Assembly (NCBI GenBank): GCA_965215605.1
Contig: OZ244070.1
Span: forward strand, 3,360,001 to 3,424,000
Direction: 5' to 3'
Source of the DNA: an uncultured Candidatus Binatia bacterium
GTDB lineage: Bacteria > Desulfobacterota > Binatia > UBA9968 > JAJDTQ01
DNA length: 64,000 bases
A program made the position numbers and the translations under genes. Below, one piece after another: positions 1 through 64,000 of this stretch (position 1 is the stretch's first letter; each line of letters begins with the position of its first letter). The notes under the pieces are model-generated. The model was given only the letters and a program-made list of their open reading frames with translations, was not told where the DNA came from and made no database searches.

Positions 1-3000
1 CAACATACTTTGAGGCAAGTGTGTCTCGGCTCAGAGAGTAGTCCATTTCCTCAAGGAGTAGATCCCGTTGCTTCTGGTTCAATGTTACCAGGCCCAGCGA
101 ACGATCAGGACTCTCCCTCATGAATCGTAAAGCGGCATCAATCATCGTCCTGGCCTCTTCACCATTGGTGCCGGAGTGATATCTGCCCCGCACAGAGACC
201 AACTGGACCCCCATGTTGCGTCTTGACTCGGTAGCCGACGGAAACACAACAAGATCATCGTTGTAGATCATGTGGTTGGAAAATTTGATCAATCCGGAAT
301 GGCGAGAACGGTAGTGCCAGCGGAGGCGCCGTTTCGGCTTGAAGGCGGAATTGGCCATCTCCAATATGGATTCATCGAGAACAGTTTCGTCCTCGGTGTC
401 TTCGTCATCGATCATCTTTCGAAAGAAACTCGTGGGCGGCAGTTGGTTCGTGTCGCCCACCACCACTGCTTGATGGCTTCGCGCTAACGCGCCAATCGAA
501 TTCTCCGGAGGCATCTGCGACGCTTCATCGATGATGCATAGATCAAACTTCTGCTCACTGCGTGGTAGATACTGGGCAATCGCCAAGGGCGACATCATCC
601 AACACGGTTTCAACTCCAGCAATGCTCGACCTGATCGGGTAGTGAGGTCACGAACCGGCACATAGCGTTGTTTCTTTGATATCTCGTTCGCAAGAAGGGA
701 CATTTCGGTCCATGTTGATTTCGGGCCCACGCTTTCGCCATGCGGCGGTGTGGCCGATTCGTGCGCGATGGCCCGGAGGTGGGAACGTGCCATTCGGATG
801 ATTTCACGGTCCAGCGTGGCCAACTCCATCCGGAGATCATCGAGTCGCTTCCCGTGGAACCGTCGAAGGTCCTTCCCATGAATTCCGAAAATCTCGTTGG
901 TAAGGGCACGATGCACGACTGCCTCCAAAATTGCGCCAAGATTGTCCAAGGGGTAGTCCTCCGCAAGGAGAACACTCGCCAGCCAATCGAAACCCGCGTC
1001 CGCCAGTTCTTGACGTGCCGCGGCATAAACAGAGTGAAGGTAGAGCCCTTGTTTGTCTTCCGAAGCGTCTTTCAAGTATTTGGCAATTCCCGTCTGCGTC
1101 CTCTCGGAGGAGAAGCGGGAAGGGTTCATCCCCGTATGTTGGCAGAGTTGGGCGAGAACGGAGTCGGCACTACCGTCAGCATGAACCGCTGACTCCAGCG
1201 CATTGATGGCGGATTGGACTTCCCCTCGTTCCAGGATTTCAAGAGCACTATTCGCCGCGGGGCTGCGAATTGACGCAATAGCTTGCGCAGCCTGGATGTC
1301 AGTGCGCAATGATTTGCAATCGGTGGCGGCGCCATGGAAACGATTGCCGCAGAGATCTTTCATTTCTTGATTGCGATCCAGAGATGCCTTCAATTGTGAG
1401 TGATCTGATGCTTGTCGAGCAAGGTCGTCCAAGGACTCGACATTCACTGTACCGGGGTTCTTAAAGTCTTTGATCAGGCTTTCGAGGTGATCCAGTGTTT
1501 GCCGGAGGTTCCGCGCCAATAAGGTTCTTTGCGCGATGTCGGTTCCTAGCTGGTCAACGGTCTTGTGCGATGGCGTGTCGTCGATTTCGGGGATTGACAT
1601 CAAGAGATCGAGGTGTGCGGTTTTCAAGAACCATTTTTGGTCCCTTCCTTCAATGCCAGAAAATTGCTCGTCCACAACGTCATAGAATCTGCACAAGCGG
1701 TCGAAGGCTTCGAAGTCGGTATCTATGCCTTGGAAATGGAGCCCAAACACCGTAGACGCCTGTGGGTCGGTACAAAATCTCCGTTCCGTTTCCTTCCATT
1801 CAACGAGAGCCGCGATGTCGTCCACGGCCTGACTCCTATCAAATGCCGCCCGACGTGAAATGGAAAGGTAAAATCGTTTTGCCAAGCGATACTTTGAGGA
1901 CAAGAGCCGAAAGCGTCCCGCGCTTCGCAGTATTTCACCGTGAACAACCAGATCAGCAGTTGGCAGTGTTGTCGTGGAGAATATTGCATTGTGGAATTCG
2001 TCCCGTTGCCTTCGTAGATGTCTTCCCCGTCGGACCAAGCGTGACAACACAGCGGTTGCGACAGGATCTGCGGTGACTTCATCCCGAAGCGTTAAGATCT
2101 CGCGAGATGTTTGTTGGACTAGTTCTCGTGCTCGGATGATTTCGGGGATCATGAACGAGCCACCCTCGGCTGCAAGGTCTGCAAATTGGGCAAGCGTGTC
2201 ATGGGTGTTGTTCAGCCGAACCAAGAGGTCGGTCTCTTCATCGAGCCTTGATCGGAGCGTTACGGTATTGAGGGTCCTGATTCCGACGTCTTTGCATAGT
2301 GTTCTGATCTGACGCAACCGGTTGGGCAAGTCGGCATCTGCGGGATCCAAGAGTACTGTGGAAAGGTTCAGTTGTGCCGTTTGAAATCTTTCACACGCCT
2401 CAAGGTAATGGTTAGCGACGCCAATCTGTCTGTGCCGACAGAGCTTGCCGATTAGACCGACATCTAACGACTTGGTCGGCGGCAGTGCGGTTAGGACGGC
2501 CTTGAGCAGCCGCAGGTTAGCCAGGGGCGTTTCAGGGTTGACGTTGAAAGCGGCCAGTGCCTGCCGTGCTTGTACGGCTGCGAAGTAGGCGTCCGAGGCG
2601 GCTTCGGCGAGGTCGCATGTCTGTTCAACAACAAGACGATCGATGTTGACCAAGGCGTGACCCTGCCAATACGGCGGCGCAGAAATCGTGGCGCGCCAGG
2701 ACTCTTCCACTGCGTTGGCGATACGCCACAACGTCCTTATGTGCATTTCGTCATAGGAATCGATATCGGGAATTGCATGGGTTGCTATGACCTTGGGCTG
2801 TTTCAAGAGTACTTCATTTGCTGCGATGCCCCGTCCGATGATGTCGTGTATGGTACACCCGGTATTTCCGAACGAAGTGGAGAGGATGGCCATGTACTCT
2901 GCCAGTTCAGCTCTGGTCTGACGGAAAATCTCCACTTTACGGGCGTAGTCGGCGGCAGGCGCAGGTACACTCATCGCCACGCGGGCGCGTATTGACGCAA

Positions 3001-4414
3001 TGACGTTCTCTCGCGCGGACCGGTCGGCTTGGAGCGCAAGAATAAATTCTCCAAGCCCGATCGCTTCGAGGCGAGATTTCACCACATCAAGGGCCGCCGT
3101 CTTCTCCGCTACAAAAAGGACTTTTTTCCCAAGGGCGATTGCGGTTGCGATGGCATTGACAATTGTCTGGGACTTTCCTGTTCCGGGTGGACCTTCGATG
3201 GCGAGGTCGCGGCCGTCGGCGATGTCAATTAATGCGCTGAACTGGGAAGAGTCGGCGTCCATGACGAGGACGGGAACCTTTTTCTCAAGGGCCGGCTCGT
3301 CGACGTCGTATTCCTCCGGATAAAGGCTGGGACTCTGGCTCGGGATGCCCCCCAACAGCTTGCCAACCACAGTGCTTTGACCAAAACGATTCTGACTTGT
3401 GTCGAGATCGTGGTACATCGCCATGCGCGCTGACGGGAACACTCCAAAAGCAACTTGGCGACGCAACTGCCATTTGAGCGATTTCGGCGAGACTCTAGTG
3501 ACCTTGACAAGGTACTCTTCGATAGAGCCGCCTGTGTACGCTGGAATATCGATTCCAAAATCCTGGCGCAGTTTCTCCGCGAGAACTATATTGGTTTCGG
3601 CTCTGTCACCAGTGCCACGGACCCAGAACTCTGGCCCTGCGTGGGTCCTTTGTTTCTCGATCGCAACCTTCACGAGAACCAGCGGAGCAAGCGAACTCTC
3701 GTTCCCGTTCGAGTCGGTCCAATCCAGGAACCCGAAGGCAGCATGCAGGACATTGATTCCAGTTTCTTGAATCCATGTTCGGCACTTTGAATGGAGACTA
3801 CTTAACTTACGGTCCATGTCATCCGGTAAGAGCAAGGTCTGGATCGTGTCGTCCGCGTGGCGACCATCTGGGTTCGGTGTGTCTGGTTGGGGCAACTCGT
3901 AGGAGGGGGAGATATGGTTGTTCCTTGCGTGTTGTGGCAAGGAGACGTCGGATTTTGTCTGTCTTGCGGGCATAGCCAACAGTTCGCGAAGTTGGTCTTT
4001 GAGAGCCCGCTCCATCTGTCGGTGCTGCTCCAGGGCGGTATCGCTGTCTGTATTGATCGCATCAACTGCGGTCAAGTACGTCTCGTCCGTCAGTCTAGCT
4101 TCGGCTAGCGCGTCTTGGAAGACGGTTGTCCGCTCGTCGCGTGGATCGTCGTCCAGCGGCGGCAGCGAAATGAAACGCATCGGGTTCCCGTTTTCCAAGC
4201 TGTACCAGAGGACGTCCGGTAATTCGTCAACCACGCGGATGTGGGAGGCGGACCGAGGGGAGAATCTAGTCGAAATCAGGGGGTTGCGGCGACTGAAATC
4301 CAGAAGTTTGGGCCGGAGGCCTTCAATGCGAGACCTGACGAATTCCTGGAGCTCCGTGCCGACGGTCTCATCTGCGGGTTTAGGGCGCCCGAGCCAATCG
4401 GTTCCGTCGTTCAT
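1..4414 (-). CDS. Large DUF4011-domain superfamily-1 (DNA2/NAM7-like) helicase, Hhe-like putative antiphage protein; 3' end runs off the window
   Basis: Manual translation from ATG 4414 (preceded by GGAAGGGAGAG) appears open to the window edge, about 1471 codons. It has an N-terminal LLDFSRRNPL (DUF4011-like), Walker A GPPGTGKSQT, CWMMSP, IIDEASQ, VGDTNQLPP and LRWHYRS. The ORF track misses it because there is no stop in the window. Confidence 0.85.
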   Translation of the reverse strand, partial: MNDGTDWLGRPKPADETVGTELQEFVRSRIEGLRPKLLDFSRRNPLISTRFSPRSASHIRVVDELPDVLWYSLENGNPMRFISLPPLDDDPRDERTTVFQDALAEARLTDETYLTAVDAINTDSDTALEQHRQMERALKDQLRELLAMPARQTKSDVSLPQHARNNHISPSYELPQPDTPNPDGRHADDTIQTLLLPDDMDRKLSSLHSKCRTWIQETGINVLHAAFGFLDWTDSNGNESSLAPLVLVKVAIEKQRTHAGPEFWVRGTGDRAETNIVLAEKLRQDFGIDIPAYTGGSIEEYLVKVTRVSPKSLKWQLRRQVAFGVFPSARMAMYHDLDTSQNRFGQSTVVGKLLGGIPSQSPSLYPEEYDVDEPALEKKVPVLVMDADSSQFSALIDIADGRDLAIEGPPGTGKSQTIVNAIATAIALGKKVLFVAEKTAALDVVKSRLEAIGLGEFILALQADRSARENVIASIRARVAMSVPAPAADYARKVEIFRQTRAELAEYMAILSTSFGNTGCTIHDIIGRGIAANEVLLKQPKVIATHAIPDIDSYDEMHIRTLWRIANAVEESWRATISAPPYWQGHALVNIDRLVVEQTCDLAEAASDAYFAAVQARQALAAFNVNPETPLANLRLLKAVLTALPPTKSLDVGLIGKLCRHRQIGVANHYLEACERFQTAQLNLSTVLLDPADADLPNRLRQIRTLCKDVGIRTLNTVTLRSRLDEETDLLVRLNNTHDTLAQFADLAAEGGSFMIPEIIRARELVQQTSREILTLRDEVTADPVATAVLSRLVRRGRHLRRQRDEFHNAIFSTTTLPTADLVVHGEILRSAGRFRLLSSKYRLAKRFYLSISRRAAFDRSQAVDDIAALVEWKETERRFCTDPQASTVFGLHFQGIDTDFEAFDRLCRFYDVVDEQFSGIEGRDQKWFLKTAHLDLLMSIPEIDDTPSHKTVDQLGTDIAQRTLLARNLRQTLDHLESLIKDFKNPGTVNVESLDDLARQASDHSQLKASLDRNQEMKDLCGNRFHGAATDCKSLRTDIQAAQAIASIRSPAANSALEILERGEVQSAINALESAVHADGSADSVLAQLCQHTGMNPSRFSSERTQTGIAKYLKDASEDKQGLYLHSVYAAARQELADAGFDWLASVLLAEDYPLDNLGAILEAVVHRALTNEIFGIHGKDLRRFHGKRLDDLRMELATLDREIIRMARSHLRAIAHESATPPHGESVGPKSTWTEMSLLANEISKKQRYVPVRDLTTRSGRALLELKPCWMMSPLAIAQYLPRSEQKFDLCIIDEASQMPPENSIGALARSHQAVVVGDTNQLPPTSFFRKMIDDEDTEDETVLDESILEMANSAFKPKRRLRWHYRSRHSGLIKFSNHMIYNDDLVVFPSATESRRNMGVQLVSVRGRYHSGTNGEEARTMIDAALRFMRESPDRSLGLVTLNQKQRDLLLEEMDYSLSRDTLASKYV

Positions 4415-4860
4415 GCTCTCCCTTCCAAGATGGGAACAGTTGTTTTCTATAAGGAAAATCATTGGGGAAAGCCAATTGTCAATGGCAACGCTACTCAGCG
4501 TTCCTGCCTCTGGGCGTAATGGGTTAACGGGGCCCTTGACACGACAGCGGGTAAGGAAAGGATGAGCCGCCGGGGTAGTCGCTCGCGACTAGTGGTTGGA
4601 CAGTTCGGGGAAGATACTTCCAGCCATGGACAGGTATATGATGGGTTGGAAATCAGGATGACGCGGCCACAGCGTCGTTCGAGTTTTTCGGATCAACTCG
4701 GTCTTCGCGTAAGTGAGCGGAATCTAACCCATGGCGACCACACCGTGCAGAGGCAGCATCTACTTGGCGTCTTGAGTTCAGGATGGTGAATCCGGTTGTT
4801 CCTTATTCGGTCCTCGTCCTGGAAAATAGTCCTCGTGTTTCGATCAGAGTGTCGACTGAC

Positions 4861-5208
4861 TCAAGATTGGTGCGGACCCAGGAGGACGGCCAGCTTCTCC
4901 AACACCTCGGCAATTACCTGCGGTGGGGCCTGCGCCTCGAAACGAATCCGTCGTGCCCGCCAGTCCATGCTCTTGACCTGGTCGGCCAGGACGACACCGG
5001 TGACGTTTCCTCCCGGTGGGAGCGGCACCTCAAAGGGATAGCCTTTGACCCTGGACGTGATGGGACAGAGCAACGCCAAACTCGTCCTCCCGTTATAGCC
5101 ACGCGGACTCAGGATCAGGGCAGGCCGGCGTCCGGCTTGCTCGTGCCCGGCCTGAGGACTGAAGGTGAGCCATACGATGTCCCCGGCCCCTGGGACATGC
5201 TCTACCAT
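4861..5208 (-). CDS. mazF: MazF/PemK family endoribonuclease toxin
   Basis: GDIVWLTFSPQAGHEQAGRRPAL, CPITS and DQVKSMDW motifs; overlaps the antitoxin gene. Confidence 0.93.
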   Translation of the reverse strand: MVEHVPGAGDIVWLTFSPQAGHEQAGRRPALILSPRGYNGRTSLALLCPITSRVKGYPFEVPLPPGGNVTGVVLADQVKSMDWRARRIRFEAQAPPQVIAEVLEKLAVLLGPHQS

Positions 5209-5441
5209 TCCTCGTTGCCTTGTGGCGGGCCGGTCTCCGTTTCCGGATGAAGGTTGTCATCCGTAATCTCGGCGAGCATGTCGGCAAGATTGTAGGTCGC
5301 CTTGCGGATGACGATTCGGTCGCCGCGCGGAACCAGTTCGATGGCGGAGCCTTCACGGACCCCCCATTGCTCAGCGATGGGTTTGGGGATGCGGACGGCC
5401 AGGCTGGCGCCCCATTTGGCGATATGCGACTTGGCACCCAT
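5202..5441 (-). CDS. mazE: MazE/AbrB-type antitoxin
   Basis: KWGASLAVRIP AbrB fold and C-terminal GNEEW; directly upstream of mazF. Confidence 0.92.
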   Translation of the reverse strand: MGAKSHIAKWGASLAVRIPKPIAEQWGVREGSAIELVPRGDRIVIRKATYNLADMLAEITDDNLHPETETGPPQGNEEW

Positions 5442-5460
5442 ATCGACGATCCTCCTCGGA

Positions 5461-5492
5461 ATCTATATTAGATAGTTCTGAGGAGTTTGCAA
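5461..5492 (-). promoter_or_regulatory. Putative mazEF promoter/operator
   Basis: Minus-strand TTGCAA-16nt-TAATAT overlapping the AT-rich inverted repeat ATCTA-tat-TAGAT (5461-5473). Confidence 0.4.
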
Positions 5493-5527
5493 GAACAAGT
5501 CTGAACTAAACCGCTCGCGGTGGCGGT

Positions 5528-5920
5528 TCAGTCCGGCAGCACCACGATCGCCTCGATTTCCACCAGAAAATCGGGATTGGCCAGCCCGGCCGCCACCACC
5601 AGGGTGCTGGCGGGCGGGTTGTCGCCCATGTACTTGAGCCGCGCCGGGTTCAGGGCGTCCCGGAACCGCGGGTCGGTGATGTAGGTGGTGATCTTGACGA
5701 TGTCGCCGAACCCGGCTCCGGCCTCGTCGAGGACGGACTTCATGTTCTTGAGGACCTGCTCGGCCTGGGCCGCGGCGTCGCCCTTGCCGACGATGTTGCC
5801 GTCGGCGTCCACGGCGGTCTGGCCGGCGATGAAGAGCAGGCGTTTCCCCTCGGCGATGATGCCTTGCGAGTAACGCGGCCGCGGATCGGGTATGCTCCCG
5901 GGCTGCAGGATTTTCCTCAT
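5528..5920 (-). CDS. RidA/YjgF family enamine-imine deaminase
   Basis: YSQG, LFIAGQ, PASTLV and LVEIEA motifs; 130 aa. Confidence 0.9.
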   Translation of the reverse strand: MRKILQPGSIPDPRPRYSQGIIAEGKRLLFIAGQTAVDADGNIVGKGDAAAQAEQVLKNMKSVLDEAGAGFGDIVKITTYITDPRFRDALNPARLKYMGDNPPASTLVVAAGLANPDFLVEIEAIVVLPD

Positions 5921-5943
5921 GGTTGCCTCCTTTGTGACGGGTA

Positions 5944-8367
5944 TCAGCGGTAGAGGTGTTCGTCGTCCACCAACGTCTTGGGCTTGCGGATCTGGGGCGT
6001 CAGGGACGGCAGTCCGGAACGCGCCCGGAACAGGAAGTCCACGGGGATGTACTCCTTCAGGAACGGGACCGGCGTCCGCACGCCGGCGTAGGGGCTGACG
6101 GCGTCGTTGCCGATGACCAGCTCGTCGGCGAGAAAGGACTTCGGCACATCCGTGCGCATGCTGATTCCGGAGGTCGTGACGCTGCCCTGCACGACGGGCA
6201 GTCCGTGGCGGTCGGTCTCCTTCTTGCTCAACAGCTCGTGGTCGATGATCGGCGATTCCGGGTCCGCGCCACGGCCGGTCCGCCGGATGAACGCCAGGTC
6301 GGCAGAGTCCGGGTGGCGGTCCGGCGCTTCGAACCGCATCAGACGGGACCGGAAGTCTTCGATGCCGTCCGTGTCGTCCTTGGCGCCCAGCCTGGCGAAC
6401 TCGTAGTGCCTGTCGCGCAGCAGGATTTCCAGGTTGTGGATCCGCTCCGGTGCCACGGAGCGGGTGAGGGTGCGCGTCCCTCGCGGGGTGTCGTAGTGCA
6501 GCAAGATGGTGTTGCGGCCGAGGATGTTGAGGCCGGCCTCCGCCAGCTCCATGTTGTGGACGTTGCCGTCGAAAAGCGTGGTCTTGAGTCCCAGGCCCCG
6601 GACTCCGTAGAGTTGCGGGTTCTCGGTGAGGAACCGTTTGCTGAGCCTCAGGCCCCGACTCTCCGGAGCGGCCAGCCCGGCCAGTTTCACCCTGGCCTGC
6701 TCTCCGGCCGGGGTGTCGGGGTAATATTGCAGAATCGTGGCGTACAGGGTCCGTTGCCGCGCCTTCTTGCCCGTCTGTTCGGCCGCCGTCAACAAGGTTT
6801 GTCCGGCCTCTTTCTCAAGTTCCTGAATTTCTTCCGCCGGAACATTGCCGGACAACCGGTAGTAGTGCAGCGCTTTGTGGGGGTGTCCCTTGCTTTCGTA
6901 GGCTTCCCCCAGCACTTCGTAGACGTCCCCGGACTTCTCGGAGCCGGGACGGGCCCGGACGTAGCCCGCGGCGGCGTCGATCACCGTCTGGTTCGACACC
7001 GGATTGCCGCTGAGAAGCTCCAGCAGGTTGCTGCTCACCATCAGGACGTTGGCGGTGCCCAGGGTGGTGGCTCCGGCGACACCGTGCGTAATGACCGGCG
7101 CCGCTCCGATGACGGCGTTCTTCTCCAGGAAGTCTTCTCCGAACAGGACGAACCGCACCTTGTCCATGCGATGCCCCGAGCGGGCGCGGTCGACGACCCG
7201 CAGCATGTTGTACTCCGGGCTGTTCAGCAGGGTACGCGCCCGCCCTCGCTCCCGCCACGAGGGCGCGCTCCGCGCGATCTCGGTCAGCATCCGTTTCGCG
7301 TCCTCGTGCCGTCCGTCGAGTTCCAGGGCCACGGCCCGGGAGTCCTTGGCCAGGGCCCCCAGAGGTTCGTCCGCGTATCGGTCCGCCATGACGCTCGCTT
7401 GTTTTTCGGTCTTCGCGGGATCCCTCCTGACCAGGGCGTAGAGCAATGCCTGGATCTCGGTCCGTTGTTCCGGCGTGGCGCCGGACAGGTTGTCGCCTTC
7501 GGCCACCGAGAGCAGCTCGCGCCGGTTCTCCCTCTCGGTCTCACGGGCCGCCTCGACCTCCCGGAACCGTTCCACCACGTCTTCCGCCTCGGCGTCCGCC
7601 ACGGCGGCGAGACGGACGTGCAACTCCGCCTCCTCGACCCTGCCCTCGTCGAGCGCCTTGTCGGCCTGTTCCAGTTGTCGATGTATCCAGGCGTCCCTCT
7701 TCTTCGTTCGAAGGACCGCCGCCGTCTCCGCCGCCTCGGCGCTTCCCGGGTGGTCGGGGAACCGGTCCAGGAAGCGTTCGTACAGTACCAGGGCCTTGCG
7801 CTCGGTCTCCGGCATGTACGGCGTCTGCGTCCGCCGCATCTCCGCGTAGGCGGTCTCGAAGGCGGCAGCGGCGTACGAGCCCGAAGCCAGCCGGAAGATG
7901 TCCATGGCCCCCAGCAGCCGGTTCAGGAACCCGCTCCATCGGCCGACATCGTTCTCGGCCAGCAATTCCTCCGCCTGTTCCAGATGGCTCGCGGCGCCGG
8001 GGAAGGTTTCCGCCAGGGCCTCCTCTTCCTCCTGGCCGGCGGAATCGCCGGGCGAGAGCCCTCTCACCGGTCCGGCCAGTCCGGTTGGCTCGGCGCCCCG
8101 CGCCGCCCGTTCCTTGTCCGCCTCTTTCAGAAAGCGGACATGCCCGGGAAGTTGCTCGGTCCGCCGGAGCAGGGTGTCGACGATGGCCCGGCGCGTGCGC
8201 CGCTCGATCGCGTCGGGAAAGTACCTCTCGGCCGTAACGGTTTTCTCGAACGGGTCGAAGTCCCGCGTCGGATCCAGAATTCGCTCGATGGGAACCCCGG
8301 ATGCCTGCGCGGCGGCGGAGCCCGGCAGTGCCAGAAGGATAAAGAGCAGCCATGCGCCGTACTTCAT
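5944..8367 (-). CDS. Large exported TPR-like hypothetical protein (about 807 aa)
   Basis: Likely start MKYGAWLLFILLALPGSAAAQ (signal peptide) at 8367, overlapping the upstream stop (ATGA). Helical TPR-like segments such as ERFLDRFPDHP and ILQYYPDTPA. Confidence 0.75.
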   Translation of the reverse strand: MKYGAWLLFILLALPGSAAAQASGVPIERILDPTRDFDPFEKTVTAERYFPDAIERRTRRAIVDTLLRRTEQLPGHVRFLKEADKERAARGAEPTGLAGPVRGLSPGDSAGQEEEEALAETFPGAASHLEQAEELLAENDVGRWSGFLNRLLGAMDIFRLASGSYAAAAFETAYAEMRRTQTPYMPETERKALVLYERFLDRFPDHPGSAEAAETAAVLRTKKRDAWIHRQLEQADKALDEGRVEEAELHVRLAAVADAEAEDVVERFREVEAARETERENRRELLSVAEGDNLSGATPEQRTEIQALLYALVRRDPAKTEKQASVMADRYADEPLGALAKDSRAVALELDGRHEDAKRMLTEIARSAPSWRERGRARTLLNSPEYNMLRVVDRARSGHRMDKVRFVLFGEDFLEKNAVIGAAPVITHGVAGATTLGTANVLMVSSNLLELLSGNPVSNQTVIDAAAGYVRARPGSEKSGDVYEVLGEAYESKGHPHKALHYYRLSGNVPAEEIQELEKEAGQTLLTAAEQTGKKARQRTLYATILQYYPDTPAGEQARVKLAGLAAPESRGLRLSKRFLTENPQLYGVRGLGLKTTLFDGNVHNMELAEAGLNILGRNTILLHYDTPRGTRTLTRSVAPERIHNLEILLRDRHYEFARLGAKDDTDGIEDFRSRLMRFEAPDRHPDSADLAFIRRTGRGADPESPIIDHELLSKKETDRHGLPVVQGSVTTSGISMRTDVPKSFLADELVIGNDAVSPYAGVRTPVPFLKEYIPVDFLFRARSGLPSLTPQIRKPKTLVDDEHLYR

Positions 8368-9281
8368 CGGTTCCGTCTCCTGATCCCCTGCATCAGGCCC
8401 TTCAACGCCTCGATCTTGCCGTTGGCTTCGAGCTTCTCCGGCGCGCCGTCCTGCTGGGCCACTTCCGCGTAGAGCTCCATGGCGGACTGCGCCAGTTCCT
8501 CGAAGGTTCCCATGTCGAAATCGAGGCCCTCCGGGTCGTTTCGGATGGAATACTCCTTGGCCAGGGTCACGTAATAGTCGCCGAAGTCCAGTTTGTGGCG
8601 ATGGTAGTTCTTGCTCTGTGCATGCCTGGACAGGAGTTCGCTGTAGCCCGCGATCACGAGCTCGTTGCCGTCGTTCATGCGGTGGCGGTTGAGTTCCACG
8701 AACGCTACCTTGGCGCGGTCGGTGCGTTCCGCCTCCACCCGCGCCAGAAATGCCAGCGGCGTTCCCTCGTGTTGCCGGATCAACGCGAGCCATGCCAGCC
8801 ACACATCGTCCAACGCCTCGATATACTTGAACGGATCGTCTTTGGGAAGGGCGGCGCCGGTGATGCGCCGGAACGTTTTCAGCGCGTCGAGATGGCGCCT
8901 TGCCGGCGCCGCCAGCTCCCCGCCGGCCCGGACCACGACCTGGTAGCGGCGGACGGCGCGGTCATAGTGTCCGAGACGTTCGTACGCGCTGGCTCGGGTG
9001 AACTCGACGATGTCCTTGTATCCATCCCCGTGCTTGCGCTCAAAGTCGTCCAGCCTCAATAGCGTCGCCTTCAGGATGTTGGTCCCGGTGACGTCCTTGG
9101 GGGTTTCGAACCGGTAGACGTTCTCGCGCGACAGCCGCTGAAACTCGTTGATGATCTCGAGCAGGTTCGCGGGTTGCACATAGCGAGGGTCCGGCTCCTG
9201 CGTGCGCGAGCAGGCAGCCGTGAGGAGAAGGGCCAACAGGCACGCGGCCGCTACGACTTTGTGGTGATGAGAGAATAGCAC
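8364..9281 (-). CDS. Putative lipoprotein with TPR-like helices
   Basis: GTG start near 9281, lipobox-like LLLTAAC-S, and ASAYERLGHYDRAV TPR-like segment. Confidence 0.7.
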   Translation of the reverse strand: MLFSHHHKVVAAACLLALLLTAACSRTQEPDPRYVQPANLLEIINEFQRLSRENVYRFETPKDVTGTNILKATLLRLDDFERKHGDGYKDIVEFTRASAYERLGHYDRAVRRYQVVVRAGGELAAPARRHLDALKTFRRITGAALPKDDPFKYIEALDDVWLAWLALIRQHEGTPLAFLARVEAERTDRAKVAFVELNRHRMNDGNELVIAGYSELLSRHAQSKNYHRHKLDFGDYYVTLAKEYSIRNDPEGLDFDMGTFEELAQSAMELYAEVAQQDGAPEKLEANGKIEALKGLMQGIRRRNR

Positions 9282-9607
9282 AGGATCAGCTCGTCCCCTT
9301 CGGCCGCGAAGTCGTGGGGAACGCCCCTGGGAATATGACACAGCATGCCGGGCCGGAGTTGCGTGACCGCTCCGGAAATGCGCAGCCGGCCGTGTCCCCG
9401 GAGCACGTGGCAGACCACGTCCTTGCCGTCGTGGACGATCTGCTTCGGGTCGGTTGTCGCGGTGGCGTTGAAGGAGACCAGTCCGACGTCGAAGCCGTCG
9501 CCCTTGAAGCAGCTCCGGTGTCGGATCTCGGAGTTGACCTCGGCGAGCTCGGTGAGCGCCGCGTCGATGCTCACCACCTTCAGGGCGCGCGAAGAGGGAT
9601 CGGACAC
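9251..9607 (-). CDS. Cupin domain protein
   Basis: Cupin motifs H..KDVVCHVLRGHG and PG..CHIPRGVPHDF. Confidence 0.8.
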   Translation of the reverse strand: MSDPSSRALKVVSIDAALTELAEVNSEIRHRSCFKGDGFDVGLVSFNATATTDPKQIVHDGKDVVCHVLRGHGRLRISGAVTQLRPGMLCHIPRGVPHDFAAEGDELILCYSLITTKS

Positions 9608-10548
9608 TAGGATGCCGGCTCCGCGATGTGGCGCAGGATCGCCTCGACGGCCTGTCCCGCCCGCGCATCCGGGACCCTGCAGGATCCCACCACCCGGTGA
9701 CCGCCGCCGCCGTAGTGAGTCAGAAGCTCGCCGACGTTGACCGTGGAGGTGGTGTTGAAGATGTTGTAGCCCACCGAGATGGCGGTGGTGCCGGCCCGCT
9801 GAGAGTCCCGGGAAACCTTCATGGAGATGTTTCCGTCGGGGAAGAGCGTGTAGAGCAGGAACCGGTTGGCATCGGTCAGGTCCTCGGTGTCCCTGAGGTC
9901 AAGGAAGATGACGTTGCCACGGAGCTCGACGCGTTCCAGCAGTTGCCGGCGCAGCCGTTCCTGCAAGCCGAGGACACGCCGGCAACGCCGGTCCACCTCC
10001 GGGTCGTCCAGCACCTCGTCCAGGGAGCGGTCGCGGATCAGGTCGATGAGCCGGCGCCAGTAGGGCTCCTCGGCGCTTTCCTTGCCGTAGAGGGTCATGG
10101 AGATCAGCACGTAGCCCGCGGGGTCGAGAACGTCGTCCCGGGTCAGGGTGCCGCCGTCGATCTTGTCCGTATCCTCCAGCAGCGCGGTGAAGCGGTCGGT
10201 GCGCATCATGCGCAGGCCGTGGGCGTAGAGAGCGGGCGAAGCGCCGGGCACCTCCGAATAGTATTCGTACACCACCCGGGCCGCGCTCGGGGCCAGGCGG
10301 AAGCCGCCCCGACCCGGGACGATGGGGCGATCGAACCCCGAGGCCTCGTTGGTGAAGTGGTGGTCGAACCAAAGGGTGCATGCCGGGTGATAGGGGAGGT
10401 TGGCGATGATGTCCCCGGGGCGGATGTCGACGGCGCCGTCCTGCATGAACCTGGGTTCCACGAAAAGGTACGAATCGATGTCTTCCACGGCGGTGACGAG
10501 GGCGCCGCAGACAATGCCGTCGAAGTCGGGTCGCGTTACCAGCCTCAT
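9607..10548 (-). CDS. DHH-family phosphoesterase (nanoRNase/exopolyphosphatase-like)
   Basis: Start MRLVTRPDFDG, FDHH motif and C-terminal GGGH (DHHA1). Confidence 0.85.
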   Translation of the reverse strand: MRLVTRPDFDGIVCGALVTAVEDIDSYLFVEPRFMQDGAVDIRPGDIIANLPYHPACTLWFDHHFTNEASGFDRPIVPGRGGFRLAPSAARVVYEYYSEVPGASPALYAHGLRMMRTDRFTALLEDTDKIDGGTLTRDDVLDPAGYVLISMTLYGKESAEEPYWRRLIDLIRDRSLDEVLDDPEVDRRCRRVLGLQERLRRQLLERVELRGNVIFLDLRDTEDLTDANRFLLYTLFPDGNISMKVSRDSQRAGTTAISVGYNIFNTTSTVNVGELLTHYGGGGHRVVGSCRVPDARAGQAVEAILRHIAEPAS

Positions 10549-11663
10549 GCGCAGAGAACCTCGTCTACCGGCGTCAGGGGGAGCTTCAGGGCGCTGGCAA
10601 CGCCGGCGTGGGTGACCCGTCCGCGGTGGACGTTGAGTCCTCGCGCCAACGGCCGCATCTCCTGCATCCCGCGCCGCAGGCCCTTGTCCGCGATGACAAG
10701 GCCGTAGGACAGCGTGGCGTTGGTCAGGGCGTGGGTGGCCGTGTGCGGCACCAGCGCGGGCATGTTGGTGACGCAATAGTGCACCACCCGCTCCTCGACG
10801 TAGGTGGGCTCGCGGTGCGTGGTGGGCCGGGAGGTCTCGGCGAACCCACCCTGATCGATGGAAACGTCGACGATGGCCGCGCCGCGCTTCATCCGCTTGA
10901 TCCGGTCCCGCTCCAGCAGCATCGGCGTTCTGTCCCCGGTGATGAGCACGGAGCCGATGAGCAGGTCCGCGCCGGCGATCTCCTCCTCCAGGTTGGCTTG
11001 GTTGGACATGAGGGTGGTCAGGCGTCCGCCGAGAATGTCGTGGATATACCGCAGCCGGGCGGGGTTCACGTCCAGCACGCTGACGTCGGCGCCCATGCCG
11101 GCCGCCACCTGGCACGCCGAGGCCCCCACGGTACCCGCTCCCAGCACCACCACCTTTCCCGGCCGGACTCCCGAGGCGCCTCCCAACAACACCCCTCTGC
11201 CGCCGCTCTCCGCCTGCAGGCACCAGGCCCCCACCTGCAGCGACAGCCGCCCGGCGATTTCGCTCATGGGAGTCAGCAGCGGCAGCGTGCCGTCGTCGAG
11301 CGCGATGGTTTCGTAGCCGATGGCGGTGACGCCCTTCTCGCACAGCGCGTGGGTGAGCTCGGGTTGGGCGGCCAGGTGGAGGTAGGTGAAGAGCGCGAGT
11401 TCCGGCCTCAGGCGGGCGAACTCCTCGGGTACCGGCTCCTTGACCTTCATGACGAGGTCGGAGCCGTCCCACACGTCTCCGGCGCGATCCACCACCGTGG
11501 CCCCGTTGGCGGTGTAGGCCCGGTTGGGAATATGGCTGCCCCGGCCGGCGTTGCGTTCCACCAGCACCCGATGACCGTGGGCGATGAACGCGGCCGCTCC
11601 GGCGGGCGTCAGCGCGACTCTGTTTTCGTCGGTTTTCAACTCCTTGGGGACGCCTACGACCAT
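10545..11663 (-). CDS. ald: Alanine dehydrogenase
   Basis: MVVGVPKELKTDENRV, KVKEP, YLHLAA, MSEIAGR, DQGG and YCVTNMP motifs. Confidence 0.93.
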   Translation of the reverse strand: MVVGVPKELKTDENRVALTPAGAAAFIAHGHRVLVERNAGRGSHIPNRAYTANGATVVDRAGDVWDGSDLVMKVKEPVPEEFARLRPELALFTYLHLAAQPELTHALCEKGVTAIGYETIALDDGTLPLLTPMSEIAGRLSLQVGAWCLQAESGGRGVLLGGASGVRPGKVVVLGAGTVGASACQVAAGMGADVSVLDVNPARLRYIHDILGGRLTTLMSNQANLEEEIAGADLLIGSVLITGDRTPMLLERDRIKRMKRGAAIVDVSIDQGGFAETSRPTTHREPTYVEERVVHYCVTNMPALVPHTATHALTNATLSYGLVIADKGLRRGMQEMRPLARGLNVHRGRVTHAGVASALKLPLTPVDEVLCA

Positions 11664-11838
11664 TGATTCATTGGTACGTGAGCACCATCGGAGTGTCAAG
11701 ACGGCGTCGGCGGCGGGCTCCCCGCGGTGGTTTTATTGACCTCGTACTCCGGGCGTGTTAACGGGGAATTCAAGACCTGTTGCAAGCGGCATTCCGCGGG
11801 AGCGGAATGCCGGAGAGGGGCAGCGGAGCGGCAACACG

Positions 11839-12684
11839 ATGATTATCGACGGCAAGGCGGTGGCGAAGCAGGTGCGGGAGGAGGTGCGGAGGGACACGGA
11901 GCGCCTCCGCAGCGATCACGGCGTCGTGCCCGGGTTGGGCGTGGTGCTGGTGGGGGAAGACCCGGCGTCGCGCCTGTACGTACGGAACAAGGAAAAGGCG
12001 TGCGCGGACGCGGGCATCCGCTCGGTGGAGCACCTTTTCCCCGCGTCGGTGACCCAGCCCGAGCTCCTCGACCTGATCGGGCGCCTCAACCAGGACCCGG
12101 CCATACACGGTATTCTCGTGCAACTGCCGCTTCCCGACCACATCGCCGCCGACCGGATCCTCGAGGCGGTCTCTCCGGACAAGGACGTGGACGGCTTCCA
12201 CCCGGTGAACCAGGGGCTGCTGCTCTCCGGCGGCGACGGCTTCAAGCCCTGCACGCCCCTGGGGATCATGAGGCTGCTGGATTCGGTGGACTGCGAGCTC
12301 AAGGGCAAGACGGCTTTGGTGGTGGGCCGCAGCAACATCGTCGGCAAGCCGGTGGCGCTGATGCTGCTCGCGCGGCACGCCACGGTGACGCTTTGCCACT
12401 CGCGCACCCTCGACTTGGGCGGGGAGGTGGGGCGGGCGGATGTGGTGGTGGCGGCGGTGGGCAAGGCGCATGCCATTCGCGGCGAATGGATCAAGCCCGG
12501 CGCGGTGGTGATCGACGTGGGTATCAACCGGCTGCCCACCGGCAAGCTGGCGGGTGACGTCGAGTTCGAGCCGGCCCAGGAGCGGGCTTCGTGGATTTCC
12601 CCGGTGCCCGGAGGCGTCGGACCCATGACCATCGGCATGCTGCTTTCCAACACGCTGCTGTCGGCGCGGCGATCCCTGGAATAG
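11839..12684 (+). CDS. folD: Methylenetetrahydrofolate dehydrogenase/cyclohydrolase
   Basis: [27 protein letters not shown] and [10 protein letters not shown] motifs. Confidence 0.96.
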
Positions 12685-12700
12685 GGCGAGGGTAGACGCC

Positions 12701-13780
12701 GTGGCCGGAGAAACGCCTCCCGGGAGGACTCCCCTCCACGCCCGCCATACGGCTCTCGGAGCCCGCATGGTGGAGTTCGCGGGGTGGGAGATGCCGGTCC
12801 AGTACCAGGGCATCCAGGCCGAGCACGTTGCGGTACGGACCCGCGCCGGGCTCTTCGACGTCAGCCACATGGGGGAGATCGAGGCCGCGGGTCCCGGCGC
12901 CTCCCGGTTCTGTCAACGGGTCACCACCAACGACGTCGAGCGGCTGAGCCCCTCGCAGGCGCAGTACACGCTGCTGCTGAACGAGCGGGCGGGAGTCATC
13001 GACGACCTGGTGATCTTCAGGCTGGAGGCCGAGCGGTACCTGCTGTGCGTCAACGCCTCCAGGCGGGCCGTAGACTTCGACTGGCTGGCAAGCCATGCGG
13101 GCGAAGACGTGACGGTACGCGACGTCAGCGACTCCTACGCGCTGCTGGCGCTCCAGGGGCCGGAGGCAGAGGGCATCCTCCAGCGGTTCACCGCGGCGGA
13201 GTTGCCGGCCGTCGAGGCGTTCAGCTTCGTTGCGGCCGAGGTGAGCGGGGTTCCCTGTATCGTTTCGCGCACGGGGTACACCGGGGAGGACGGCTTCGAG
13301 CTCTATTGCCCGGCGGCAGAGGCAGTCCGGTTATGGGACGCTCTGGCGGGTACCGGCGACGTGGAGCCTGCCGGGCTGGGGGCCAGGGATACGCTCCGTC
13401 TCGAAAAGGGTTTCCCGCTGTACGGCCACGAGCTCGACGAGACCACGACGCCGCCGGAGGCACGGCTCGGGTGGGTCACGAAGCTCGAAAAGGGACCGTT
13501 CATCGGCTCCGATGTCTTGTCCCGGAAGGAGCCGTTGGGGCGCCGCCTCGTGGGTCTGGAGATGGAAGGGGCGGGTATCGCCCGTGAGGGCTATCCGATT
13601 TTTCACGACGCCCGCGAGGTCGGACGGGTGACCAGCGGTACGCTTTCGCCGACTCTGGGGAAGGCCATCGCCCTGGCGTACGTATCGACGGAAGCGGCGG
13701 CTCTCGGCACGGAGGTGGGGGTGGAGATCCGCCGCCGACGGGTTCCGGCCCGTACCGTGCGGGTACCGTTCGTCCGCTAG
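12701..13780 (+). CDS. gcvT: Glycine cleavage T protein
   Basis: FAGWEMPVQY, FDVSHMG, RTGYTGEDGFE and GLGARDTLRLE motifs. Confidence 0.95.
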   Translation: MAGETPPGRTPLHARHTALGARMVEFAGWEMPVQYQGIQAEHVAVRTRAGLFDVSHMGEIEAAGPGASRFCQRVTTNDVERLSPSQAQYTLLLNERAGVIDDLVIFRLEAERYLLCVNASRRAVDFDWLASHAGEDVTVRDVSDSYALLALQGPEAEGILQRFTAAELPAVEAFSFVAAEVSGVPCIVSRTGYTGEDGFELYCPAAEAVRLWDALAGTGDVEPAGLGARDTLRLEKGFPLYGHELDETTTPPEARLGWVTKLEKGPFIGSDVLSRKEPLGRRLVGLEMEGAGIAREGYPIFHDAREVGRVTSGTLSPTLGKAIALAYVSTEAAALGTEVGVEIRRRRVPARTVRVPFVR

Positions 13781-13849
13781 CCCAACGCGCGCCGGCAGCG
13801 CCGGGCGGGGTGTGCCGGCAAGAGCACACGGACCGCCAAGGAGGAACAG

Positions 13850-14253
13850 ATGGAGTACCCGAAGGGTCTGAAGTATTCGCGGGAGCACGAGTGGGTCTCG
13901 GTGGAAGCCGGCGACACCGGGGTCATCGGGATCTCGGACTTCGCGCAGAACGAGCTGGGCGACGTGGTCTACGTGGAGGTGCCGGAGTTGGGAGAGAAGA
14001 TCAGCAAGGACGATCCCTTCGGCGCGGTGGAGTCGGTGAAGGCCGTGTCGGATCTCTACGCCCCGGTCAGCGGCACGGTCACCGAGGTCAATGACGCGCT
14101 GCCGGATACTCCGGGGCTCATCAACGAAGACCCTTACGGAGAAGGCTGGATCGTCAAGGTCACCCTGTCGGACATCGACGAGCTGGACGATCTGATGACG
14201 CCGGAGGAGTATGCGGACTTTTGTGAGGGTCAGGAGGATGACGACGACGGCGC

Positions 14254-14257
<4 letters not shown>
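13850..14257 (+). CDS. gcvH: Glycine cleavage H protein
   Basis: HEWV, lipoyl motif VESVKAVSD and [10 protein letters not shown]. Confidence 0.96.
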
Positions 14258-17142
<2,885 letters not shown>

Positions 17143-17238
17143 AGCTTGCCGGCGCCTGTCAATCGGCCGGCTTTTGGGCTAGAATCGGTGCGTCGTTCCG
17201 TGACTCAGACGACCCGAAGCACACGAGGGGACCCCGCC

Positions 17239-17433
17239 ATGTTTGGTCTTGGAATCTGGGAACTTCTGATAATTCTGGTGATCGTCCTGGTGCTGTTCAG
17301 CCGAAGGCTGCCGGAGCTCGGCTCGGGGCTGGGCAAGGGAATCAAGGGTTTCCGCAAGTCGCTGCACGACCCGGACGAGATCGATGTGACCGGGACCGAC
17401 AAGGGGGAAGGGGAGGGTCCCAAGAAGGAATGA
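17239..17433 (+). CDS. tatA: Twin-arginine translocase subunit TatA/E
   Basis: [32 protein letters not shown]. Confidence 0.9.
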
Positions 17434-17481
17434 CCTCTCCGAGGACCCGCAGTTTCTAAAGCCTGCTTGCGGAACCCGAGA

Positions 17482-18570
17482 CTAGGCGGCGGCCTCGGCG
17501 GAGACCACCCGGCAACTGAAGGATTCCACCGCCGTCTTGGGTTTCGGAAAGACGATGGTGAAGTCGGCGGACCCGTTGGGCGCGATCCGGTAGCTGCTCT
17601 GGGGCTTGAGGCTCTGAAGCAGCGAGATCTCGCGAAAGGTCATGTCCTGGATGATCTTGGCCGATATGGCGTTTCCCACGAACGTGACCTGCTGTGCTAT
17701 CTGTTTTCCTTCCGCGTCGAAGAGTCGCGCCTCGATCCGTACCTTGTGGATGCTCCGGTCGTTGCGGTTGGTGAGCTTCCCGGAAACGATGTAGACCTCG
17801 GTCCGGTTCAGGACCGGCCTGACTCCCGATACCAGCGACTCGACCACCAGAGTCTGCTTGAAGTGCCGGTTGTCGAAGACGGCGCTTCCGTACCACGGGA
17901 TCCGCCGTATCAGGGAGTCCAGGGGCTGTGGATTGGCCTGATAGATCAGCGCTACCAGAACGAAGGCGAGCACGGCCAGGCCCACGAGGCTCGCCATCGG
18001 CATGATCGAGCCTCTGGAATCCCCGAGTTGTCCGAGCAGCGGCCTTCCCGGCGGCGGCGCTTCCCGCGTGGGAGTCGCCGGGGAGTCATCCGCGATCTCG
18101 AAGTCCGGCTGCCGCTGGTCCAGGTCCGGGGAATCATCGTCTTCGGCCGCGGTCTCCTCCACCGGGTCCATCGCCGGCGCTTCCGCGGGCAGGGCTTCCG
18201 GGGCTCCGATCTCGAAGCCACGGTAGGAAGGGGCCAGGTCGCCGCCGCCGCCCTCGTTCGGATCGAGGTTGGCAAGGTCCGGCGCCGCCGGCTCCGTCGT
18301 TGCCGCGATGGTCTCCGGGGGCGATTCCGGCGTGTCCCCCGCTGGCGGGGTGTCCGGCTCGTCGGCGAGGTCCGGCGGGTCGCCGGTCCCGGAAACCTCG
18401 TCCGGCTGCTGCTCCGCGGCTGCAGGCGCTTCCTCGCCGGCCGACTGCAAGCGCACCTGGACCATGAAGACGTGCTGGCAGCGAGTGCAACGGAAGGTGG
18501 GCTTGGGTGCGTCGAAGACGCTGCCGCTCACCTTATAGGTGGTGGAACAGTTGGGACAGCGGATGATCAT
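17482..18570 (-). CDS. Zinc-ribbon (MJ0042-type) membrane protein, DUF3426-like
   Basis: CPNC..CTRC N-terminus, acidic Pro-rich linker, one TM helix and a C-terminal beta domain. Confidence 0.8.
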   Translation of the reverse strand: MIIRCPNCSTTYKVSGSVFDAPKPTFRCTRCQHVFMVQVRLQSAGEEAPAAAEQQPDEVSGTGDPPDLADEPDTPPAGDTPESPPETIAATTEPAAPDLANLDPNEGGGGDLAPSYRGFEIGAPEALPAEAPAMDPVEETAAEDDDSPDLDQRQPDFEIADDSPATPTREAPPPGRPLLGQLGDSRGSIMPMASLVGLAVLAFVLVALIYQANPQPLDSLIRRIPWYGSAVFDNRHFKQTLVVESLVSGVRPVLNRTEVYIVSGKLTNRNDRSIHKVRIEARLFDAEGKQIAQQVTFVGNAISAKIIQDMTFREISLLQSLKPQSSYRIAPNGSADFTIVFPKPKTAVESFSCRVVSAEAAA

Positions 18571-19562
18571 ATCGCGAATTCCAGGTCACCGACATCCAGG
18601 TTTTCCTTCCAGCTCGTCCACATGTTCGTGGTCAGATATCGGCTGCCGAAATCGGGAAACACCGTCACCACGGTCCCGTGGGTGAGTTGCCGGGCGATTC
18701 TCAACGCCGCGACCATGGCGGCCCCGGAGGATTGTCCCACCATCAGTCCCTCTTCCTGGCTGAGGCGATAGACCATGTCGTAGGCGTCCTCCGTGGACAC
18801 GGGAACTTTGAGGTCCAGTTCCTCCTCGTGGTAGATCCCCGGGACGATGGAGCTGGCCATGTGCTTCAACCCCTCAAGTCCGTGCAGCGGTGCGTCCGGC
18901 TCTACCCCGATGACCGCGATCCGGGGATCCCGCTCCCTGAGAAACCGTCCGGCCCCCATCACGGTGCCGCCGGTGCCGACGCCGGCGACGAAATGGCTGA
19001 CCGCGCCCTCGGTCTGCCGGTAGATCTCCGGGCCGGTGGTCTCGTAGTGGGTCTGGCTGTTCATGGGATTGAAGTATTGATCGGGCTTGAAATACCTTCC
19101 CGGATCCTCGCCGACGATCTTGCGGCAAAGCCGGATGGCGCCGTCGGATCCTTCGAGGGGGTCGCTGTAGACGATGTCCGCGCCGAAGAACCGGATGATG
19201 CCCTTGCGTTCCTCGCTGACGTTGGAAGGCACTACCAGGCGGACGCCGTGGCCCAGCGCCGCGCCCACCATGGCGATGGCGATGCCGGTGTTGCCGGACG
19301 TCGAATCGATGATGATCTGTCCGGGTTTGAGCCGGCCCGTCCGGATCCCTTCCTGGATCATTCCGAGCGCGGGCCGATCCTTCACGGAGCCGCCGGGGTT
19401 GAACCCTTCGAGCTTCGCCAGAATGCGCACTCCCGGGGCGAGGTCGCGGGCGATTCGGCCGATCCGGACCAGGGGAGTGTTGCCCACGAGCTCGGTGACG
19501 GTCTCGACTTTTCGTAGCTCCCGTGCCGGCGGTGGGGCGTTCTTCCTTAAAGCGGTGAGCAA
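18567..19562 (-). CDS. cysM: Cysteine synthase family protein (CysM-like)
   Basis: PLP Lys in NPGGSVKDR, TSGNTG and GTGGT motifs. Confidence 0.85.
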   Translation of the reverse strand: MLTALRKNAPPPARELRKVETVTELVGNTPLVRIGRIARDLAPGVRILAKLEGFNPGGSVKDRPALGMIQEGIRTGRLKPGQIIIDSTSGNTGIAIAMVGAALGHGVRLVVPSNVSEERKGIIRFFGADIVYSDPLEGSDGAIRLCRKIVGEDPGRYFKPDQYFNPMNSQTHYETTGPEIYRQTEGAVSHFVAGVGTGGTVMGAGRFLRERDPRIAVIGVEPDAPLHGLEGLKHMASSIVPGIYHEEELDLKVPVSTEDAYDMVYRLSQEEGLMVGQSSGAAMVAALRIARQLTHGTVVTVFPDFGSRYLTTNMWTSWKENLDVGDLEFAI

Positions 19563-19566
19563 GCGG

Positions 19567-19845
19567 CTACATGCCTCCGGCGATGGCCGGCACGATGGAT
19601 ATGCTGTCTCCGTCCTTCAACGCGGTATCCAGGTTCTTGAGGAAGCGGATGTCGTCTCCGTTGACGTAGACGTTTACGAACCGGCGAACCTTGCCATTTT
19701 CGTCCATGATGCGTTCCTTGATGCCGGGGTGATTCTGCTCGAGATCGTCCAGCATGGCCGAAACCGTGGCGCCGTTGGCGCCGACCTCATCCGATCCCTC
19801 GGTGAACTTTCTCAACGGTGTGGGGACACGTACACGAACACTCAT
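19567..19845 (-). CDS. MoaD/ThiS/CysO-family sulfur carrier protein ending GG-M
   Basis: MSVRVRVPTPLR..RFVNVYVNGDDIR..PAIAGGM; RBS GGAGG upstream. Confidence 0.9.
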   Translation of the reverse strand: MSVRVRVPTPLRKFTEGSDEVGANGATVSAMLDDLEQNHPGIKERIMDENGKVRRFVNVYVNGDDIRFLKNLDTALKDGDSISIVPAIAGGM

Positions 19846-19866
19846 GAAAGGACCTCCCTGTATGGT

Positions 19867-19926
19867 CTGGTGTCCTGTCCGGTCAATTCGCATCTTATGA
19901 TACGAATTGACCGGACAGGACACCAG
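19867..19926. mobile_element. 60-bp MITE-like element made of two IS630-type terminal repeats
   Basis: Perfect 24-bp inverted repeat CTGGTGTCCTGTCCGGTCAATTCG around a 12-nt spacer; 19/24 identical to each end of the IS630 at 23739-24898. Confidence 0.7.
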
Positions 19927-19975
19927 GATAAATCCGGTTTGCGGCCATTTCAACACGGGGACGCGGGCGAACCGG

Positions 19976-21241
19976 TCATCCTGCCCGCGCTTTCTCGCGG
20001 GTTCCCCGTGACAGCTCGGCGTGCAGCGCGTCGAAGGTGCCCAGGGTCGCGTCGATGCTGTAGGGCCGATCGACGATGTGCGCCACCGTCTCGATCGTCT
20101 TGTAGCCGTTCCCTGTAATGGAGATGACGATGGACTCGTCCCGCGGAATCCGGCCCTGCTCGATCAGCTTCCTCGTTACAGCAACTTCCGTGCCACCCGC
20201 CGGTTCCGTGAAAATTCCCTCGGTGGCCGCCAGCAGCTTGATGCCGTCGAGAATCTCTTCGTCGGTGACGTTTTCTCCCCAGCCGCCGGTCTCCTTGACG
20301 GTTTGAATCACGTAGTAGCCGTCGGCCGGGTTACCGATGGCGATGGAGGTGGCGATGGTGTCGGGTTTCACCGGATCGACCACGTCCGTACCCTTCTTGA
20401 GGGCGTCGATAATGGGGGAGCAGCCCGCCGCCTGGGCGGAGTAGATGCTGCACGGCTCGTCCGGACCCACCAACCCCACGGTCCGAAGTTCCTTGAACGC
20501 CTTGCCGAGCTTGGGAAGAATGGTTCCGCCCGCGGAGCCCACGACGATGTGGCGCGGCAGCTTCCAGCCGAGCTGCTCGGCGACCTCGAAGGCATGAGTC
20601 TTGGCCCCCTCGGAGTAGTAGGGCCTGAGGTTCACGTTGACGAAGGCCCACTGGTACTTGTCGCCGATCTCACTGCAAAGGCGGTTGACGTCGTCGTACG
20701 TCCCCTTGACGGCCACCGTGCGGGGGCCGTAGATGGCGGAGCCGACGATCTTCCCTTCCTCCAGCCCCTCGGGAATGAAGACGTAGCAGTTGAGTCCGGC
20801 GCTGGCGGCGTGGGCCGACACCGAGTTGGCCAGGTTCCCGGTGGATGCGCACGAGACGGTCTCGTAGCCGAACTCGATGGCCTTGGAGATGGCCACCGAC
20901 ACGACCCGGTCCTTGTAGGAGAAGGTCGGGTGGTTCACCGAGTCGTCCTTGATGTAGAGCTCGTCGACGCCCAACGCCTCGCCCAGGCGGCGGGCCCGTA
21001 TGAGCGGCGTGAAGCCCGAGTAGAGTCCCACCCTGGGGTCTTCCTCGATGGGCAAGAGCTCCCGGTAGCGCCACAGGTTGCGCGCCCGCGAGGCGATCTT
21101 CTCCCGACTCATGCTCTGGCGGATTCGGTCATAGTCGTATTCCACCTCGAGCGGGCCGAAGCAGTCCTCGCACACGTGGAGAGGGGCGGTGGAATAGTTT
21201 CGATGACACTCCCGGCATTTCAGTCCTTGAACAAAGCTCAT
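19976..21241 (-). CDS. Threonine synthase-like PLP enzyme (possible O-phosphohomoserine sulfhydrylase)
   Basis: N-terminal CxxC..CxxC, PTFSYKDR PLP Lys, ASTGN and EPAGG; flanked by moeB and the sulfur carrier under a SAM riboswitch. Confidence 0.85.
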   Translation of the reverse strand: MSFVQGLKCRECHRNYSTAPLHVCEDCFGPLEVEYDYDRIRQSMSREKIASRARNLWRYRELLPIEEDPRVGLYSGFTPLIRARRLGEALGVDELYIKDDSVNHPTFSYKDRVVSVAISKAIEFGYETVSCASTGNLANSVSAHAASAGLNCYVFIPEGLEEGKIVGSAIYGPRTVAVKGTYDDVNRLCSEIGDKYQWAFVNVNLRPYYSEGAKTHAFEVAEQLGWKLPRHIVVGSAGGTILPKLGKAFKELRTVGLVGPDEPCSIYSAQAAGCSPIIDALKKGTDVVDPVKPDTIATSIAIGNPADGYYVIQTVKETGGWGENVTDEEILDGIKLLAATEGIFTEPAGGTEVAVTRKLIEQGRIPRDESIVISITGNGYKTIETVAHIVDRPYSIDATLGTFDALHAELSRGTREKARAG

Positions 21242-22026
21242 GCATCACTCCTTTGGGAGGCGGGCGAACCGGCGGACCCGCCGCAAGCCTTGCAGCGTGG
21301 GTTCGGCGGCACGGGTACCTTGCGTACCTCCATGGTCTTGGCGTCGTAGGTCAGCAGCCGGTTCACCAGCAGATGCTCCTCGAGTCCCACGATGTACTTG
21401 ATGGCCTCGGTGGCCTGGATGGACCCGATGGTTCCGGCCACCGCGCCGAGGATGCCGGCCTGCTGGCAGCCGAGGACCTCGCCCGGCGCCGGCGGTTCCT
21501 CGAACAGGCAGCGGTAACAGGCGCTCTCCGGCGGCACCACGGTCATGGTCTGCCCCTGGAGGCGGACGATGCCGGCGTGGGAGAAGGGCTTGCCCAGCGA
21601 CACGGCGACGTCGTTGACGAGGAACTTGGTGTCGAAATTATCGCTGCCGTCGATGATGAAGTCGTAGGGCGTCATGAGCTCGGCGGCGTTCTCGGCCGTC
21701 AAGCGCCCGTCGTGGACCGCCACGTCCACTTCGGCGTTGATCTCCGCGAGTCGCGACCGCGCCGATTCCACCTTGCGCCGGCCCCGGTCCGCCGTGGTGT
21801 GGAGGATCTGCCGCTGCAGGTTGGAAAGGTCCACCGTGTCGCCGTCCACGATGCCGAGCCTGCCGATGCCGGCAGCGGCCAGGTAGAAGGCGGCGGGGCT
21901 TCCCAAGCCGCCGGCGCCCACCACCAGGACGCTGGCCTGGCGCAGGCGGATCTGCCCGCCGCCGCCGACGTCGGGGATCATGATCTGGCGGCTATACCGC
22001 TCGACTTGCTCGGGATTCAGACGCAT
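21238..22026 (-). CDS. MoeB/ThiF family adenylyltransferase (no rhodanese domain)
   Basis: RYSRQI, GAGGLG, SNLQRQ, CYRC and CKAC motifs. Confidence 0.92.
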   Translation of the reverse strand: MRLNPEQVERYSRQIMIPDVGGGGQIRLRQASVLVVGAGGLGSPAAFYLAAAGIGRLGIVDGDTVDLSNLQRQILHTTADRGRRKVESARSRLAEINAEVDVAVHDGRLTAENAAELMTPYDFIIDGSDNFDTKFLVNDVAVSLGKPFSHAGIVRLQGQTMTVVPPESACYRCLFEEPPAPGEVLGCQQAGILGAVAGTIGSIQATEAIKYIVGLEEHLLVNRLLTYDAKTMEVRKVPVPPNPRCKACGGSAGSPASQRSDA

Positions 22027-22044
22027 GGACCTGGCTCACAAACG

Positions 22045-22077
22045 AAAAAAAACCTCTTCCAAGATGAGAAGAGGTTT
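22045..22077 (-). terminator. Intrinsic terminator, expression platform of the SAM-I riboswitch
   Basis: Minus-strand stem AAACCTCTTC/GAAGAGGTTT followed by a T run, between the aptamer and the moeB start. Confidence 0.8.
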
Positions 22078-22085
22078 CTCCTCAC

Positions 22086-22184
22086 CTTATCTGTCCCTTG
22101 CGGGCCGGAATTAGCACCTGCGTTCCCTTGGGGACGCGGTTGCTGTGGCTTCGACGGGCCTGTCCCTCCACCACTCTGGATAAG
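22086..22184 (-). ncRNA. SAM-I (S-box) riboswitch
   Basis: Minus strand reads CTTATCCAGAG-TGGTGGAGGGACAGGCCC..GAAGCCACAGCAACC..GGTGCTAATTCC..AGATAAG, the canonical SAM-I core. Confidence 0.93.
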
Positions 22185-22258
22185 GCGTCAGTTCGTTACG
22201 GGGATTCTACATGGTTTTCCGTCATTGCGCAATTTCCATAATACGCGGTTCCCGCGTG

Positions 22259-22480
22259 TCAGTTCATGGAGCAGGCCCCCGGCCCCCTGGGGTCGCCGCA
22301 GCTTCCGCAGGCGCCGCCGGCCGGCATCCGGTCCTCCGTCGCGCCGTTGACCGCGAACACGGACGGCAGCCGCTCGAGCTGTTGGCCGCTGCAGGACGGA
22401 CAGGCCGGGCGGGCGGAGCCCAGCACCAGGTCCTCGAACTCGTGGCCGCAGCCCTTGCACTGGAATTCATATAGGGGCAT
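22259..22480 (-). CDS. FmdB-family zinc-ribbon protein
   Basis: MPLYEFQCKGCGHEFE..CPSC. Confidence 0.85.
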   Translation of the reverse strand: MPLYEFQCKGCGHEFEDLVLGSARPACPSCSGQQLERLPSVFAVNGATEDRMPAGGACGSCGDPRGPGACSMN

Positions 22481-22609
22481 GACTGTTCTCCTTTCGACGG
22501 TCCGATCTGCCGGGCGGCCCACCGGGCCGAAGACACGTCCCGGCAGTATACTTCACCCGGGGGCGGTGGAAAACACTCCGGGTGTCCGGGAAGAATCCGA
22601 GGAGAGCCC

Positions 22610-23710
22610 ATGCTGTTCCTGAACAACGACGATGTGGCCCGCGTTATCGACATGCCGCTTTGCCTGGACTCGCTGGAAGGCCTCTTCCAGGAACTGGCCC
22701 GGCGCGACGCCGTCGGCATGGGACGCATGGATATGTACGTGCCTTCCGGCCAGGAAGCGCCGTACCACAGGCTCGCGCTCATGGTGGGGGGCAGCCGGAA
22801 GGACGGCTATGCCTGTATCCGCATCATTTCCGACATGGTGAGCTGGCCCATGGTGCGCGGCCACCGGCGGGAGAACAAGTACGCCCGCGAGCCGGGCACG
22901 TGGTGCGGCCTGCTGCTGCTCTTCAGCACCCGCGACGCCACCCCCGTGGCCATCATGAACGACGGCCGGCTTCAGCACGACCGCGTGGGGGCGGGCGCCG
23001 GGCTCGGCGCCAAGTACCTCGCCCGGGAGGACAGCCATGCGGTGGCGATGATCGGCTCCGGCGGCATGGCCCGGAGCTACCTTGACGCTCTTTGCCGCGT
23101 ACGGCCCATCACCAGGGTCACGGTGTTCAGCCTCGACCCGGCCAATGCCCGGCAGTACGCGGAGGAGATGCAGGCGCGGCATGAGATCGAGGTGGTGGCG
23201 GCCCCGGACGGGCGGAGCGCGGTGCGGGGCGCCGACATCGTGTGTTGCTGCGCTTCCGCCATCGAGCCGGTATTCTTCGCCGACTGGCTGGAGCCCGGCA
23301 TGTGTGTCATCGACGTCAATCGCAACTCCGTGGAGCCGGGGTTCCTGCGGGCCGTGGACGTTGCGGCGCGCCCCGGCGACGCCACGCCCTACCTGGAGAA
23401 GCCGCCGCCCGAGGCCTTCTATGCCAGGGGAGGCTACCTCGGCTATGTGGCGGGTCAGGAGGAAGAGAGGAGGTTGGTGCCGCGGGTGGACCTTACGCCG
23501 GAAGTCGTCGACATTCCCAAGCTGCCGGACCTCATGAGCGGCCGCATCTCCGGCCGCACCAGCCCGGAGCAGACCGCGTGGTTCATGAACATCGGCGCCA
23601 TCGGACCCCAGTTCTGCGCCGTCACGGCGGCTGTCTACGAACGCGCCTGTGAACAGGGGCTCGGCCGGGAGATACCGACGGAGCTTTTTCTGGAGGATAT
23701 ACGGGCGTGA
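22610..23710 (+). CDS. Ornithine cyclodeaminase/mu-crystallin family protein
   Basis: Rossmann IGSGGMA, RVGAGAGL, ADIVCC and the typical N-terminus MLFLNNDDV. Confidence 0.8.
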   Translation: MLFLNNDDVARVIDMPLCLDSLEGLFQELARRDAVGMGRMDMYVPSGQEAPYHRLALMVGGSRKDGYACIRIISDMVSWPMVRGHRRENKYAREPGTWCGLLLLFSTRDATPVAIMNDGRLQHDRVGAGAGLGAKYLAREDSHAVAMIGSGGMARSYLDALCRVRPITRVTVFSLDPANARQYAEEMQARHEIEVVAAPDGRSAVRGADIVCCCASAIEPVFFADWLEPGMCVIDVNRNSVEPGFLRAVDVAARPGDATPYLEKPPPEAFYARGGYLGYVAGQEEERRLVPRVDLTPEVVDIPKLPDLMSGRISGRTSPEQTAWFMNIGAIGPQFCAVTAAVYERACEQGLGREIPTELFLEDIRA

Positions 23711-23726
23711 TGGGCCGTGAGGCGAG

Positions 23727-23742
23727 CTAGTGTCGACACTAG
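23727..23742. repeat. 16-bp perfect palindrome CTAGTGTCGACACTAG, probable IS630 footprint
   Basis: Two IS630-like terminal octamers joined head to head; the second CTAG is the IS left junction. Confidence 0.5.
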
Positions 23743-24898
23743 TATCCTGTCCGATTAATTAGTTGAAAAACAATACAGGGTGTAGTACCATGGGGAGAAG
23801 GGTGAAGGAGGCACCATGGCACGACCACCAGCAGGGATCGTTTTGAGTGAGGAAGAGAAGGCGGAGCTTGAGAGATGGAGCCGGCGGCGCAATACGCGAG
23901 CGGGTCTTCATCTGAGAGCGGGCGTGATTTTGGATTGCGCGCGAGGTTACACAGGGGAGGAGGTGGCGAAGCGACACCACACGAGCCAGCAGACGGTGTC
24001 GAAGTGGCGGGGGCGGTTCGCCCGAGAGCGACTGGCGGGACTGTCCGATGCTGTACGAAGCGGCCAGCCGCGCAAGCACAACGACATACGGGTGCAGGAA
24101 GTGTTGGACGCGACACTGAATCGACGGCCGAAGCATGCCACGCACTGGAGCGTGCGGAGTTTATCCGAGGACCTGGATGTGCCACGGGATTTCGTTCATC
24201 GTGTATGGCGAGCATTCGGGCTCAAACCTCACCTGTCGCGAAACTTCAAGCTATCCACCGATCCGCACTTCATCGACAAGGTGCGGGACGTGGTGGGTCT
24301 TTATCTGAATCCGCCGGACAAGGCGCTGGTGTTGTGCGTGGATGAAAAAAGCCAGATTCAGGCATTGGACCGTACCCAACCCGGTTTACCGCTGAACTAC
24401 GGCACACCCGAGACTCGGACCCATGACTATCGGCGCTATGGCACCACCACGCTGTTCGCCGCACTGGAGGTAGCCACGGGTCGAGTGTTGGGCAAGCTGC
24501 ACCGCCGGCACAGAAGCCAAGAGTTCATCGCCTTCTTGCGCCACATCGACTCGCAGGTCCCGGCCGCCTTGGAAGTCCACCTCATTCTCGACAACTACGG
24601 TACCCACAAGACCGCCCAAGTCAAGAATTGGCTGTTACGACACCCCCGATTCCACTGTCATTTCATCCCCACCTACAGTTCCTGGATGAACTTGGTGGAG
24701 CGCTTCTTCGCAACCTTGTCCGAACACCAGTTACGCCGAGGCACCTACCGCTCCGTGGTCGCTCTGGAGAAAGCCATACGAAATTACCTCGACCTGCACA
24801 ATCAACATCCCAAGCCGTTTCGTTGGACCAAGTCCGCTGATGCCATCATTGACTCCGTCACCAGCGTTATTAAACGAATTAACCAGACACCACACTAG
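23739..24898 (+). mobile_element. IS630-family insertion sequence
   Basis: CTAG at both junctions (TA target), imperfect TIRs (21/28 identity), lower GC than the flanks, single transposase. Confidence 0.92.
23816..24898 (+). CDS. IS630 transposase (intact DDE)
   Basis: HTH N-terminus; CVDEKS, ILDNY and NLVERFF catalytic motifs; stop codon lies in the right-end CTAG. Confidence 0.95.
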
Positions 24899-25767
24899 CA
24901 GGGTGTCGTCAGCGAGCCCTCAAGCTCCAGGATCTCGCCCATGCGCAGTACATCATGATACTGGGCCAGGGACGCCATGCCGTCCCGGCGGCTCCGGGTG
25001 GTTCCTTCCCGCCGCAGGACCGCCAGGGCGTCGCCGACCGCCTTCACCAGGGTGTAGCGGACGGTGCCCGGGAACAGCGCCATCTTGTAACCCTCGGCGG
25101 CGGCTCCGCCGACCTCCAGGACGGAAGCCGGGATGGCTTCGTCCATGTTGACCACCAGCGGACCCCGGATTCCGCGACGGATCTCGCGGAGATCCTCCAG
25201 CGTGCCCGGAACCTGCACGAAGACCGCGTCGGCGCCGGCTTTGCGGTAGGCGCGGCCGCGCCGGATGGCTTCGTCGAGGCCGCCCGAGGAGCAGGCCAGG
25301 GTGCGCGCGATGATGACGGTGTCCGCGTCCGTCCTGGCGGCGGCCGCGGCCCGGACCTTCTCCACCATCTCGGTTTCGGAGACCAACGGATGTCCGCCTT
25401 CCAGCAGTCCGCACTTCTTGGCCGGCACCTGGTCCTCGATTTGGATAGCCGCCGCGCCCGCCCGCTCCAGCGCGGCGACGGTGCGGTGCACTTGAAGTGG
25501 GCCGCCGAAGCCCGTGTCGGCGTCCACCAGGAGGGGGATGCGCAGCACGTGGCAGATGTTCCGCACGTGCGCGATGAGCGCATCGGCGGACAGGAAGCCC
25601 AGGTCCGGAAGGCCCAGCAGGCTGGCCGTGGCGGCGTTGCCCCCGAGCAGGGCCAGCCGGAAGCCGGCCTGTTCCGCGAGCAGCGCCGTCAAGCCGTCGT
25701 GAACGCCCGGAACCGCAAGGCAGCCGTCCTCGGCCATTGCAGCCCGCAACCGTGAGGCGCTGGTCAT
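24895..25767 (-). CDS. Isocitrate lyase/PEP mutase family protein
   Basis: [22 protein letters not shown] and AGADAVF motifs. Confidence 0.88.
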
Positions 25768-25894
25768 TCGCTTCACCTCCTTGACCGTTCGACCAACCGG
25801 GTGGTTGTGGGTATCATTCAGTAGCTTCCAATCGCGCGCAAGGCAAAGCGTGCTCCGGGGAGGCGGGTTGCGCGCAGGGAGGCGCCTGGTTGCC

Positions 25895-26998
25895 ATGAAG
25901 ATCACCCGCATCGATATTCATCCGTTGCAGATTCCTCTGAAAGGGGTTTTTCGCAACGCCCACGACGCCAAGACGCGGCAGGACAGCATCGTGGTGCGGG
26001 TCGGCACCGATGAAGGGATCACCGGTCTGGGCAACGTCGATCCGGATCCAGGTCATTCGGAGGAGAGCTTCGGCGAGACCCTCAAAGCGGTGCGGACGCT
26101 GGCGCCGGAGCTCGGCGGCCGGGATCCGCTGAACCTCTCGGCGGCGTTGGAGATCATGGACCGTCGCCTGCCGCGGCATCTGGACGCCAAGGCCGCGCTG
26201 GAGATGGCGCTGTTCGACCTCAAGGGCAAGGCGCTGGACCAGCCGGTGCACTCGTTGCTGGGCGGCCGGCTCAAGGACGAAGTACGTCTCAACGGCTGGA
26301 TCGGCCTGCTGGAGCCGGACGCGGCGGCAGCGGAGGCCCTGGGTTGGCGCGACGCCGGTTTCGGCTCGGTGAAGATCAAGCTGGGCTCGGGCGTCGAGGC
26401 GGACCGCGACCGCGTGGCGGCGGTGCGCGGGGCGGTGGGGGGCAGCCTGAGCCTCCGGGTGGATGCCAACGAGGCCTACAGCGTCGATGACGCCGTTCGT
26501 CTGGGAAAGGCGCTGGCGCCGCTGGGCGTGGCGCTGCTGGAGCAGCCGGTGTCCCGGGCCGACTACGAGGGTCTGGCGCGGGTGCGCCGCGGCATCGACA
26601 TCCCGGTGATGGCGGACGAGGCCGTCGTCGGACCGGAGACCCTGGTGGAGGTCATCCGGAGAGAGGCCGCGGACATCGTCAAGGTGAAGGTGATGAAGCA
26701 AGGGGGCATCACCCGCACCGTCCGCATGGTCCACATGGCCGCGGCCGCCGGCATCCGGTGTGTCATCGGCCACGGGTTCGGTCTGAGCATCAACACGCTG
26801 GCGGAGATTCACGTGGCCGCGAGTTGCGCCAACATCATGGACGGCTGCGAGTCGGTGGGCCCGCTCAAGATGGGCGGCGACGTGGTGGCGCGCCCCCTGG
26901 ACCTGCGGGCAGGACGGCTGTCGGTTCCGGAGGTTGCCGGGCTCGGCGCGGAGATCGAGGAGCCGGATCTGGCTCGCTGGGCCATGCCGGGGGCATAG
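25895..26998 (+). CDS. Enolase superfamily, muconate lactonising enzyme/dipeptide epimerase subgroup
   Basis: KIK motif; metal ligands in VDANE, EQP and ADE; second catalytic Lys. Confidence 0.88.
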   Translation: MKITRIDIHPLQIPLKGVFRNAHDAKTRQDSIVVRVGTDEGITGLGNVDPDPGHSEESFGETLKAVRTLAPELGGRDPLNLSAALEIMDRRLPRHLDAKAALEMALFDLKGKALDQPVHSLLGGRLKDEVRLNGWIGLLEPDAAAAEALGWRDAGFGSVKIKLGSGVEADRDRVAAVRGAVGGSLSLRVDANEAYSVDDAVRLGKALAPLGVALLEQPVSRADYEGLARVRRGIDIPVMADEAVVGPETLVEVIRREAADIVKVKVMKQGGITRTVRMVHMAAAAGIRCVIGHGFGLSINTLAEIHVAASCANIMDGCESVGPLKMGGDVVARPLDLRAGRLSVPEVAGLGAEIEEPDLARWAMPGA

Positions 26999-27032
26999 CG
27001 GACAAACGTTTCGACACTCAAAGGAGGCAAAT

Positions 27033-27539
27033 ATGAACCAAACCGTCGGCGCGACGTTTCCGGATCTGGCCCTCAAGGACCAGACCGGCCAAGAGTTGGC
27101 ATTGTCGGGGATCACCGAGGGCAGGTTTCCCCTTATCGTGGTGTTCTACCGAGGCTACTGGTGAGGGAAATGCGTGGTGCAGTTGCGCCACCTGGTTATC
27201 CTGCAGGAGGAGCTTCCGTCTGCCTATTGCCGCGTCGCCGTGGTCAGCGTCGACCCGCCGCAGGTGAACGGAGCGCTCAGAAACGGTCTCGGGGCGACGT
27301 TCCCTTTTCTGAGCGACCACGAGCACAAGGCCATCGAGGCCCTGGACCTCGTCGACACCTCGGACAAGAAGCACGGGACCATCGCGATTCCATACGCCTT
27401 CTCGCTGCTGCCCGATCTCACGGTCCATCGCATCTACAATGGCTGGTACTACGTGGGCCGCCCCACCAACGAAGAGCTGCGGGCCGACATGCGGGACATG
27501 ATTCAGCAGTGCCGGGACGACTACGACCCCCAGGCGTGA
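27033..27539 (+). CDS. Selenocysteine-containing AhpC/TSA (thioredoxin-fold) redoxin, UxxC motif
   Basis: RBS AAGGAGG then ATG 27033. In-frame TGA 27162-27164 in FYRGYW-U-GKC, where homologues have WCxxC. The frame continues through VSVD, FPFLSD and GRPT to stop 27539. Confidence 0.88.
27174..27191 (+). promoter_or_regulatory. Putative bacterial SECIS hairpin
   Basis: GTGGTGC-AGTT-GCGCCAC stem-loop; the loop contains G and starts 17 nt after the UGA. Confidence 0.65.
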
Positions 27540-27565
27540 GACACCCTGGTCGCGTCCATTTCGAG

Positions 27566-27625
27566 CCGGGGTCCAGGGGCGCGGGGTGGGTGGTCCGTCC
27601 CCACCGTCTTCGGTGGTCCGTCCCC
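27566..27625. repeat. REP fragment plus a 14-bp direct repeat GGTGGTCCGTCCCC (x2)
   Basis: The reverse complement of 27566-27579 equals 61159-61172; direct repeat copies at 27589-27602 and 27612-27625. Confidence 0.5.
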
Positions 27626-27649
27626 CCGTTTTGTGCTAGTTCCAGCCCT

Positions 27650-27907
27650 ATGATTCAGCCACAAGAGATCGAGGACACGCTGGGACGGGTTTTTCCGGGT
27701 TGCATGGTGCCGATGATCAAGGACCTTACCGGCGGCGGAGACCACTACCAGGTGGTCATCGTGCACGATTCCTTTGCCGGCAAGGGTCTCATCGACCAGC
27801 ACAAGATGGTCTACGATGCGCTCAAGGACGAGCTTGGCGACGAGCGCATCCACGCGCTGTCGCTAAAGACCTTCAGCCCCGAGCAATGGGAAAAATTCGG
27901 CGCCTGA
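27650..27907 (+). CDS. BolA/IbaG family protein
   Basis: GGGDHY, FAGK..QHKMVY and IHALSLKT motifs. Confidence 0.9.
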   Translation: MIQPQEIEDTLGRVFPGCMVPMIKDLTGGGDHYQVVIVHDSFAGKGLIDQHKMVYDALKDELGDERIHALSLKTFSPEQWEKFGA

Positions 27908-28055
27908 CGTTCGCCGGAAACGGGTGACCCGCCGGACGCGCGCAAGCGTCTCGTCTTCCCCGACACCAGGCCCGGGCCGCCAGGGCCATCCGGGAGGTGC
28001 CATCGGACTCTCCGGATCCTGGTGTTGCCACGCCGCAAGCGGGCGGACATGGCGA

Positions 28056-28796
28056 TCAGGCGGCCAGGCTCCCCATCAGGCTGCCGTAGCCGCTGACCTT
28101 CTCCTTGATCCGGATCAGGTGCAGCGCATACCAGATGTAGGCCTGGCAACTGGTCACAACGGGCTTGCCGATCTCGTGCTCCAGCAGCTCCACGTCCTCG
28201 ATGGTGGGCCAGCGCGGACACGGGATGAAGATGCCGTCCGCTTCGGGGGCCTTTTCGTAAAGACGCTTGGCAATCTTGTAGGCGGCGTGCACCGGCAGAT
28301 CGGAGATGGCCGAGTTCTTGCGCACTCCATACCCCTCGATCCGCAGCACCTCGAAGCCGGAAGCCTCGAGAAAGGCCTTCATGCGGGCGTTCAGGTCGTC
28401 TTCGTGGGGGGTGGCCACCACCAGGCGCTGCAGCCCCATGGCCTTGAGGGCCTCGACCTCGCCGGTAATCCCGGCGGTGATGGGGACGCCGGTCTTCTCG
28501 GTGAGCCGCCGGCCCATCTCGATGTCGCTGCCGTGGCCCAGCCTGGTGAAGAGCGGAGAGCCGCCGAGGATGATCACGTCGCAGCCGTTGTCCGCCAGGT
28601 CCAGCGCCGCTTCCTCGATGCGCTCGAGCTGGCGCTCGAAGTCGGCGTCCACCAGTTGCCGGATGGTGCCGGTGCTGTTGAGCAACTGGAACCCCTCGGG
28701 CAGCATGCGATAGAACTCGTATACGAGAGTGTCTCCCCGGGACGGGGCCACATGGCCCACACGCGCGCGCCAACCGTACATGATGAGCCTCCTCAA
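28056..28796 (-). CDS. Asp/Glu racemase superfamily protein (arylmalonate decarboxylase/maleate isomerase-like)
   Basis: YGWRARVG, VATPH, ADGIFIPC and IGKPVVTS motifs. Confidence 0.8.
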   Translation of the reverse strand: MRRLIMYGWRARVGHVAPSRGDTLVYEFYRMLPEGFQLLNSTGTIRQLVDADFERQLERIEEAALDLADNGCDVIILGGSPLFTRLGHGSDIEMGRRLTEKTGVPITAGITGEVEALKAMGLQRLVVATPHEDDLNARMKAFLEASGFEVLRIEGYGVRKNSAISDLPVHAAYKIAKRLYEKAPEADGIFIPCPRWPTIEDVELLEHEIGKPVVTSCQAYIWYALHLIRIKEKVSGYGSLMGSLAA

Positions 28797-29395
28797 ACCG
28801 AGGTGGTCGCGCGAAGATCCAGGCAGTGCTCGATCTCCGTGAAAACCTCGTTGAAATGCATGACCCGGGTGACGCCGGGATGCGCAAAGTCGCGGTTGTA
28901 AGGATGGTGCGGCATCAACACCCGGGCGTTGGTATGCTCGGCCACGTCCTGGCAGTTCTCGTAGTTGTCATCGACGAACAGCACCACTCCGAGCTTCTCC
29001 ACCACCGCGGATTTCTCGTTCTCCACCAAGTGCACGTCGGGGTTGGTGATGCCGTGCCGCCGGAACCACTCCGACGTGACCCCGTGAATGTCCCAGCTTT
29101 CGTGGCCGGTCCGGTGGGTGATGAACGAGAGTTGCCCGCCTTGGCTGAAGTGTTCCAGCCGCCGCCACTGCTCGGGGCTGAGGAGCGAATCCAGCCCGCC
29201 CCAGAAATCCGGGTCCCGCCGCACGGCGTCCGCGCAATCTCTCACCGCCTCCTCGGTCAGTACGGGATGCGCCGAAAGGCGTACGCTCCGCAACGACTCC
29301 GCCGGGATCGGTCCCTTGCCGATGCGCTTTTCCAGACGGAGAAGGAAGGGAGAGAGAAAATCCGCCAACACGCCGTCGATGTCCAGCCCCACCAT
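28793..29395 (-). CDS. HAD-superfamily 5'(3')-nucleotidase-like (NT5C) protein
   Basis: GLDIDGVLADF, FITHR, FVDD and PYN motifs; start may lie further upstream. Confidence 0.78.
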   Translation of the reverse strand: MVGLDIDGVLADFLSPFLLRLEKRIGKGPIPAESLRSVRLSAHPVLTEEAVRDCADAVRRDPDFWGGLDSLLSPEQWRRLEHFSQGGQLSFITHRTGHESWDIHGVTSEWFRRHGITNPDVHLVENEKSAVVEKLGVVLFVDDNYENCQDVAEHTNARVLMPHHPYNRDFAHPGVTRVMHFNEVFTEIEHCLDLRATTSV

Positions 29396-29591
29396 CGTGG
29401 GCCAAAGCTTACGTAATCGAGGCGTGCGCTGCAACGCGCCAGTGCGCCAGGGTACAGACAAAGTTCCGCTCTACGCCCTTGGAGTGGGTCTTCCCGGATT
29501 GTCTGGTGCCGATGATCAAGGGTTTCGCCGCCCGGTTGACAAATGTCGATCATTCCGTCATTTTTACCGTAAAAATAACGGAAACGTCGAC

Positions 29592-30761
29592 ATGTACTCC
29601 AGGATACTCGATCTGCCCGAAAAGAGTTTCTTCCTGTTCGGCCCGCGTGGCACCGGAAAATCCGTGTGGCTGGAGCAACGTCTCGGTCACGCGGACCTGA
29701 GCATTAATCTCCTCAAGTCCGGCGAGTATCTTCGATACAAGCGGGACCCCTCCCTTCTCGCTCAGGAAGCAGCCGCATTGCGCAACCGGCGGCCCTGGAT
29801 CATTATCGACGAGGTGCAAAAGCTGCCGGAGTTGCTCGACGAGGTTCATGCCCTCCTATTCGAGAGCGGACAGGGTTATCGGTTTGCACTGTCCGGGTCC
29901 AGCGCCCGGAAGCTCAAGCGGCCCCATGCCAACATGCTTGCGGGCCGCGCCCTTTTGAAACGGATGTTTCCACTGAGCATGCTTGAAGTCCGCGAGGACT
30001 TCAGCCTGCCGGACGCTCTGCGTTACGGACAGTTGCCCTTGAGCGTGACATCGGTCTCCCGGACCGAGAAGGTCGAGTTCCTGGACGCCTACATCGAGAC
30101 CTATCTGAAGGAAGAGATTCAGCAGGAAGCTCTGGTCAGGAACCTTGACAGTTTCTACCGGTTCCTGTCAGTCGCCGGCATGATGAGCGGGCAGTTGCTG
30201 AACATCGCCAATATCGCCCGGGATGTGGGCGTCGCCAGGTCCACCGTCCAAGGCTATTTCGGCATCCTGGAAGACACCTTGCTGGGCTGGTACCTGCCCG
30301 CCTACCGCAACAAGGCAAAGGTCAAGGAGGTGGCTCACCCCAAGTTCTACCTGTTCGATTGCGGCGTGCAGCGTGCCCTGGTGGGGAGGCACCGGGACGA
30401 ACCCTCGGCGGTCGAGACCGGCGCCTTGTTCGAAGCCTTCGTTTTGAATGAGTTCAGGGCGCTCAACGCGTGGCGGGCTCACGGCGCGCAGTTCTTCTAC
30501 TGGCGCACGGAAGCAGGCAACGAAGTGGACCTGATCTGGAAGAGGGGGGAGCAGGCCGCAGGCTTTGAAATCAAGTCGTCCAATGTCTGGCAAGAGAAAT
30601 TCAACAAGGGATTGAATGTCCTGTTGCAGACCGGTGACATCGGGCATGCTTTCGGCGTGTATCGCGGCGAACGGGTTCTGAAGGTCGGAAAGGTGACGGT
30701 GCTCCCTTACAAGAAGGCTATCGAGATGGTGCTGGAAGGGAGTTTCGTTCCAGCGATTTGA
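29592..30761 (+). CDS. AAA_14 ATPase with C-terminal DUF4143/PD-(D/E)XK-like domain
   Basis: GPRGTGKS, IDEVQK, SGSS, LAGR, KFYLFDCG and EVD..FEIK motifs. Confidence 0.88.
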   Translation: MYSRILDLPEKSFFLFGPRGTGKSVWLEQRLGHADLSINLLKSGEYLRYKRDPSLLAQEAAALRNRRPWIIIDEVQKLPELLDEVHALLFESGQGYRFALSGSSARKLKRPHANMLAGRALLKRMFPLSMLEVREDFSLPDALRYGQLPLSVTSVSRTEKVEFLDAYIETYLKEEIQQEALVRNLDSFYRFLSVAGMMSGQLLNIANIARDVGVARSTVQGYFGILEDTLLGWYLPAYRNKAKVKEVAHPKFYLFDCGVQRALVGRHRDEPSAVETGALFEAFVLNEFRALNAWRAHGAQFFYWRTEAGNEVDLIWKRGEQAAGFEIKSSNVWQEKFNKGLNVLLQTGDIGHAFGVYRGERVLKVGKVTVLPYKKAIEMVLEGSFVPAI

Positions 30762-30821
30762 CCGGTCAGAGCGGGATGCGCCGCAACGGGCGGCGGCCGA
30801 TGCGAGTACGCGCTCCGTTCC

Positions 30822-30850
30822 TTGACGAACCGCAACCGGTCGGATACAAA
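30822..30850 (+). promoter_or_regulatory. Putative sigma70 promoter of the LLM operon
   Basis: TTGACG-17nt-TACAAA about 175 nt upstream of the LLM start. Confidence 0.4.
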
Positions 30851-31026
30851 TCATTTTTTCTTCAGGCATACCGCAACACCCGCCCGCTTTCCTCTGAATC
30901 AACCGGAGCTCGAAGCGCAGGACCGTCGGGTCGTCGGTGGCGGCGTATCGTCTTTGCCGCGCACGGGCACGCTCACCGGGACATGAACCACCGGGAGCGG
31001 TTGCGTTCAACCAGTCAGGAGAGGTC

Positions 31027-32031
31027 ATGGCCAGAGTCGGTTTCGCACTTGGATACGGAAAGTTCACCAACGTCCGGGAAATCGCCGATCTCATGCGGCG
31101 GGCCGAGGAAAAGGGGTTCGAGATGGGCTTCTTTTCCGAGACCATCGAGCTCATGCGCGACTCGGTGTCGGCCATGTCGGCCATGGGTCTGGCCACCTCC
31201 AAGGTGACGCTGGGGGCCACCCAGATCGTCCGTTTGCGCACGCCCATCTGCATGGCCCAGTCGCTGATGACGCTGGACGAGATGACCGGCGGGCGCATCA
31301 CCCTGGCGCCTGGCGCCTGTACGCGAAGCCACGCCCGGGTCCACGCCATGGAGCACCAGAATCCCCCGCAGGTGCTCAAGGAGTACATCGAGTCCATGCG
31401 GCTGCTCTTCACCGGCGAGAAGGTCGACTATGACGGACAGTTCGTCAAGTTCAAGAACGTCGGCATCGGCTGGAAACCGCTCCGCGCCAACATCCCGCTC
31501 TACATCCCGGCCACCGCCCGGCCGGGCCTGAAGCTGGCCGGCCAGATCGGCGACGGCGTGGTGCTGAACGCGGTCTGCTCGCCGGAGTACACCGCCAACG
31601 CCCTCAAGATCATCAAGGACGCGGCCGAGGAGGCAGGGCGCGACTTCTCCAAGTTCGAGGTCGCCCAGTTGATCAATTGCTCCATCGCCGACGACCACCA
31701 GAAGGCCCTGGACGCCATCCGCTGGGAGGTGGCCACCAAGCTCGACCCCGTCCAGCTCCCGTTCATCGCCCGCCCCAAGATGAAGGTGGGCGAGCCCTAC
31801 ATCCACGAGGAAGACATCCCGACTTTCGAAAAGGCCCATGCCGAGGGCGGCATGGAGGCGCTCATCAAGGCCATCCCCGACTCCTACGTGGAAGGCATGA
31901 CCGCCAGCGGCACCCCCGACGAGGTCAAGGCGCGGGTGCAGCAGTACCGTGACGCGGGCGTCAAGATCCCGCTGCTGCGGCCGGCGGCGGCGGACCAGAC
32001 CGACGCCCTGATGGACCTCTTCGCGCAGTAG
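31027..32031 (+). CDS. LLM-class flavin/F420-dependent oxidoreductase
   Basis: ATSKVTLG, TLDEMTGGR, LAGQIGDG and GTPDEV motifs. Confidence 0.85.
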   Translation: MARVGFALGYGKFTNVREIADLMRRAEEKGFEMGFFSETIELMRDSVSAMSAMGLATSKVTLGATQIVRLRTPICMAQSLMTLDEMTGGRITLAPGACTRSHARVHAMEHQNPPQVLKEYIESMRLLFTGEKVDYDGQFVKFKNVGIGWKPLRANIPLYIPATARPGLKLAGQIGDGVVLNAVCSPEYTANALKIIKDAAEEAGRDFSKFEVAQLINCSIADDHQKALDAIRWEVATKLDPVQLPFIARPKMKVGEPYIHEEDIPTFEKAHAEGGMEALIKAIPDSYVEGMTASGTPDEVKARVQQYRDAGVKIPLLRPAAADQTDALMDLFAQ

Positions 32032-32043
32032 TGTCCGGCATCC

Positions 32044-34119
32044 ATGTATCGCGTCGGCGTTGACATCGGCGGGACCTTCACGGATCTGCTGTTGGTTGCG
32101 GATGACGGCACGTCCTTCATCGGCAAGACCCTGACCACCCACGGGGACCCCAGCGTGGCGGTGGAAACGGCCATGCGCGAGGGGCTGGAGGCGGGCATCG
32201 TGGACCGCGCCCAGCAGGGCACGGTGGTGCACGGCACCACGCTGGTCACCAACGCCCTGATCGAACGCAAGGGCGCCCTGACGGCGCTGCTCACCACCGA
32301 GGGTTTCCGGGACGCGCTGGAGATCGGCCGCGAGCACCGCTACGAGCTCTACGACCTCGATCTCGAGCTGCCCAGGCCGCTGGTGCCGCGCTACCTGCGC
32401 TTCGACGTGCCGGAGCGGGTCGCCGCGGACGGAACCGTGCTCAAGCCCCTGGATGAGGACTTCGTGCGGAGCCTGGTGGCGGAGCTGCGGGACAAGGGCG
32501 TCCGGGCGATAGCGGTGTGCTACCTCAACAGCTTCCGCAACGCCGTCCACGAGCGCCGCACGCAGGAGCTCATCGCCGAGGTGGCGCCGCACATCCGCGT
32601 GTCGGTGAGCGCTGATGTGGTGCCCGAGATCCGCGAGTTCCAACGCACCAGCACCACCGCCGCCAACGTCTACGTGCAGGAACGCGTGGCCGCCTATCTC
32701 CAGGAACTGCAACAGCGACTGGACGGGTTGCGGTTCTCCGGCAGCTTCTTCGTGATGCTTTCGAGCGGCGGCATCGGCACCCCGGAGACGGCCGCCCGGT
32801 TCCCGGTGCGGATGCTGGAATCGGGGCCGGCGGCGGGGGCGCTGGCGGCGGCCGCGCTGGGACAGCGCGCGGGCTATCCCGATCTCCTCTCCTTCGACAT
32901 GGGCGGCACCACCGCCAAGCTCTGTGCCGTCGAGAACGGTTACCCGCTCAAGGCCCGGGAGTTCGAGGTGGACCGGGTCTACCGCTTCCGCAAGGGCAGC
33001 GGCCTGCCCATCAAGATACCGGTCATCGACATGATCGAGATCGGCGCCGGCGGCGGCAGCATCGCCCGGGTGGACGCGCTCGGGCTCCTCAAGGTGGGAC
33101 CCGACAGCGCCGGAGCCGAGCCCGGGCCGGCCTGCTACGGCCGTGGCGGCGCGGGCGCGACGGTCACCGACGCCAACCTGATCCTGGGTTATTTCGACCC
33201 CGACTACTTCCTCGGCGGCGAGATGAAGCTCGACGTGGAAGCGGCCCGGCAGGCCCTTGCCGGCGTAGCCGGCAAGCTCGACATGCGAGTGGAGGAGGTC
33301 GCCTGGGGCATCCACCAGATCGTCAACGAGAACATGGCCAACGCCGCCCGCGCGCATCTGGGGGAACGCGGCAAGGACCCGCGGGAGCTGCCCATGTATG
33401 CCTTCGGCGGCGCCGGGCCGGTGCACGGCTGCCACGTGGCGGAGCTGCTGCACCTGCCCACGCTCATCTCCCCCATGGGGGCGGGCGTGGGGTCGACCTT
33501 CGGGCTCCTGGCGGCGCCGCTGGCCTTCGACTTCGTGCGCAGTGCCTACAGCCTGCTGGACGAGTTGGACTGGTCCTTCGTCAACGGCCTGTTCGATGGC
33601 ATGTGCGCCGAGGGGCGCGCTATCCTGGAGCCGTCGGGACTGGCGCCGGACGAGATCGTCTACGAGCGTACAGCGGACATGCGCTACACCGGGCAGGGCC
33701 ACGAGGTGTCGGTGCCCATACCCGACGGCGTCCTTGACGCGAGCCATCTGGGCGCCATCACCGAGGCCTTCGAGCGCACCTACGAGCACATGTACGGGCG
33801 GACGGTTCCGGACGTGGTGGTGGAGGTGATCAACTGGCGCGTGGTGGCGCGGGGGCCGGAGCAGCCGCTCAACTTCTCGACCCGCGGCGCCAGGGCGGCG
33901 GGCGCCAAGGCGCAAAAGGGCACGCGCCCGGTGTACTCGGCGGGCCGAGGACGGTTCGTGGAGACCGCGGTCTACGACCGCTATTCCCTGACGCCGGGAA
34001 TGACCTTCCCGGGGCCGGCCATCGTGGAGGAGCGGGAGTCCACCTTGGTGGTGACCGCCCGCAGCCGCGCCCGGGTTGACGATAATCTGAACGTAATCGT
34101 AGAGTTCGACTATGAGTAA
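32044..34119 (+). CDS. Hydantoinase A/oxoprolinase family ATP-binding subunit
   Basis: DIGGTFTD, HGTT, ESGPAAG, DMGGTT and GAGGGS motifs. Confidence 0.92.
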   Translation: MYRVGVDIGGTFTDLLLVADDGTSFIGKTLTTHGDPSVAVETAMREGLEAGIVDRAQQGTVVHGTTLVTNALIERKGALTALLTTEGFRDALEIGREHRYELYDLDLELPRPLVPRYLRFDVPERVAADGTVLKPLDEDFVRSLVAELRDKGVRAIAVCYLNSFRNAVHERRTQELIAEVAPHIRVSVSADVVPEIREFQRTSTTAANVYVQERVAAYLQELQQRLDGLRFSGSFFVMLSSGGIGTPETAARFPVRMLESGPAAGALAAAALGQRAGYPDLLSFDMGGTTAKLCAVENGYPLKAREFEVDRVYRFRKGSGLPIKIPVIDMIEIGAGGGSIARVDALGLLKVGPDSAGAEPGPACYGRGGAGATVTDANLILGYFDPDYFLGGEMKLDVEAARQALAGVAGKLDMRVEEVAWGIHQIVNENMANAARAHLGERGKDPRELPMYAFGGAGPVHGCHVAELLHLPTLISPMGAGVGSTFGLLAAPLAFDFVRSAYSLLDELDWSFVNGLFDGMCAEGRAILEPSGLAPDEIVYERTADMRYTGQGHEVSVPIPDGVLDASHLGAITEAFERTYEHMYGRTVPDVVVEVINWRVVARGPEQPLNFSTRGARAAGAKAQKGTRPVYSAGRGRFVETAVYDRYSLTPGMTFPGPAIVEERESTLVVTARSRARVDDNLNVIVEFDYE

Positions 34120-35830
34120 GACCGTCATCGATCCCGTAACCCTCGAGGTCATCTGGAACCGGCTCCTGTCGGTGGCCAACGAGCAGCAGGACGCGCTCAT
34201 GCGCACGGCCTTCAGCACCATCGTGCGGGAGAGCCAGGATCTGGCCTGCGGCCTGTTCGACACCCGAGGCCGCATGGTGGCGCAGTCGGTCAGCGGCACG
34301 CCCGGACACATCAACGCCATGGCCACCTCCATGGGGCACTTCCTGCGGGAGTTCCCGGCGGACACGCTGGCGCCCGGGGACGTGCTCATCACCAACGACC
34401 CGTGGCAGACCGCCGGACACGTCAACGACATCACCATCACCACGCCCATCTTCCGGGCCGGGCAGCTCGTGGCGTTCTTCGCCAACACCTGCCACGCCGC
34501 GGACATCGGCGGCCGCATCCTTTCCGCCGAGGCCCGGGAGGTGTACGAGGAGGGGCTTCGGATCCCCATCATGAAGCTTTTCCACGCGGGCGAGCCCGAC
34601 CCCATCCTGCTCAAGATGATCCGCGCCAACGTCCGGCTGCCCCATGAGGTGGTCAGTGACTTCTACGCCCAATCCGCCTGCAACGACGCCGGCGGCCGGG
34701 CGCTCATCGAGACCATGGACGAGTTCGAGCTGGAAAGCTTCGATCCCGTGGCCGAAGAGATCATCAGCCGCTCCGAGAAGGCCGTGCGCGCGGCCATCGC
34801 CGGGCTTGAGGACGGCGCGTGGGAAGGGGAGACCTGGAGCGACGGCTTCGAGGAGCCGATCCACATCAAGACCAGGCTGGAGGTGCGGGGAGACGAGATC
34901 TTCATCGACTTCACCGGCTCGTCGCCCCAGAGCCGCCGCGGCATCAACGTGGTGATGAACTACACCCACGCCTACGCCAGCTTTGCGGCCAAGGCGGCCA
35001 TCTACCCCGACGTGCCCCACAACGAGGGGAGCTTCCGTCCGGTGCACGTGAGCGCGCCCGCCGGCTGCATCCTCAACGCCAACGAACCGGCGCCGGTGGC
35101 GGCGCGGCAGACCGTGGGCCATTTCGTGCCCACCGCGGTGTTCACCGCCCTCGCCAAGGCGCTGCCGGGAAAGCTCATGGCTCCCAGCGCCGACCCCATC
35201 TGGCTCAGCGTGTGGCGCGGCCAGGACCCCTCGTTCAATCTCACGGTGTTCCAGGTGGGCGGCACCGGCGCGCGTCCCACCAAGGACGGCCTCAGCGCGG
35301 TGGGCTTCCCCAGCGGCGTGGCGGGGGTGCCCGCGGAGGTCATCGAGAGCCTGTCGCCGCTGGTCATGCGCCGGCGCGAGCTCAGGGTGGATTCCGGCGG
35401 TGCCGGCACCTGGCGCGGCGGCCTCGGCCAGTTCACGGAGTTCGCCAACCGCGCCCACGGCCAGTGGAGCGTCAACGGCATCCTCGACCGCACCCGTTAC
35501 GCCGCCCCCGGCATCATGGGCGGCGGTCCGGGGCTCCCCGGCGAGTTCATCCTCGACGGCGGCGAGCGCCCCAATCCCAAGGCCCAGACCCATCTGGGGG
35601 GGGACCGCAGCGTGCAGTTGAACCATCCCGGAGGGGGCGGCTACGGCGAGCCCTTCCAGCGCGACGCCGAACGCGTCCGCGCGGACGTGGTCTACGGCTA
35701 CATCACTCCGGAGGCCGCCGCCAGGGACTACGGCGTGGTGGTGCGCTTCACCGGCGGCGACGACGAGAAGGTCCGGCTGCCGGAGCAGTGGGTGATCGAC
35801 GAGGCGGCGACGCGGGAACTGCGGGAATGA
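34112..35830 (+). CDS. Hydantoinase B/oxoprolinase family subunit
   Basis: RTAFSTIVRE, NDPW..GHVND, HAADIGG and GGGGYG motifs. Confidence 0.92.
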   Translation: MSKTVIDPVTLEVIWNRLLSVANEQQDALMRTAFSTIVRESQDLACGLFDTRGRMVAQSVSGTPGHINAMATSMGHFLREFPADTLAPGDVLITNDPWQTAGHVNDITITTPIFRAGQLVAFFANTCHAADIGGRILSAEAREVYEEGLRIPIMKLFHAGEPDPILLKMIRANVRLPHEVVSDFYAQSACNDAGGRALIETMDEFELESFDPVAEEIISRSEKAVRAAIAGLEDGAWEGETWSDGFEEPIHIKTRLEVRGDEIFIDFTGSSPQSRRGINVVMNYTHAYASFAAKAAIYPDVPHNEGSFRPVHVSAPAGCILNANEPAPVAARQTVGHFVPTAVFTALAKALPGKLMAPSADPIWLSVWRGQDPSFNLTVFQVGGTGARPTKDGLSAVGFPSGVAGVPAEVIESLSPLVMRRRELRVDSGGAGTWRGGLGQFTEFANRAHGQWSVNGILDRTRYAAPGIMGGGPGLPGEFILDGGERPNPKAQTHLGGDRSVQLNHPGGGGYGEPFQRDAERVRADVVYGYITPEAAARDYGVVVRFTGGDDEKVRLPEQWVIDEAATRELRE

Positions 35831-35876
35831 CCAATTCGGTTTGCGGTGCGATCTCCACTACGAGTGACGTGAGATC

Positions 35877-36644
35877 ATGATTCTGTCCGGACGCATTGCG
35901 CTCGTTACAGGGGCTGCCACCGGCATCGGCCGCGCGACGGTGCTGGAGCTGGCGCGGGCCGGCGTCGCCGGCGTCGCCATCAACTACCGTTCGGCCAAGG
36001 ACCAGGCGGAGGGCTTGGCGGCGGAGGCGCGGGAGTTGGGCGTCGAGGCCCTCTGCGTTCACGGGGACGTTCGGGACGACGCCCACGTGCGCGGCATGGT
36101 GGATCAGACGGTGGAGCGGTTCGGGCGCCTGGATATCCTGGTGAACAACGCCGGCATCACCCGCTGGGTGCCGATCACGGACATGGAGGCGTTGACCGAC
36201 GAGATCTGGGACATGACCCTGGACGTCAACGTGAAGGGCGCGTACCGGTGCGCCCGGGCGGCCGCGCCGCACCTCAAGGCCGCCGGGGGAATGATCGTCA
36301 ACGTGTCTTCCATCTCCGGCGTCATCGCGCCTTCCACCATGTCGTCGCTCGCCTACGGCACCGCCAAGGCCGGACTCATCTACCTGACCCGCGGCCTTGC
36401 CGTGGCCCTGGGGCCGGAGATCCGGGTCAACGCCGTGGCCCCCGCGTTCACCGACACCCAGTGGATGCGCGACCACTACGGCGCGGACTACGAGGACATC
36501 ATCCACCGCGCCTCCGCCAACTATCCGCTCAAGCGGGTGGGGAAGCCGGAAGAGGTGGCGGGCGCCATCCTGGGCCTGATCACCGGCGGAGATTTCGTGA
36601 CCGGCCAGACGCTGCTTGTGGATGGCGGCCTGAGCCTGAGCTGA
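35877..36644 (+). CDS. Short-chain dehydrogenase/reductase
   Basis: TGAATGIG, NNAG and YxxxK (YGTAK) motifs. Confidence 0.92.
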   Translation: MILSGRIALVTGAATGIGRATVLELARAGVAGVAINYRSAKDQAEGLAAEARELGVEALCVHGDVRDDAHVRGMVDQTVERFGRLDILVNNAGITRWVPITDMEALTDEIWDMTLDVNVKGAYRCARAAAPHLKAAGGMIVNVSSISGVIAPSTMSSLAYGTAKAGLIYLTRGLAVALGPEIRVNAVAPAFTDTQWMRDHYGADYEDIIHRASANYPLKRVGKPEEVAGAILGLITGGDFVTGQTLLVDGGLSLS

Positions 36645-36657
36645 GCAGGGACCTCCC

Positions 36658-37308
36658 ATGACCAAGACGGAGTTGATGACCGCCATGCAGGCACACCGCC
36701 TGGTGGCGGTGATTCGTTCCGGGACCGCGGAGGAGGCGCTGGCCACCGCCCGGGCCGTGGGCGAGGCCGGGGTGCGGTTCGTGGAGGTGACCTTCACCGT
36801 TCCCGGGGCCGCGGAGGTCATCCGGACGCTGGCGGGCGAGGGCCAGGTGCACGTGGGCGCCGGCACGGTGCTGTCCGAGGAACAGGCCCACACGGGCATC
36901 GAGGCGGGTGCACGGTTCATCGTCTCGCCGAGCCTGGAGTTGAACCTCGTGCCGCTCTGCCGTGAGGCGGGCGTGGCCTCCATCCCGGCCGGCGCGACCC
37001 CGACGGAGGTGGTGCAGGCGTTGCGCGCCGGCGCCGACCTGGTGAAGATATTCCCCGCGGACTGCGTCGGCGGACCGCATTTCATCCGGCAGATGCTGGG
37101 CCCATTCCCCGATGCCCGCTTCATGGTCTCGGGGGGCGTCAACAAGGACAATGTCGCCGAGTACGCCCTCCTGGGGGTGACGGGCATCGTGCTGGGCAGC
37201 GCCTTTCTGGCCGACGTCCTGGCACGGGAAGGCCACGCCGGGCTCGTGGCCAAGGCGCGGGAGTTCGTGATGCTGGTGGACGATGCGCTGGGCGCGGTTG
37301 CGGGTTGA
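36658..37308 (+). CDS. eda: KDPG/KHG aldolase family protein
   Basis: VGAGTV, FIVSP, TPTE and VKIFPA motifs. Confidence 0.85.
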   Translation: MTKTELMTAMQAHRLVAVIRSGTAEEALATARAVGEAGVRFVEVTFTVPGAAEVIRTLAGEGQVHVGAGTVLSEEQAHTGIEAGARFIVSPSLELNLVPLCREAGVASIPAGATPTEVVQALRAGADLVKIFPADCVGGPHFIRQMLGPFPDARFMVSGGVNKDNVAEYALLGVTGIVLGSAFLADVLAREGHAGLVAKAREFVMLVDDALGAVAG

Positions 37309-37357
37309 AAGCGGCCGTCGAGAACCTCGCTTCGGAGCATACAGGAGGGAGAAGCGT

Positions 37358-38341
37358 ATGACCCCGAGAACGCGGATAACAATTGCGATTCTGGCTCTGG
37401 GCATCTTCGCGTGCACTGCCGCACAGGCTCGAACGACCGCCGGGGAAGTGAAGGACCCTGAAAGCCTGAAGGCCTTTGTCGAAGGGGCGAAGGCGTATAT
37501 TGAATCGATCACGGAAATGAACGAAGGCGCAAAGCTCAGGCAGGGGCTGAGAACGGAGGGCGACTGGAAGTCCGGCTCGACGTTCCTGGTCGTCTTCCTC
37601 AAGAGCGGGGAGCCGTTCATCCACGGGAACGATCGCGCGGCGGAGAGCAAGAATCTGCTCGGCGTCGAGGATGAACGCGGAACCAAGGTCGTCAAGGAAC
37701 TCTTCGCGGCCGCTGCAGGGGGCGGCGGTTTCGTCGAATACCACGACAAGGGGCCCAAGACGGCCTACGCTGTCGAATACACCTCCGGGATCACCAAGAG
37801 ACGATACGTACTGGTCGGCGGCTACTCACAGGACGTCTCCCATGTCGCAATCCAGATACCGGATCTGCCGAGGCCCGCCGTCACCGCATCGCAGGTCGTG
37901 GACCGGGAGACACTCGTCACCTTCGTCGAGGAAGCGGCCAAGACGTACCGCAAAGCGGTTATGTCCGAAGGCTTCCGCGGCCTCATCGGGGTCAGAAACG
38001 CCTTCCGGGTGGAAGGAGGGGACTGGAAATCAGGTTCCATCTACCTGTGGGTCGTCAGTGGCGGGGGCGTCACCCTGTTTCACGGATCGGAGCCGTATCG
38101 CGAAGGGAAGCCCACGGACATGGTGAGGACGGACTCCAAGGGTTTGAAGATCGCCCAGGAGCTGATCGGAGGCGCGCGGCGCGAGGGCCGGAAGTTCCTG
38201 CGGTACCACTATGACAACCCGGCCATCCAAGGAGACGAGGAGACCGGTTCCCCGAAGTTCGGCTACGCGGTGAGCTTCCCGGGACCGAACACGAAGCAAC
38301 GGTTGGTGATCGGCTCCGGGGTCTACCTGTCCGGGAAGTGA
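37358..38341 (+). CDS. Exported stand-alone protein with two Cache-like repeats
   Basis: Signal peptide; internal duplication (LKAFVEGA/LVTFVEEA, EGDWKSGSTFL/GGDWKSGSIYL); no TM or output domain. Confidence 0.7.
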   Translation: MTPRTRITIAILALGIFACTAAQARTTAGEVKDPESLKAFVEGAKAYIESITEMNEGAKLRQGLRTEGDWKSGSTFLVVFLKSGEPFIHGNDRAAESKNLLGVEDERGTKVVKELFAAAAGGGGFVEYHDKGPKTAYAVEYTSGITKRRYVLVGGYSQDVSHVAIQIPDLPRPAVTASQVVDRETLVTFVEEAAKTYRKAVMSEGFRGLIGVRNAFRVEGGDWKSGSIYLWVVSGGGVTLFHGSEPYREGKPTDMVRTDSKGLKIAQELIGGARREGRKFLRYHYDNPAIQGDEETGSPKFGYAVSFPGPNTKQRLVIGSGVYLSGK

Positions 38342-38421
38342 CGGCGAGCGGGCAGCCAGCGGCCGCTCGATACCGCCCTTCGGCAGTGCGACGGTCCGCC
38401 TTGTCAAGTCCTTTGTAATCA

Positions 38422-39597
38422 ATGGCGAACCGGCAAGCACAACGGATGGAGGGGGTGCCGTTCTCGGGCATCCGGAAGATGATGGCCCGGGCGTGGGAGC
38501 TCGAGGGAGAGGGGAAGCCGGTGATACACCTTGAGATCGGCCGCCCCGACTTCGACACACCGGGCCACATCAAGGCGGCGGCCCAAAAGGCTCTGGACGA
38601 AGGCAAGGTCCACTACACCTCCAACTACGGCGTGCCGGAGATCACCCGCGCCATCGCCGCCAAGCTTCGCTCGGACAACGGCCTGGACTTCGACGAGAAC
38701 GGCGAGATTGCCGTTACCATCGGCGCCAACGAGGCGGTCTTCATGGCCGTCATGGCGTTCATCGACGAGGGCGACGAGGTGCTGGTGCCGGACCCGTCGT
38801 GGCTCAACTACTTCCACTGCATCACCCTGGGCGGGGGGGTGCCGGTGAGCGTGCCGCTCCGGGCGGAGAACGACTTCCGCATGGACGCGGACGACGTGGC
38901 GCGCTTGGTGACGCCGCGCACCCGCATGATGGTGGTGATGAGCCCCCACAACCCCACCGGCGCCGTGCTCGACCGGGGCCGTCTGGAAGCGCTGGCGGCG
39001 CTGGCCCGGGAGCACGACCTGCTGGTGCTGTCCGACGAGATCTACGAGAAGCTGCTGTACGACGGCGCTGTCCACCACAGCATCGGAACCCTGCGGGGCA
39101 TGCGCGAGCGCACGCTGGTGGTGAACGGCTTTTCCAAGAGCTACTCCATGACCGGATGGCGCCTGGGCTATATCGCGGCGCCCCGGAATCTCATGGACGT
39201 GCTCATACGCGTGCACCAGTACACGGTGCTGTGCGCCACGTCTTTCGGCCAGTACGGCGCCGCGGCCGCCTACGAGGGGCCGCAGGACTGCGTGGAAGCC
39301 ATGCGGCGGGAATTCGCCCGGCGCCGTGAGCTTATCCTGCGGCGGCTTCGGGCCATGGAGGGCATCGAGTGCGCGGTGCCGGAAGGGGCCTTCTATGCCT
39401 TCCCCGACATCGGCGCCCTGGGCCGGCCGTCCGAGGAGGTGTCCCTGCACCTGCTGGAGGACGCCTACATCGCCACCGTCCCCGGCAGCGCCTTCGGCCG
39501 GTACGGCGAGGGGCATATCAGGCTGGCGTACTCCAACTCCTACGAGAACATCGAGGAAGCCATGGACCGCATGGAGGCGAGCCTGGCGAGGCTGTAG
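38422..39597 (+). CDS. Class I/II PLP aminotransferase
   Basis: GRPDF, PHNPTG, SDEIY and NGFSKSYSMTGWRLG motifs. Confidence 0.93.
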   Translation: MANRQAQRMEGVPFSGIRKMMARAWELEGEGKPVIHLEIGRPDFDTPGHIKAAAQKALDEGKVHYTSNYGVPEITRAIAAKLRSDNGLDFDENGEIAVTIGANEAVFMAVMAFIDEGDEVLVPDPSWLNYFHCITLGGGVPVSVPLRAENDFRMDADDVARLVTPRTRMMVVMSPHNPTGAVLDRGRLEALAALAREHDLLVLSDEIYEKLLYDGAVHHSIGTLRGMRERTLVVNGFSKSYSMTGWRLGYIAAPRNLMDVLIRVHQYTVLCATSFGQYGAAAAYEGPQDCVEAMRREFARRRELILRRLRAMEGIECAVPEGAFYAFPDIGALGRPSEEVSLHLLEDAYIATVPGSAFGRYGEGHIRLAYSNSYENIEEAMDRMEASLARL

Positions 39598-39617
39598 GGC
39601 GGAAACCGGAGGAATCA

Positions 39618-40607
39618 ATGGCAAACATCGAGTTGACGCTGGCATGTGAGGACTACGACCGCACCCGGGCGCTGAAGGATGGGTTGGTGAAGCCCGAGGG
39701 CATCGATCTCAACTACGTGGCGCTGCCGGTGGAGGAGATCTTCTGGCGCATGCTTCACTTCCAGGAGTTCGACGCCGCCGAGATGTCCATGGGCGCCTAC
39801 CACGTGGACGCCTCGCGCGGCCACCAGCCGTTCATCGCCATCCCGGTGTTCCCGTCCCGCATGTTCCGCCACCGCTGCATCTTCGTGAACGCCGCGTCCG
39901 GGATCAAGAAGCCCGAGGATCTCAAGGGCCGGCGCGTGGGCGTGCCCGAGTACACCATGACGGCCTCCGTGTGGGTGCGGGGCATGCTGCAGCACGACTA
40001 TGGCGTGGAGGCGAAGGACGTTCACTGGATCCAGGGCGGGGTGGAGCAGCCCGGCCGCAAGGACCGGGTGCCCTTCGAAGCCCCGGCCGGGGTCGAGATC
40101 GACACCGAAGAGGAGAGGACCCTCGACGACATGCTGGAGAAGGGCGACATCGACGCGCTGGTGTCGGCGCGCATGCCGTCCTGCTTCGTGCGCCGGGCCC
40201 CCAGCATCACCCGCCTGTTCGAGGACTGCCGGGCCGCGGAGATGGATTACTTCCGCCGCACCGGGCTGTTCCCCATCATGCACTGCGTGGTGGTGCGCCG
40301 GGAGATCCACGAGGCCCACCCTTGGGTGACCCAGAACCTCTACAAGGCGTTCTGCCAGGCCAAGGACCTGTGCGTGTCGCAGATATATGACACCAACGTG
40401 CTGCGCACACACCAACTCTGGTATCTGTTCGAGTACGAGGAAACGGTGGACCTCATGGGCGAGGACTACTGGCCCTACGGCTTCGAGAGCAACCGCAAGA
40501 CCCTGGAGACCTTCCACTCCTACCTGCTGGAGCAGGGCGTCATCAAGAACCCCGTGGACGTGGCCAGCCTGTACGCCGCCAACACCCGCGAAGCCTTCAA
40601 GATCTGA
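39618..40607 (+). CDS. 4,5-dihydroxyphthalate decarboxylase-like / PBP2-fold protein
   Basis: YDRTRAL, EMS, PVFPSRMFRH, GLFPIMH and YWPYG motifs. Confidence 0.75.
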   Translation: MANIELTLACEDYDRTRALKDGLVKPEGIDLNYVALPVEEIFWRMLHFQEFDAAEMSMGAYHVDASRGHQPFIAIPVFPSRMFRHRCIFVNAASGIKKPEDLKGRRVGVPEYTMTASVWVRGMLQHDYGVEAKDVHWIQGGVEQPGRKDRVPFEAPAGVEIDTEEERTLDDMLEKGDIDALVSARMPSCFVRRAPSITRLFEDCRAAEMDYFRRTGLFPIMHCVVVRREIHEAHPWVTQNLYKAFCQAKDLCVSQIYDTNVLRTHQLWYLFEYEETVDLMGEDYWPYGFESNRKTLETFHSYLLEQGVIKNPVDVASLYAANTREAFKI

Positions 40608-40622
40608 GGGCCTCCCGGCGGA

Positions 40623-41408
40623 TCACTGGAACGGCACGCCGTAGGACGGGCGGACGCGGAAGTAGTCGCTGACGTACTCGTTGGCGGGGTGGCGCATGAC
40701 GTTCTCGGCGGTCCCCACCTGCACCATGCGGCCCTCGTGCATCAGCGCAATGCGGTCGGCGAGTTCCAGCGCGTCTTCCAGGTTGTGGGTCACGAGAAGG
40801 GTGGTAAGGCGTTGCTCCTTGTGGAACGCGCGGATCTCGGCGCGCACCCGGCGGCGGTTGGGCGGGTCCAGGTTGCTGAGGGGCTCGTCCATGAGCATGA
40901 TCTGAGGGAAGGTGGTCATGGCCCGCGCCAGGGCCACCCGTTGCTGCTGGCCCGCGGACAGCTCCTGCGGCTTGCGCTCGAACAGCCGCTCCTCGATGTT
41001 GAGGGCCTTGGCCAGGGGCCGGATGAGCTCGCGGATGGCGCCCACGGACCACTTCCGGATGCGCAGCGGCAGCGTCAGGTTGGCGTACTTCCGGTCTTCG
41101 AAGACGCGCATGTGGGGCCACAGCGCGTAGCTCTGGAAGATGAGCTGGACGTCTCTCCGTCCCGGGGGCACGTCATTCACGGGAACGCCGCCGATGAGGA
41201 CCTCGCCCGTGTCCGGGGTTTCCAGCCCGGCGATGATGCGCAGCAGCGTGGTCTTGCCGCTGCCGCTCTCCCCGATGATGACCAGGAACTCTCCCTGGTT
41301 CACGGCGAGGTCGAAGCCGTCCACGGCCGTCACCGCCCCGAATCGCTTGCCGATATCGCGCAGCACCAGGTTCTTCACGGCGCCATGGTACGGCAACGGC
41401 GGGGCCAA
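40623..41408 (-). CDS. ABC transporter ATP-binding protein (MalK-like, no adjacent permease)
   Basis: GESGSGKT, LSAGQQQR, MDEPLSNLD and VTH motifs. Confidence 0.88.
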   Translation of the reverse strand: MAPPLPYHGAVKNLVLRDIGKRFGAVTAVDGFDLAVNQGEFLVIIGESGSGKTTLLRIIAGLETPDTGEVLIGGVPVNDVPPGRRDVQLIFQSYALWPHMRVFEDRKYANLTLPLRIRKWSVGAIRELIRPLAKALNIEERLFERKPQELSAGQQQRVALARAMTTFPQIMLMDEPLSNLDPPNRRRVRAEIRAFHKEQRLTTLLVTHNLEDALELADRIALMHEGRMVQVGTAENVMRHPANEYVSDYFRVRPSYGVPFQ

Positions 41409-41446
41409 TTCAAACCGGCCGGGGGTTGGGGAATGAAGGTGAATCC

Positions 41447-43207
41447 ATGGGAAAGAATCCCGAGACGATCCGGCGCCTGATGCGCGCCAGCCTGGGCGAG
41501 GACAAGGCCGACCTGGTGGTAACCGGCGGGCGCCTGATCAACGTCTACACCGGCGAGGTGCTCGACGGCATGGAGCTGGCCGTGAGCCAGGGGCGGATCT
41601 GTTACGTAGGTCCCGGCGCCGATCACACCCGCGGCGACGAGACCCGGGTCATCGACGCCCGAGGCCGGTGGATCGCCCCCGGATTCATCGACGCCCATAC
41701 CCACATCGGTCATTTCTGCCGCCCCTTCGAGCTGTTGCAGGCCTACGTGTCCCGCGGAACCACCGCGCTCATGGCCTCCTGCGACGAACATACCGTGGCC
41801 TTCGGCCTCACCGGCATGCAACTCTTCCTGGACGAGGTGGCGTCCCATCCGCTCCGGGTCCATACCCTGATCTCCATGGCGGCGCCCCAGGATCCGTTGT
41901 TGTGCCGCACCGAAACCCTGTCGGACCAGGAGGTAGCCGACGCCCTCCGCGACCCCCGGGTGCTGGGGCTCGGCGAGGTGGTTTCATGGCTGCGGCTGGT
42001 GCAGGGGGACCCGGACCTGCTGGCGCGCATCGATCTGGCCCTGGCCCAGGGCAAGATCGTTCACGGACACACCGCCGGCGCCGGCGACCGCCGTCTCAAC
42101 GCCGTCGCCGCCGCCTCCGTGTCGTCGTGTCACGAGCCCATCAGCGGCGACGATGCGCTGGTGCGCCTGCGGCTCGGCTACTGGACCATGCTGCGGGAGG
42201 GCTCCTTCCGGCAGGACCTCGAAGCCACCCTCAAACCGCTCCTGGCTGCCGGTGTCGACACCGGCCGGGTGATCCTGGTGACCGACGGCATGAGCCCCGA
42301 CGACGTGGCCGCACACGGCCACATGGACCACGTGATCCGGCGGGCGGTGGAATACGGGCTGAGCCCGGTGCGGGCCATCCAGGCCGCTACGCTGCACCCG
42401 GCGACGTACTCGGGCCTCGAACAGGACATCGGCGGCCTGGCGCCCGGACGTTTCGCCGACTTCGTGCTGCTGGACGACCTTGAGAATGTGCGAGTGGGGG
42501 CGACGTACATCGCCGGCGAGCGGGCGGCCGAGGACGGCGAGTCGAGGGTGGCTGCCGTTCCGCCGCCCTTTCCGGACGGCATGGGCCTCAAGATCGCCCT
42601 CCGCCTGCCGGTGACGGCCGAGGACATGAGAATACGCTGTGACACCCCCCACGCCCGTGTCCGGGTGATGGACCTCGTGAACCAGACCATCACCCGCGAA
42701 CGGATCGTGGAGGTGGCTTGCGCCGGCGGGGTCATTCCGGCGGACGTGGAGAACGACCTCCTCAAGGTGGCGGTGTTCGACCGCCGGGAAGGTTTCAGCC
42801 CCGCCTTCGGCTTCATCCGGGGGCTGGGAGCGGACATCGGCGCGGTGGGCACCACCGTCAATCTCGACGAGTACACGCTCCTGGTGGCCGGCTCCAGCGA
42901 CTACGACATGGCCTACTGCGCCAATCTCCTGCTGGAGTCCGGCGGCGGCGCCGCCCTGGTGGACAAGGGCCGGGTGCTCGAAGAAATCCCGTTTCCCATC
43001 GGCGGCCTTTTCTCCCTGGAACCCTGGCGCGACGTGGGCGAGAAGCTCGCCGCCGTGCAGCAAGTCCTGAAACAGCGCGGCAGCGCTTTTGCCAAGCCGC
43101 TCTACGCTCTCTGCTTCCTGACCTTCGTCACCCTCCCGGAGCTCCGCATCACCGGCCGCGGCCTGGTGCGCGCCAAGGAACGGACCCTCGTCTCCCTGCT
43201 CGCCTAG
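41447..43207 (+). CDS. Adenine deaminase family amidohydrolase
   Basis: PGFIDAHTH, GLGEV, HGH, CHE and LAPGRFADF motifs; C-terminal adenine-deaminase-like domain. Confidence 0.8.
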   Translation: MGKNPETIRRLMRASLGEDKADLVVTGGRLINVYTGEVLDGMELAVSQGRICYVGPGADHTRGDETRVIDARGRWIAPGFIDAHTHIGHFCRPFELLQAYVSRGTTALMASCDEHTVAFGLTGMQLFLDEVASHPLRVHTLISMAAPQDPLLCRTETLSDQEVADALRDPRVLGLGEVVSWLRLVQGDPDLLARIDLALAQGKIVHGHTAGAGDRRLNAVAAASVSSCHEPISGDDALVRLRLGYWTMLREGSFRQDLEATLKPLLAAGVDTGRVILVTDGMSPDDVAAHGHMDHVIRRAVEYGLSPVRAIQAATLHPATYSGLEQDIGGLAPGRFADFVLLDDLENVRVGATYIAGERAAEDGESRVAAVPPPFPDGMGLKIALRLPVTAEDMRIRCDTPHARVRVMDLVNQTITRERIVEVACAGGVIPADVENDLLKVAVFDRREGFSPAFGFIRGLGADIGAVGTTVNLDEYTLLVAGSSDYDMAYCANLLLESGGGAALVDKGRVLEEIPFPIGGLFSLEPWRDVGEKLAAVQQVLKQRGSAFAKPLYALCFLTFVTLPELRITGRGLVRAKERTLVSLLA

Positions 43208-43234
43208 CCCTGGCGTTCCGCAACACTCGGACGG

Positions 43235-45193
43235 TCACCTGGGCAGCTCGAAGTTTCCCCGAACGCCGGCGAAGAAGCCTATGCCGGTGGTACGGTATTC
43301 CCGCAACTCGAAAGAACGAAGTTCATAGTAGTCCTTGTCGAAAAGGTTCTCGATCCGTCCGAAGAACTCGATGGCCTTGGTGACGCTGTACTTGCCGGCC
43401 ACATTCACGAGGACATAGGACGGCACCTTGGGGTGATGGTGCTGGTCCACCTGCTTGCCGTTGTAGTCGATGCCAAGGTCGACGGCGGCCCGGCCGTCGA
43501 GAAGGTCGTAACCGGCGTTGGCGCTGGCAATATGCTTGGCCCGCCGTCTGAGAGGCCGGCCTTGTGTGTCCTTTGCGTCGGTGTAGGTGTACTGGGCGGA
43601 CAGGTTCATTCCCTCTGCCGGCTTGGCCTTGACGCTGAATTCCCAGCCGCGAATTCTGGAGGTGCCCGCCAGGTTGTCGTAGAAGTCGTCGTTGAAGTCG
43701 GTGGTGCCGGCGTTATTCCAGTAGATCAGGTCCGTCGGCCGGCTGTCGAAGTACGTCAGATCCGTCGAGAGGCGACCTTCGAGGAGATCTTGCCCGACCC
43801 CGACATCCCAACCCTTGCTTTTCTCCGGCTGCACGTCGGGGTTCGGGCCGAGGCGGCCGAACCGTTGGAAGGAGTGCGACAGGGTGGGGTTCTTGACCCC
43901 GGTGCCGTAGCTGCCGTGTAGTCGCGTCCCGGTTTCGGCATGCAGGTACGCGGCCGTCAGCCGGTAGGTGGAGGTGTTCTTGAAGCGCTCGTTGTCATCG
44001 TAGCGAACCCCGCCGGACAAGAAGAGCCGGTCCGCGAACCCCACCTGGTACTCGCCCGAATGGCTCTGGTTCGTAAAGCTGGGTCTGGTGTCGCCGGTGA
44101 CGTGGGAATCCTTCTCGCGCTCGGTCAGGAAAGTCACGGCGTGGGTCGCGTCGACCCCGGCTGACGTTTCAAAGGAGACGTTGGTCTCGTAGTCGACACC
44201 CAACCTCCGGCCGTCGAACCTGTTGTGTCTGTCGGTGCTGTCGTCGAAGAAGTCCCGCTTCATCCGGACGGTGGTCGCCCCCGCCGCATGACTCCATGCG
44301 CCGTCGAACAGGTTGTACTTCAGTTGGGTCCGGCCGGTCCATCGGTCCCCGTCCGTCTCGTCGCCGTCGTCGGGTGTGGCCCCCCTGGAACTGCTTTGAC
44401 CGTCCGTTTCCAGGTTGGTTCTCACGTAGCGGCCGGATAGTTCCAACTCCAGGTCTTCCATCAATTCGAAGCCGAATCGGGCGTTGTAGGTTTGGTTCCG
44501 ATACCCGTCCTTCTCCGGTCCCGGGGCAATCGAAATTCCGGAAGTCCTGTAACCCGTGGCGCTCAGGGAGAAATGGTAGCCTTCGCCCCCGCCTCGGAAG
44601 CCGGTCATGACGTTGGCTGTTCCGAATGATCCACCTTCCACGCCAAGGCTCGCGGTTGCGGGGCCGCGGCCCTTCCGGGTGATGATGTTGATCACCCCGC
44701 CAATGGCGTCGCTGCCGTAGAGTCCGCTCTGCGGTCCGCGCAGGACTTCGATCCGTTCGACATTCGAGGTCAGCAGATGGCCGAAATTGTACGTGGCATT
44801 ACTGTCAGAGGGATCGTTCACCTTGACTCCGTCGATGATCACGAGGGTGTGTCCCGGCTCGCCGCCGCGTATCCGCACCGCGGTCTGGGTACCCAAGGGA
44901 CCCGACCGGTGCACCGCCACCCCCGGCACCTCCCGGAGCAGGTCGGAAACGACACGGGCCTGCTTGCGCTCGATCTCCTCGGCGGTGATGACCGTGACCG
45001 CGCTGCCCACGGCCTTGGCCTCCAGGGGCACCCGGCTCGCGGACACCACGATCTCCGGGAGCTGTTGGACTTCTTCGCCGGCCACCGGCCCCGGCGGCGT
45101 CTGCCTCGTGTCGTCCGTCTGGGCGCGGACGGTACCGGGCTGTAGGGTCAGCAGCACGAAAAGGGTGACGGCACCCGTAGTGAGGGACTTCAT
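43235..45193 (-). CDS. btuB: TonB-dependent cobalamin receptor
   Basis: Signal peptide, TonB box EIVVSA, plug motif RIEVLRGPQS.LYG and ENLFDK.Y; preceded by a cobalamin riboswitch. Confidence 0.88.
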   Translation of the reverse strand: MKSLTTGAVTLFVLLTLQPGTVRAQTDDTRQTPPGPVAGEEVQQLPEIVVSASRVPLEAKAVGSAVTVITAEEIERKQARVVSDLLREVPGVAVHRSGPLGTQTAVRIRGGEPGHTLVIIDGVKVNDPSDSNATYNFGHLLTSNVERIEVLRGPQSGLYGSDAIGGVINIITRKGRGPATASLGVEGGSFGTANVMTGFRGGGEGYHFSLSATGYRTSGISIAPGPEKDGYRNQTYNARFGFELMEDLELELSGRYVRTNLETDGQSSSRGATPDDGDETDGDRWTGRTQLKYNLFDGAWSHAAGATTVRMKRDFFDDSTDRHNRFDGRRLGVDYETNVSFETSAGVDATHAVTFLTEREKDSHVTGDTRPSFTNQSHSGEYQVGFADRLFLSGGVRYDDNERFKNTSTYRLTAAYLHAETGTRLHGSYGTGVKNPTLSHSFQRFGRLGPNPDVQPEKSKGWDVGVGQDLLEGRLSTDLTYFDSRPTDLIYWNNAGTTDFNDDFYDNLAGTSRIRGWEFSVKAKPAEGMNLSAQYTYTDAKDTQGRPLRRRAKHIASANAGYDLLDGRAAVDLGIDYNGKQVDQHHHPKVPSYVLVNVAGKYSVTKAIEFFGRIENLFDKDYYELRSFELREYRTTGIGFFAGVRGNFELPR

Positions 45194-45230
45194 GGCAATC
45201 TTCCTTTCCCGCGAAGGCGGATTGTGGATG

Positions 45231-45403
45231 GAAGACGGACAGGTCTCCTGGCTTGGGCATTCTGGCAGTCCGTGCCGGCTGCCGGCCTACACACCGCGCC
45301 TTCCCACCCGCCGGACGGGCAGTGGCTTGAGTTGCGGTTTTCGTAGCCGTTACAGTTGCGGGGCAGCAGGGGATTCACACCCCTTTCCCTGGCGTCCGTC
45401 TTC
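45231..45403 (-). ncRNA. Cobalamin riboswitch upstream of btuB
   Basis: AGGGAA..GCTGCCCCCGCAACTGT..GCCACTG..GGGAAGG..AGCCAGGAGACCTG, closed by P1 GAAGACGGAC/GTCCGTCTTC. Confidence 0.88.
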
Positions 45404-45445
45404 AGGCCGTTAAACTTGGTGACTCAGGATCGGTTCACTCGTGAT

Positions 45446-46299
45446 CTATCGCTTGTCCTCCTTCAGCTTGAACGCCACCGGGATCCGCACCCAGCTCGGT
45501 ACGGCGTCGCGGCCGCGACGCGCGGGATGGAACCGCCAGCGTTGGACTGCCTCCACGGCCGCGGCGTCGAGGATGTCGAAGCCCGAGGTCCGGTCCACGG
45601 CGACTCGCTCCGGGGCGCCCTTGGGGTCCACCCGTACCTTGAGCACCGTGGTGCCCTCCCATCCGGCCCGGCGCGCCTTTCCGGGATATCGGGGTCGCAC
45701 GGTCCGCGCATAGCGGGCCGGGCTGAAGCCGGCTCCGGGCTCGACGCCGCGACCGGGGACTGTCTTCTTCGCGAGGGCGCGGGGGAGAGGCGCTTTCGTC
45801 GCCGCAGTCTCGCCAGGCGGTTTCCGCGCCGGAGCGGCGCGGCCGCCGTTCTCGGCGGACTTTGCCGCCGTTGCCGGCGCCGGAGATCGCTCCGGTCCGG
45901 TCCGGTCCGGTTTCGAAGGCATCTTCGCGGCCGGTTGCGTCCGGGCGGGCATCGTGTCGATTCGTTTCGGCGTCGTGGGTGCCGCCTTGACGACCCGGGT
46001 CCCGGACCGGCCCGGCGCCCGCGGCCGTTTGGGCTTCGGAGGCGTTTGCGTCGCCTTGGCCGGCGCGGCCGTTCTGGGCGTTGCGAAGTGCACGGGTTGT
46101 CGGGAGACCTGCTTCGGAGCCTCGGACCGGGGCGCGTCCACGAGTTCGACCCGCACCGGTTGGAGGGTATCCTCCCCCGCGGTTCCGGCGTTCATGGGCA
46201 GAGGCGCCCATATCAGCGCGCCGTGGAACAGCGTCGAGCCCAACAGGCAGTAGAAAAAACGGCGGATGGCGAGACCCTCTCTCTCTCCTCGGAGAGCAT
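45446..46299 (-). pseudogene. tonB: TonB energy transducer, apparently frameshifted at a (GA)5 tract near its start
   Basis: TM anchor with SxxxH, Pro/Lys-rich linker and TonB-C domain (PRYP..ARRAGWEG..LDAAA). The best ATG (46299) is 2 nt out of frame. Confidence 0.65.
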
Positions 46300-46310
46300 G
46301 GTTGCTTTCC

Positions 46311-46479
46311 GTCTTCAGGTAGGTCTCCTGGCTCGTGGGCTGGTCGTTTCGACCGCCTTGCCGCCTTCCCATTCCCGGGCGGGGAACAGTGGCACGCTGG
46401 CAAGGGTTCCCACTTACAGTGGCGGGACCGCACCGGATTTCAACCGGTTTCCCTGTTATCCCGTAAGGGACCTGAAGAC
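46311..46479 (-). ncRNA. Cobalamin riboswitch upstream of tonB
   Basis: AGGT..AACAGGGAAACCGGTTGAAATCCGGTGCGGTCCCGCCACTGT..GCCACTG..GGGAAGG..AGCCAGGAGACCT, with P1 GTCTTCAGG/CCTGAAGAC. Confidence 0.92.
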
Positions 46480-46576
46480 CGCGCGGCCGAGAGGCCGCTC
46501 GTCGAAACGATACTTAGCCGTGCGGGGAGGCCTTGTCAAGGCGGCGGCAAGGCTCCCCGTGGCGAGGGACATCGGC

Positions 46577-47515
46577 TCACAGCGCCGATTGGATGTCCTC
46601 GATGTAGTCCTTGAAACCGTCTTCCACGCTGTACTCCGGCTCCCAGCCGAGGAGTTCCCTGGCCCGGGTGGTGACCATGGGCTGTTTCGAGGATCGCGGC
46701 GGCTTGCCGGGGATGATCTCCACCTCCAGCTTCGGCAACAACCCCTGCACCATGTCCACCAGGTCGTCGAACTTGATGACCACGCCGGTGCCGATGTTGA
46801 AGGTGGTCTTCGCGGGAGCCGGAATGGTCGCCGCCAGCTCGATGGCCCGGCCCACGTCCTTGAAGTAGACGTACTCGAAATCCCGGGTGGATTCCTGCGG
46901 GATGTTGGCCACGCCGCCCTTGATGCCGGCCTCCACCAGGCTCTGGAGCATTTCGCCGCCGGCGGAGCCGCCCGCGAAATGGCCGAAGCCGAACACGTTG
47001 GCCAGCCGCAGCACGATGAGCTCGAACCCGTAGAGGCGCTGGTAGCACTCCACCATGAGCTCCTTGGCGACCTTGGAGTTGCCGTAGGCGTTGCCGTCGC
47101 CCCGGGAGAACCCTTCGTCGATGGGGTCGTCGCCTTCCATGCGGCGGTTGTACACGCCCATGGTGCTGATCTGGATCAGCCGCCTGACGCCGGCGAGACG
47201 CACGGCCTCGGCCACGTTGACCGTGCCCATGACGTTGATCTGAAGCCCGCTGTAGACGGGGTTGGCCACCGCGCCGCCGATGAGGCCGGCGGTGTGCAGC
47301 ACGGTTTCCACCTTGTGGGTCTGCATGGCGTCGATCAGCGCCGGCAGGTCCCGGATGTCCCGCTTGAGGACAGTGACGTCGGCGTTCCCCAGCTTCCGTT
47401 CCAGGAAGTCCATCCTGGGCGCCATGTCGAAGAACACGATCTTTTCGCCCCGCTGGAGGGCGCGTTGCGCGAAGGCGGTGCCCACCAAGCCGACGCCGGT
47501 AATCAAAGTGCTCAT
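46577..47515 (-). CDS. NAD-dependent epimerase/dehydratase (extended SDR)
   Basis: ITGVGLVG, HTAG and YGNSK motifs. Confidence 0.85.
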   Translation of the reverse strand: MSTLITGVGLVGTAFAQRALQRGEKIVFFDMAPRMDFLERKLGNADVTVLKRDIRDLPALIDAMQTHKVETVLHTAGLIGGAVANPVYSGLQINVMGTVNVAEAVRLAGVRRLIQISTMGVYNRRMEGDDPIDEGFSRGDGNAYGNSKVAKELMVECYQRLYGFELIVLRLANVFGFGHFAGGSAGGEMLQSLVEAGIKGGVANIPQESTRDFEYVYFKDVGRAIELAATIPAPAKTTFNIGTGVVIKFDDLVDMVQGLLPKLEVEIIPGKPPRSSKQPMVTTRARELLGWEPEYSVEDGFKDYIEDIQSAL

Positions 47516-47586
47516 CACGACTCCCTTCTGGTGCGGTTTTCTTCCATGTACGTGCACCCCCGCGGGGTGTCAAGGCGTGTCCGTCG

Positions 47587-48360
47587 TCATGCCGGCCCGG
47601 CGATGGTTATGTTCCAGTCGCCGTCGATGCGCCGCACCGCGGCCCGTACACCATAGACCTCGGCCATGCGTTCCGCGGTCAGCGTTTCCGCCGCCGTCCC
47701 GTCCGCAACGATGCGCCCCCCGTGGATCCACGCCAGCCGGTCGGCGAAGCGCGCGGCCAGGGCGGCCTCGTGCAGCACCACCAACGCGGCGTTGCCGGCG
47801 TCGGCGTAGCCGCGGATCAGGCTCATGACCTGATGTTGGTGGAGCGGGTCCAGGGCTTCCGTGGGCTCGTCGGCGAGCAGGATCGGCGCTTCCGCGGCCA
47901 GGGCCCGCGCCACGTGGGCACGGCACAGCTCGCCCCCCGACAGCGTGTCGCACGGGCGGTCCGCGAGGGCCCGGAGGTCACAGGCGGAAAGCGCCCGTTC
48001 CACCGCGGCGGCGTGTTTGCCCCGCAGCCGTCCGGACGGGACGCCATGGGCGAACCGCCCGAGGGCCACCACGTCCCGCACCCTCACCGGCCACGCCAGC
48101 GGCCGGGACTGCGGCAGGTAGGCGATGCGCCTGGCCCGCTCGGCCGCGGGCAGGCGGGCCGGGTCGTCATCTCCCGCGCGCACCTTGCCCCGGCCGCGAT
48201 CAACCAGGCCCAGGACGGACCGAAGCAGCATGGTCTTGCCCGCGCCGTTGGGGCCGAGCAGGACCACCAACTCACCCGGATGCACCCGTACCGACGCGCC
48301 GCGCAGCACCTCGTGCCGCCCCAGCGTCACATCGACGTCCTGCACCGAGAGCTCAGCCAC
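47587..48360 (-). CDS. btuD: Cobalamin/iron ABC transporter ATPase
   Basis: GPNGAGKT, LSGGE and LADEPT motifs; GTG start overlapping the permease. Confidence 0.85.
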   Translation of the reverse strand: MAELSVQDVDVTLGRHEVLRGASVRVHPGELVVLLGPNGAGKTMLLRSVLGLVDRGRGKVRAGDDDPARLPAAERARRIAYLPQSRPLAWPVRVRDVVALGRFAHGVPSGRLRGKHAAAVERALSACDLRALADRPCDTLSGGELCRAHVARALAAEAPILLADEPTEALDPLHQHQVMSLIRGYADAGNAALVVLHEAALAARFADRLAWIHGGRIVADGTAAETLTAERMAEVYGVRAAVRRIDGDWNITIAGPA

Positions 48361-49342
48361 TGCCCGTCCGCCTCCTCGCGGCGATCCACACGAAGACCGG
48401 CGCCCCCAGCAACGCCGCCACCACCCCGAGCTTGAGCTCCGTGTCGGTGGGCGCAACCCGTACGCCGATATCCGCCAGCACCAGCAGCAGTCCCGCCAGC
48501 AAGGCCGACGGCGCCAGCGTGCGGGCGGGATCGTGGTCCACCAGCGGCCGTACCAGGTGCGGCGCGACGATGCCGACGAAGCCGATGGCGCCGGCAACGG
48601 CCACCGCCGCGCCGGTGGCCAAGCCCGCGCCCAACACCACCAGCCGCCGGATCCGGGGCAGGTCCACCCCCACGGCCGCCGCCCCCTCCTCGCCCAGGGT
48701 CAGGGCCGAGAGGCCGCGCCGTCCGGCGAAGAGAATGGCCAGACCGGCCAGCAGGAACGGCGCCGCCGGCACGAGGTCGTCGAAGCTCCGGTTGGCCACG
48801 GTTCCCAGCATCCAGTTCAGCATGTCGGAAAGGGAGAACGGATGGGGCGCCAGATTCATCAACAACGCCATCAGCGCCCCCGCGAAACTGGAAAGCCCGA
48901 TTCCCACCAGGATCAGCGTCACCACCGAGCCCACGCGCGCGGCCGCCACGGTCAGAAGGCCGGTGGCCGCCAGGGCGCCGGCAATGGCGGCCAGGGGCAA
49001 AGCGAAGGCCTGGGCGTTGGCGAGTCCGTAGTAGATGACGAAGGTGGCGCCGAGGGCGGCGGTGGCGGATACGCCCAGAACCCCCGGCTCGGCCAAGGGG
49101 TTCCGCAGGAGTCCCTGCAACGCCGCGCCCGATGTCCCCAGCGCCGCGCCCACCACCAGCGCCGCCACCGCCCGCGGCAGCCGGATCTCCCACACCACCA
49201 CGCGGTCGCCGGCCGATGCCCCTCCCGTCAGGGCGGACAGAACCCGGTCGAGGCCCAGCGGGGTGGAGCCCACCAGGCACGCCGCGGCCAGCGCCGCCAG
49301 CACGGCCGCCGCCAGCGTGATGAGAACGCCGCGGTCAGTCAC
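48353..49342 (-). CDS. btuC: Cobalamin/iron ABC permease (FecCD family)
   Basis: RLPRA, RNPLAEP and GAIGFVGI.APH motifs. Confidence 0.88.
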   Translation of the reverse strand: MTDRGVLITLAAAVLAALAAACLVGSTPLGLDRVLSALTGGASAGDRVVVWEIRLPRAVAALVVGAALGTSGAALQGLLRNPLAEPGVLGVSATAALGATFVIYYGLANAQAFALPLAAIAGALAATGLLTVAAARVGSVVTLILVGIGLSSFAGALMALLMNLAPHPFSLSDMLNWMLGTVANRSFDDLVPAAPFLLAGLAILFAGRRGLSALTLGEEGAAAVGVDLPRIRRLVVLGAGLATGAAVAVAGAIGFVGIVAPHLVRPLVDHDPARTLAPSALLAGLLLVLADIGVRVAPTDTELKLGVVAALLGAPVFVWIAARRRTGSG

Positions 49343-50285
49343 GGCCCGGTCCGCGCGACGGCGATTCCCGGAGCGAGGGCGCTCTTCCCTCGCCGCCGGC
49401 CGCGGACCCCGGTGCCGGGGTGTCCGGGCGGAGGGCGGCCAAGGCCTCTACCGCGTCGGCCACGAACCAGCCGCCGCACGACGTGGTGGCGCCGTCCAGA
49501 AGCGCCACCGGGACCGACGCCATGGCCCGCCGGGCCACCGGATGCCGGAACGGAGTCCATGCGTCGTCATGGTTGGTGCCCTCTCCGAAGGTGGCCTTGG
49601 CCACCAGGTCCGGAGTCTCGTAGGCCAGACGTTCGAGCGGAATCGGCCGCCAGCCGCGCCGGGCCTGGAAATTGTCGAGGCCGGCGGCCGCCAGCAGGTC
49701 ATGCACGAGGGTGCCCGGTCCGGCGGTATAACCCGCCGGCGTCACGTAGAACGCCCTCGTGCCGGAAGCGTGGAGCCGTGCCTCGCGGAGCCGTGCGTCC
49801 ATCTCCGCGATCAGCGCTTCGCCCCGTTCCGGCACGCCGAGCCCCCGGGCGGCGTGCCGGATCACCGAACGTGCGCCGTCGATGTCGTCGGCGAACCCGA
49901 TCTGCAGCACCGGTACGCCGGCCCGCTCGAAGAAACCCCGGGCGTTGGGGCCGCCGCCGTAGGAACGCACCACCAGGTCCGGCTCGAGCAGCAGGACGTC
50001 TTCCGCCCGCGGCCGGACGGTTGGCAACCCGGCCGCGGCGGCGCGCATGTACGAGAACTCGGCGCCGGCGTCCGGCGACACCGCCAGGATGTCACGGCGG
50101 TGGGCAAGCCCGAGCACGTACTGGTCCGCGCAGTAGTCCAGGCTGACGACGCGGCGGGCCGTGGAGCGGCTAGAAGGAGGCTCTGTGCATGCAGCGAGGA
50201 AAGCGCATACGGTCAGCGCCAGCGCGACCGGTTTCGCCACCAAGGCCAAAGTCCCTCGGAGCCGTCGGATCTGGCACGGCCTCAA
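49335..50285 (-). CDS. btuF: Cobalamin ABC substrate-binding lipoprotein (start uncertain)
   Basis: Lipobox FLAAC, RVVSLDYCADQ and EPDLV motifs; operon context. Confidence 0.8.
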   Translation of the reverse strand: MRPCQIRRLRGTLALVAKPVALALTVCAFLAACTEPPSSRSTARRVVSLDYCADQYVLGLAHRRDILAVSPDAGAEFSYMRAAAAGLPTVRPRAEDVLLLEPDLVVRSYGGGPNARGFFERAGVPVLQIGFADDIDGARSVIRHAARGLGVPERGEALIAEMDARLREARLHASGTRAFYVTPAGYTAGPGTLVHDLLAAAGLDNFQARRGWRPIPLERLAYETPDLVAKATFGEGTNHDDAWTPFRHPVARRAMASVPVALLDGATTSCGGWFVADAVEALAALRPDTPAPGSAAGGEGRAPSLRESPSRGPGRD

Positions 50286-50405
50286 TTCTTCCCCTTTTCG
50301 CTACGCTTGATTTTCTTCGGCCAGTGCCGAAAGGACGATTCTGTAGGGGTGGAACCTACGCCGGGCGGTGGCTGTCGTCAAGAGACCGGAAAGGCTTGAT
50401 TGTAC

Positions 50406-50421
50406 GTATCCCATGGGATAC
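50406..50421. promoter_or_regulatory. Perfect 16-bp palindrome, probable TA operator
   Basis: GTATCCCATGGGATAC immediately upstream of the toxin relic and antitoxin. Confidence 0.6.
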
Positions 50422-50433
50422 AGAAGGGGGGAC

Positions 50434-50513
50434 TTGGTGGTTGTGGTACGTCAGACCGACGAGTTCACCACATCGCCAGAGCCCGTGCTTTGGCACGGAG
50501 CCTTGGGAGGTAG
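50434..50513 (+). pseudogene. Internally deleted RelE/HigB-type addiction toxin
   Basis: N-terminus VVVVRQTDEFT is joined out of frame to a typical toxin C-terminus IARARALARSLGR-stop, just before the antitoxin RBS. Confidence 0.65.
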
Positions 50514-50523
50514 GGAGGCCACC

Positions 50524-50823
50524 ATGATCGATACTCAACCATGGGATGCGGCGGACTACCTTGAAGAAGAGGAAGATATCGTTGCTTACCTCGAAGCGGC
50601 GTTTGAGGACGGCGACCCACAACTCATCGCCGCCGCGCTTGGTGACATCGCGAGGTCTCGGGGTATGACGAAAGTCGCGTCGAAGGCTGGCTTGGGCCGC
50701 GAGAGCCTCTACAAGGCATTGTCGCCCGACGGCAACCCCGCCTTGGCTACGGTGCTCAAGGTAATGCAGGCCCTCGGCCTTCGCCTTCGCGTGACGAGCC
50801 CGGGTGCGGAGCCCCGGCGATAA
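50524..50823 (+). CDS. HTH addiction-module antitoxin (HigA-like)
   Basis: WDAADYL, ALGDIARSRGM and GLGRESLYKALS..GNP motifs. Confidence 0.9.
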   Translation: MIDTQPWDAADYLEEEEDIVAYLEAAFEDGDPQLIAAALGDIARSRGMTKVASKAGLGRESLYKALSPDGNPALATVLKVMQALGLRLRVTSPGAEPRR

Positions 50824-50906
50824 CAGCAGGTCAGCCTGCGGATTTGTTGCGCCTTTAAACATCAGGTAGACTCGCCCCACCGCATCACCCGGGGAGGAAA
50901 CCTGAA

Positions 50907-50990
50907 ATGATCATCCCGACCGAACCCATCGGCAGCATCCCTCGCCCCGGCTATCCCGCGGATTATCTGGGCACCGACGGGCTCGGCTGA
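50907..50990 (+). pseudogene. Relic of a cobalamin-independent methionine synthase (catalytic-domain type)
   Basis: RBS GGAGG then MIIPTEPIGSIPRP, matching the conserved N-terminal T..GS.PRP motif; stops after 27 aa. Confidence 0.6.
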
Positions 50991-51039
50991 TGCTCCCCGC
51001 ACCGTTGCCGCCGGCCCCGCGCGGACGCGCCGGCTTCGC

Positions 51040-52080
51040 GTGGACCCGGAGTTGACCGTGCTCCACGTCCCGCCCGTCTCCCGTGCCCTCGATCCCGCGA
51101 TTCAGCGGGCCATCGACGCCAAGACCAAGCCCTTGGGGGCTCTCGGCGTGGTGGAGACCGCGGCCATGCAGATAGCCCGCATCCAGAACACCCTGATGCC
51201 GAGGCTCCGGAGTTGCCGGTTGACCCTCTTCGCCGGCGATCACGGCATCACGGAGGAAAACGTCTCCGCCTACCCCCAGGCCGTGACCCGGCAGATGGTG
51301 GGCAATTTTCTTGCCGGCGGGGCCGCCGCCAACGTGTTCGCCCGGACCAACGGGGTGGATCTCCAGGTGGTGGACGCGGGCGTGGCCGGCGATCCATTGG
51401 AAGCGCCGGGTTTGGTCTCGCGGCGCATGGCGGCCGGCACGCGCAACTCCGCGGCGGAGCCGGCCATGACGGCCGCGCAGTGCGAAGCCGCCTTGCGGGC
51501 CGGGGAGGCTCTGGGCGCCGCGGTGGGCGCCGACGCAGCGGCCTTCGGGGAGATGGGCATCGGCAACACCTCCTCGGCCACGCTGGTGGCCCACAAGCTG
51601 ACGGGCGCCGGGTTGGACGCCCTGGTCGGGCGGGGCGCCGGGCTGGACGAGGCGGGCGTGGCCCGGAAGCGCGCGACTCTGGAACGCGCGGCCGGTCGCA
51701 CCGCGGCCCGCCTCGACGCCGTCGACGCATTGCGGCAGTACGGCGGCTTCGAGATGGTGATGATGGCGGGCGCCATGGCGGGCGCCGCCCGGACCGGGGC
51801 GGTGGTGCTGGTGGACGGCTTCATCGCCGGCGTCGCCGCGCTGGCGGCGGTACGGATGGCGCCGGCGCTGCGGGACTTTCTGGTCTTCGCTCACCGGTCC
51901 GCCGAGCACGGGCACGGAGTGGTGCTGGCGGCCCTTGACGCGCGCCCGCTGCTGGACCTGGACATGCGCCTCGGGGAGGGCACCGGCGCGCTGCTGGCCT
52001 GGCCCGTGCTCCGGTGCGCGGCCGCCATGCTGTCGGAGATGGCGAGCTTCGAAAGCGCGGGCGTGAGCGGACCGGCGTGA
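51040..52080 (+). CDS. cobT: Nicotinate-nucleotide-DMB phosphoribosyltransferase
   Basis: KTKPLGALG, FAGDHG, GEMGIGNT and MRLGEGTGA motifs. Confidence 0.95.
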   Translation: MDPELTVLHVPPVSRALDPAIQRAIDAKTKPLGALGVVETAAMQIARIQNTLMPRLRSCRLTLFAGDHGITEENVSAYPQAVTRQMVGNFLAGGAAANVFARTNGVDLQVVDAGVAGDPLEAPGLVSRRMAAGTRNSAAEPAMTAAQCEAALRAGEALGAAVGADAAAFGEMGIGNTSSATLVAHKLTGAGLDALVGRGAGLDEAGVARKRATLERAAGRTAARLDAVDALRQYGGFEMVMMAGAMAGAARTGAVVLVDGFIAGVAALAAVRMAPALRDFLVFAHRSAEHGHGVVLAALDARPLLDLDMRLGEGTGALLAWPVLRCAAAMLSEMASFESAGVSGPA

Positions 52081-52847
52081 TGGGCCGGGCGCGCGAAGAG
52101 CTCGCGGTATTCCTCCTGGCGGTGCAGTTCCTGACGCGCTGCCCGATCTCGTCCCCGGACCTTTACAGCGAGGCGCGTCTCACCGATGCGACGCGTTACT
52201 ATCCGCTGGTGGGACTCCTTCTGGGCGGGGCGGTGGGAGGGGCGTTCTGGCTCGCACACTTGGTGTTTCCCGTGACCCTGGCGGTGGTGCTGGCCACCGC
52301 CGTGTCGCTGCTGGCCACCGGCGCCTTTCACGAGGACGGGTTCGCCGACGCCTGTGACGGACTCGGCGGGGGCGCGGGCCGTGAGCAAGCCCTGGAGATC
52401 ATGCGTGACAGCCGGCTGGGCGCCTATGGCGCGGCAGGCCTTGGACTGATGCTGGCGGCGAAGGTGCTGGCCCTGGCGGCGGCGCCGGCAGGCGTCATAC
52501 CCTGGCTCCTGGTGGCCGCCCATGCGGCCAGCCGCGCCTCCGCGGTGCTGGCCGCCGCCCGCGGCAACTACGTCCGGGAGGCCGGCACGGCCTCGCCGGT
52601 GGCGGCGGGGGTGGCGCCCGGCGGGCTGGCGCTGGCCCTGGGCATCGGGGCGGCGGCCGTGGGCGGGTTGTGGCTCGCAAGCTCGACGGCGGCGGCGGTC
52701 GCGGCGCTTGCGGGACTCGCCGCCGGCCATTTCGTGATGCGCGCTTTGTACGAACGCAGACTCGGCGGTTATACCGGAGACTGTCTCGGAGCGGTGCAGC
52801 AAACCAGCGAGATCGGCCTTTACCTCGGCGCCGTGGCGGTGCTCTGA
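52080..52847 (+). CDS. cobS: Adenosylcobinamide-GDP ribazoletransferase
   Basis: FLTR, HEDGFAD, IMRDSR.G and GGYTGDCLGA motifs. Confidence 0.93.
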   Translation: MGRAREELAVFLLAVQFLTRCPISSPDLYSEARLTDATRYYPLVGLLLGGAVGGAFWLAHLVFPVTLAVVLATAVSLLATGAFHEDGFADACDGLGGGAGREQALEIMRDSRLGAYGAAGLGLMLAAKVLALAAAPAGVIPWLLVAAHAASRASAVLAAARGNYVREAGTASPVAAGVAPGGLALALGIGAAAVGGLWLASSTAAAVAALAGLAAGHFVMRALYERRLGGYTGDCLGAVQQTSEIGLYLGAVAVL

Positions 52848-52898
52848 CCGGTCCGCTGTAATCGTGTCCATCCGGGCGAAGAGGGTCGTTCCAACACC

Positions 52899-53471
52899 AT
52901 GCGCTTGTTCCTGATTCGCCATACACGGCCCGCGGCCCCGGACGGGGTCTGCTACGGCGTCACGGACGTGGATGTGGCGCCGACGTTCGGCCGGGACGCG
53001 GCGCGCGTGATCGCGACACTGCCCGTGGTGGAGCGGTTGGTGACCAGCCCGTTGCGCCGCTGCCTGCGGCTGGCGGAGCGGATCGGCGTCGCCCGCGGTC
53101 TTGGGCCGGTGGTGGACGAGCGGCTTCGGGAGATGGATTTCGGCCGCTGGCAGGGTATGGCGTGGGGCGCCATCGACAGGGCGGAGTTGGACGCATGGGC
53201 CGCGGAGTTCCTGGACGCCCGGCCCCATGGCGGCGAGAGCGTCCGGATGGTGTACGAGCGGGTGGGCGCGGCGCTGACAGATTACGCGGATGGCGGCGTG
53301 CCGTATGCGTTGGTAACCCATGCCGGCGTCATCAAGGCCGCCCGCGCCCGGGCCGGTCACGCGGAGGCGTGGACGAGCCGCGTCGACTACGGCGGCCGGA
53401 TTTGTATCGAGCCGCCCTGGGCGGAGGCCGGAGCGGTTTCCGGGCCGGACGAGGCGAAGCCGTGGGGGTGA
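52899..53471 (+). CDS. cobC: Alpha-ribazole phosphatase (histidine phosphatase)
   Basis: LIRH, SPLRRC, EMDFG.W and THAG motifs; cob context. Confidence 0.8.
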   Translation: MRLFLIRHTRPAAPDGVCYGVTDVDVAPTFGRDAARVIATLPVVERLVTSPLRRCLRLAERIGVARGLGPVVDERLREMDFGRWQGMAWGAIDRAELDAWAAEFLDARPHGGESVRMVYERVGAALTDYADGGVPYALVTHAGVIKAARARAGHAEAWTSRVDYGGRICIEPPWAEAGAVSGPDEAKPWG

Positions 53472-54466
53472 TGTCCGTTCAACCCACGCACGGCGGCGAT
53501 CTCTCGGCCGCCCGGCGGACGTTCGGCGAGCCGCCCTCGGGGTGGCTCGATCTCTCCACCGGGATCAACCCCTGGCCGTATCCCCATGGAGCCATCGCTC
53601 CGGAGACGCTCACCCGCCTGCCGCAGCAAGACGCCATGGAGGCGCTGCTGGAGGCGGCACGGCGCGCCTACGGCATTCCGACGGTCAACGGGTTGGCTGC
53701 GGCTCCGGGAAGTCAGGCGCTGTTCCAACTCCTGCCCACCATGCGGCCTCCGTCCAGGGTCGCGGTGGCGGCGCCCACCTACGAGGAACATGCGGTCGCG
53801 TGGCGCCGCCTTGGCCACCAGGTGGACGAGGTCGGCGCCCTTGAAGCGTGTCGCGATGCCGACGTCGCGGTGGTGGTCAACCCGAACAATCCCGACGGCC
53901 GCGTGACGGACCGGGGCGTGCTGTCCGAGGCTGCCGCGGTACTGGCTGGACGGGGCGGGTGGCTCGTGGTGGACGAAACCTTCGCGGACGTCGCCCCCGA
54001 GGTGAGCCTCGCGCCGTCGCCGGACCTTCCCAACACGTTGATCATGCGCTCCTTTGGCAAGTTCTTCGGCCTGCCCGGCTTGCGGCTCGGCTTCGTCGCC
54101 GGCCCGTCCGGGTTGGTGGACGCTCTGGCACGCCGGCTGGGGCCGTGGGCCGTCTCCGGACCCGCCATGGACATCGGCAGGCGGGCGCTGGCCGATACCG
54201 ATTGGATCGTCGAGACCCGCGCCCGGTTGGAGGCCATGCGGCGTGACCTCGATGCCGTGCTCGCGGAAGCCGGCCTGACGGTCCTGGGCGGCACCGCCCT
54301 GTTCCGGCTGGTGGAGACGCGGGCGGCCCACGACCTGTATCGCTGCCTTGGTGAAGCCGGGATCCTGGTTCGTTGTTTCGAGCACCATCCACGGTGGCTC
54401 CGAGTGGGCCTGCCGCCTTCGCGGCACGCCCTGCATCGGCTCTCGGCGGCTTTGAAGGCGGCGTAG
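53471..54466 (+). CDS. cobD: L-threonine-O-3-phosphate decarboxylase
   Basis: HGGD, DLSTGINP, NPNNPDG and RSFGKFFGL.GLRLG motifs. Confidence 0.9.
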   Translation: MSVQPTHGGDLSAARRTFGEPPSGWLDLSTGINPWPYPHGAIAPETLTRLPQQDAMEALLEAARRAYGIPTVNGLAAAPGSQALFQLLPTMRPPSRVAVAAPTYEEHAVAWRRLGHQVDEVGALEACRDADVAVVVNPNNPDGRVTDRGVLSEAAAVLAGRGGWLVVDETFADVAPEVSLAPSPDLPNTLIMRSFGKFFGLPGLRLGFVAGPSGLVDALARRLGPWAVSGPAMDIGRRALADTDWIVETRARLEAMRRDLDAVLAEAGLTVLGGTALFRLVETRAAHDLYRCLGEAGILVRCFEHHPRWLRVGLPPSRHALHRLSAALKAA

Positions 54467-54501
54467 CCCTGCTGTCCGGTCCCGCCGTCGTCTGTTGACC
54501 C

Positions 54502-55467
54502 ATGGACCTGTCCGACACCGCATGTCTGATGCTGGCGGCGATGCTGTTCGACGCGGCCATCGGCGATCCGCGCCGGTTTTACCGGATGGTCCCGCACCCC
54601 ACGGTGGTCATGGGTCGCGCGTTGTCGTTCTGCGACGATCGTCTGAATCGATGCGCCTTCGGCGCGAGGGGACGCTGTCTCGCGGGCGCGGCTTCGACGC
54701 TGGCCGTCGTGGCCGCGTTCGGCGCGCTGGGCCTGTTGGCCAGCGTCGGGTTGAGCCGCTGGTGGGGCGGGTTCTGGGTGGAGGCCCTCCTGGTCTCCGC
54801 GCTGATCGCGCAGAACAGCCTCTACCGCCACGTGGCCGACGTTGCGAGGGCCTTGGAGCGTGACGGCCTCGAAGCCGGCAGGGCTGCGGTATCGCACATC
54901 GTCGGGCGTGACCCCGAGTCGCTGGACGCCCACGGCGTGGCCAGGAGCGCCGTCGAATCGCTTGCCGAGAATTTCGGCGACGGGGTGGTGGCGCCGGTCT
55001 TCTGGGGCGCGATCTTCGGCCTCCCGGGCATCGCGGCATACAAGGCCCTCAACACCGCCGACAGCATGATCGGTCATCTCGACCGCCGCCATCGCGACTT
55101 CGGGTGGGCGGCGGCCCGTCTGGACGACCTGACCAACTGGGTGCCCGCCCGGGTCGCCGGTATCCTGCTGGCGGTGTCCGGCATCCAGCGGGGGCGCATG
55201 GCGTATGCGCTGCGGGTCATGTGGCGGGACGGCGGCAGCCACCGCTCGGTCAACGCAGGCCATCCGGAGGGGGCCATGGCCGGCGCGCTGGGCCTCCGTC
55301 TGGCGGGACCGCGGCGGTACCGGGGGGTAGCGGCCGACGAGCCGTGGCTGGGCGAGGGCGCCACGGAGGCCACCGCGGCCGACATCCGGCGGGGACTGCG
55401 CGTCTACCTGGGCGCTTGTCTGCTCCTGGTGGTGCTGGTGGCGGTGCCCTGTGCGCTGGACCTGTAG
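54502..55467 (+). CDS. cbiB: Adenosylcobinamide-phosphate synthase
   Basis: HP, VGRD, ESLAEN..DG, NTADSMIG and ARLDD motifs. Confidence 0.93.
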   Translation: MDLSDTACLMLAAMLFDAAIGDPRRFYRMVPHPTVVMGRALSFCDDRLNRCAFGARGRCLAGAASTLAVVAAFGALGLLASVGLSRWWGGFWVEALLVSALIAQNSLYRHVADVARALERDGLEAGRAAVSHIVGRDPESLDAHGVARSAVESLAENFGDGVVAPVFWGAIFGLPGIAAYKALNTADSMIGHLDRRHRDFGWAAARLDDLTNWVPARVAGILLAVSGIQRGRMAYALRVMWRDGGSHRSVNAGHPEGAMAGALGLRLAGPRRYRGVAADEPWLGEGATEATAADIRRGLRVYLGACLLLVVLVAVPCALDL

Positions 55468-55506
55468 TCTCGGGCCGGTCCGTGTCTTGCCCGGTGGGAG
55501 GCCGGT

Positions 55507-56976
55507 CTACTCGGCCACGGCCAGCAGGCGGTCGATGTCGATGTGCTCCTCGAACGCGTCGGTCACCGCGTCCAGGGCCTCGTCCACGGCGGTTTCGTAG
55601 GCCGGGCCGAAGCCGCCGGTGACCCCCAGCGACCGGAGGAACTCCCGGCGGAACGCGTCTCCGGCCAGCAGTCCGTGGACGTAGCAGCCCATGACCCGCC
55701 CGTCCCGAGAGACGCTGCCCGCATCGTGTCCCGGGCCGTCGGGGGCGAGGAACGGCCGCCCGCCGCCGCCGTTCGTGGTTTCCCCGACGTGCATCTCGTA
55801 ACCCGTGAAGGCCGCGTCGACCGTTTTGCCGGCGCCGCCGATCCGCCGGAGGGTCTTGCCGGCGGTGAGCACGGTTTCGTGGTCCAGAAAGCCCAGCCCC
55901 GGCTCCTCGCCGGGCGGTCCCTCGATGCCTTCGGGATCGGCCACCTTCCGTCCGAGCATCTGGTAGCCGGCGCAGATCCCCAGGACGGCGCCGCCCCGGC
56001 GCCGGTGGGCCTCGATGTCGATGTCCCAGCCCTCGCGCTTGAAGGCGCGCAGGTCGGCGATGGTGGCCTTGGAGCCCGGCAGGATGACGAGGTCGGCATC
56101 GCCGGGCAGCGGCCGGCCGGCCGGCACCATGCCCAGACGCACGGCCGGCTCGGCCATCAGCGGATCGAAGTCGTCGAAGTTGGCGATGTGCGGGAGCCGG
56201 GGAACGGCGATGCGGAAGTCGCCCGCGCCCGATGCCGGCCGGCGGTTGTCGAGTGACAGGGCATCCTCCTGCGGCAGGCGCAGGGCGGCGGCGAGATAGG
56301 GGATGACGCCGAAGGACCGCAGGCCGGTGCGGGCCGTGATGGCGCGCAGGCCGTCCGCGAACAGCCCGGCGTCGCCCCGGAACCGGTTGATCAGGTAGCC
56401 CCGCAGCAGCCCGCGCTCGTGGTCGGGCAACAGTTCCCAGGTGCCCACCAGGTTTGCGATGACGCCGCCCCGGTCGATGTCGGCCACCACCACCACGGGC
56501 ACCCGGGCAGCGACGGCGAAGCCCATGTTGGCGATGTCGTGGGCGCGCAGGTTGATCTCGGCGGCGCTGCCGGCGCCCTCCACCAGGACGAAGTCCGCCG
56601 CGGCCCGCAGACGCTCGAAGCTCTCCAGCACCGCCGGCATCAGTTCGTGCTTCACGTCCTGGAAGTCCTGTGCTTCGTAGTTGCCGCGGACCCTGCCGTG
56701 GACCACCACCTGGGCTCCGACGTCGGACTGGGGCTTGAGCAGGACCGGGTTCATGTCCACCGAGGGCGGCACCCCGCAGGCTCGGGCCTGCAATGCCTGC
56801 GCCCGGCCGATCTCGCCGCCGTCGGGCGTCACGGCGGCGTTGTTGGACATGTTCTGGGGCTTGAACGGTCGTACCGTGTGGCCGCGGCGCGCCAGCAGGC
56901 GGCAAAGGCCGGCGGTCACCAGCGACTTGCCGGCGTCCGAGGCCGTCCCCTGGAACATGAGCGCCCGGGCGCTCAT
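55507..56976 (-). CDS. cobQ: Cobyric acid synthase
   Basis: QGTASDAGKS, FKPQNMSNN, EGAGS, GICAGYQMLG and YVHG motifs. Confidence 0.95.
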   Translation of the reverse strand: MSARALMFQGTASDAGKSLVTAGLCRLLARRGHTVRPFKPQNMSNNAAVTPDGGEIGRAQALQARACGVPPSVDMNPVLLKPQSDVGAQVVVHGRVRGNYEAQDFQDVKHELMPAVLESFERLRAAADFVLVEGAGSAAEINLRAHDIANMGFAVAARVPVVVVADIDRGGVIANLVGTWELLPDHERGLLRGYLINRFRGDAGLFADGLRAITARTGLRSFGVIPYLAAALRLPQEDALSLDNRRPASGAGDFRIAVPRLPHIANFDDFDPLMAEPAVRLGMVPAGRPLPGDADLVILPGSKATIADLRAFKREGWDIDIEAHRRRGGAVLGICAGYQMLGRKVADPEGIEGPPGEEPGLGFLDHETVLTAGKTLRRIGGAGKTVDAAFTGYEMHVGETTNGGGGRPFLAPDGPGHDAGSVSRDGRVMGCYVHGLLAGDAFRREFLRSLGVTGGFGPAYETAVDEALDAVTDAFEEHIDIDRLLAVAE

Positions 56977-57515
56977 GAGTCCGGGTCCGTTCCCTTGAGG
57001 GTCATGGGGATGCCGGCCGCCACGAAGCAGACGCGGCTCGCGGCCCGGGCCACGGCTTGGTTCAGCCGTCCGGCGTGGTCCCGGAAGGCCCGCGCCATGG
57101 CGTTGTCCGGGACGATCCCGAGGCCCACTTCGTTGGCCACCAGCACCACTGGCCCCGCGGCCGCGGCGAGGGATTCCAGCAGCGCGTTGCGGGCGGCGTC
57201 GATGTCGTGGCCGTGATGCATGAGATTGCCGAGCCAGACCGTGAGGCAGTCCACCAGGAGGCACGTTCCGGGCTCGCTCTCCCGCCGTACCGCGGCTGCC
57301 AGCTCGACGGGTTCCTCCACGGTGCGCCAGTCCGCGCCGCGCCGCGCCCGGTGCAGCGCGATGCGCTCCGCCATCTCGTCGTCGGTGACGATGGCGGTGG
57401 CCAGGTAGACACGTTGACCCCAGCCCTCCGCCAGCCCCTCGGCGAAGGCGCTCTTGCCCGCCCGGGCGCCGCCCAGCACGAGGATGACATCGGAGCATGG
57501 TGGAAGTGTGCTCAT
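56973..57515 (-). CDS. cobU: Adenosylcobinamide kinase/phosphate guanylyltransferase
   Basis: GGARAGKS, YLATA, DCLT.W and NEVG.G motifs. Confidence 0.93.
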   Translation of the reverse strand: MSTLPPCSDVILVLGGARAGKSAFAEGLAEGWGQRVYLATAIVTDDEMAERIALHRARRGADWRTVEEPVELAAAVRRESEPGTCLLVDCLTVWLGNLMHHGHDIDAARNALLESLAAAAGPVVLVANEVGLGIVPDNAMARAFRDHAGRLNQAVARAASRVCFVAAGIPMTLKGTDPDS

Positions 57516-57659
57516 GGATCTGTTGCCCGGGTCGAGAGGTCGCGAGCCGCGGGAGACGAAACCAGCGGGTACTCGTCCGGCATGAGGACCAGCATCCTAC
57601 ACGGGTGAGCGCCAAAAAAAAATGTGTACATCCCAAGCCCGCATGGTCGCCACCGCCTT

Positions 57660-57688
57660 TGGACCCCGGGTCAAGCCCGGGGCGGCGG
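57660..57688. repeat. REP-like palindromic element
   Basis: TGGACCCCGGGTCAAGCCCGGGGCGGCGG; 25/29 identical to 61163-61191. Confidence 0.7.
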
Positions 57689-57721
57689 AAAGGGCGCCCG
57701 GGGTGATTCGCGGCCGCTTGC

Positions 57722-57750
57722 TTGACACCCCCACGCCGTTTCCGTATTGC
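57722..57750 (+). promoter_or_regulatory. Putative sigma70 promoter of the hydratase operon
   Basis: TTGACA-17nt-TATTGC followed by RBS GGAGG. Confidence 0.5.
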
Positions 57751-57770
57751 TGAAAACCACGGAGGACGCC

Positions 57771-58079
57771 ATGCGCAGCACCCATGACATGGGCGGGGAC
57801 CCCGCGGCGGGGGCCATCGACCGCTCGCAGCACCAGTTGGACGACTGGGAGATTCTTGCCGACGCCCTGAACCAGGTGGCGGGGGTCAAGGGCATCAAGC
57901 GCACCGACGAGACCCGGCGGGCGCGCGAGGAGATGGATTCGGAGGCGTATCTGTCCCTCAGCTACTACGAGCGCTGGATTGCCAGCCTGGAGACGATTCT
58001 GGTGGAGAAGGGTTTCATGACCCGCGAAGAGATCGACCGGAAGGTGGCGGAGCTCGAAGAGAAGTGGGGCGAGCCGTGA
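57771..58079 (+). CDS. Nitrile hydratase beta N-terminal half (thiocyanate hydrolase beta-like)
   Basis: HDMGG, DWE, DETRRARE, YLSLSYYERW and LVEKG motifs; separate 102-aa gene. Confidence 0.85.
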   Translation: MRSTHDMGGDPAAGAIDRSQHQLDDWEILADALNQVAGVKGIKRTDETRRAREEMDSEAYLSLSYYERWIASLETILVEKGFMTREEIDRKVAELEEKWGEP

Positions 58080-58381
58080 GCGGCGGGGAGGGTTTCCGGG
58101 ACGGTGAGGCGGTCCGGGTGAAGTCTCACTTCAAGCCGGGCCACGTGCGCACGCCGTTCTACATCAAGGGCAGGACTGGGTGGGTGGAGCGCTGCTACGG
58201 CGAGTTCCGCAACCCGGAATCCCTGGGACACGGCGGCGACGGCCTGCCACGGGTGCGGCTCTACCTGGTGGGGTTCCGTCAGAAGGACGTGTGGGAGGGT
58301 TATGACGCCGCCAGCCAGGACAAGGTTTTCGTCGACATCTTCGAGCACTGGCTCGAGCCCGCCGCGCAAGCGGGTCCATGA
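58076..58381 (+). CDS. Nitrile hydratase beta C-terminal SH3-like half (thiocyanate hydrolase alpha-like)
   Basis: GHVRTP.YIKG, LY.V.F, DIFEHWLEP motifs; GTGA overlap with the upstream gene. Confidence 0.85.
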   Translation: MSGGEGFRDGEAVRVKSHFKPGHVRTPFYIKGRTGWVERCYGEFRNPESLGHGGDGLPRVRLYLVGFRQKDVWEGYDAASQDKVFVDIFEHWLEPAAQAGP

Positions 58382-59031
58382 GTTCGGGGGAGGAAGAAAT
58401 GGCACACGAGCACGGTCTCGGAGAAGAACACGAGGCGGGCCCCAGGCATGAGTTGAGCCACTGGGCCAAGCGGGCGTACGCCGTGCGCGACATCCTCGTC
58501 GAGAAGGGCGTGGTGACCGAGGAGGACATTCGGCAGCAGGCGGAGCTCACCGAGTCCAGGACGCCGGCCAACGGCGCCAAGCTGGTGGCCCTTGCCTGGA
58601 CCGACCCTGCCTTCAAGGCGCGGCTCGTGGCCGACTCGAAGAAGGTCTGCGCGGAAATGGGCATCGACGCCACCACCCTCAACGAGTTCGTGATCCTGGA
58701 GAACACGGAACGTGTGCGCCACATGGTGGTGTGCACCCTGTGCTCGTGCTACCCGCGTCCGATCCTCGGACGGCCGCCGGATTGGTACAAGAGCTTCAAT
58801 TACCGCAAGCGCGCGGTGAACGATCCGCGAGGGGTCATGCGGGAGTTCGGCCTGGAATTGCCCGAAGACGTGGAGGTGAGGGTACACGACAGCACCGCGG
58901 ACATGCGCTACCTGGTGATCCCAGCGCGCCCGGCGGGCACCGAGGACCTGAGCGTCGAAGAGCTGGAGAAGCTGGTGACCCGCGACAGCATGATCGGGGT
59001 GATGGACGCCTTGCCCGCCGTTCCGGAATGA
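58378..59031 (+). CDS. Co-type nitrile hydratase alpha / thiocyanate hydrolase gamma-like subunit
   Basis: Metal site VCTLCSCYPRPILG; AWTDPAFK and VTRDSMIG motifs; His-rich N-terminus (start may be 58399). Confidence 0.92.
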   Translation: MSSGEEEMAHEHGLGEEHEAGPRHELSHWAKRAYAVRDILVEKGVVTEEDIRQQAELTESRTPANGAKLVALAWTDPAFKARLVADSKKVCAEMGIDATTLNEFVILENTERVRHMVVCTLCSCYPRPILGRPPDWYKSFNYRKRAVNDPRGVMREFGLELPEDVEVRVHDSTADMRYLVIPARPAGTEDLSVEELEKLVTRDSMIGVMDALPAVPE

Positions 59032-59040
59032 GGGGCCGTC

Positions 59041-60216
59041 ATGTTCCATGTTGACCTGTCACCGTTCGGGGTGGACGTCGAGCGCCTCAAGACCGACCGT
59101 CTGAGCCGCCTGCAGGGCATCATGCGCGCCCGTGGCCTGAGCGCGCTGCTGCTGACCGACCCGCTCGACATCCGCTATGCCACCAACACGGTGTTGTGGC
59201 TCAATCTGCGCGCCACCGGAGTGCAGCGCTTCGCGCTGGTGCCGGCCGAAGGCGAGCCGGTGGTGTACGAGCGCCTGATGGGCAGCGAGCGCGCCGCCGG
59301 GCTCAAGAAGGGGGGTTCGATTCAGGGCTTCGGGGCCTACATGTTCGGCATGCGTCCGCCGGTGGCCACCGAGCATTTCGTCGACCTGGTGGCGGAAGGG
59401 TTGGCGGAGATGGGTCTCGGCGGGGAGCGTATCGGCATCGACGCGCTGTGTCTGACCGCGGTGGACCTCCTTCGGAACAAGGGCGTCGAGGTCGTGGACG
59501 GGCTTCCGGCGCTGGGCGAGTCGCGCGTGGTCAAGACCCGGGACGAGGTGGAGCTCATCCGCTGGACGAGCCGCGCCAAGGAGGGCGGCTACGACCTCGT
59601 GCGGGAGGCCATCCGCAAGCCGCCGGTGGTGGAAGAGCGGTTGAGCCGCATGATGCTGGAGTACCTGCTGGAGCGGGGTTTCGAGGCCGGCAGCGAGTTC
59701 ATCTCCATCTTCGATTCCTCACAGATCGCCATCCGGCCGCATCGCGAGCCCATGGGCATGGACATGGTGATGACCGAGGGAGACCTGGTCATCTGTGACG
59801 CCACGGTGTCCGGCCCCGGGGGCTACTACAGCGACTTCGCCCGGACCTTCTGTCACGGCACTCCCTCCCAGGCCGACAAGGACCGTTACGCCGAGGCCTA
59901 CGCCACGCTGCAGGAAGCGATGGGTTACGTCCGGCCCGGCCCGTGCACCGCGCTGTTCGAGCGCTTCGGCAAGGACTCGCCCTCCCGCCTGCCGGGACTG
60001 GACGGCTTCCACGGCGTCGGCATGTGCATCTACGAGGCGCCGTGGCTCAGAGGCTACGATCCGCGGGAGTACGAGCTTTCGCTGGAAGAAAACATGATCA
60101 TCGCGCTGGAGATCAACCACCACCCGGTGAAGCTCGAGCACCTGCTCCGGATCACCGCCGACGGGGCGGAGATCCTTTCGACCTACCCGATGGAGCCGGA
60201 GCTGGCCCCGGCCTAG
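59041..60216 (+). CDS. M24 family metallopeptidase/amidohydrolase
   Basis: Creatinase-like N-domain (DIRYAT); metal ligands in CDAT, SDFART, FHGVG, ALEI and LEH. Confidence 0.85.
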
Positions 60217-61106
60217 GCGGGCGCCAGCATCTTCTCCACGAAGAACTCCGCCGCCCGGTAGGAGCTTCGCACCATGGGGCCGGCGGCCACGTAGCGGAAG
60301 CCCAGCCCCATACCCTGTTTTTCATAGTCCCGGAAGCGGTCCGGGTGCAGGTATTCGGCCACCGCGACGTGCTTCTTCGTGGGCCGGAGGTACTGGCCCA
60401 AGGTGAGGATGTCCACGTCCCGGGCCCGCAGGTCCCGCATGGCTTCCAGGACCTCTCCAGCCTTTTCTCCCAGACCCAGCAGGATCGCGCTCTTGGTGTA
60501 GACCCGGGGGTTCAGGCTCTTGACGCGGGCCAGCACGTCCAGGGTCTGCTCGTAGCCGCACCGCGCGTCGCGGGCGTAGCGGGTGAGGCGTCGGACGGTT
60601 TCGATGTTCTGGCCGATGACTTGCGGGGCGGCGTCGACGATTGTGCGGAGCGCGGCCAAGTCGCCGCGAAAATCCGGGATCAGCGCCTCGATGATCAGGT
60701 CCGGGCAGCGCCGGCGGGTCTCACGGATGGTGTCGGCGAAGGTCCCCGCGCCGCCGTCCTCCAGGTCGTCCCGGTCTACGGAGGTGATGACCACGTAGCG
60801 GAGGTTCATCCGCGCCAGCGCCTCGGCCACGCGTCCGGGCTCGTCCGGATCGACCGGAACGCCGGCCTTGGCGGTCTTGACGGCGCAGAACCGGCACCCG
60901 CGGGTGCACACGTCCCCCAGGATCATGATGGTGGCGGTGCCGGACTGCCAGCACTCGGCCAGGTTGGGGCAGCGGGCCTCCTCGCATACCGTGTGCAGCT
61001 TCAGCCCGCGGAAGCTTTCCTTGAGGCGGTTGTAGGCGGCGCCGGAAGGCAGCCGGACCTTGAGCCACGGCGGTTTGTGTCCTGGCTGCGGGCGTGGGTC
61101 GGTCAT
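60213..61106 (-). CDS. lipA: Lipoyl synthase
   Basis: [27 protein letters not shown] and RSSY motifs. Confidence 0.96.
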
Positions 61107-61122
61107 CAATTTCCAGACTAAC

Positions 61123-61304
61123 CCACGGCTGGGGAAAAGGCCATCGAACAGCATGGCCCCCCTGGACCCCGGGTCAGGTCCGGGGTGACGGGAGGGGAGG
61201 CCACGGCTCGGGAAGAGACCGTCGAGCTGCGGGGCTCGTGGGTCAAGCCTCGGGATGCCGGAGGGCAGACCCAACGTCATCCCGAGGCTTGACCCACGAG
61301 CCCC
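61123..61304. repeat. BIME-like mosaic of REP elements and linkers
   Basis: 30-bp linker repeated at 61123 and 61201 (24/30), REP at 61163-61191, and a perfect 27-bp inverted repeat at 61231-61257/61278-61304. Confidence 0.75.
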
Positions 61305-61316
61305 ACCGACCACGGA

Positions 61317-62612
61317 TCACGACTCGAAGTAGCCTCCGACGATGGCGTCGTGCCAGAGACGGCACACCGGCGGAATGATGCCGCGCGGGAGGTCGTCGTA
61401 GGTGAGGCCCCAGGTGTGGATGCCGGCGCCCAGCGAGACGCAGGCGACCTTGGGCGCAGGGTCCATGGCCGCGTAGAGCGGCAGCGAGTCGCAGCACCGC
61501 TGGAGCGTTACGGTGTCGTCGTCGAGCCCGTGAAGCGAGAGCACGGAGGGAACCGGCTTGGCGCCGGGGCCCGGCAGTTCCCGCAGGTAACCGAGGTAGC
61601 GGTCGACAAGCTGTTGCTCGGCGGCGGCTCCCATCCTGAGGCGCCCGGCGGTGACCCGGGCCGCCTGTTCCAGCGCGGCGGCGCCGTTCTTGTGGACGAA
61701 GTCCTCGGCCTTGAAGTTGGTGCGTTTCCGGGACGCCTCCCACTTCTCCATCGTCAGCTCCATCAGCATGGGCAGGCCGTAGCCCTTGTCCTTGAGCCCT
61801 TCGTAGAGGTAGCGGGCGGTGTCGCGCCAGGTCCGCAGCCGCAGGTGGTTGAACGGGAACTCCCACCGGTCGCCGGTGGTGGCGGTGTAGATGTAGGCAA
61901 ACGTCGACGAGCCGTACCCCAGCACGCCCGCGACGTTGGCCACCCGTTGGGCCGTGATCATGGCGAAGGGTCCGCCGGTGGAGTGGCCGTGGACGTAGAT
62001 TGAATACTCGGATTCGGGGAACTCGCGGCGGCAGCTCTCCTTCAGCGCTTCCTCGAAGGCGACGGGCCAAGCGGCCATGCGATGGTAGAACTCGGTTCCC
62101 TCTCGGGCCACCAGCGAGATCACGGTGCCGTAGCTGCTGCGGCGGGCGTCGTCCCGAGCGACCTCGTACTGATCGGGGGTGATGTGGGTCTCCCGGGTCC
62201 ACAGCGGCGTCCGTCCGGTGCCGTCGGGCTCCAGCGTGTCGCCGGGCCAGTCACGGGAAGGGTCCAGGAGGTACAGGCGTCCCGGAAAGGTCATCAGCGT
62301 GACCTTGAAGCCGAACTTCGTGGCGAGCATGCGGGCCACCGGCTCCAGCGACTTGTAGTCCGACGTGCCGCCGTGCAGCAGGAAGATGCCGGCGCGCCTT
62401 CCGTCCGGGGCCATGGGGACCCGGCCCGGGTCCTTGGGCTCGTAGGTCATGGTGCCGATGTCCCAGTCCATGTCCAGGGCCTGGATGCGGAAGATGTCCT
62501 CGCGGTTTTCCACCGCGATATCGGGCAGCGCCAGGGTCTCCTCCGACAGCTTGACGACCTCGGGACGGGGAATGGTGCCGGGCGGCGCCCATGTGCCGGT
62601 TGGTTGATTCAT
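61317..62612 (-). CDS. Hypothetical alpha/beta-hydrolase-fold protein
   Basis: LLHGG oxyanion motif, nucleophile elbow GHSTGG, HGLDD and a C-terminal His. Confidence 0.65.
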   Translation of the reverse strand: MNQPTGTWAPPGTIPRPEVVKLSEETLALPDIAVENREDIFRIQALDMDWDIGTMTYEPKDPGRVPMAPDGRRAGIFLLHGGTSDYKSLEPVARMLATKFGFKVTLMTFPGRLYLLDPSRDWPGDTLEPDGTGRTPLWTRETHITPDQYEVARDDARRSSYGTVISLVAREGTEFYHRMAAWPVAFEEALKESCRREFPESEYSIYVHGHSTGGPFAMITAQRVANVAGVLGYGSSTFAYIYTATTGDRWEFPFNHLRLRTWRDTARYLYEGLKDKGYGLPMLMELTMEKWEASRKRTNFKAEDFVHKNGAAALEQAARVTAGRLRMGAAAEQQLVDRYLGYLRELPGPGAKPVPSVLSLHGLDDDTVTLQRCCDSLPLYAAMDPAPKVACVSLGAGIHTWGLTYDDLPRGIIPPVCRLWHDAIVGGYFES

Positions 62613-62663
62613 TCAGAGGACTCCGTTTCCTGAAGCAGAAGGTGAAGCGCGCGGCGCCGGCGT

Positions 62664-63968
62664 TCAGATGCCGAGGAGCCCCTTCTGGCCGTAGTAGTAT
62701 ACCCCGGCGAGGGCGCCGGTCATGAGGGTGGCGATGGTGGCGCCCACCAAGGCTCGGATGCCCAGCGACGAGAGGTCGCCGCGGCGCGAGGGCGCCAGCG
62801 CGCCGATGCCGCCGACGAACACCCCCACCGAGGCCACGTGGGCAAAACCACACAGGGTGTACGAGAGAATCAGGATGCCCCGCGGTGAAACCGCCCCCTC
62901 GGCCCCGAGCCTGCCGAGTTCCTGGTAAGCCACCACTTCCGTGAGGATGGCCCGCCCGCCCAGGATTCGGCCGGCGGGCACGAGGTCAGCTCCGGGCAGC
63001 CCCAGGAGCCAGGCGAGGGGCGTGAACAGCCATCCCAGGATGCGGCGGAGGTCCAGGGGCCCGCCCAGCGCATCGCTCAGCGGGGCCGTGAGCCTGACGA
63101 GCCCGTGGTCGATGAGCGCCACGGTTCCCAGGACCGCGATGAGCAGGGTGGCGATGCCGGCGGCCAGCTTGAGCCCTTCCCAGGATCCGTCCATCAACGC
63201 CGCCATGGTGTTCTGTTTGCGCTGGTCGTCGGCCATGGGCGGCACCGCTCCCAGGGTCTCCGGGGCTTCGGTTTCGGGCAGCATCAGCTTGGAAGCCAGG
63301 GCGGCGGCCGGAATGGACATGATGGACGCCGACACCAAGTGCCCGGTAATGAGCGGGAAGCTGTCCTTGAGGAACAGGACGTAGAGCGCCAGAGTCGTGG
63401 ACGCGACCGTCGCCATGCCGCACGTGAGCAGTGTCAGCAGTTCGGAGCGTGTCATGCGTTCGACATAGGGACGCACGGTCATGGCCGATTCCACGCCGAT
63501 AAAGATGTTGGAAGAACCGGCCAGGGACTCCGCGCCCGAGAGTGCCATGGTCCTGTGGAACAGAACGGCGAAGAGCCTCACGATGGGCTGCAGGAGGCGC
63601 AGGTGGTAGAGCGCCGCCATCAGGGATGCGAAGAACACCACCGCCGGCAACACCTGGGTGGCCAGGACGAAGCCTACCGACGGCGATCCTCCCGGAGTGG
63701 TCTCGCCCGGGTTGAGCGCCAGCGGACCGAACAGGAAACGGGCGCCTTCGTTTCCCGCCCTGAGGACCGTGATGACGGTGTCGTTGACCCATATAAGGAC
63801 GGTCCGCGTCCAGGGGGCCCAGAACACCACCGCGCCGAGGACCAGCATCAGGCCCCCGGCCGTGAGCACGGTACGCCAAGGCACCGGACGCCGGAAGCCG
63901 CCCGCGGCCCAGGCCAGGAATGCCAGTGCGATCAGGCCCCCAAGGGAGCCGAGGTTGAGCCAGCTCAT
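62664..63968 (-). CDS. Concentrative nucleoside transporter (CNT/NupC family)
   Basis: FLFG, VLP..VFF, IFIG..ES, MATVA and LCGFA motifs; multiple TM helices. Confidence 0.9.
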   Translation of the reverse strand: MSWLNLGSLGGLIALAFLAWAAGGFRRPVPWRTVLTAGGLMLVLGAVVFWAPWTRTVLIWVNDTVITVLRAGNEGARFLFGPLALNPGETTPGGSPSVGFVLATQVLPAVVFFASLMAALYHLRLLQPIVRLFAVLFHRTMALSGAESLAGSSNIFIGVESAMTVRPYVERMTRSELLTLLTCGMATVASTTLALYVLFLKDSFPLITGHLVSASIMSIPAAALASKLMLPETEAPETLGAVPPMADDQRKQNTMAALMDGSWEGLKLAAGIATLLIAVLGTVALIDHGLVRLTAPLSDALGGPLDLRRILGWLFTPLAWLLGLPGADLVPAGRILGGRAILTEVVAYQELGRLGAEGAVSPRGILILSYTLCGFAHVASVGVFVGGIGALAPSRRGDLSSLGIRALVGATIATLMTGALAGVYYYGQKGLLGI

Positions 63969-64000
63969 CGTGTTCCTTGAAAGGATTCCGAGGATGATGG

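Follow-up and report, generated by a model that had tools for sequence, protein, structure and literature searches.

A probable activator-independent, three-subunit cobalt-type nitrile hydratase operon with an adjoining M24 metallohydrolase gene in a Binatia bacterium

Gene content and layout of the operon

The window, i.e. the whole stretch of 64,000 nucleotides analysed here, contains at positions 57771-60216 four co-directional genes. The first two encode the N-terminal half (beta-N) and the C-terminal half (beta-C) of the beta subunit of a nitrile hydratase (NHase), the third a Co-type NHase alpha subunit and the fourth an M24 hydrolase. Together with the region preceding them, they are as follows:

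57516..57770, no strand (.): upstream intergenic region between the operon and the divergent cobU (sequence read)
57771..58079, + strand: NHase beta N-half, 102 aa, ATG start (PF21006, E 1.7e-22; TIGR03888 positions 1-99 of 226)
58076..58381, + strand: NHase beta C-half (SH3-like), about 101 aa from GTG 58076 (PF02211, E 2.3e-19; TIGR03888 positions 138-226)
58378..59031, + strand: Co-type NHase alpha, 217 aa (210 aa from ATG 58399) (PF02979, E 7.7e-80)
59041..60216, + strand: M24-family metallohydrolase with creatinase/prolidase N-domain, 391 aa (PF00557, E 1.7e-16, 61.1 bits versus 23; PF01321, E 4.2e-9)

The GTG start of beta-C overlaps the stop codon of beta-N as GTGA and the ATG of alpha that of beta-C as ATGA; the M24 gene starts on the same strand 9 nt past the alpha stop codon, with a Shine-Dalgarno-like GAGGGG at the junction. 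A GGAGGA (57760-57765) is positioned 6 nt ahead of the beta-N ATG (57771). The longest reading frame of beta-C begins at 58064, and homologue alignments open at its residue 4-5; for alpha, the length of the homologues (209-210 aa) suggests that the internal ATG 58399 may be the true start. The operon promoter is presumably located within 57516..57770, where promoter and terminator scans yielded nothing usable and no sigma-70-like site was called; the upstream Rfam scan revealed no element beyond one match at chance level.

Directly upstream of the operon lie the B12 genes cobT, cobS, cobC, cobD, cbiB, cobQ and cobU; downstream, lipA and a gene for a 431-aa protein separate it from a nupC-family gene, which is located at a distance of 2.4 kb on the other strand (convergent). 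Among the 47 gene calls scanned (8+39), there was no amidase-signature enzyme, CN-hydrolase, formamidase or NHase accessory protein; as the gene caller used was a simple, GC3-based one, a short gene may have been missed. None of the open reading frames reached the cut-off of TIGR03889 (NHase accessory/activator protein), beta-N giving a weak match of 21.9 bits versus 46. Gene layout, Pfam and TIGR profiles bear out the description in the earlier note of a three-subunit, Co-type enzyme that lacks an activator and is coupled to a following M24 gene.

Subunit sequences and profile assignment

The metal site of alpha, CTLCSCYPRPILG, comprises C119-T-L-C122-S123-C124, with Y-P-R127 next to it; histidine is abundant in the N-terminal tail (His at 10, 12, 18, 24 and 28). 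Beta-N exhibits the motifs D46-E-T-R49-R50 and YYERW, and beta-C carries a GHVR with conserved Arg; the catalytic set (CTLCSC, beta-N Arg49, YYERW and the Arg of the beta-C GHVR) is retained. Compared with the full-length cut-off of TIGR03888 (152.2), each of the beta halves scored lower (75.8 and 69.9 bits), as expected for halves.

The split beta subunit, the Arg of YPR and the Arg-Arg pair of beta-N were seen in the earlier note as possible marks of a thiocyanate hydrolase (SCNase), which would convert SCN- into carbonyl sulfide plus ammonia and hold the anion by Arg127 and the beta-N Arg pair. The residue correspondence itself was confirmed: Arg127 aligns with residue 136 of SCNase gamma (in ungapped alignment coordinates), the SCNase beta chain likewise possesses Arg-Arg at the position aligned with the beta-N pair, the three-subunit architecture is the same, and PGAP-labelled scnC genes also encode CSCYPR, together with a beta chain that contains EERRR. 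An anion-binding role has been proposed for the Arg residues of SCNase; a literature search on the role of SCNase Arg136 and on anion binding by Arg retrieved no confirmation.

The profile scores, in contrast, speak for an NHase. Alpha passed the NCBIfam NHase-alpha model TIGR01323 (261.2 bits, cut-off 249.85) and failed the SCNase-gamma equivalog TIGR03887 (205.4 bits, cut-off 291.45); the controls comprised the labelled scnC of locus L081, which gave the reverse result (359.2 bits on TIGR03887, 211.3 on TIGR01323), and the nthA of a three-subunit Streptomyces locus (L085), with 267.5 and 230.8 bits on TIGR01323 and TIGR03887, respectively. Among its 36 solved relatives, alpha came closest to Co-type NHase alpha chains (206-230 bits), whereas SCNase gamma (165 bits) ranked 29th, and SCNase alpha was the weakest among the 25 solved relatives of beta-C. 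Beta-N matched NHase beta chains (best 43.9 bits) and SCNase beta (42.9 bits) in the PDB nearly equally. Furthermore, the operon lacks the activator gene that follows in the order alpha-beta-gamma-activator of T. thioparus according to the accessible part of a review (PMC7193024). Cyanase, sulfide:quinone reductase, TusA and a NitT/TauT transporter are reported around scnABC in the available text of a second source (PMC5328954); neither these nor other sulfur-oxidation genes, nor genes for cobalt uptake, adjoined the operon in the window survey.

Distribution of the features and phylogeny of alpha

The comparison set consisted of the 80 nearest GTDB loci, from Binatia, Rubrobacteraceae, Rhodobacterales and Stellaceae. 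CSCYPR, i.e. Arg after CSCYP, was present in all 80; 74 of them contained the two beta halves, with their best matches never in one open reading frame, and of the 81 beta-N sequences aligned, 78 had the Arg-Arg pair. His-rich N-terminal tails of alpha were seen across the 80 loci (L037, which is cut at the contig start, shows none). In a broader set of 150 family representatives, YPR was present in 53 and the textbook YPW in only 24. The beta-N/beta-C/nthA locus of a Streptomyces plasmid likewise combines CSCYPR with an Arg-Arg pair in beta-N. Because a split beta, YPR and Arg-Arg are spread through the branch, including loci labelled nthA, they do not discriminate between SCNase and NHase; the apparent SCNase diagnostics (split beta, Arg for Trp, beta-N Arg pair) rather represent what is usual in a large NHase branch that has received little study. 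Members of this branch occur in several phyla, where ordinary housekeeping genes surround them. None of the papers listed by a literature search on NHase with Binatia mentions nitrile hydratase.

In the careful tree, the alpha subunit was placed in a supported clade of 11 rows (96/87) that excluded the two labelled scnC sequences, and the canonical YPW/TAW alphas formed a separate clade (100/99) apart from it. As stand-ins for the characterized enzymes, the tree comprised one Streptomyces plasmid locus and the two PGAP-labelled scnC, with S. canus AnhA, ToyJ and T. thioparus ScnC absent; the Streptomyces stand-in (L085) fell into a different sub-branch from the alpha of the window. A union of the window clade with scnC as one clade was not rejected by the AU test (42-row set, p 0.445), the non-canonical backbone being poorly supported. 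A sister relation to SCNase is compatible with this result; the supported clade without scnC, the profile scores and the occurrence of the Arg features throughout the branch nevertheless make the operon very unlikely to encode a thiocyanate hydrolase, as the earlier note had considered.

Conservation of the linkage to an M24 gene, a check suggested in the earlier note, was examined in 75 loci and proved shallow. The linkage was restricted to nine, all of them close syntenic relatives that form the window's own shallow clade and have M24 directly downstream in every case (9/9). M24 was absent from all 25 sister-group loci whose downstream sequence extends for at least 1300 nt (0/25), and 19 of them encoded a different protein of about 160 aa there. 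The nine loci with M24 also have lipA and the 431-aa protein in common, and seven of them nupC, at 78-93% identity. The adjacency of the B12 cluster, previously taken as a hint at cobalt handling, was seen in only five of the nine, which does not support this hint. The conserved-neighbour clusters 12, 14 and 15 looked on reading like off-frame or antisense artefacts and were dropped.

The nupC-family gene might point to a hydratase similar to ToyJKL, itself a three-subunit NHase, that would act on a 7-cyano-7-deazapurine, either preQ0 or a nucleoside like toyocamycin, imported by the nearby NupC; the accessible part of a review groups the S. canus NHase and the S. rimosus enzyme on one branch (PMC13243292). 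However, the nupC gene is convergent and lies beyond lipA and the 431-aa gene, its retention in the close loci is no deeper than the synteny of the whole block, and the window survey revealed no deazapurine biosynthesis genes. A substrate of this type is hardly credible.

The M24 metallohydrolase

The five metal ligands of the M24 protein (D253, D265, H324, E357, E366) align with those of prolidase and were invariant in 26 of 26 homologues, so that the protein is likely an active enzyme. It reached none of the NCBIfam equivalog cut-offs; its highest score was on the model of the DMSP lyase DddP (NF043017), with 79 bits versus 600, where the true DddP of locus L070 reached 881.5 bits. The AlphaFold2 model, calculated with 26 close homologues, was poor (mean pLDDT 62.6), so that the fold search (top match DddP, TM 0.40, rmsd 17 A) gives scarcely more information than the sequence matches. 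A protein-atlas search retrieved M24 clusters only, the best being from Binatota and possibly the one to which the protein itself belongs. In a tblastn search against plasmids, the best 25 rows were about 29% identical and no record reached 60%. Homologues at 62-65% identity are abundant, some of the records being labelled Binatia or Phototrophicaceae.

The position of the gene suggests a two-step pathway in which the NHase would form an amide, to be cleaved by the binuclear M24 enzyme to the acid and ammonia in place of a signature amidase. M24 aminopeptidases prefer substrates with a free amino group, and the substrate of such a pathway would plausibly carry one. Consistent with this proposal are the short same-strand junction with its Shine-Dalgarno-like sequence, the invariable downstream position in the window's clade, the lack of an amidase-type gene among the calls, and the combination of invariant ligands with scores below all named-function cut-offs; in the unrelated locus L073, a DddP-like M24 gene is divergently adjacent to a three-subunit NHase. 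Against it stand a linkage that reaches no deeper than the general synteny of the block, the sister group with its different downstream protein, and the abundance of M24 homologues. The literature search retrieved no paper that links an NHase with an M24 enzyme, its lone match to "M24" being a strain name. We regard the pathway as possible, if doubtful. Since only one shallow syntenic clade shows the linkage, the replacement of the amidase by M24, as put forward in the earlier note, found no support beyond the operon structure. In a more specific form, the M24 protein of the Binatia clade would be a new metallo-amidase brought into a nitrile pathway: the Arg-lined NHase would hydrate a small polar nitrile (e.g. 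an alpha-aminonitrile or an N-cyano compound), and M24 would free the ammonia. This we consider improbable. If the coupling were functional, nitrile metabolism would gain a new amide-cleaving partner, and a true metallo-amidase would be the first M24 member to substitute for the signature amidase when nitriles are catabolized.

Proposed function of the enzyme

Judged from its sequences, the operon probably encodes an activator-independent, three-subunit Co NHase of the beta-N/beta-C/alpha type. It belongs to a large, already sampled and described class of NHases and is an ordinary member of it. Among genomes, Candidatus Binatia MAGs come nearest to that of the host. The idea of an undescribed system had to be abandoned, as an activator-less NHase of this type was already published for S. 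canus: the accessible text of that report gives the gene order anhD-anhE-anhA and states that no activator gene was found in the genome (PMC7329996). According to the available parts of this and a further source, AnhD is a chaperone of the enzyme, and the substrates are the neutral nitriles acetamiprid, thiacloprid and benzonitrile (PMC7329996; PMC13243292).

In the proposed mechanism, the three translationally coupled products would assemble into an ordinary NHase alpha-beta protomer with the beta chain cut in two. The claw of alpha (Cys119, Cys122, Ser123, Cys124) would bind a non-corrin Co(III), and the conserved Arg and Tyr residues of beta would aid hydration of the C-N triple bond to the amide. 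Lack of an activator would be explained by the class, the S. canus beta-N itself being described, in the part of the source at hand, as metal and swapping chaperone; the His-rich tail of alpha, conserved across the branch, plausibly captures the cobalt. The replacement of the canonical Trp by Arg127 would render the pocket more polar or cationic, which suits small polar nitriles as probable substrates better than bulky hydrophobic ones. The M24 gene would be co-transcribed, and its product may hydrolyse the amide or a related compound, the link between the two being recent.

Comparison with known systems

In ScnABC of Thiobacillus thioparus (PDB 2dd4), the three chains are homologous to beta-N, beta-C and alpha of the window, and the Co-type Cys claw is common to both; however, its similarity to alpha and beta-C is weaker than that of NHases, and the window operon lacks the activator as well as nearby sulfur and cyanate genes and resides in a Binatia-like heterotroph lineage. 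The plasmid loci with labelled scnC differ by a fused beta of 283 aa and by GHSPYW instead of GRPPDW after the motif.

The canonical two-subunit Co NHases, e.g. of Rhodococcus rhodochrous, share the alpha and beta folds and the CTLCSC site with the window enzyme (about 52% alpha identity), but have an unsplit beta, YPW and a beta Arg-Gly, where the latter has a split beta, YPR and Arg-Arg. Next to the subunit genes, their locus (R. rhodochrous nthB-nthA-accessory-amidase) encodes an accessory protein as well as a cobalt transporter and a signature amidase, all of which are absent at the window operon.

With M24 enzymes of the DddP/prolidase type, the downstream protein shares the creatinase/prolidase N-domain, the pita-bread C-domain and the five metal ligands. 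The match to DddP is full-length but weak, solved DddP and prolidases being about 21-24% identical to it, and the His of the prolidase "HE" pair is replaced by Tyr331, which is invariant in the window protein and its homologues.

The system most alike by description is AnhD-AnhE-AnhA of S. canus CGMCC 13662, which, as far as the accessible text of its report goes, corresponds to the window operon in the order beta-N, beta-C, alpha, in the missing activator, in the Co type and in the small size of its subunits (10.4, 11.4 and 21.3 kDa; PMC7329996). Its stand-in, the Streptomyces plasmid locus, has the same layout with CSCYPR and Arg-Arg and an alpha 54.6% identical to that of the window over the aligned part; there, genes for an aquaporin and for a HoxN cobalt transporter come after the subunit genes, whereas the window has the M24 gene at this place.

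Operon structure and flanking genes

Four plus-strand genes at window positions 57771-60216 encode, in this order, the N- and C-terminal halves of a nitrile hydratase (NHase) beta subunit (beta-N and beta-C), the metal-carrying alpha subunit and a metallohydrolase of family M24:

57771-58079, +, beta-N (NHase_beta_N); ATG at 57771 preceded by a GGAGGA box
from 58076, +, beta-C (NHase_beta_C); GTG the most likely start, GTGA overlap with the beta-N stop
from 58378, +, alpha (NHase_alpha); ATG start, ATGA overlap with the beta-C stop
from 59041, +, M24 (Peptidase_M24 and Creatinase_N); gap of 9 nt from the alpha stop

Overlaps and Pfam families confirmed the arrangement described in the earlier note (split beta and Co-type alpha, M24 gene 9 nt downstream), and the motifs it reported were present: alpha carries CTLCSCYPRPILG with Arg127 and five His within its first 28 residues, and beta-N carries DETRR with Arg49-Arg50. 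The GTG start of beta-C is suggested by alignments to homologues, which open at residue 4-5 of the longer ORF; alpha homologues (209-210 aa) start at the equivalent of an internal Met at 58399. Since the flanking genes on both sides are encoded on the opposite strand (upstream cobU; downstream lipA, a 431-aa protein and a nupC-type transporter), the operon is self-contained.

The lipA ORF as listed (60213-61313, -) has about 75 surplus N-terminal residues relative to lipoyl synthase models (match from residue 76-80), and its true start probably lies downstream of 61313. The 431-aa protein (61317-62612, -) gave a sub-threshold Lipase_3 match only, with no other family assignment, and adjoins lipA in eight of nine close relatives (80-91% identity). 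Elsewhere in the window, positions 1-6000 have a G+C content of 0.53-0.60 versus about 0.67 and include a MazF/PemK-like toxin ORF (4861-5208, -); a 952-aa ORF (5944-8802, -) shows coding-like GC3 and no Pfam match at E <= 1e-6; a SAM riboswitch (22084-22186, -) precedes a ThiF/ThiS/PLP-enzyme cluster, and a DDE_3 transposase is located at 23816-24898 (+).

Nitrile hydratase or thiocyanate hydrolase

A single scan of GTDB species genomes with alpha yielded at least 538 related stretches; the best 80 of these (L001-L080) begin with Candidatus Binatia MAGs at 90% identity and extend to Roseovarius, Jannaschia, Stellaceae, Rubrobacteraceae and others at 51%. Among these best 80, CTLCSCYPR was present in all; 74 had a match to each beta half, the best ones never within one ORF (the remaining six were cut by contig ends or gave no beta-N match); and the His-rich alpha N-terminus occurred throughout, except in L037, whose contig start cuts alpha. 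Of 81 aligned beta-N sequences, 78 had Arg-Arg, two had Arg-Lys, and the canonical Rhodococcus sequence had Arg-Gly. In the 150 nearest representatives of clusters at 50% identity, CSCYP was followed by R (53), W (24), T (10), S (9), L (8) or, more rarely, another residue; the pattern found no motif in 13. The layout of a Streptomyces plasmid locus (nitrile hydratase/SH3-like/nthA) was window-like, with CSCYPR and Arg-Arg. As CSCYPR is also found in PGAP-labelled scnC genes, this motif cannot tell NHase from thiocyanate hydrolase (SCNase) activity. Judged by these alignments, the split beta, the Arg of CSCYPR, the Arg-Arg pair of beta-N and the His-rich tail are features of the class and not specific to SCNase.

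The earlier note had cited the Arg residues, besides the split architecture, for its SCNase reading, and their correspondence held: in an ungapped alignment, alpha Cys119/Cys122/Ser123/Cys124 matched SCNase gamma 128/131/132/133 and Arg127 matched gamma 136, and SCNase beta has Arg-Arg at the place aligned with the beta-N pair. In SCNase these Arg residues would bind the anion; literature searches did not confirm this role. Occurring across the class, they do not discriminate SCNase from NHase.

Window alpha scored above the NCBI curated NHase-alpha cut-off (261.2 versus 249.85) and below that for SCNase gamma (205.4 versus 291.45). The relation was reversed in the control, a PGAP-labelled scnC of a Roseomonas plasmid (SCNase-gamma 359.2, NHase-alpha 211.3), and window-like in the Streptomyces three-subunit nthA (NHase-alpha 267.5, SCNase-gamma 230.8). 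Solved structures mostly agreed with the profile scores against SCNase: the nearest to alpha were Co-type NHases (206-230 bits), SCNase gamma ranked 29th among 36 solved relatives (165 bits), and SCNase alpha was last of 25 solved matches to beta-C; for beta-N, SCNase beta (42.9 bits) and the best NHase beta (43.9 bits) were near-equal.

A quick tree (128 rows: 25 of the 80 loci, six plasmid references, and those of the 150 representatives with a match from query residue <=40 to >=200) and a careful tree (40 rows, two long-branch rows omitted) agreed in overall picture. The canonical YPW/TAW enzymes formed a single clade (100/99); window alpha fell into an 11-row clade (96/87) with Binatia-type loci, Rubrobacteraceae loci and two representatives, and the scnC pair into a separate, weakly supported group (84/86). 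The backbone did not resolve, and an AU test did not reject joining the window clade with scnC (p 0.445). The trees lend no support to SCNase membership, and a distant sister relation is possible.

For the SCNase genes of Thiobacillus thioparus a review, in its available part, gives the order alpha-beta-gamma-activator (PMC7193024). The order may instead be beta-alpha-gamma. True scn loci are described, in the accessible text, as flanked by cyanase, a cobalt-transporter subunit, an ABC transporter, TusA and sulfide:quinone reductase (PMC5328954), and the window gene survey found none of these near the operon. The SCNase reading is not supported.

Linkage of the M24 gene

The M24 protein has creatinase-N and M24 domains, is full-length and scores under all named-function cut-offs (top model DddP, 79 bits versus 600). 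Its five metal ligands, assigned by alignment to a prolidase, were invariant in 26 of 26 homologues (63-92% identity), hence it is probably an active metalloenzyme; the position of Tyr331, also invariant, is held in the aligned prolidase by the His of the 'HE' pair. Many homologues had 62-65% identity, some carrying the record label Binatia or Phototrophicaceae.

Downstream of alpha, 75 loci had a stretch of 1300 nt or more. M24 directly followed alpha in nine of them (L001-L008 and L010; alpha 82-90% identical), and in none of the 25 sister-group loci (alpha 67-79% identical). Nineteen of the latter had an unrelated protein in this place, followed by a DnaJ-domain protein:

L013:9225-9749, +, protein of about 160 aa
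L009:7624-8136, +, the same protein; 17 further loci

This protein had no Pfam or NCBIfam match and was absent from the window and the M24-carrying loci. In 15 Rhodobacterales loci, a lipid-A-acyltransferase-like gene occupied the place of M24. Eight of the nine M24 loci (all but L007) also keep lipA and the 431-aa gene, and seven keep nupC (78-93% identity); the M24 adjacency therefore goes back no further than the synteny as a whole. The linkage, whose conservation the earlier note had proposed to check, is shallow and confined to one close clade. A new hydratase for anionic nitriles with M24 as its amidase is possible, the basis for this reading being the operon structure in that one shallow clade. 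A second, independent adjacency occurs in an alphaproteobacterial MAG, where a DddP-like M24 gene (L073:6071-7585, -; 397.7 bits, below the 600 cut-off) is divergent from a neighbouring three-subunit NHase with CSCYPR.

Cobalt supply

The adjacency to B12 genes, taken earlier as a hint at cobalt handling, is probably incidental: cob genes lay upstream in five of the nine close relatives and nowhere else among L001-L040, they differ in direction from the operon, and the operon has no riboswitch ahead of it. Built-in cobalt handling is plausible, given that the His-rich tail of alpha is conserved and that maturation without an activator has been described in the literature. Two cobalamin riboswitches occur elsewhere in the window (45221-45414, -; 46301-46490, -), with a TonB-dependent receptor just downstream on the same strand (43235-45193, -) and FecCD/binding-protein genes further along (48353-50285, -).

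Comparison with known systems

In the labelled scnC loci on plasmids of Roseomonas (L081:4032-5681) and Azospirillum (L082:4039-5681), beta is fused (283 aa), not two chains; both have IS elements within a few kb and a TauE/SafE exporter, and scnC is followed by CbtA/CbtB in Roseomonas and HupE/UreJ in Azospirillum. A permuted split NHase (beta-C, alpha, beta-N) was found on plasmids of Agrobacterium (L083:4559-5896), followed by an aquaporin and CbtA/CbtB, and Microvirga (L084:4590-5941), with a HoxN cobalt transporter following beyond a gap.

The operon is best described as a three-subunit, activator-independent, Co-type NHase of an already known kind in a Binatia-like genome. According to the available part of its description, the Streptomyces canus NHase (10.4, 11.4 and 21.3 kDa subunits) has the gene order anhD-anhE-anhA, AnhD and AnhE being the N- and C-terminal parts of beta; an activator gene was, in that text, not found in the genome, and cobalt is inserted without one, AnhD acting as metal and self-subunit-swapping chaperone; the substrates acetamiprid, thiacloprid and benzonitrile are all neutral (PMC7329996). 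A 2026 review, in its accessible part, repeats this account and has the enzyme share a branch with that of S. rimosus (PMC13243292).
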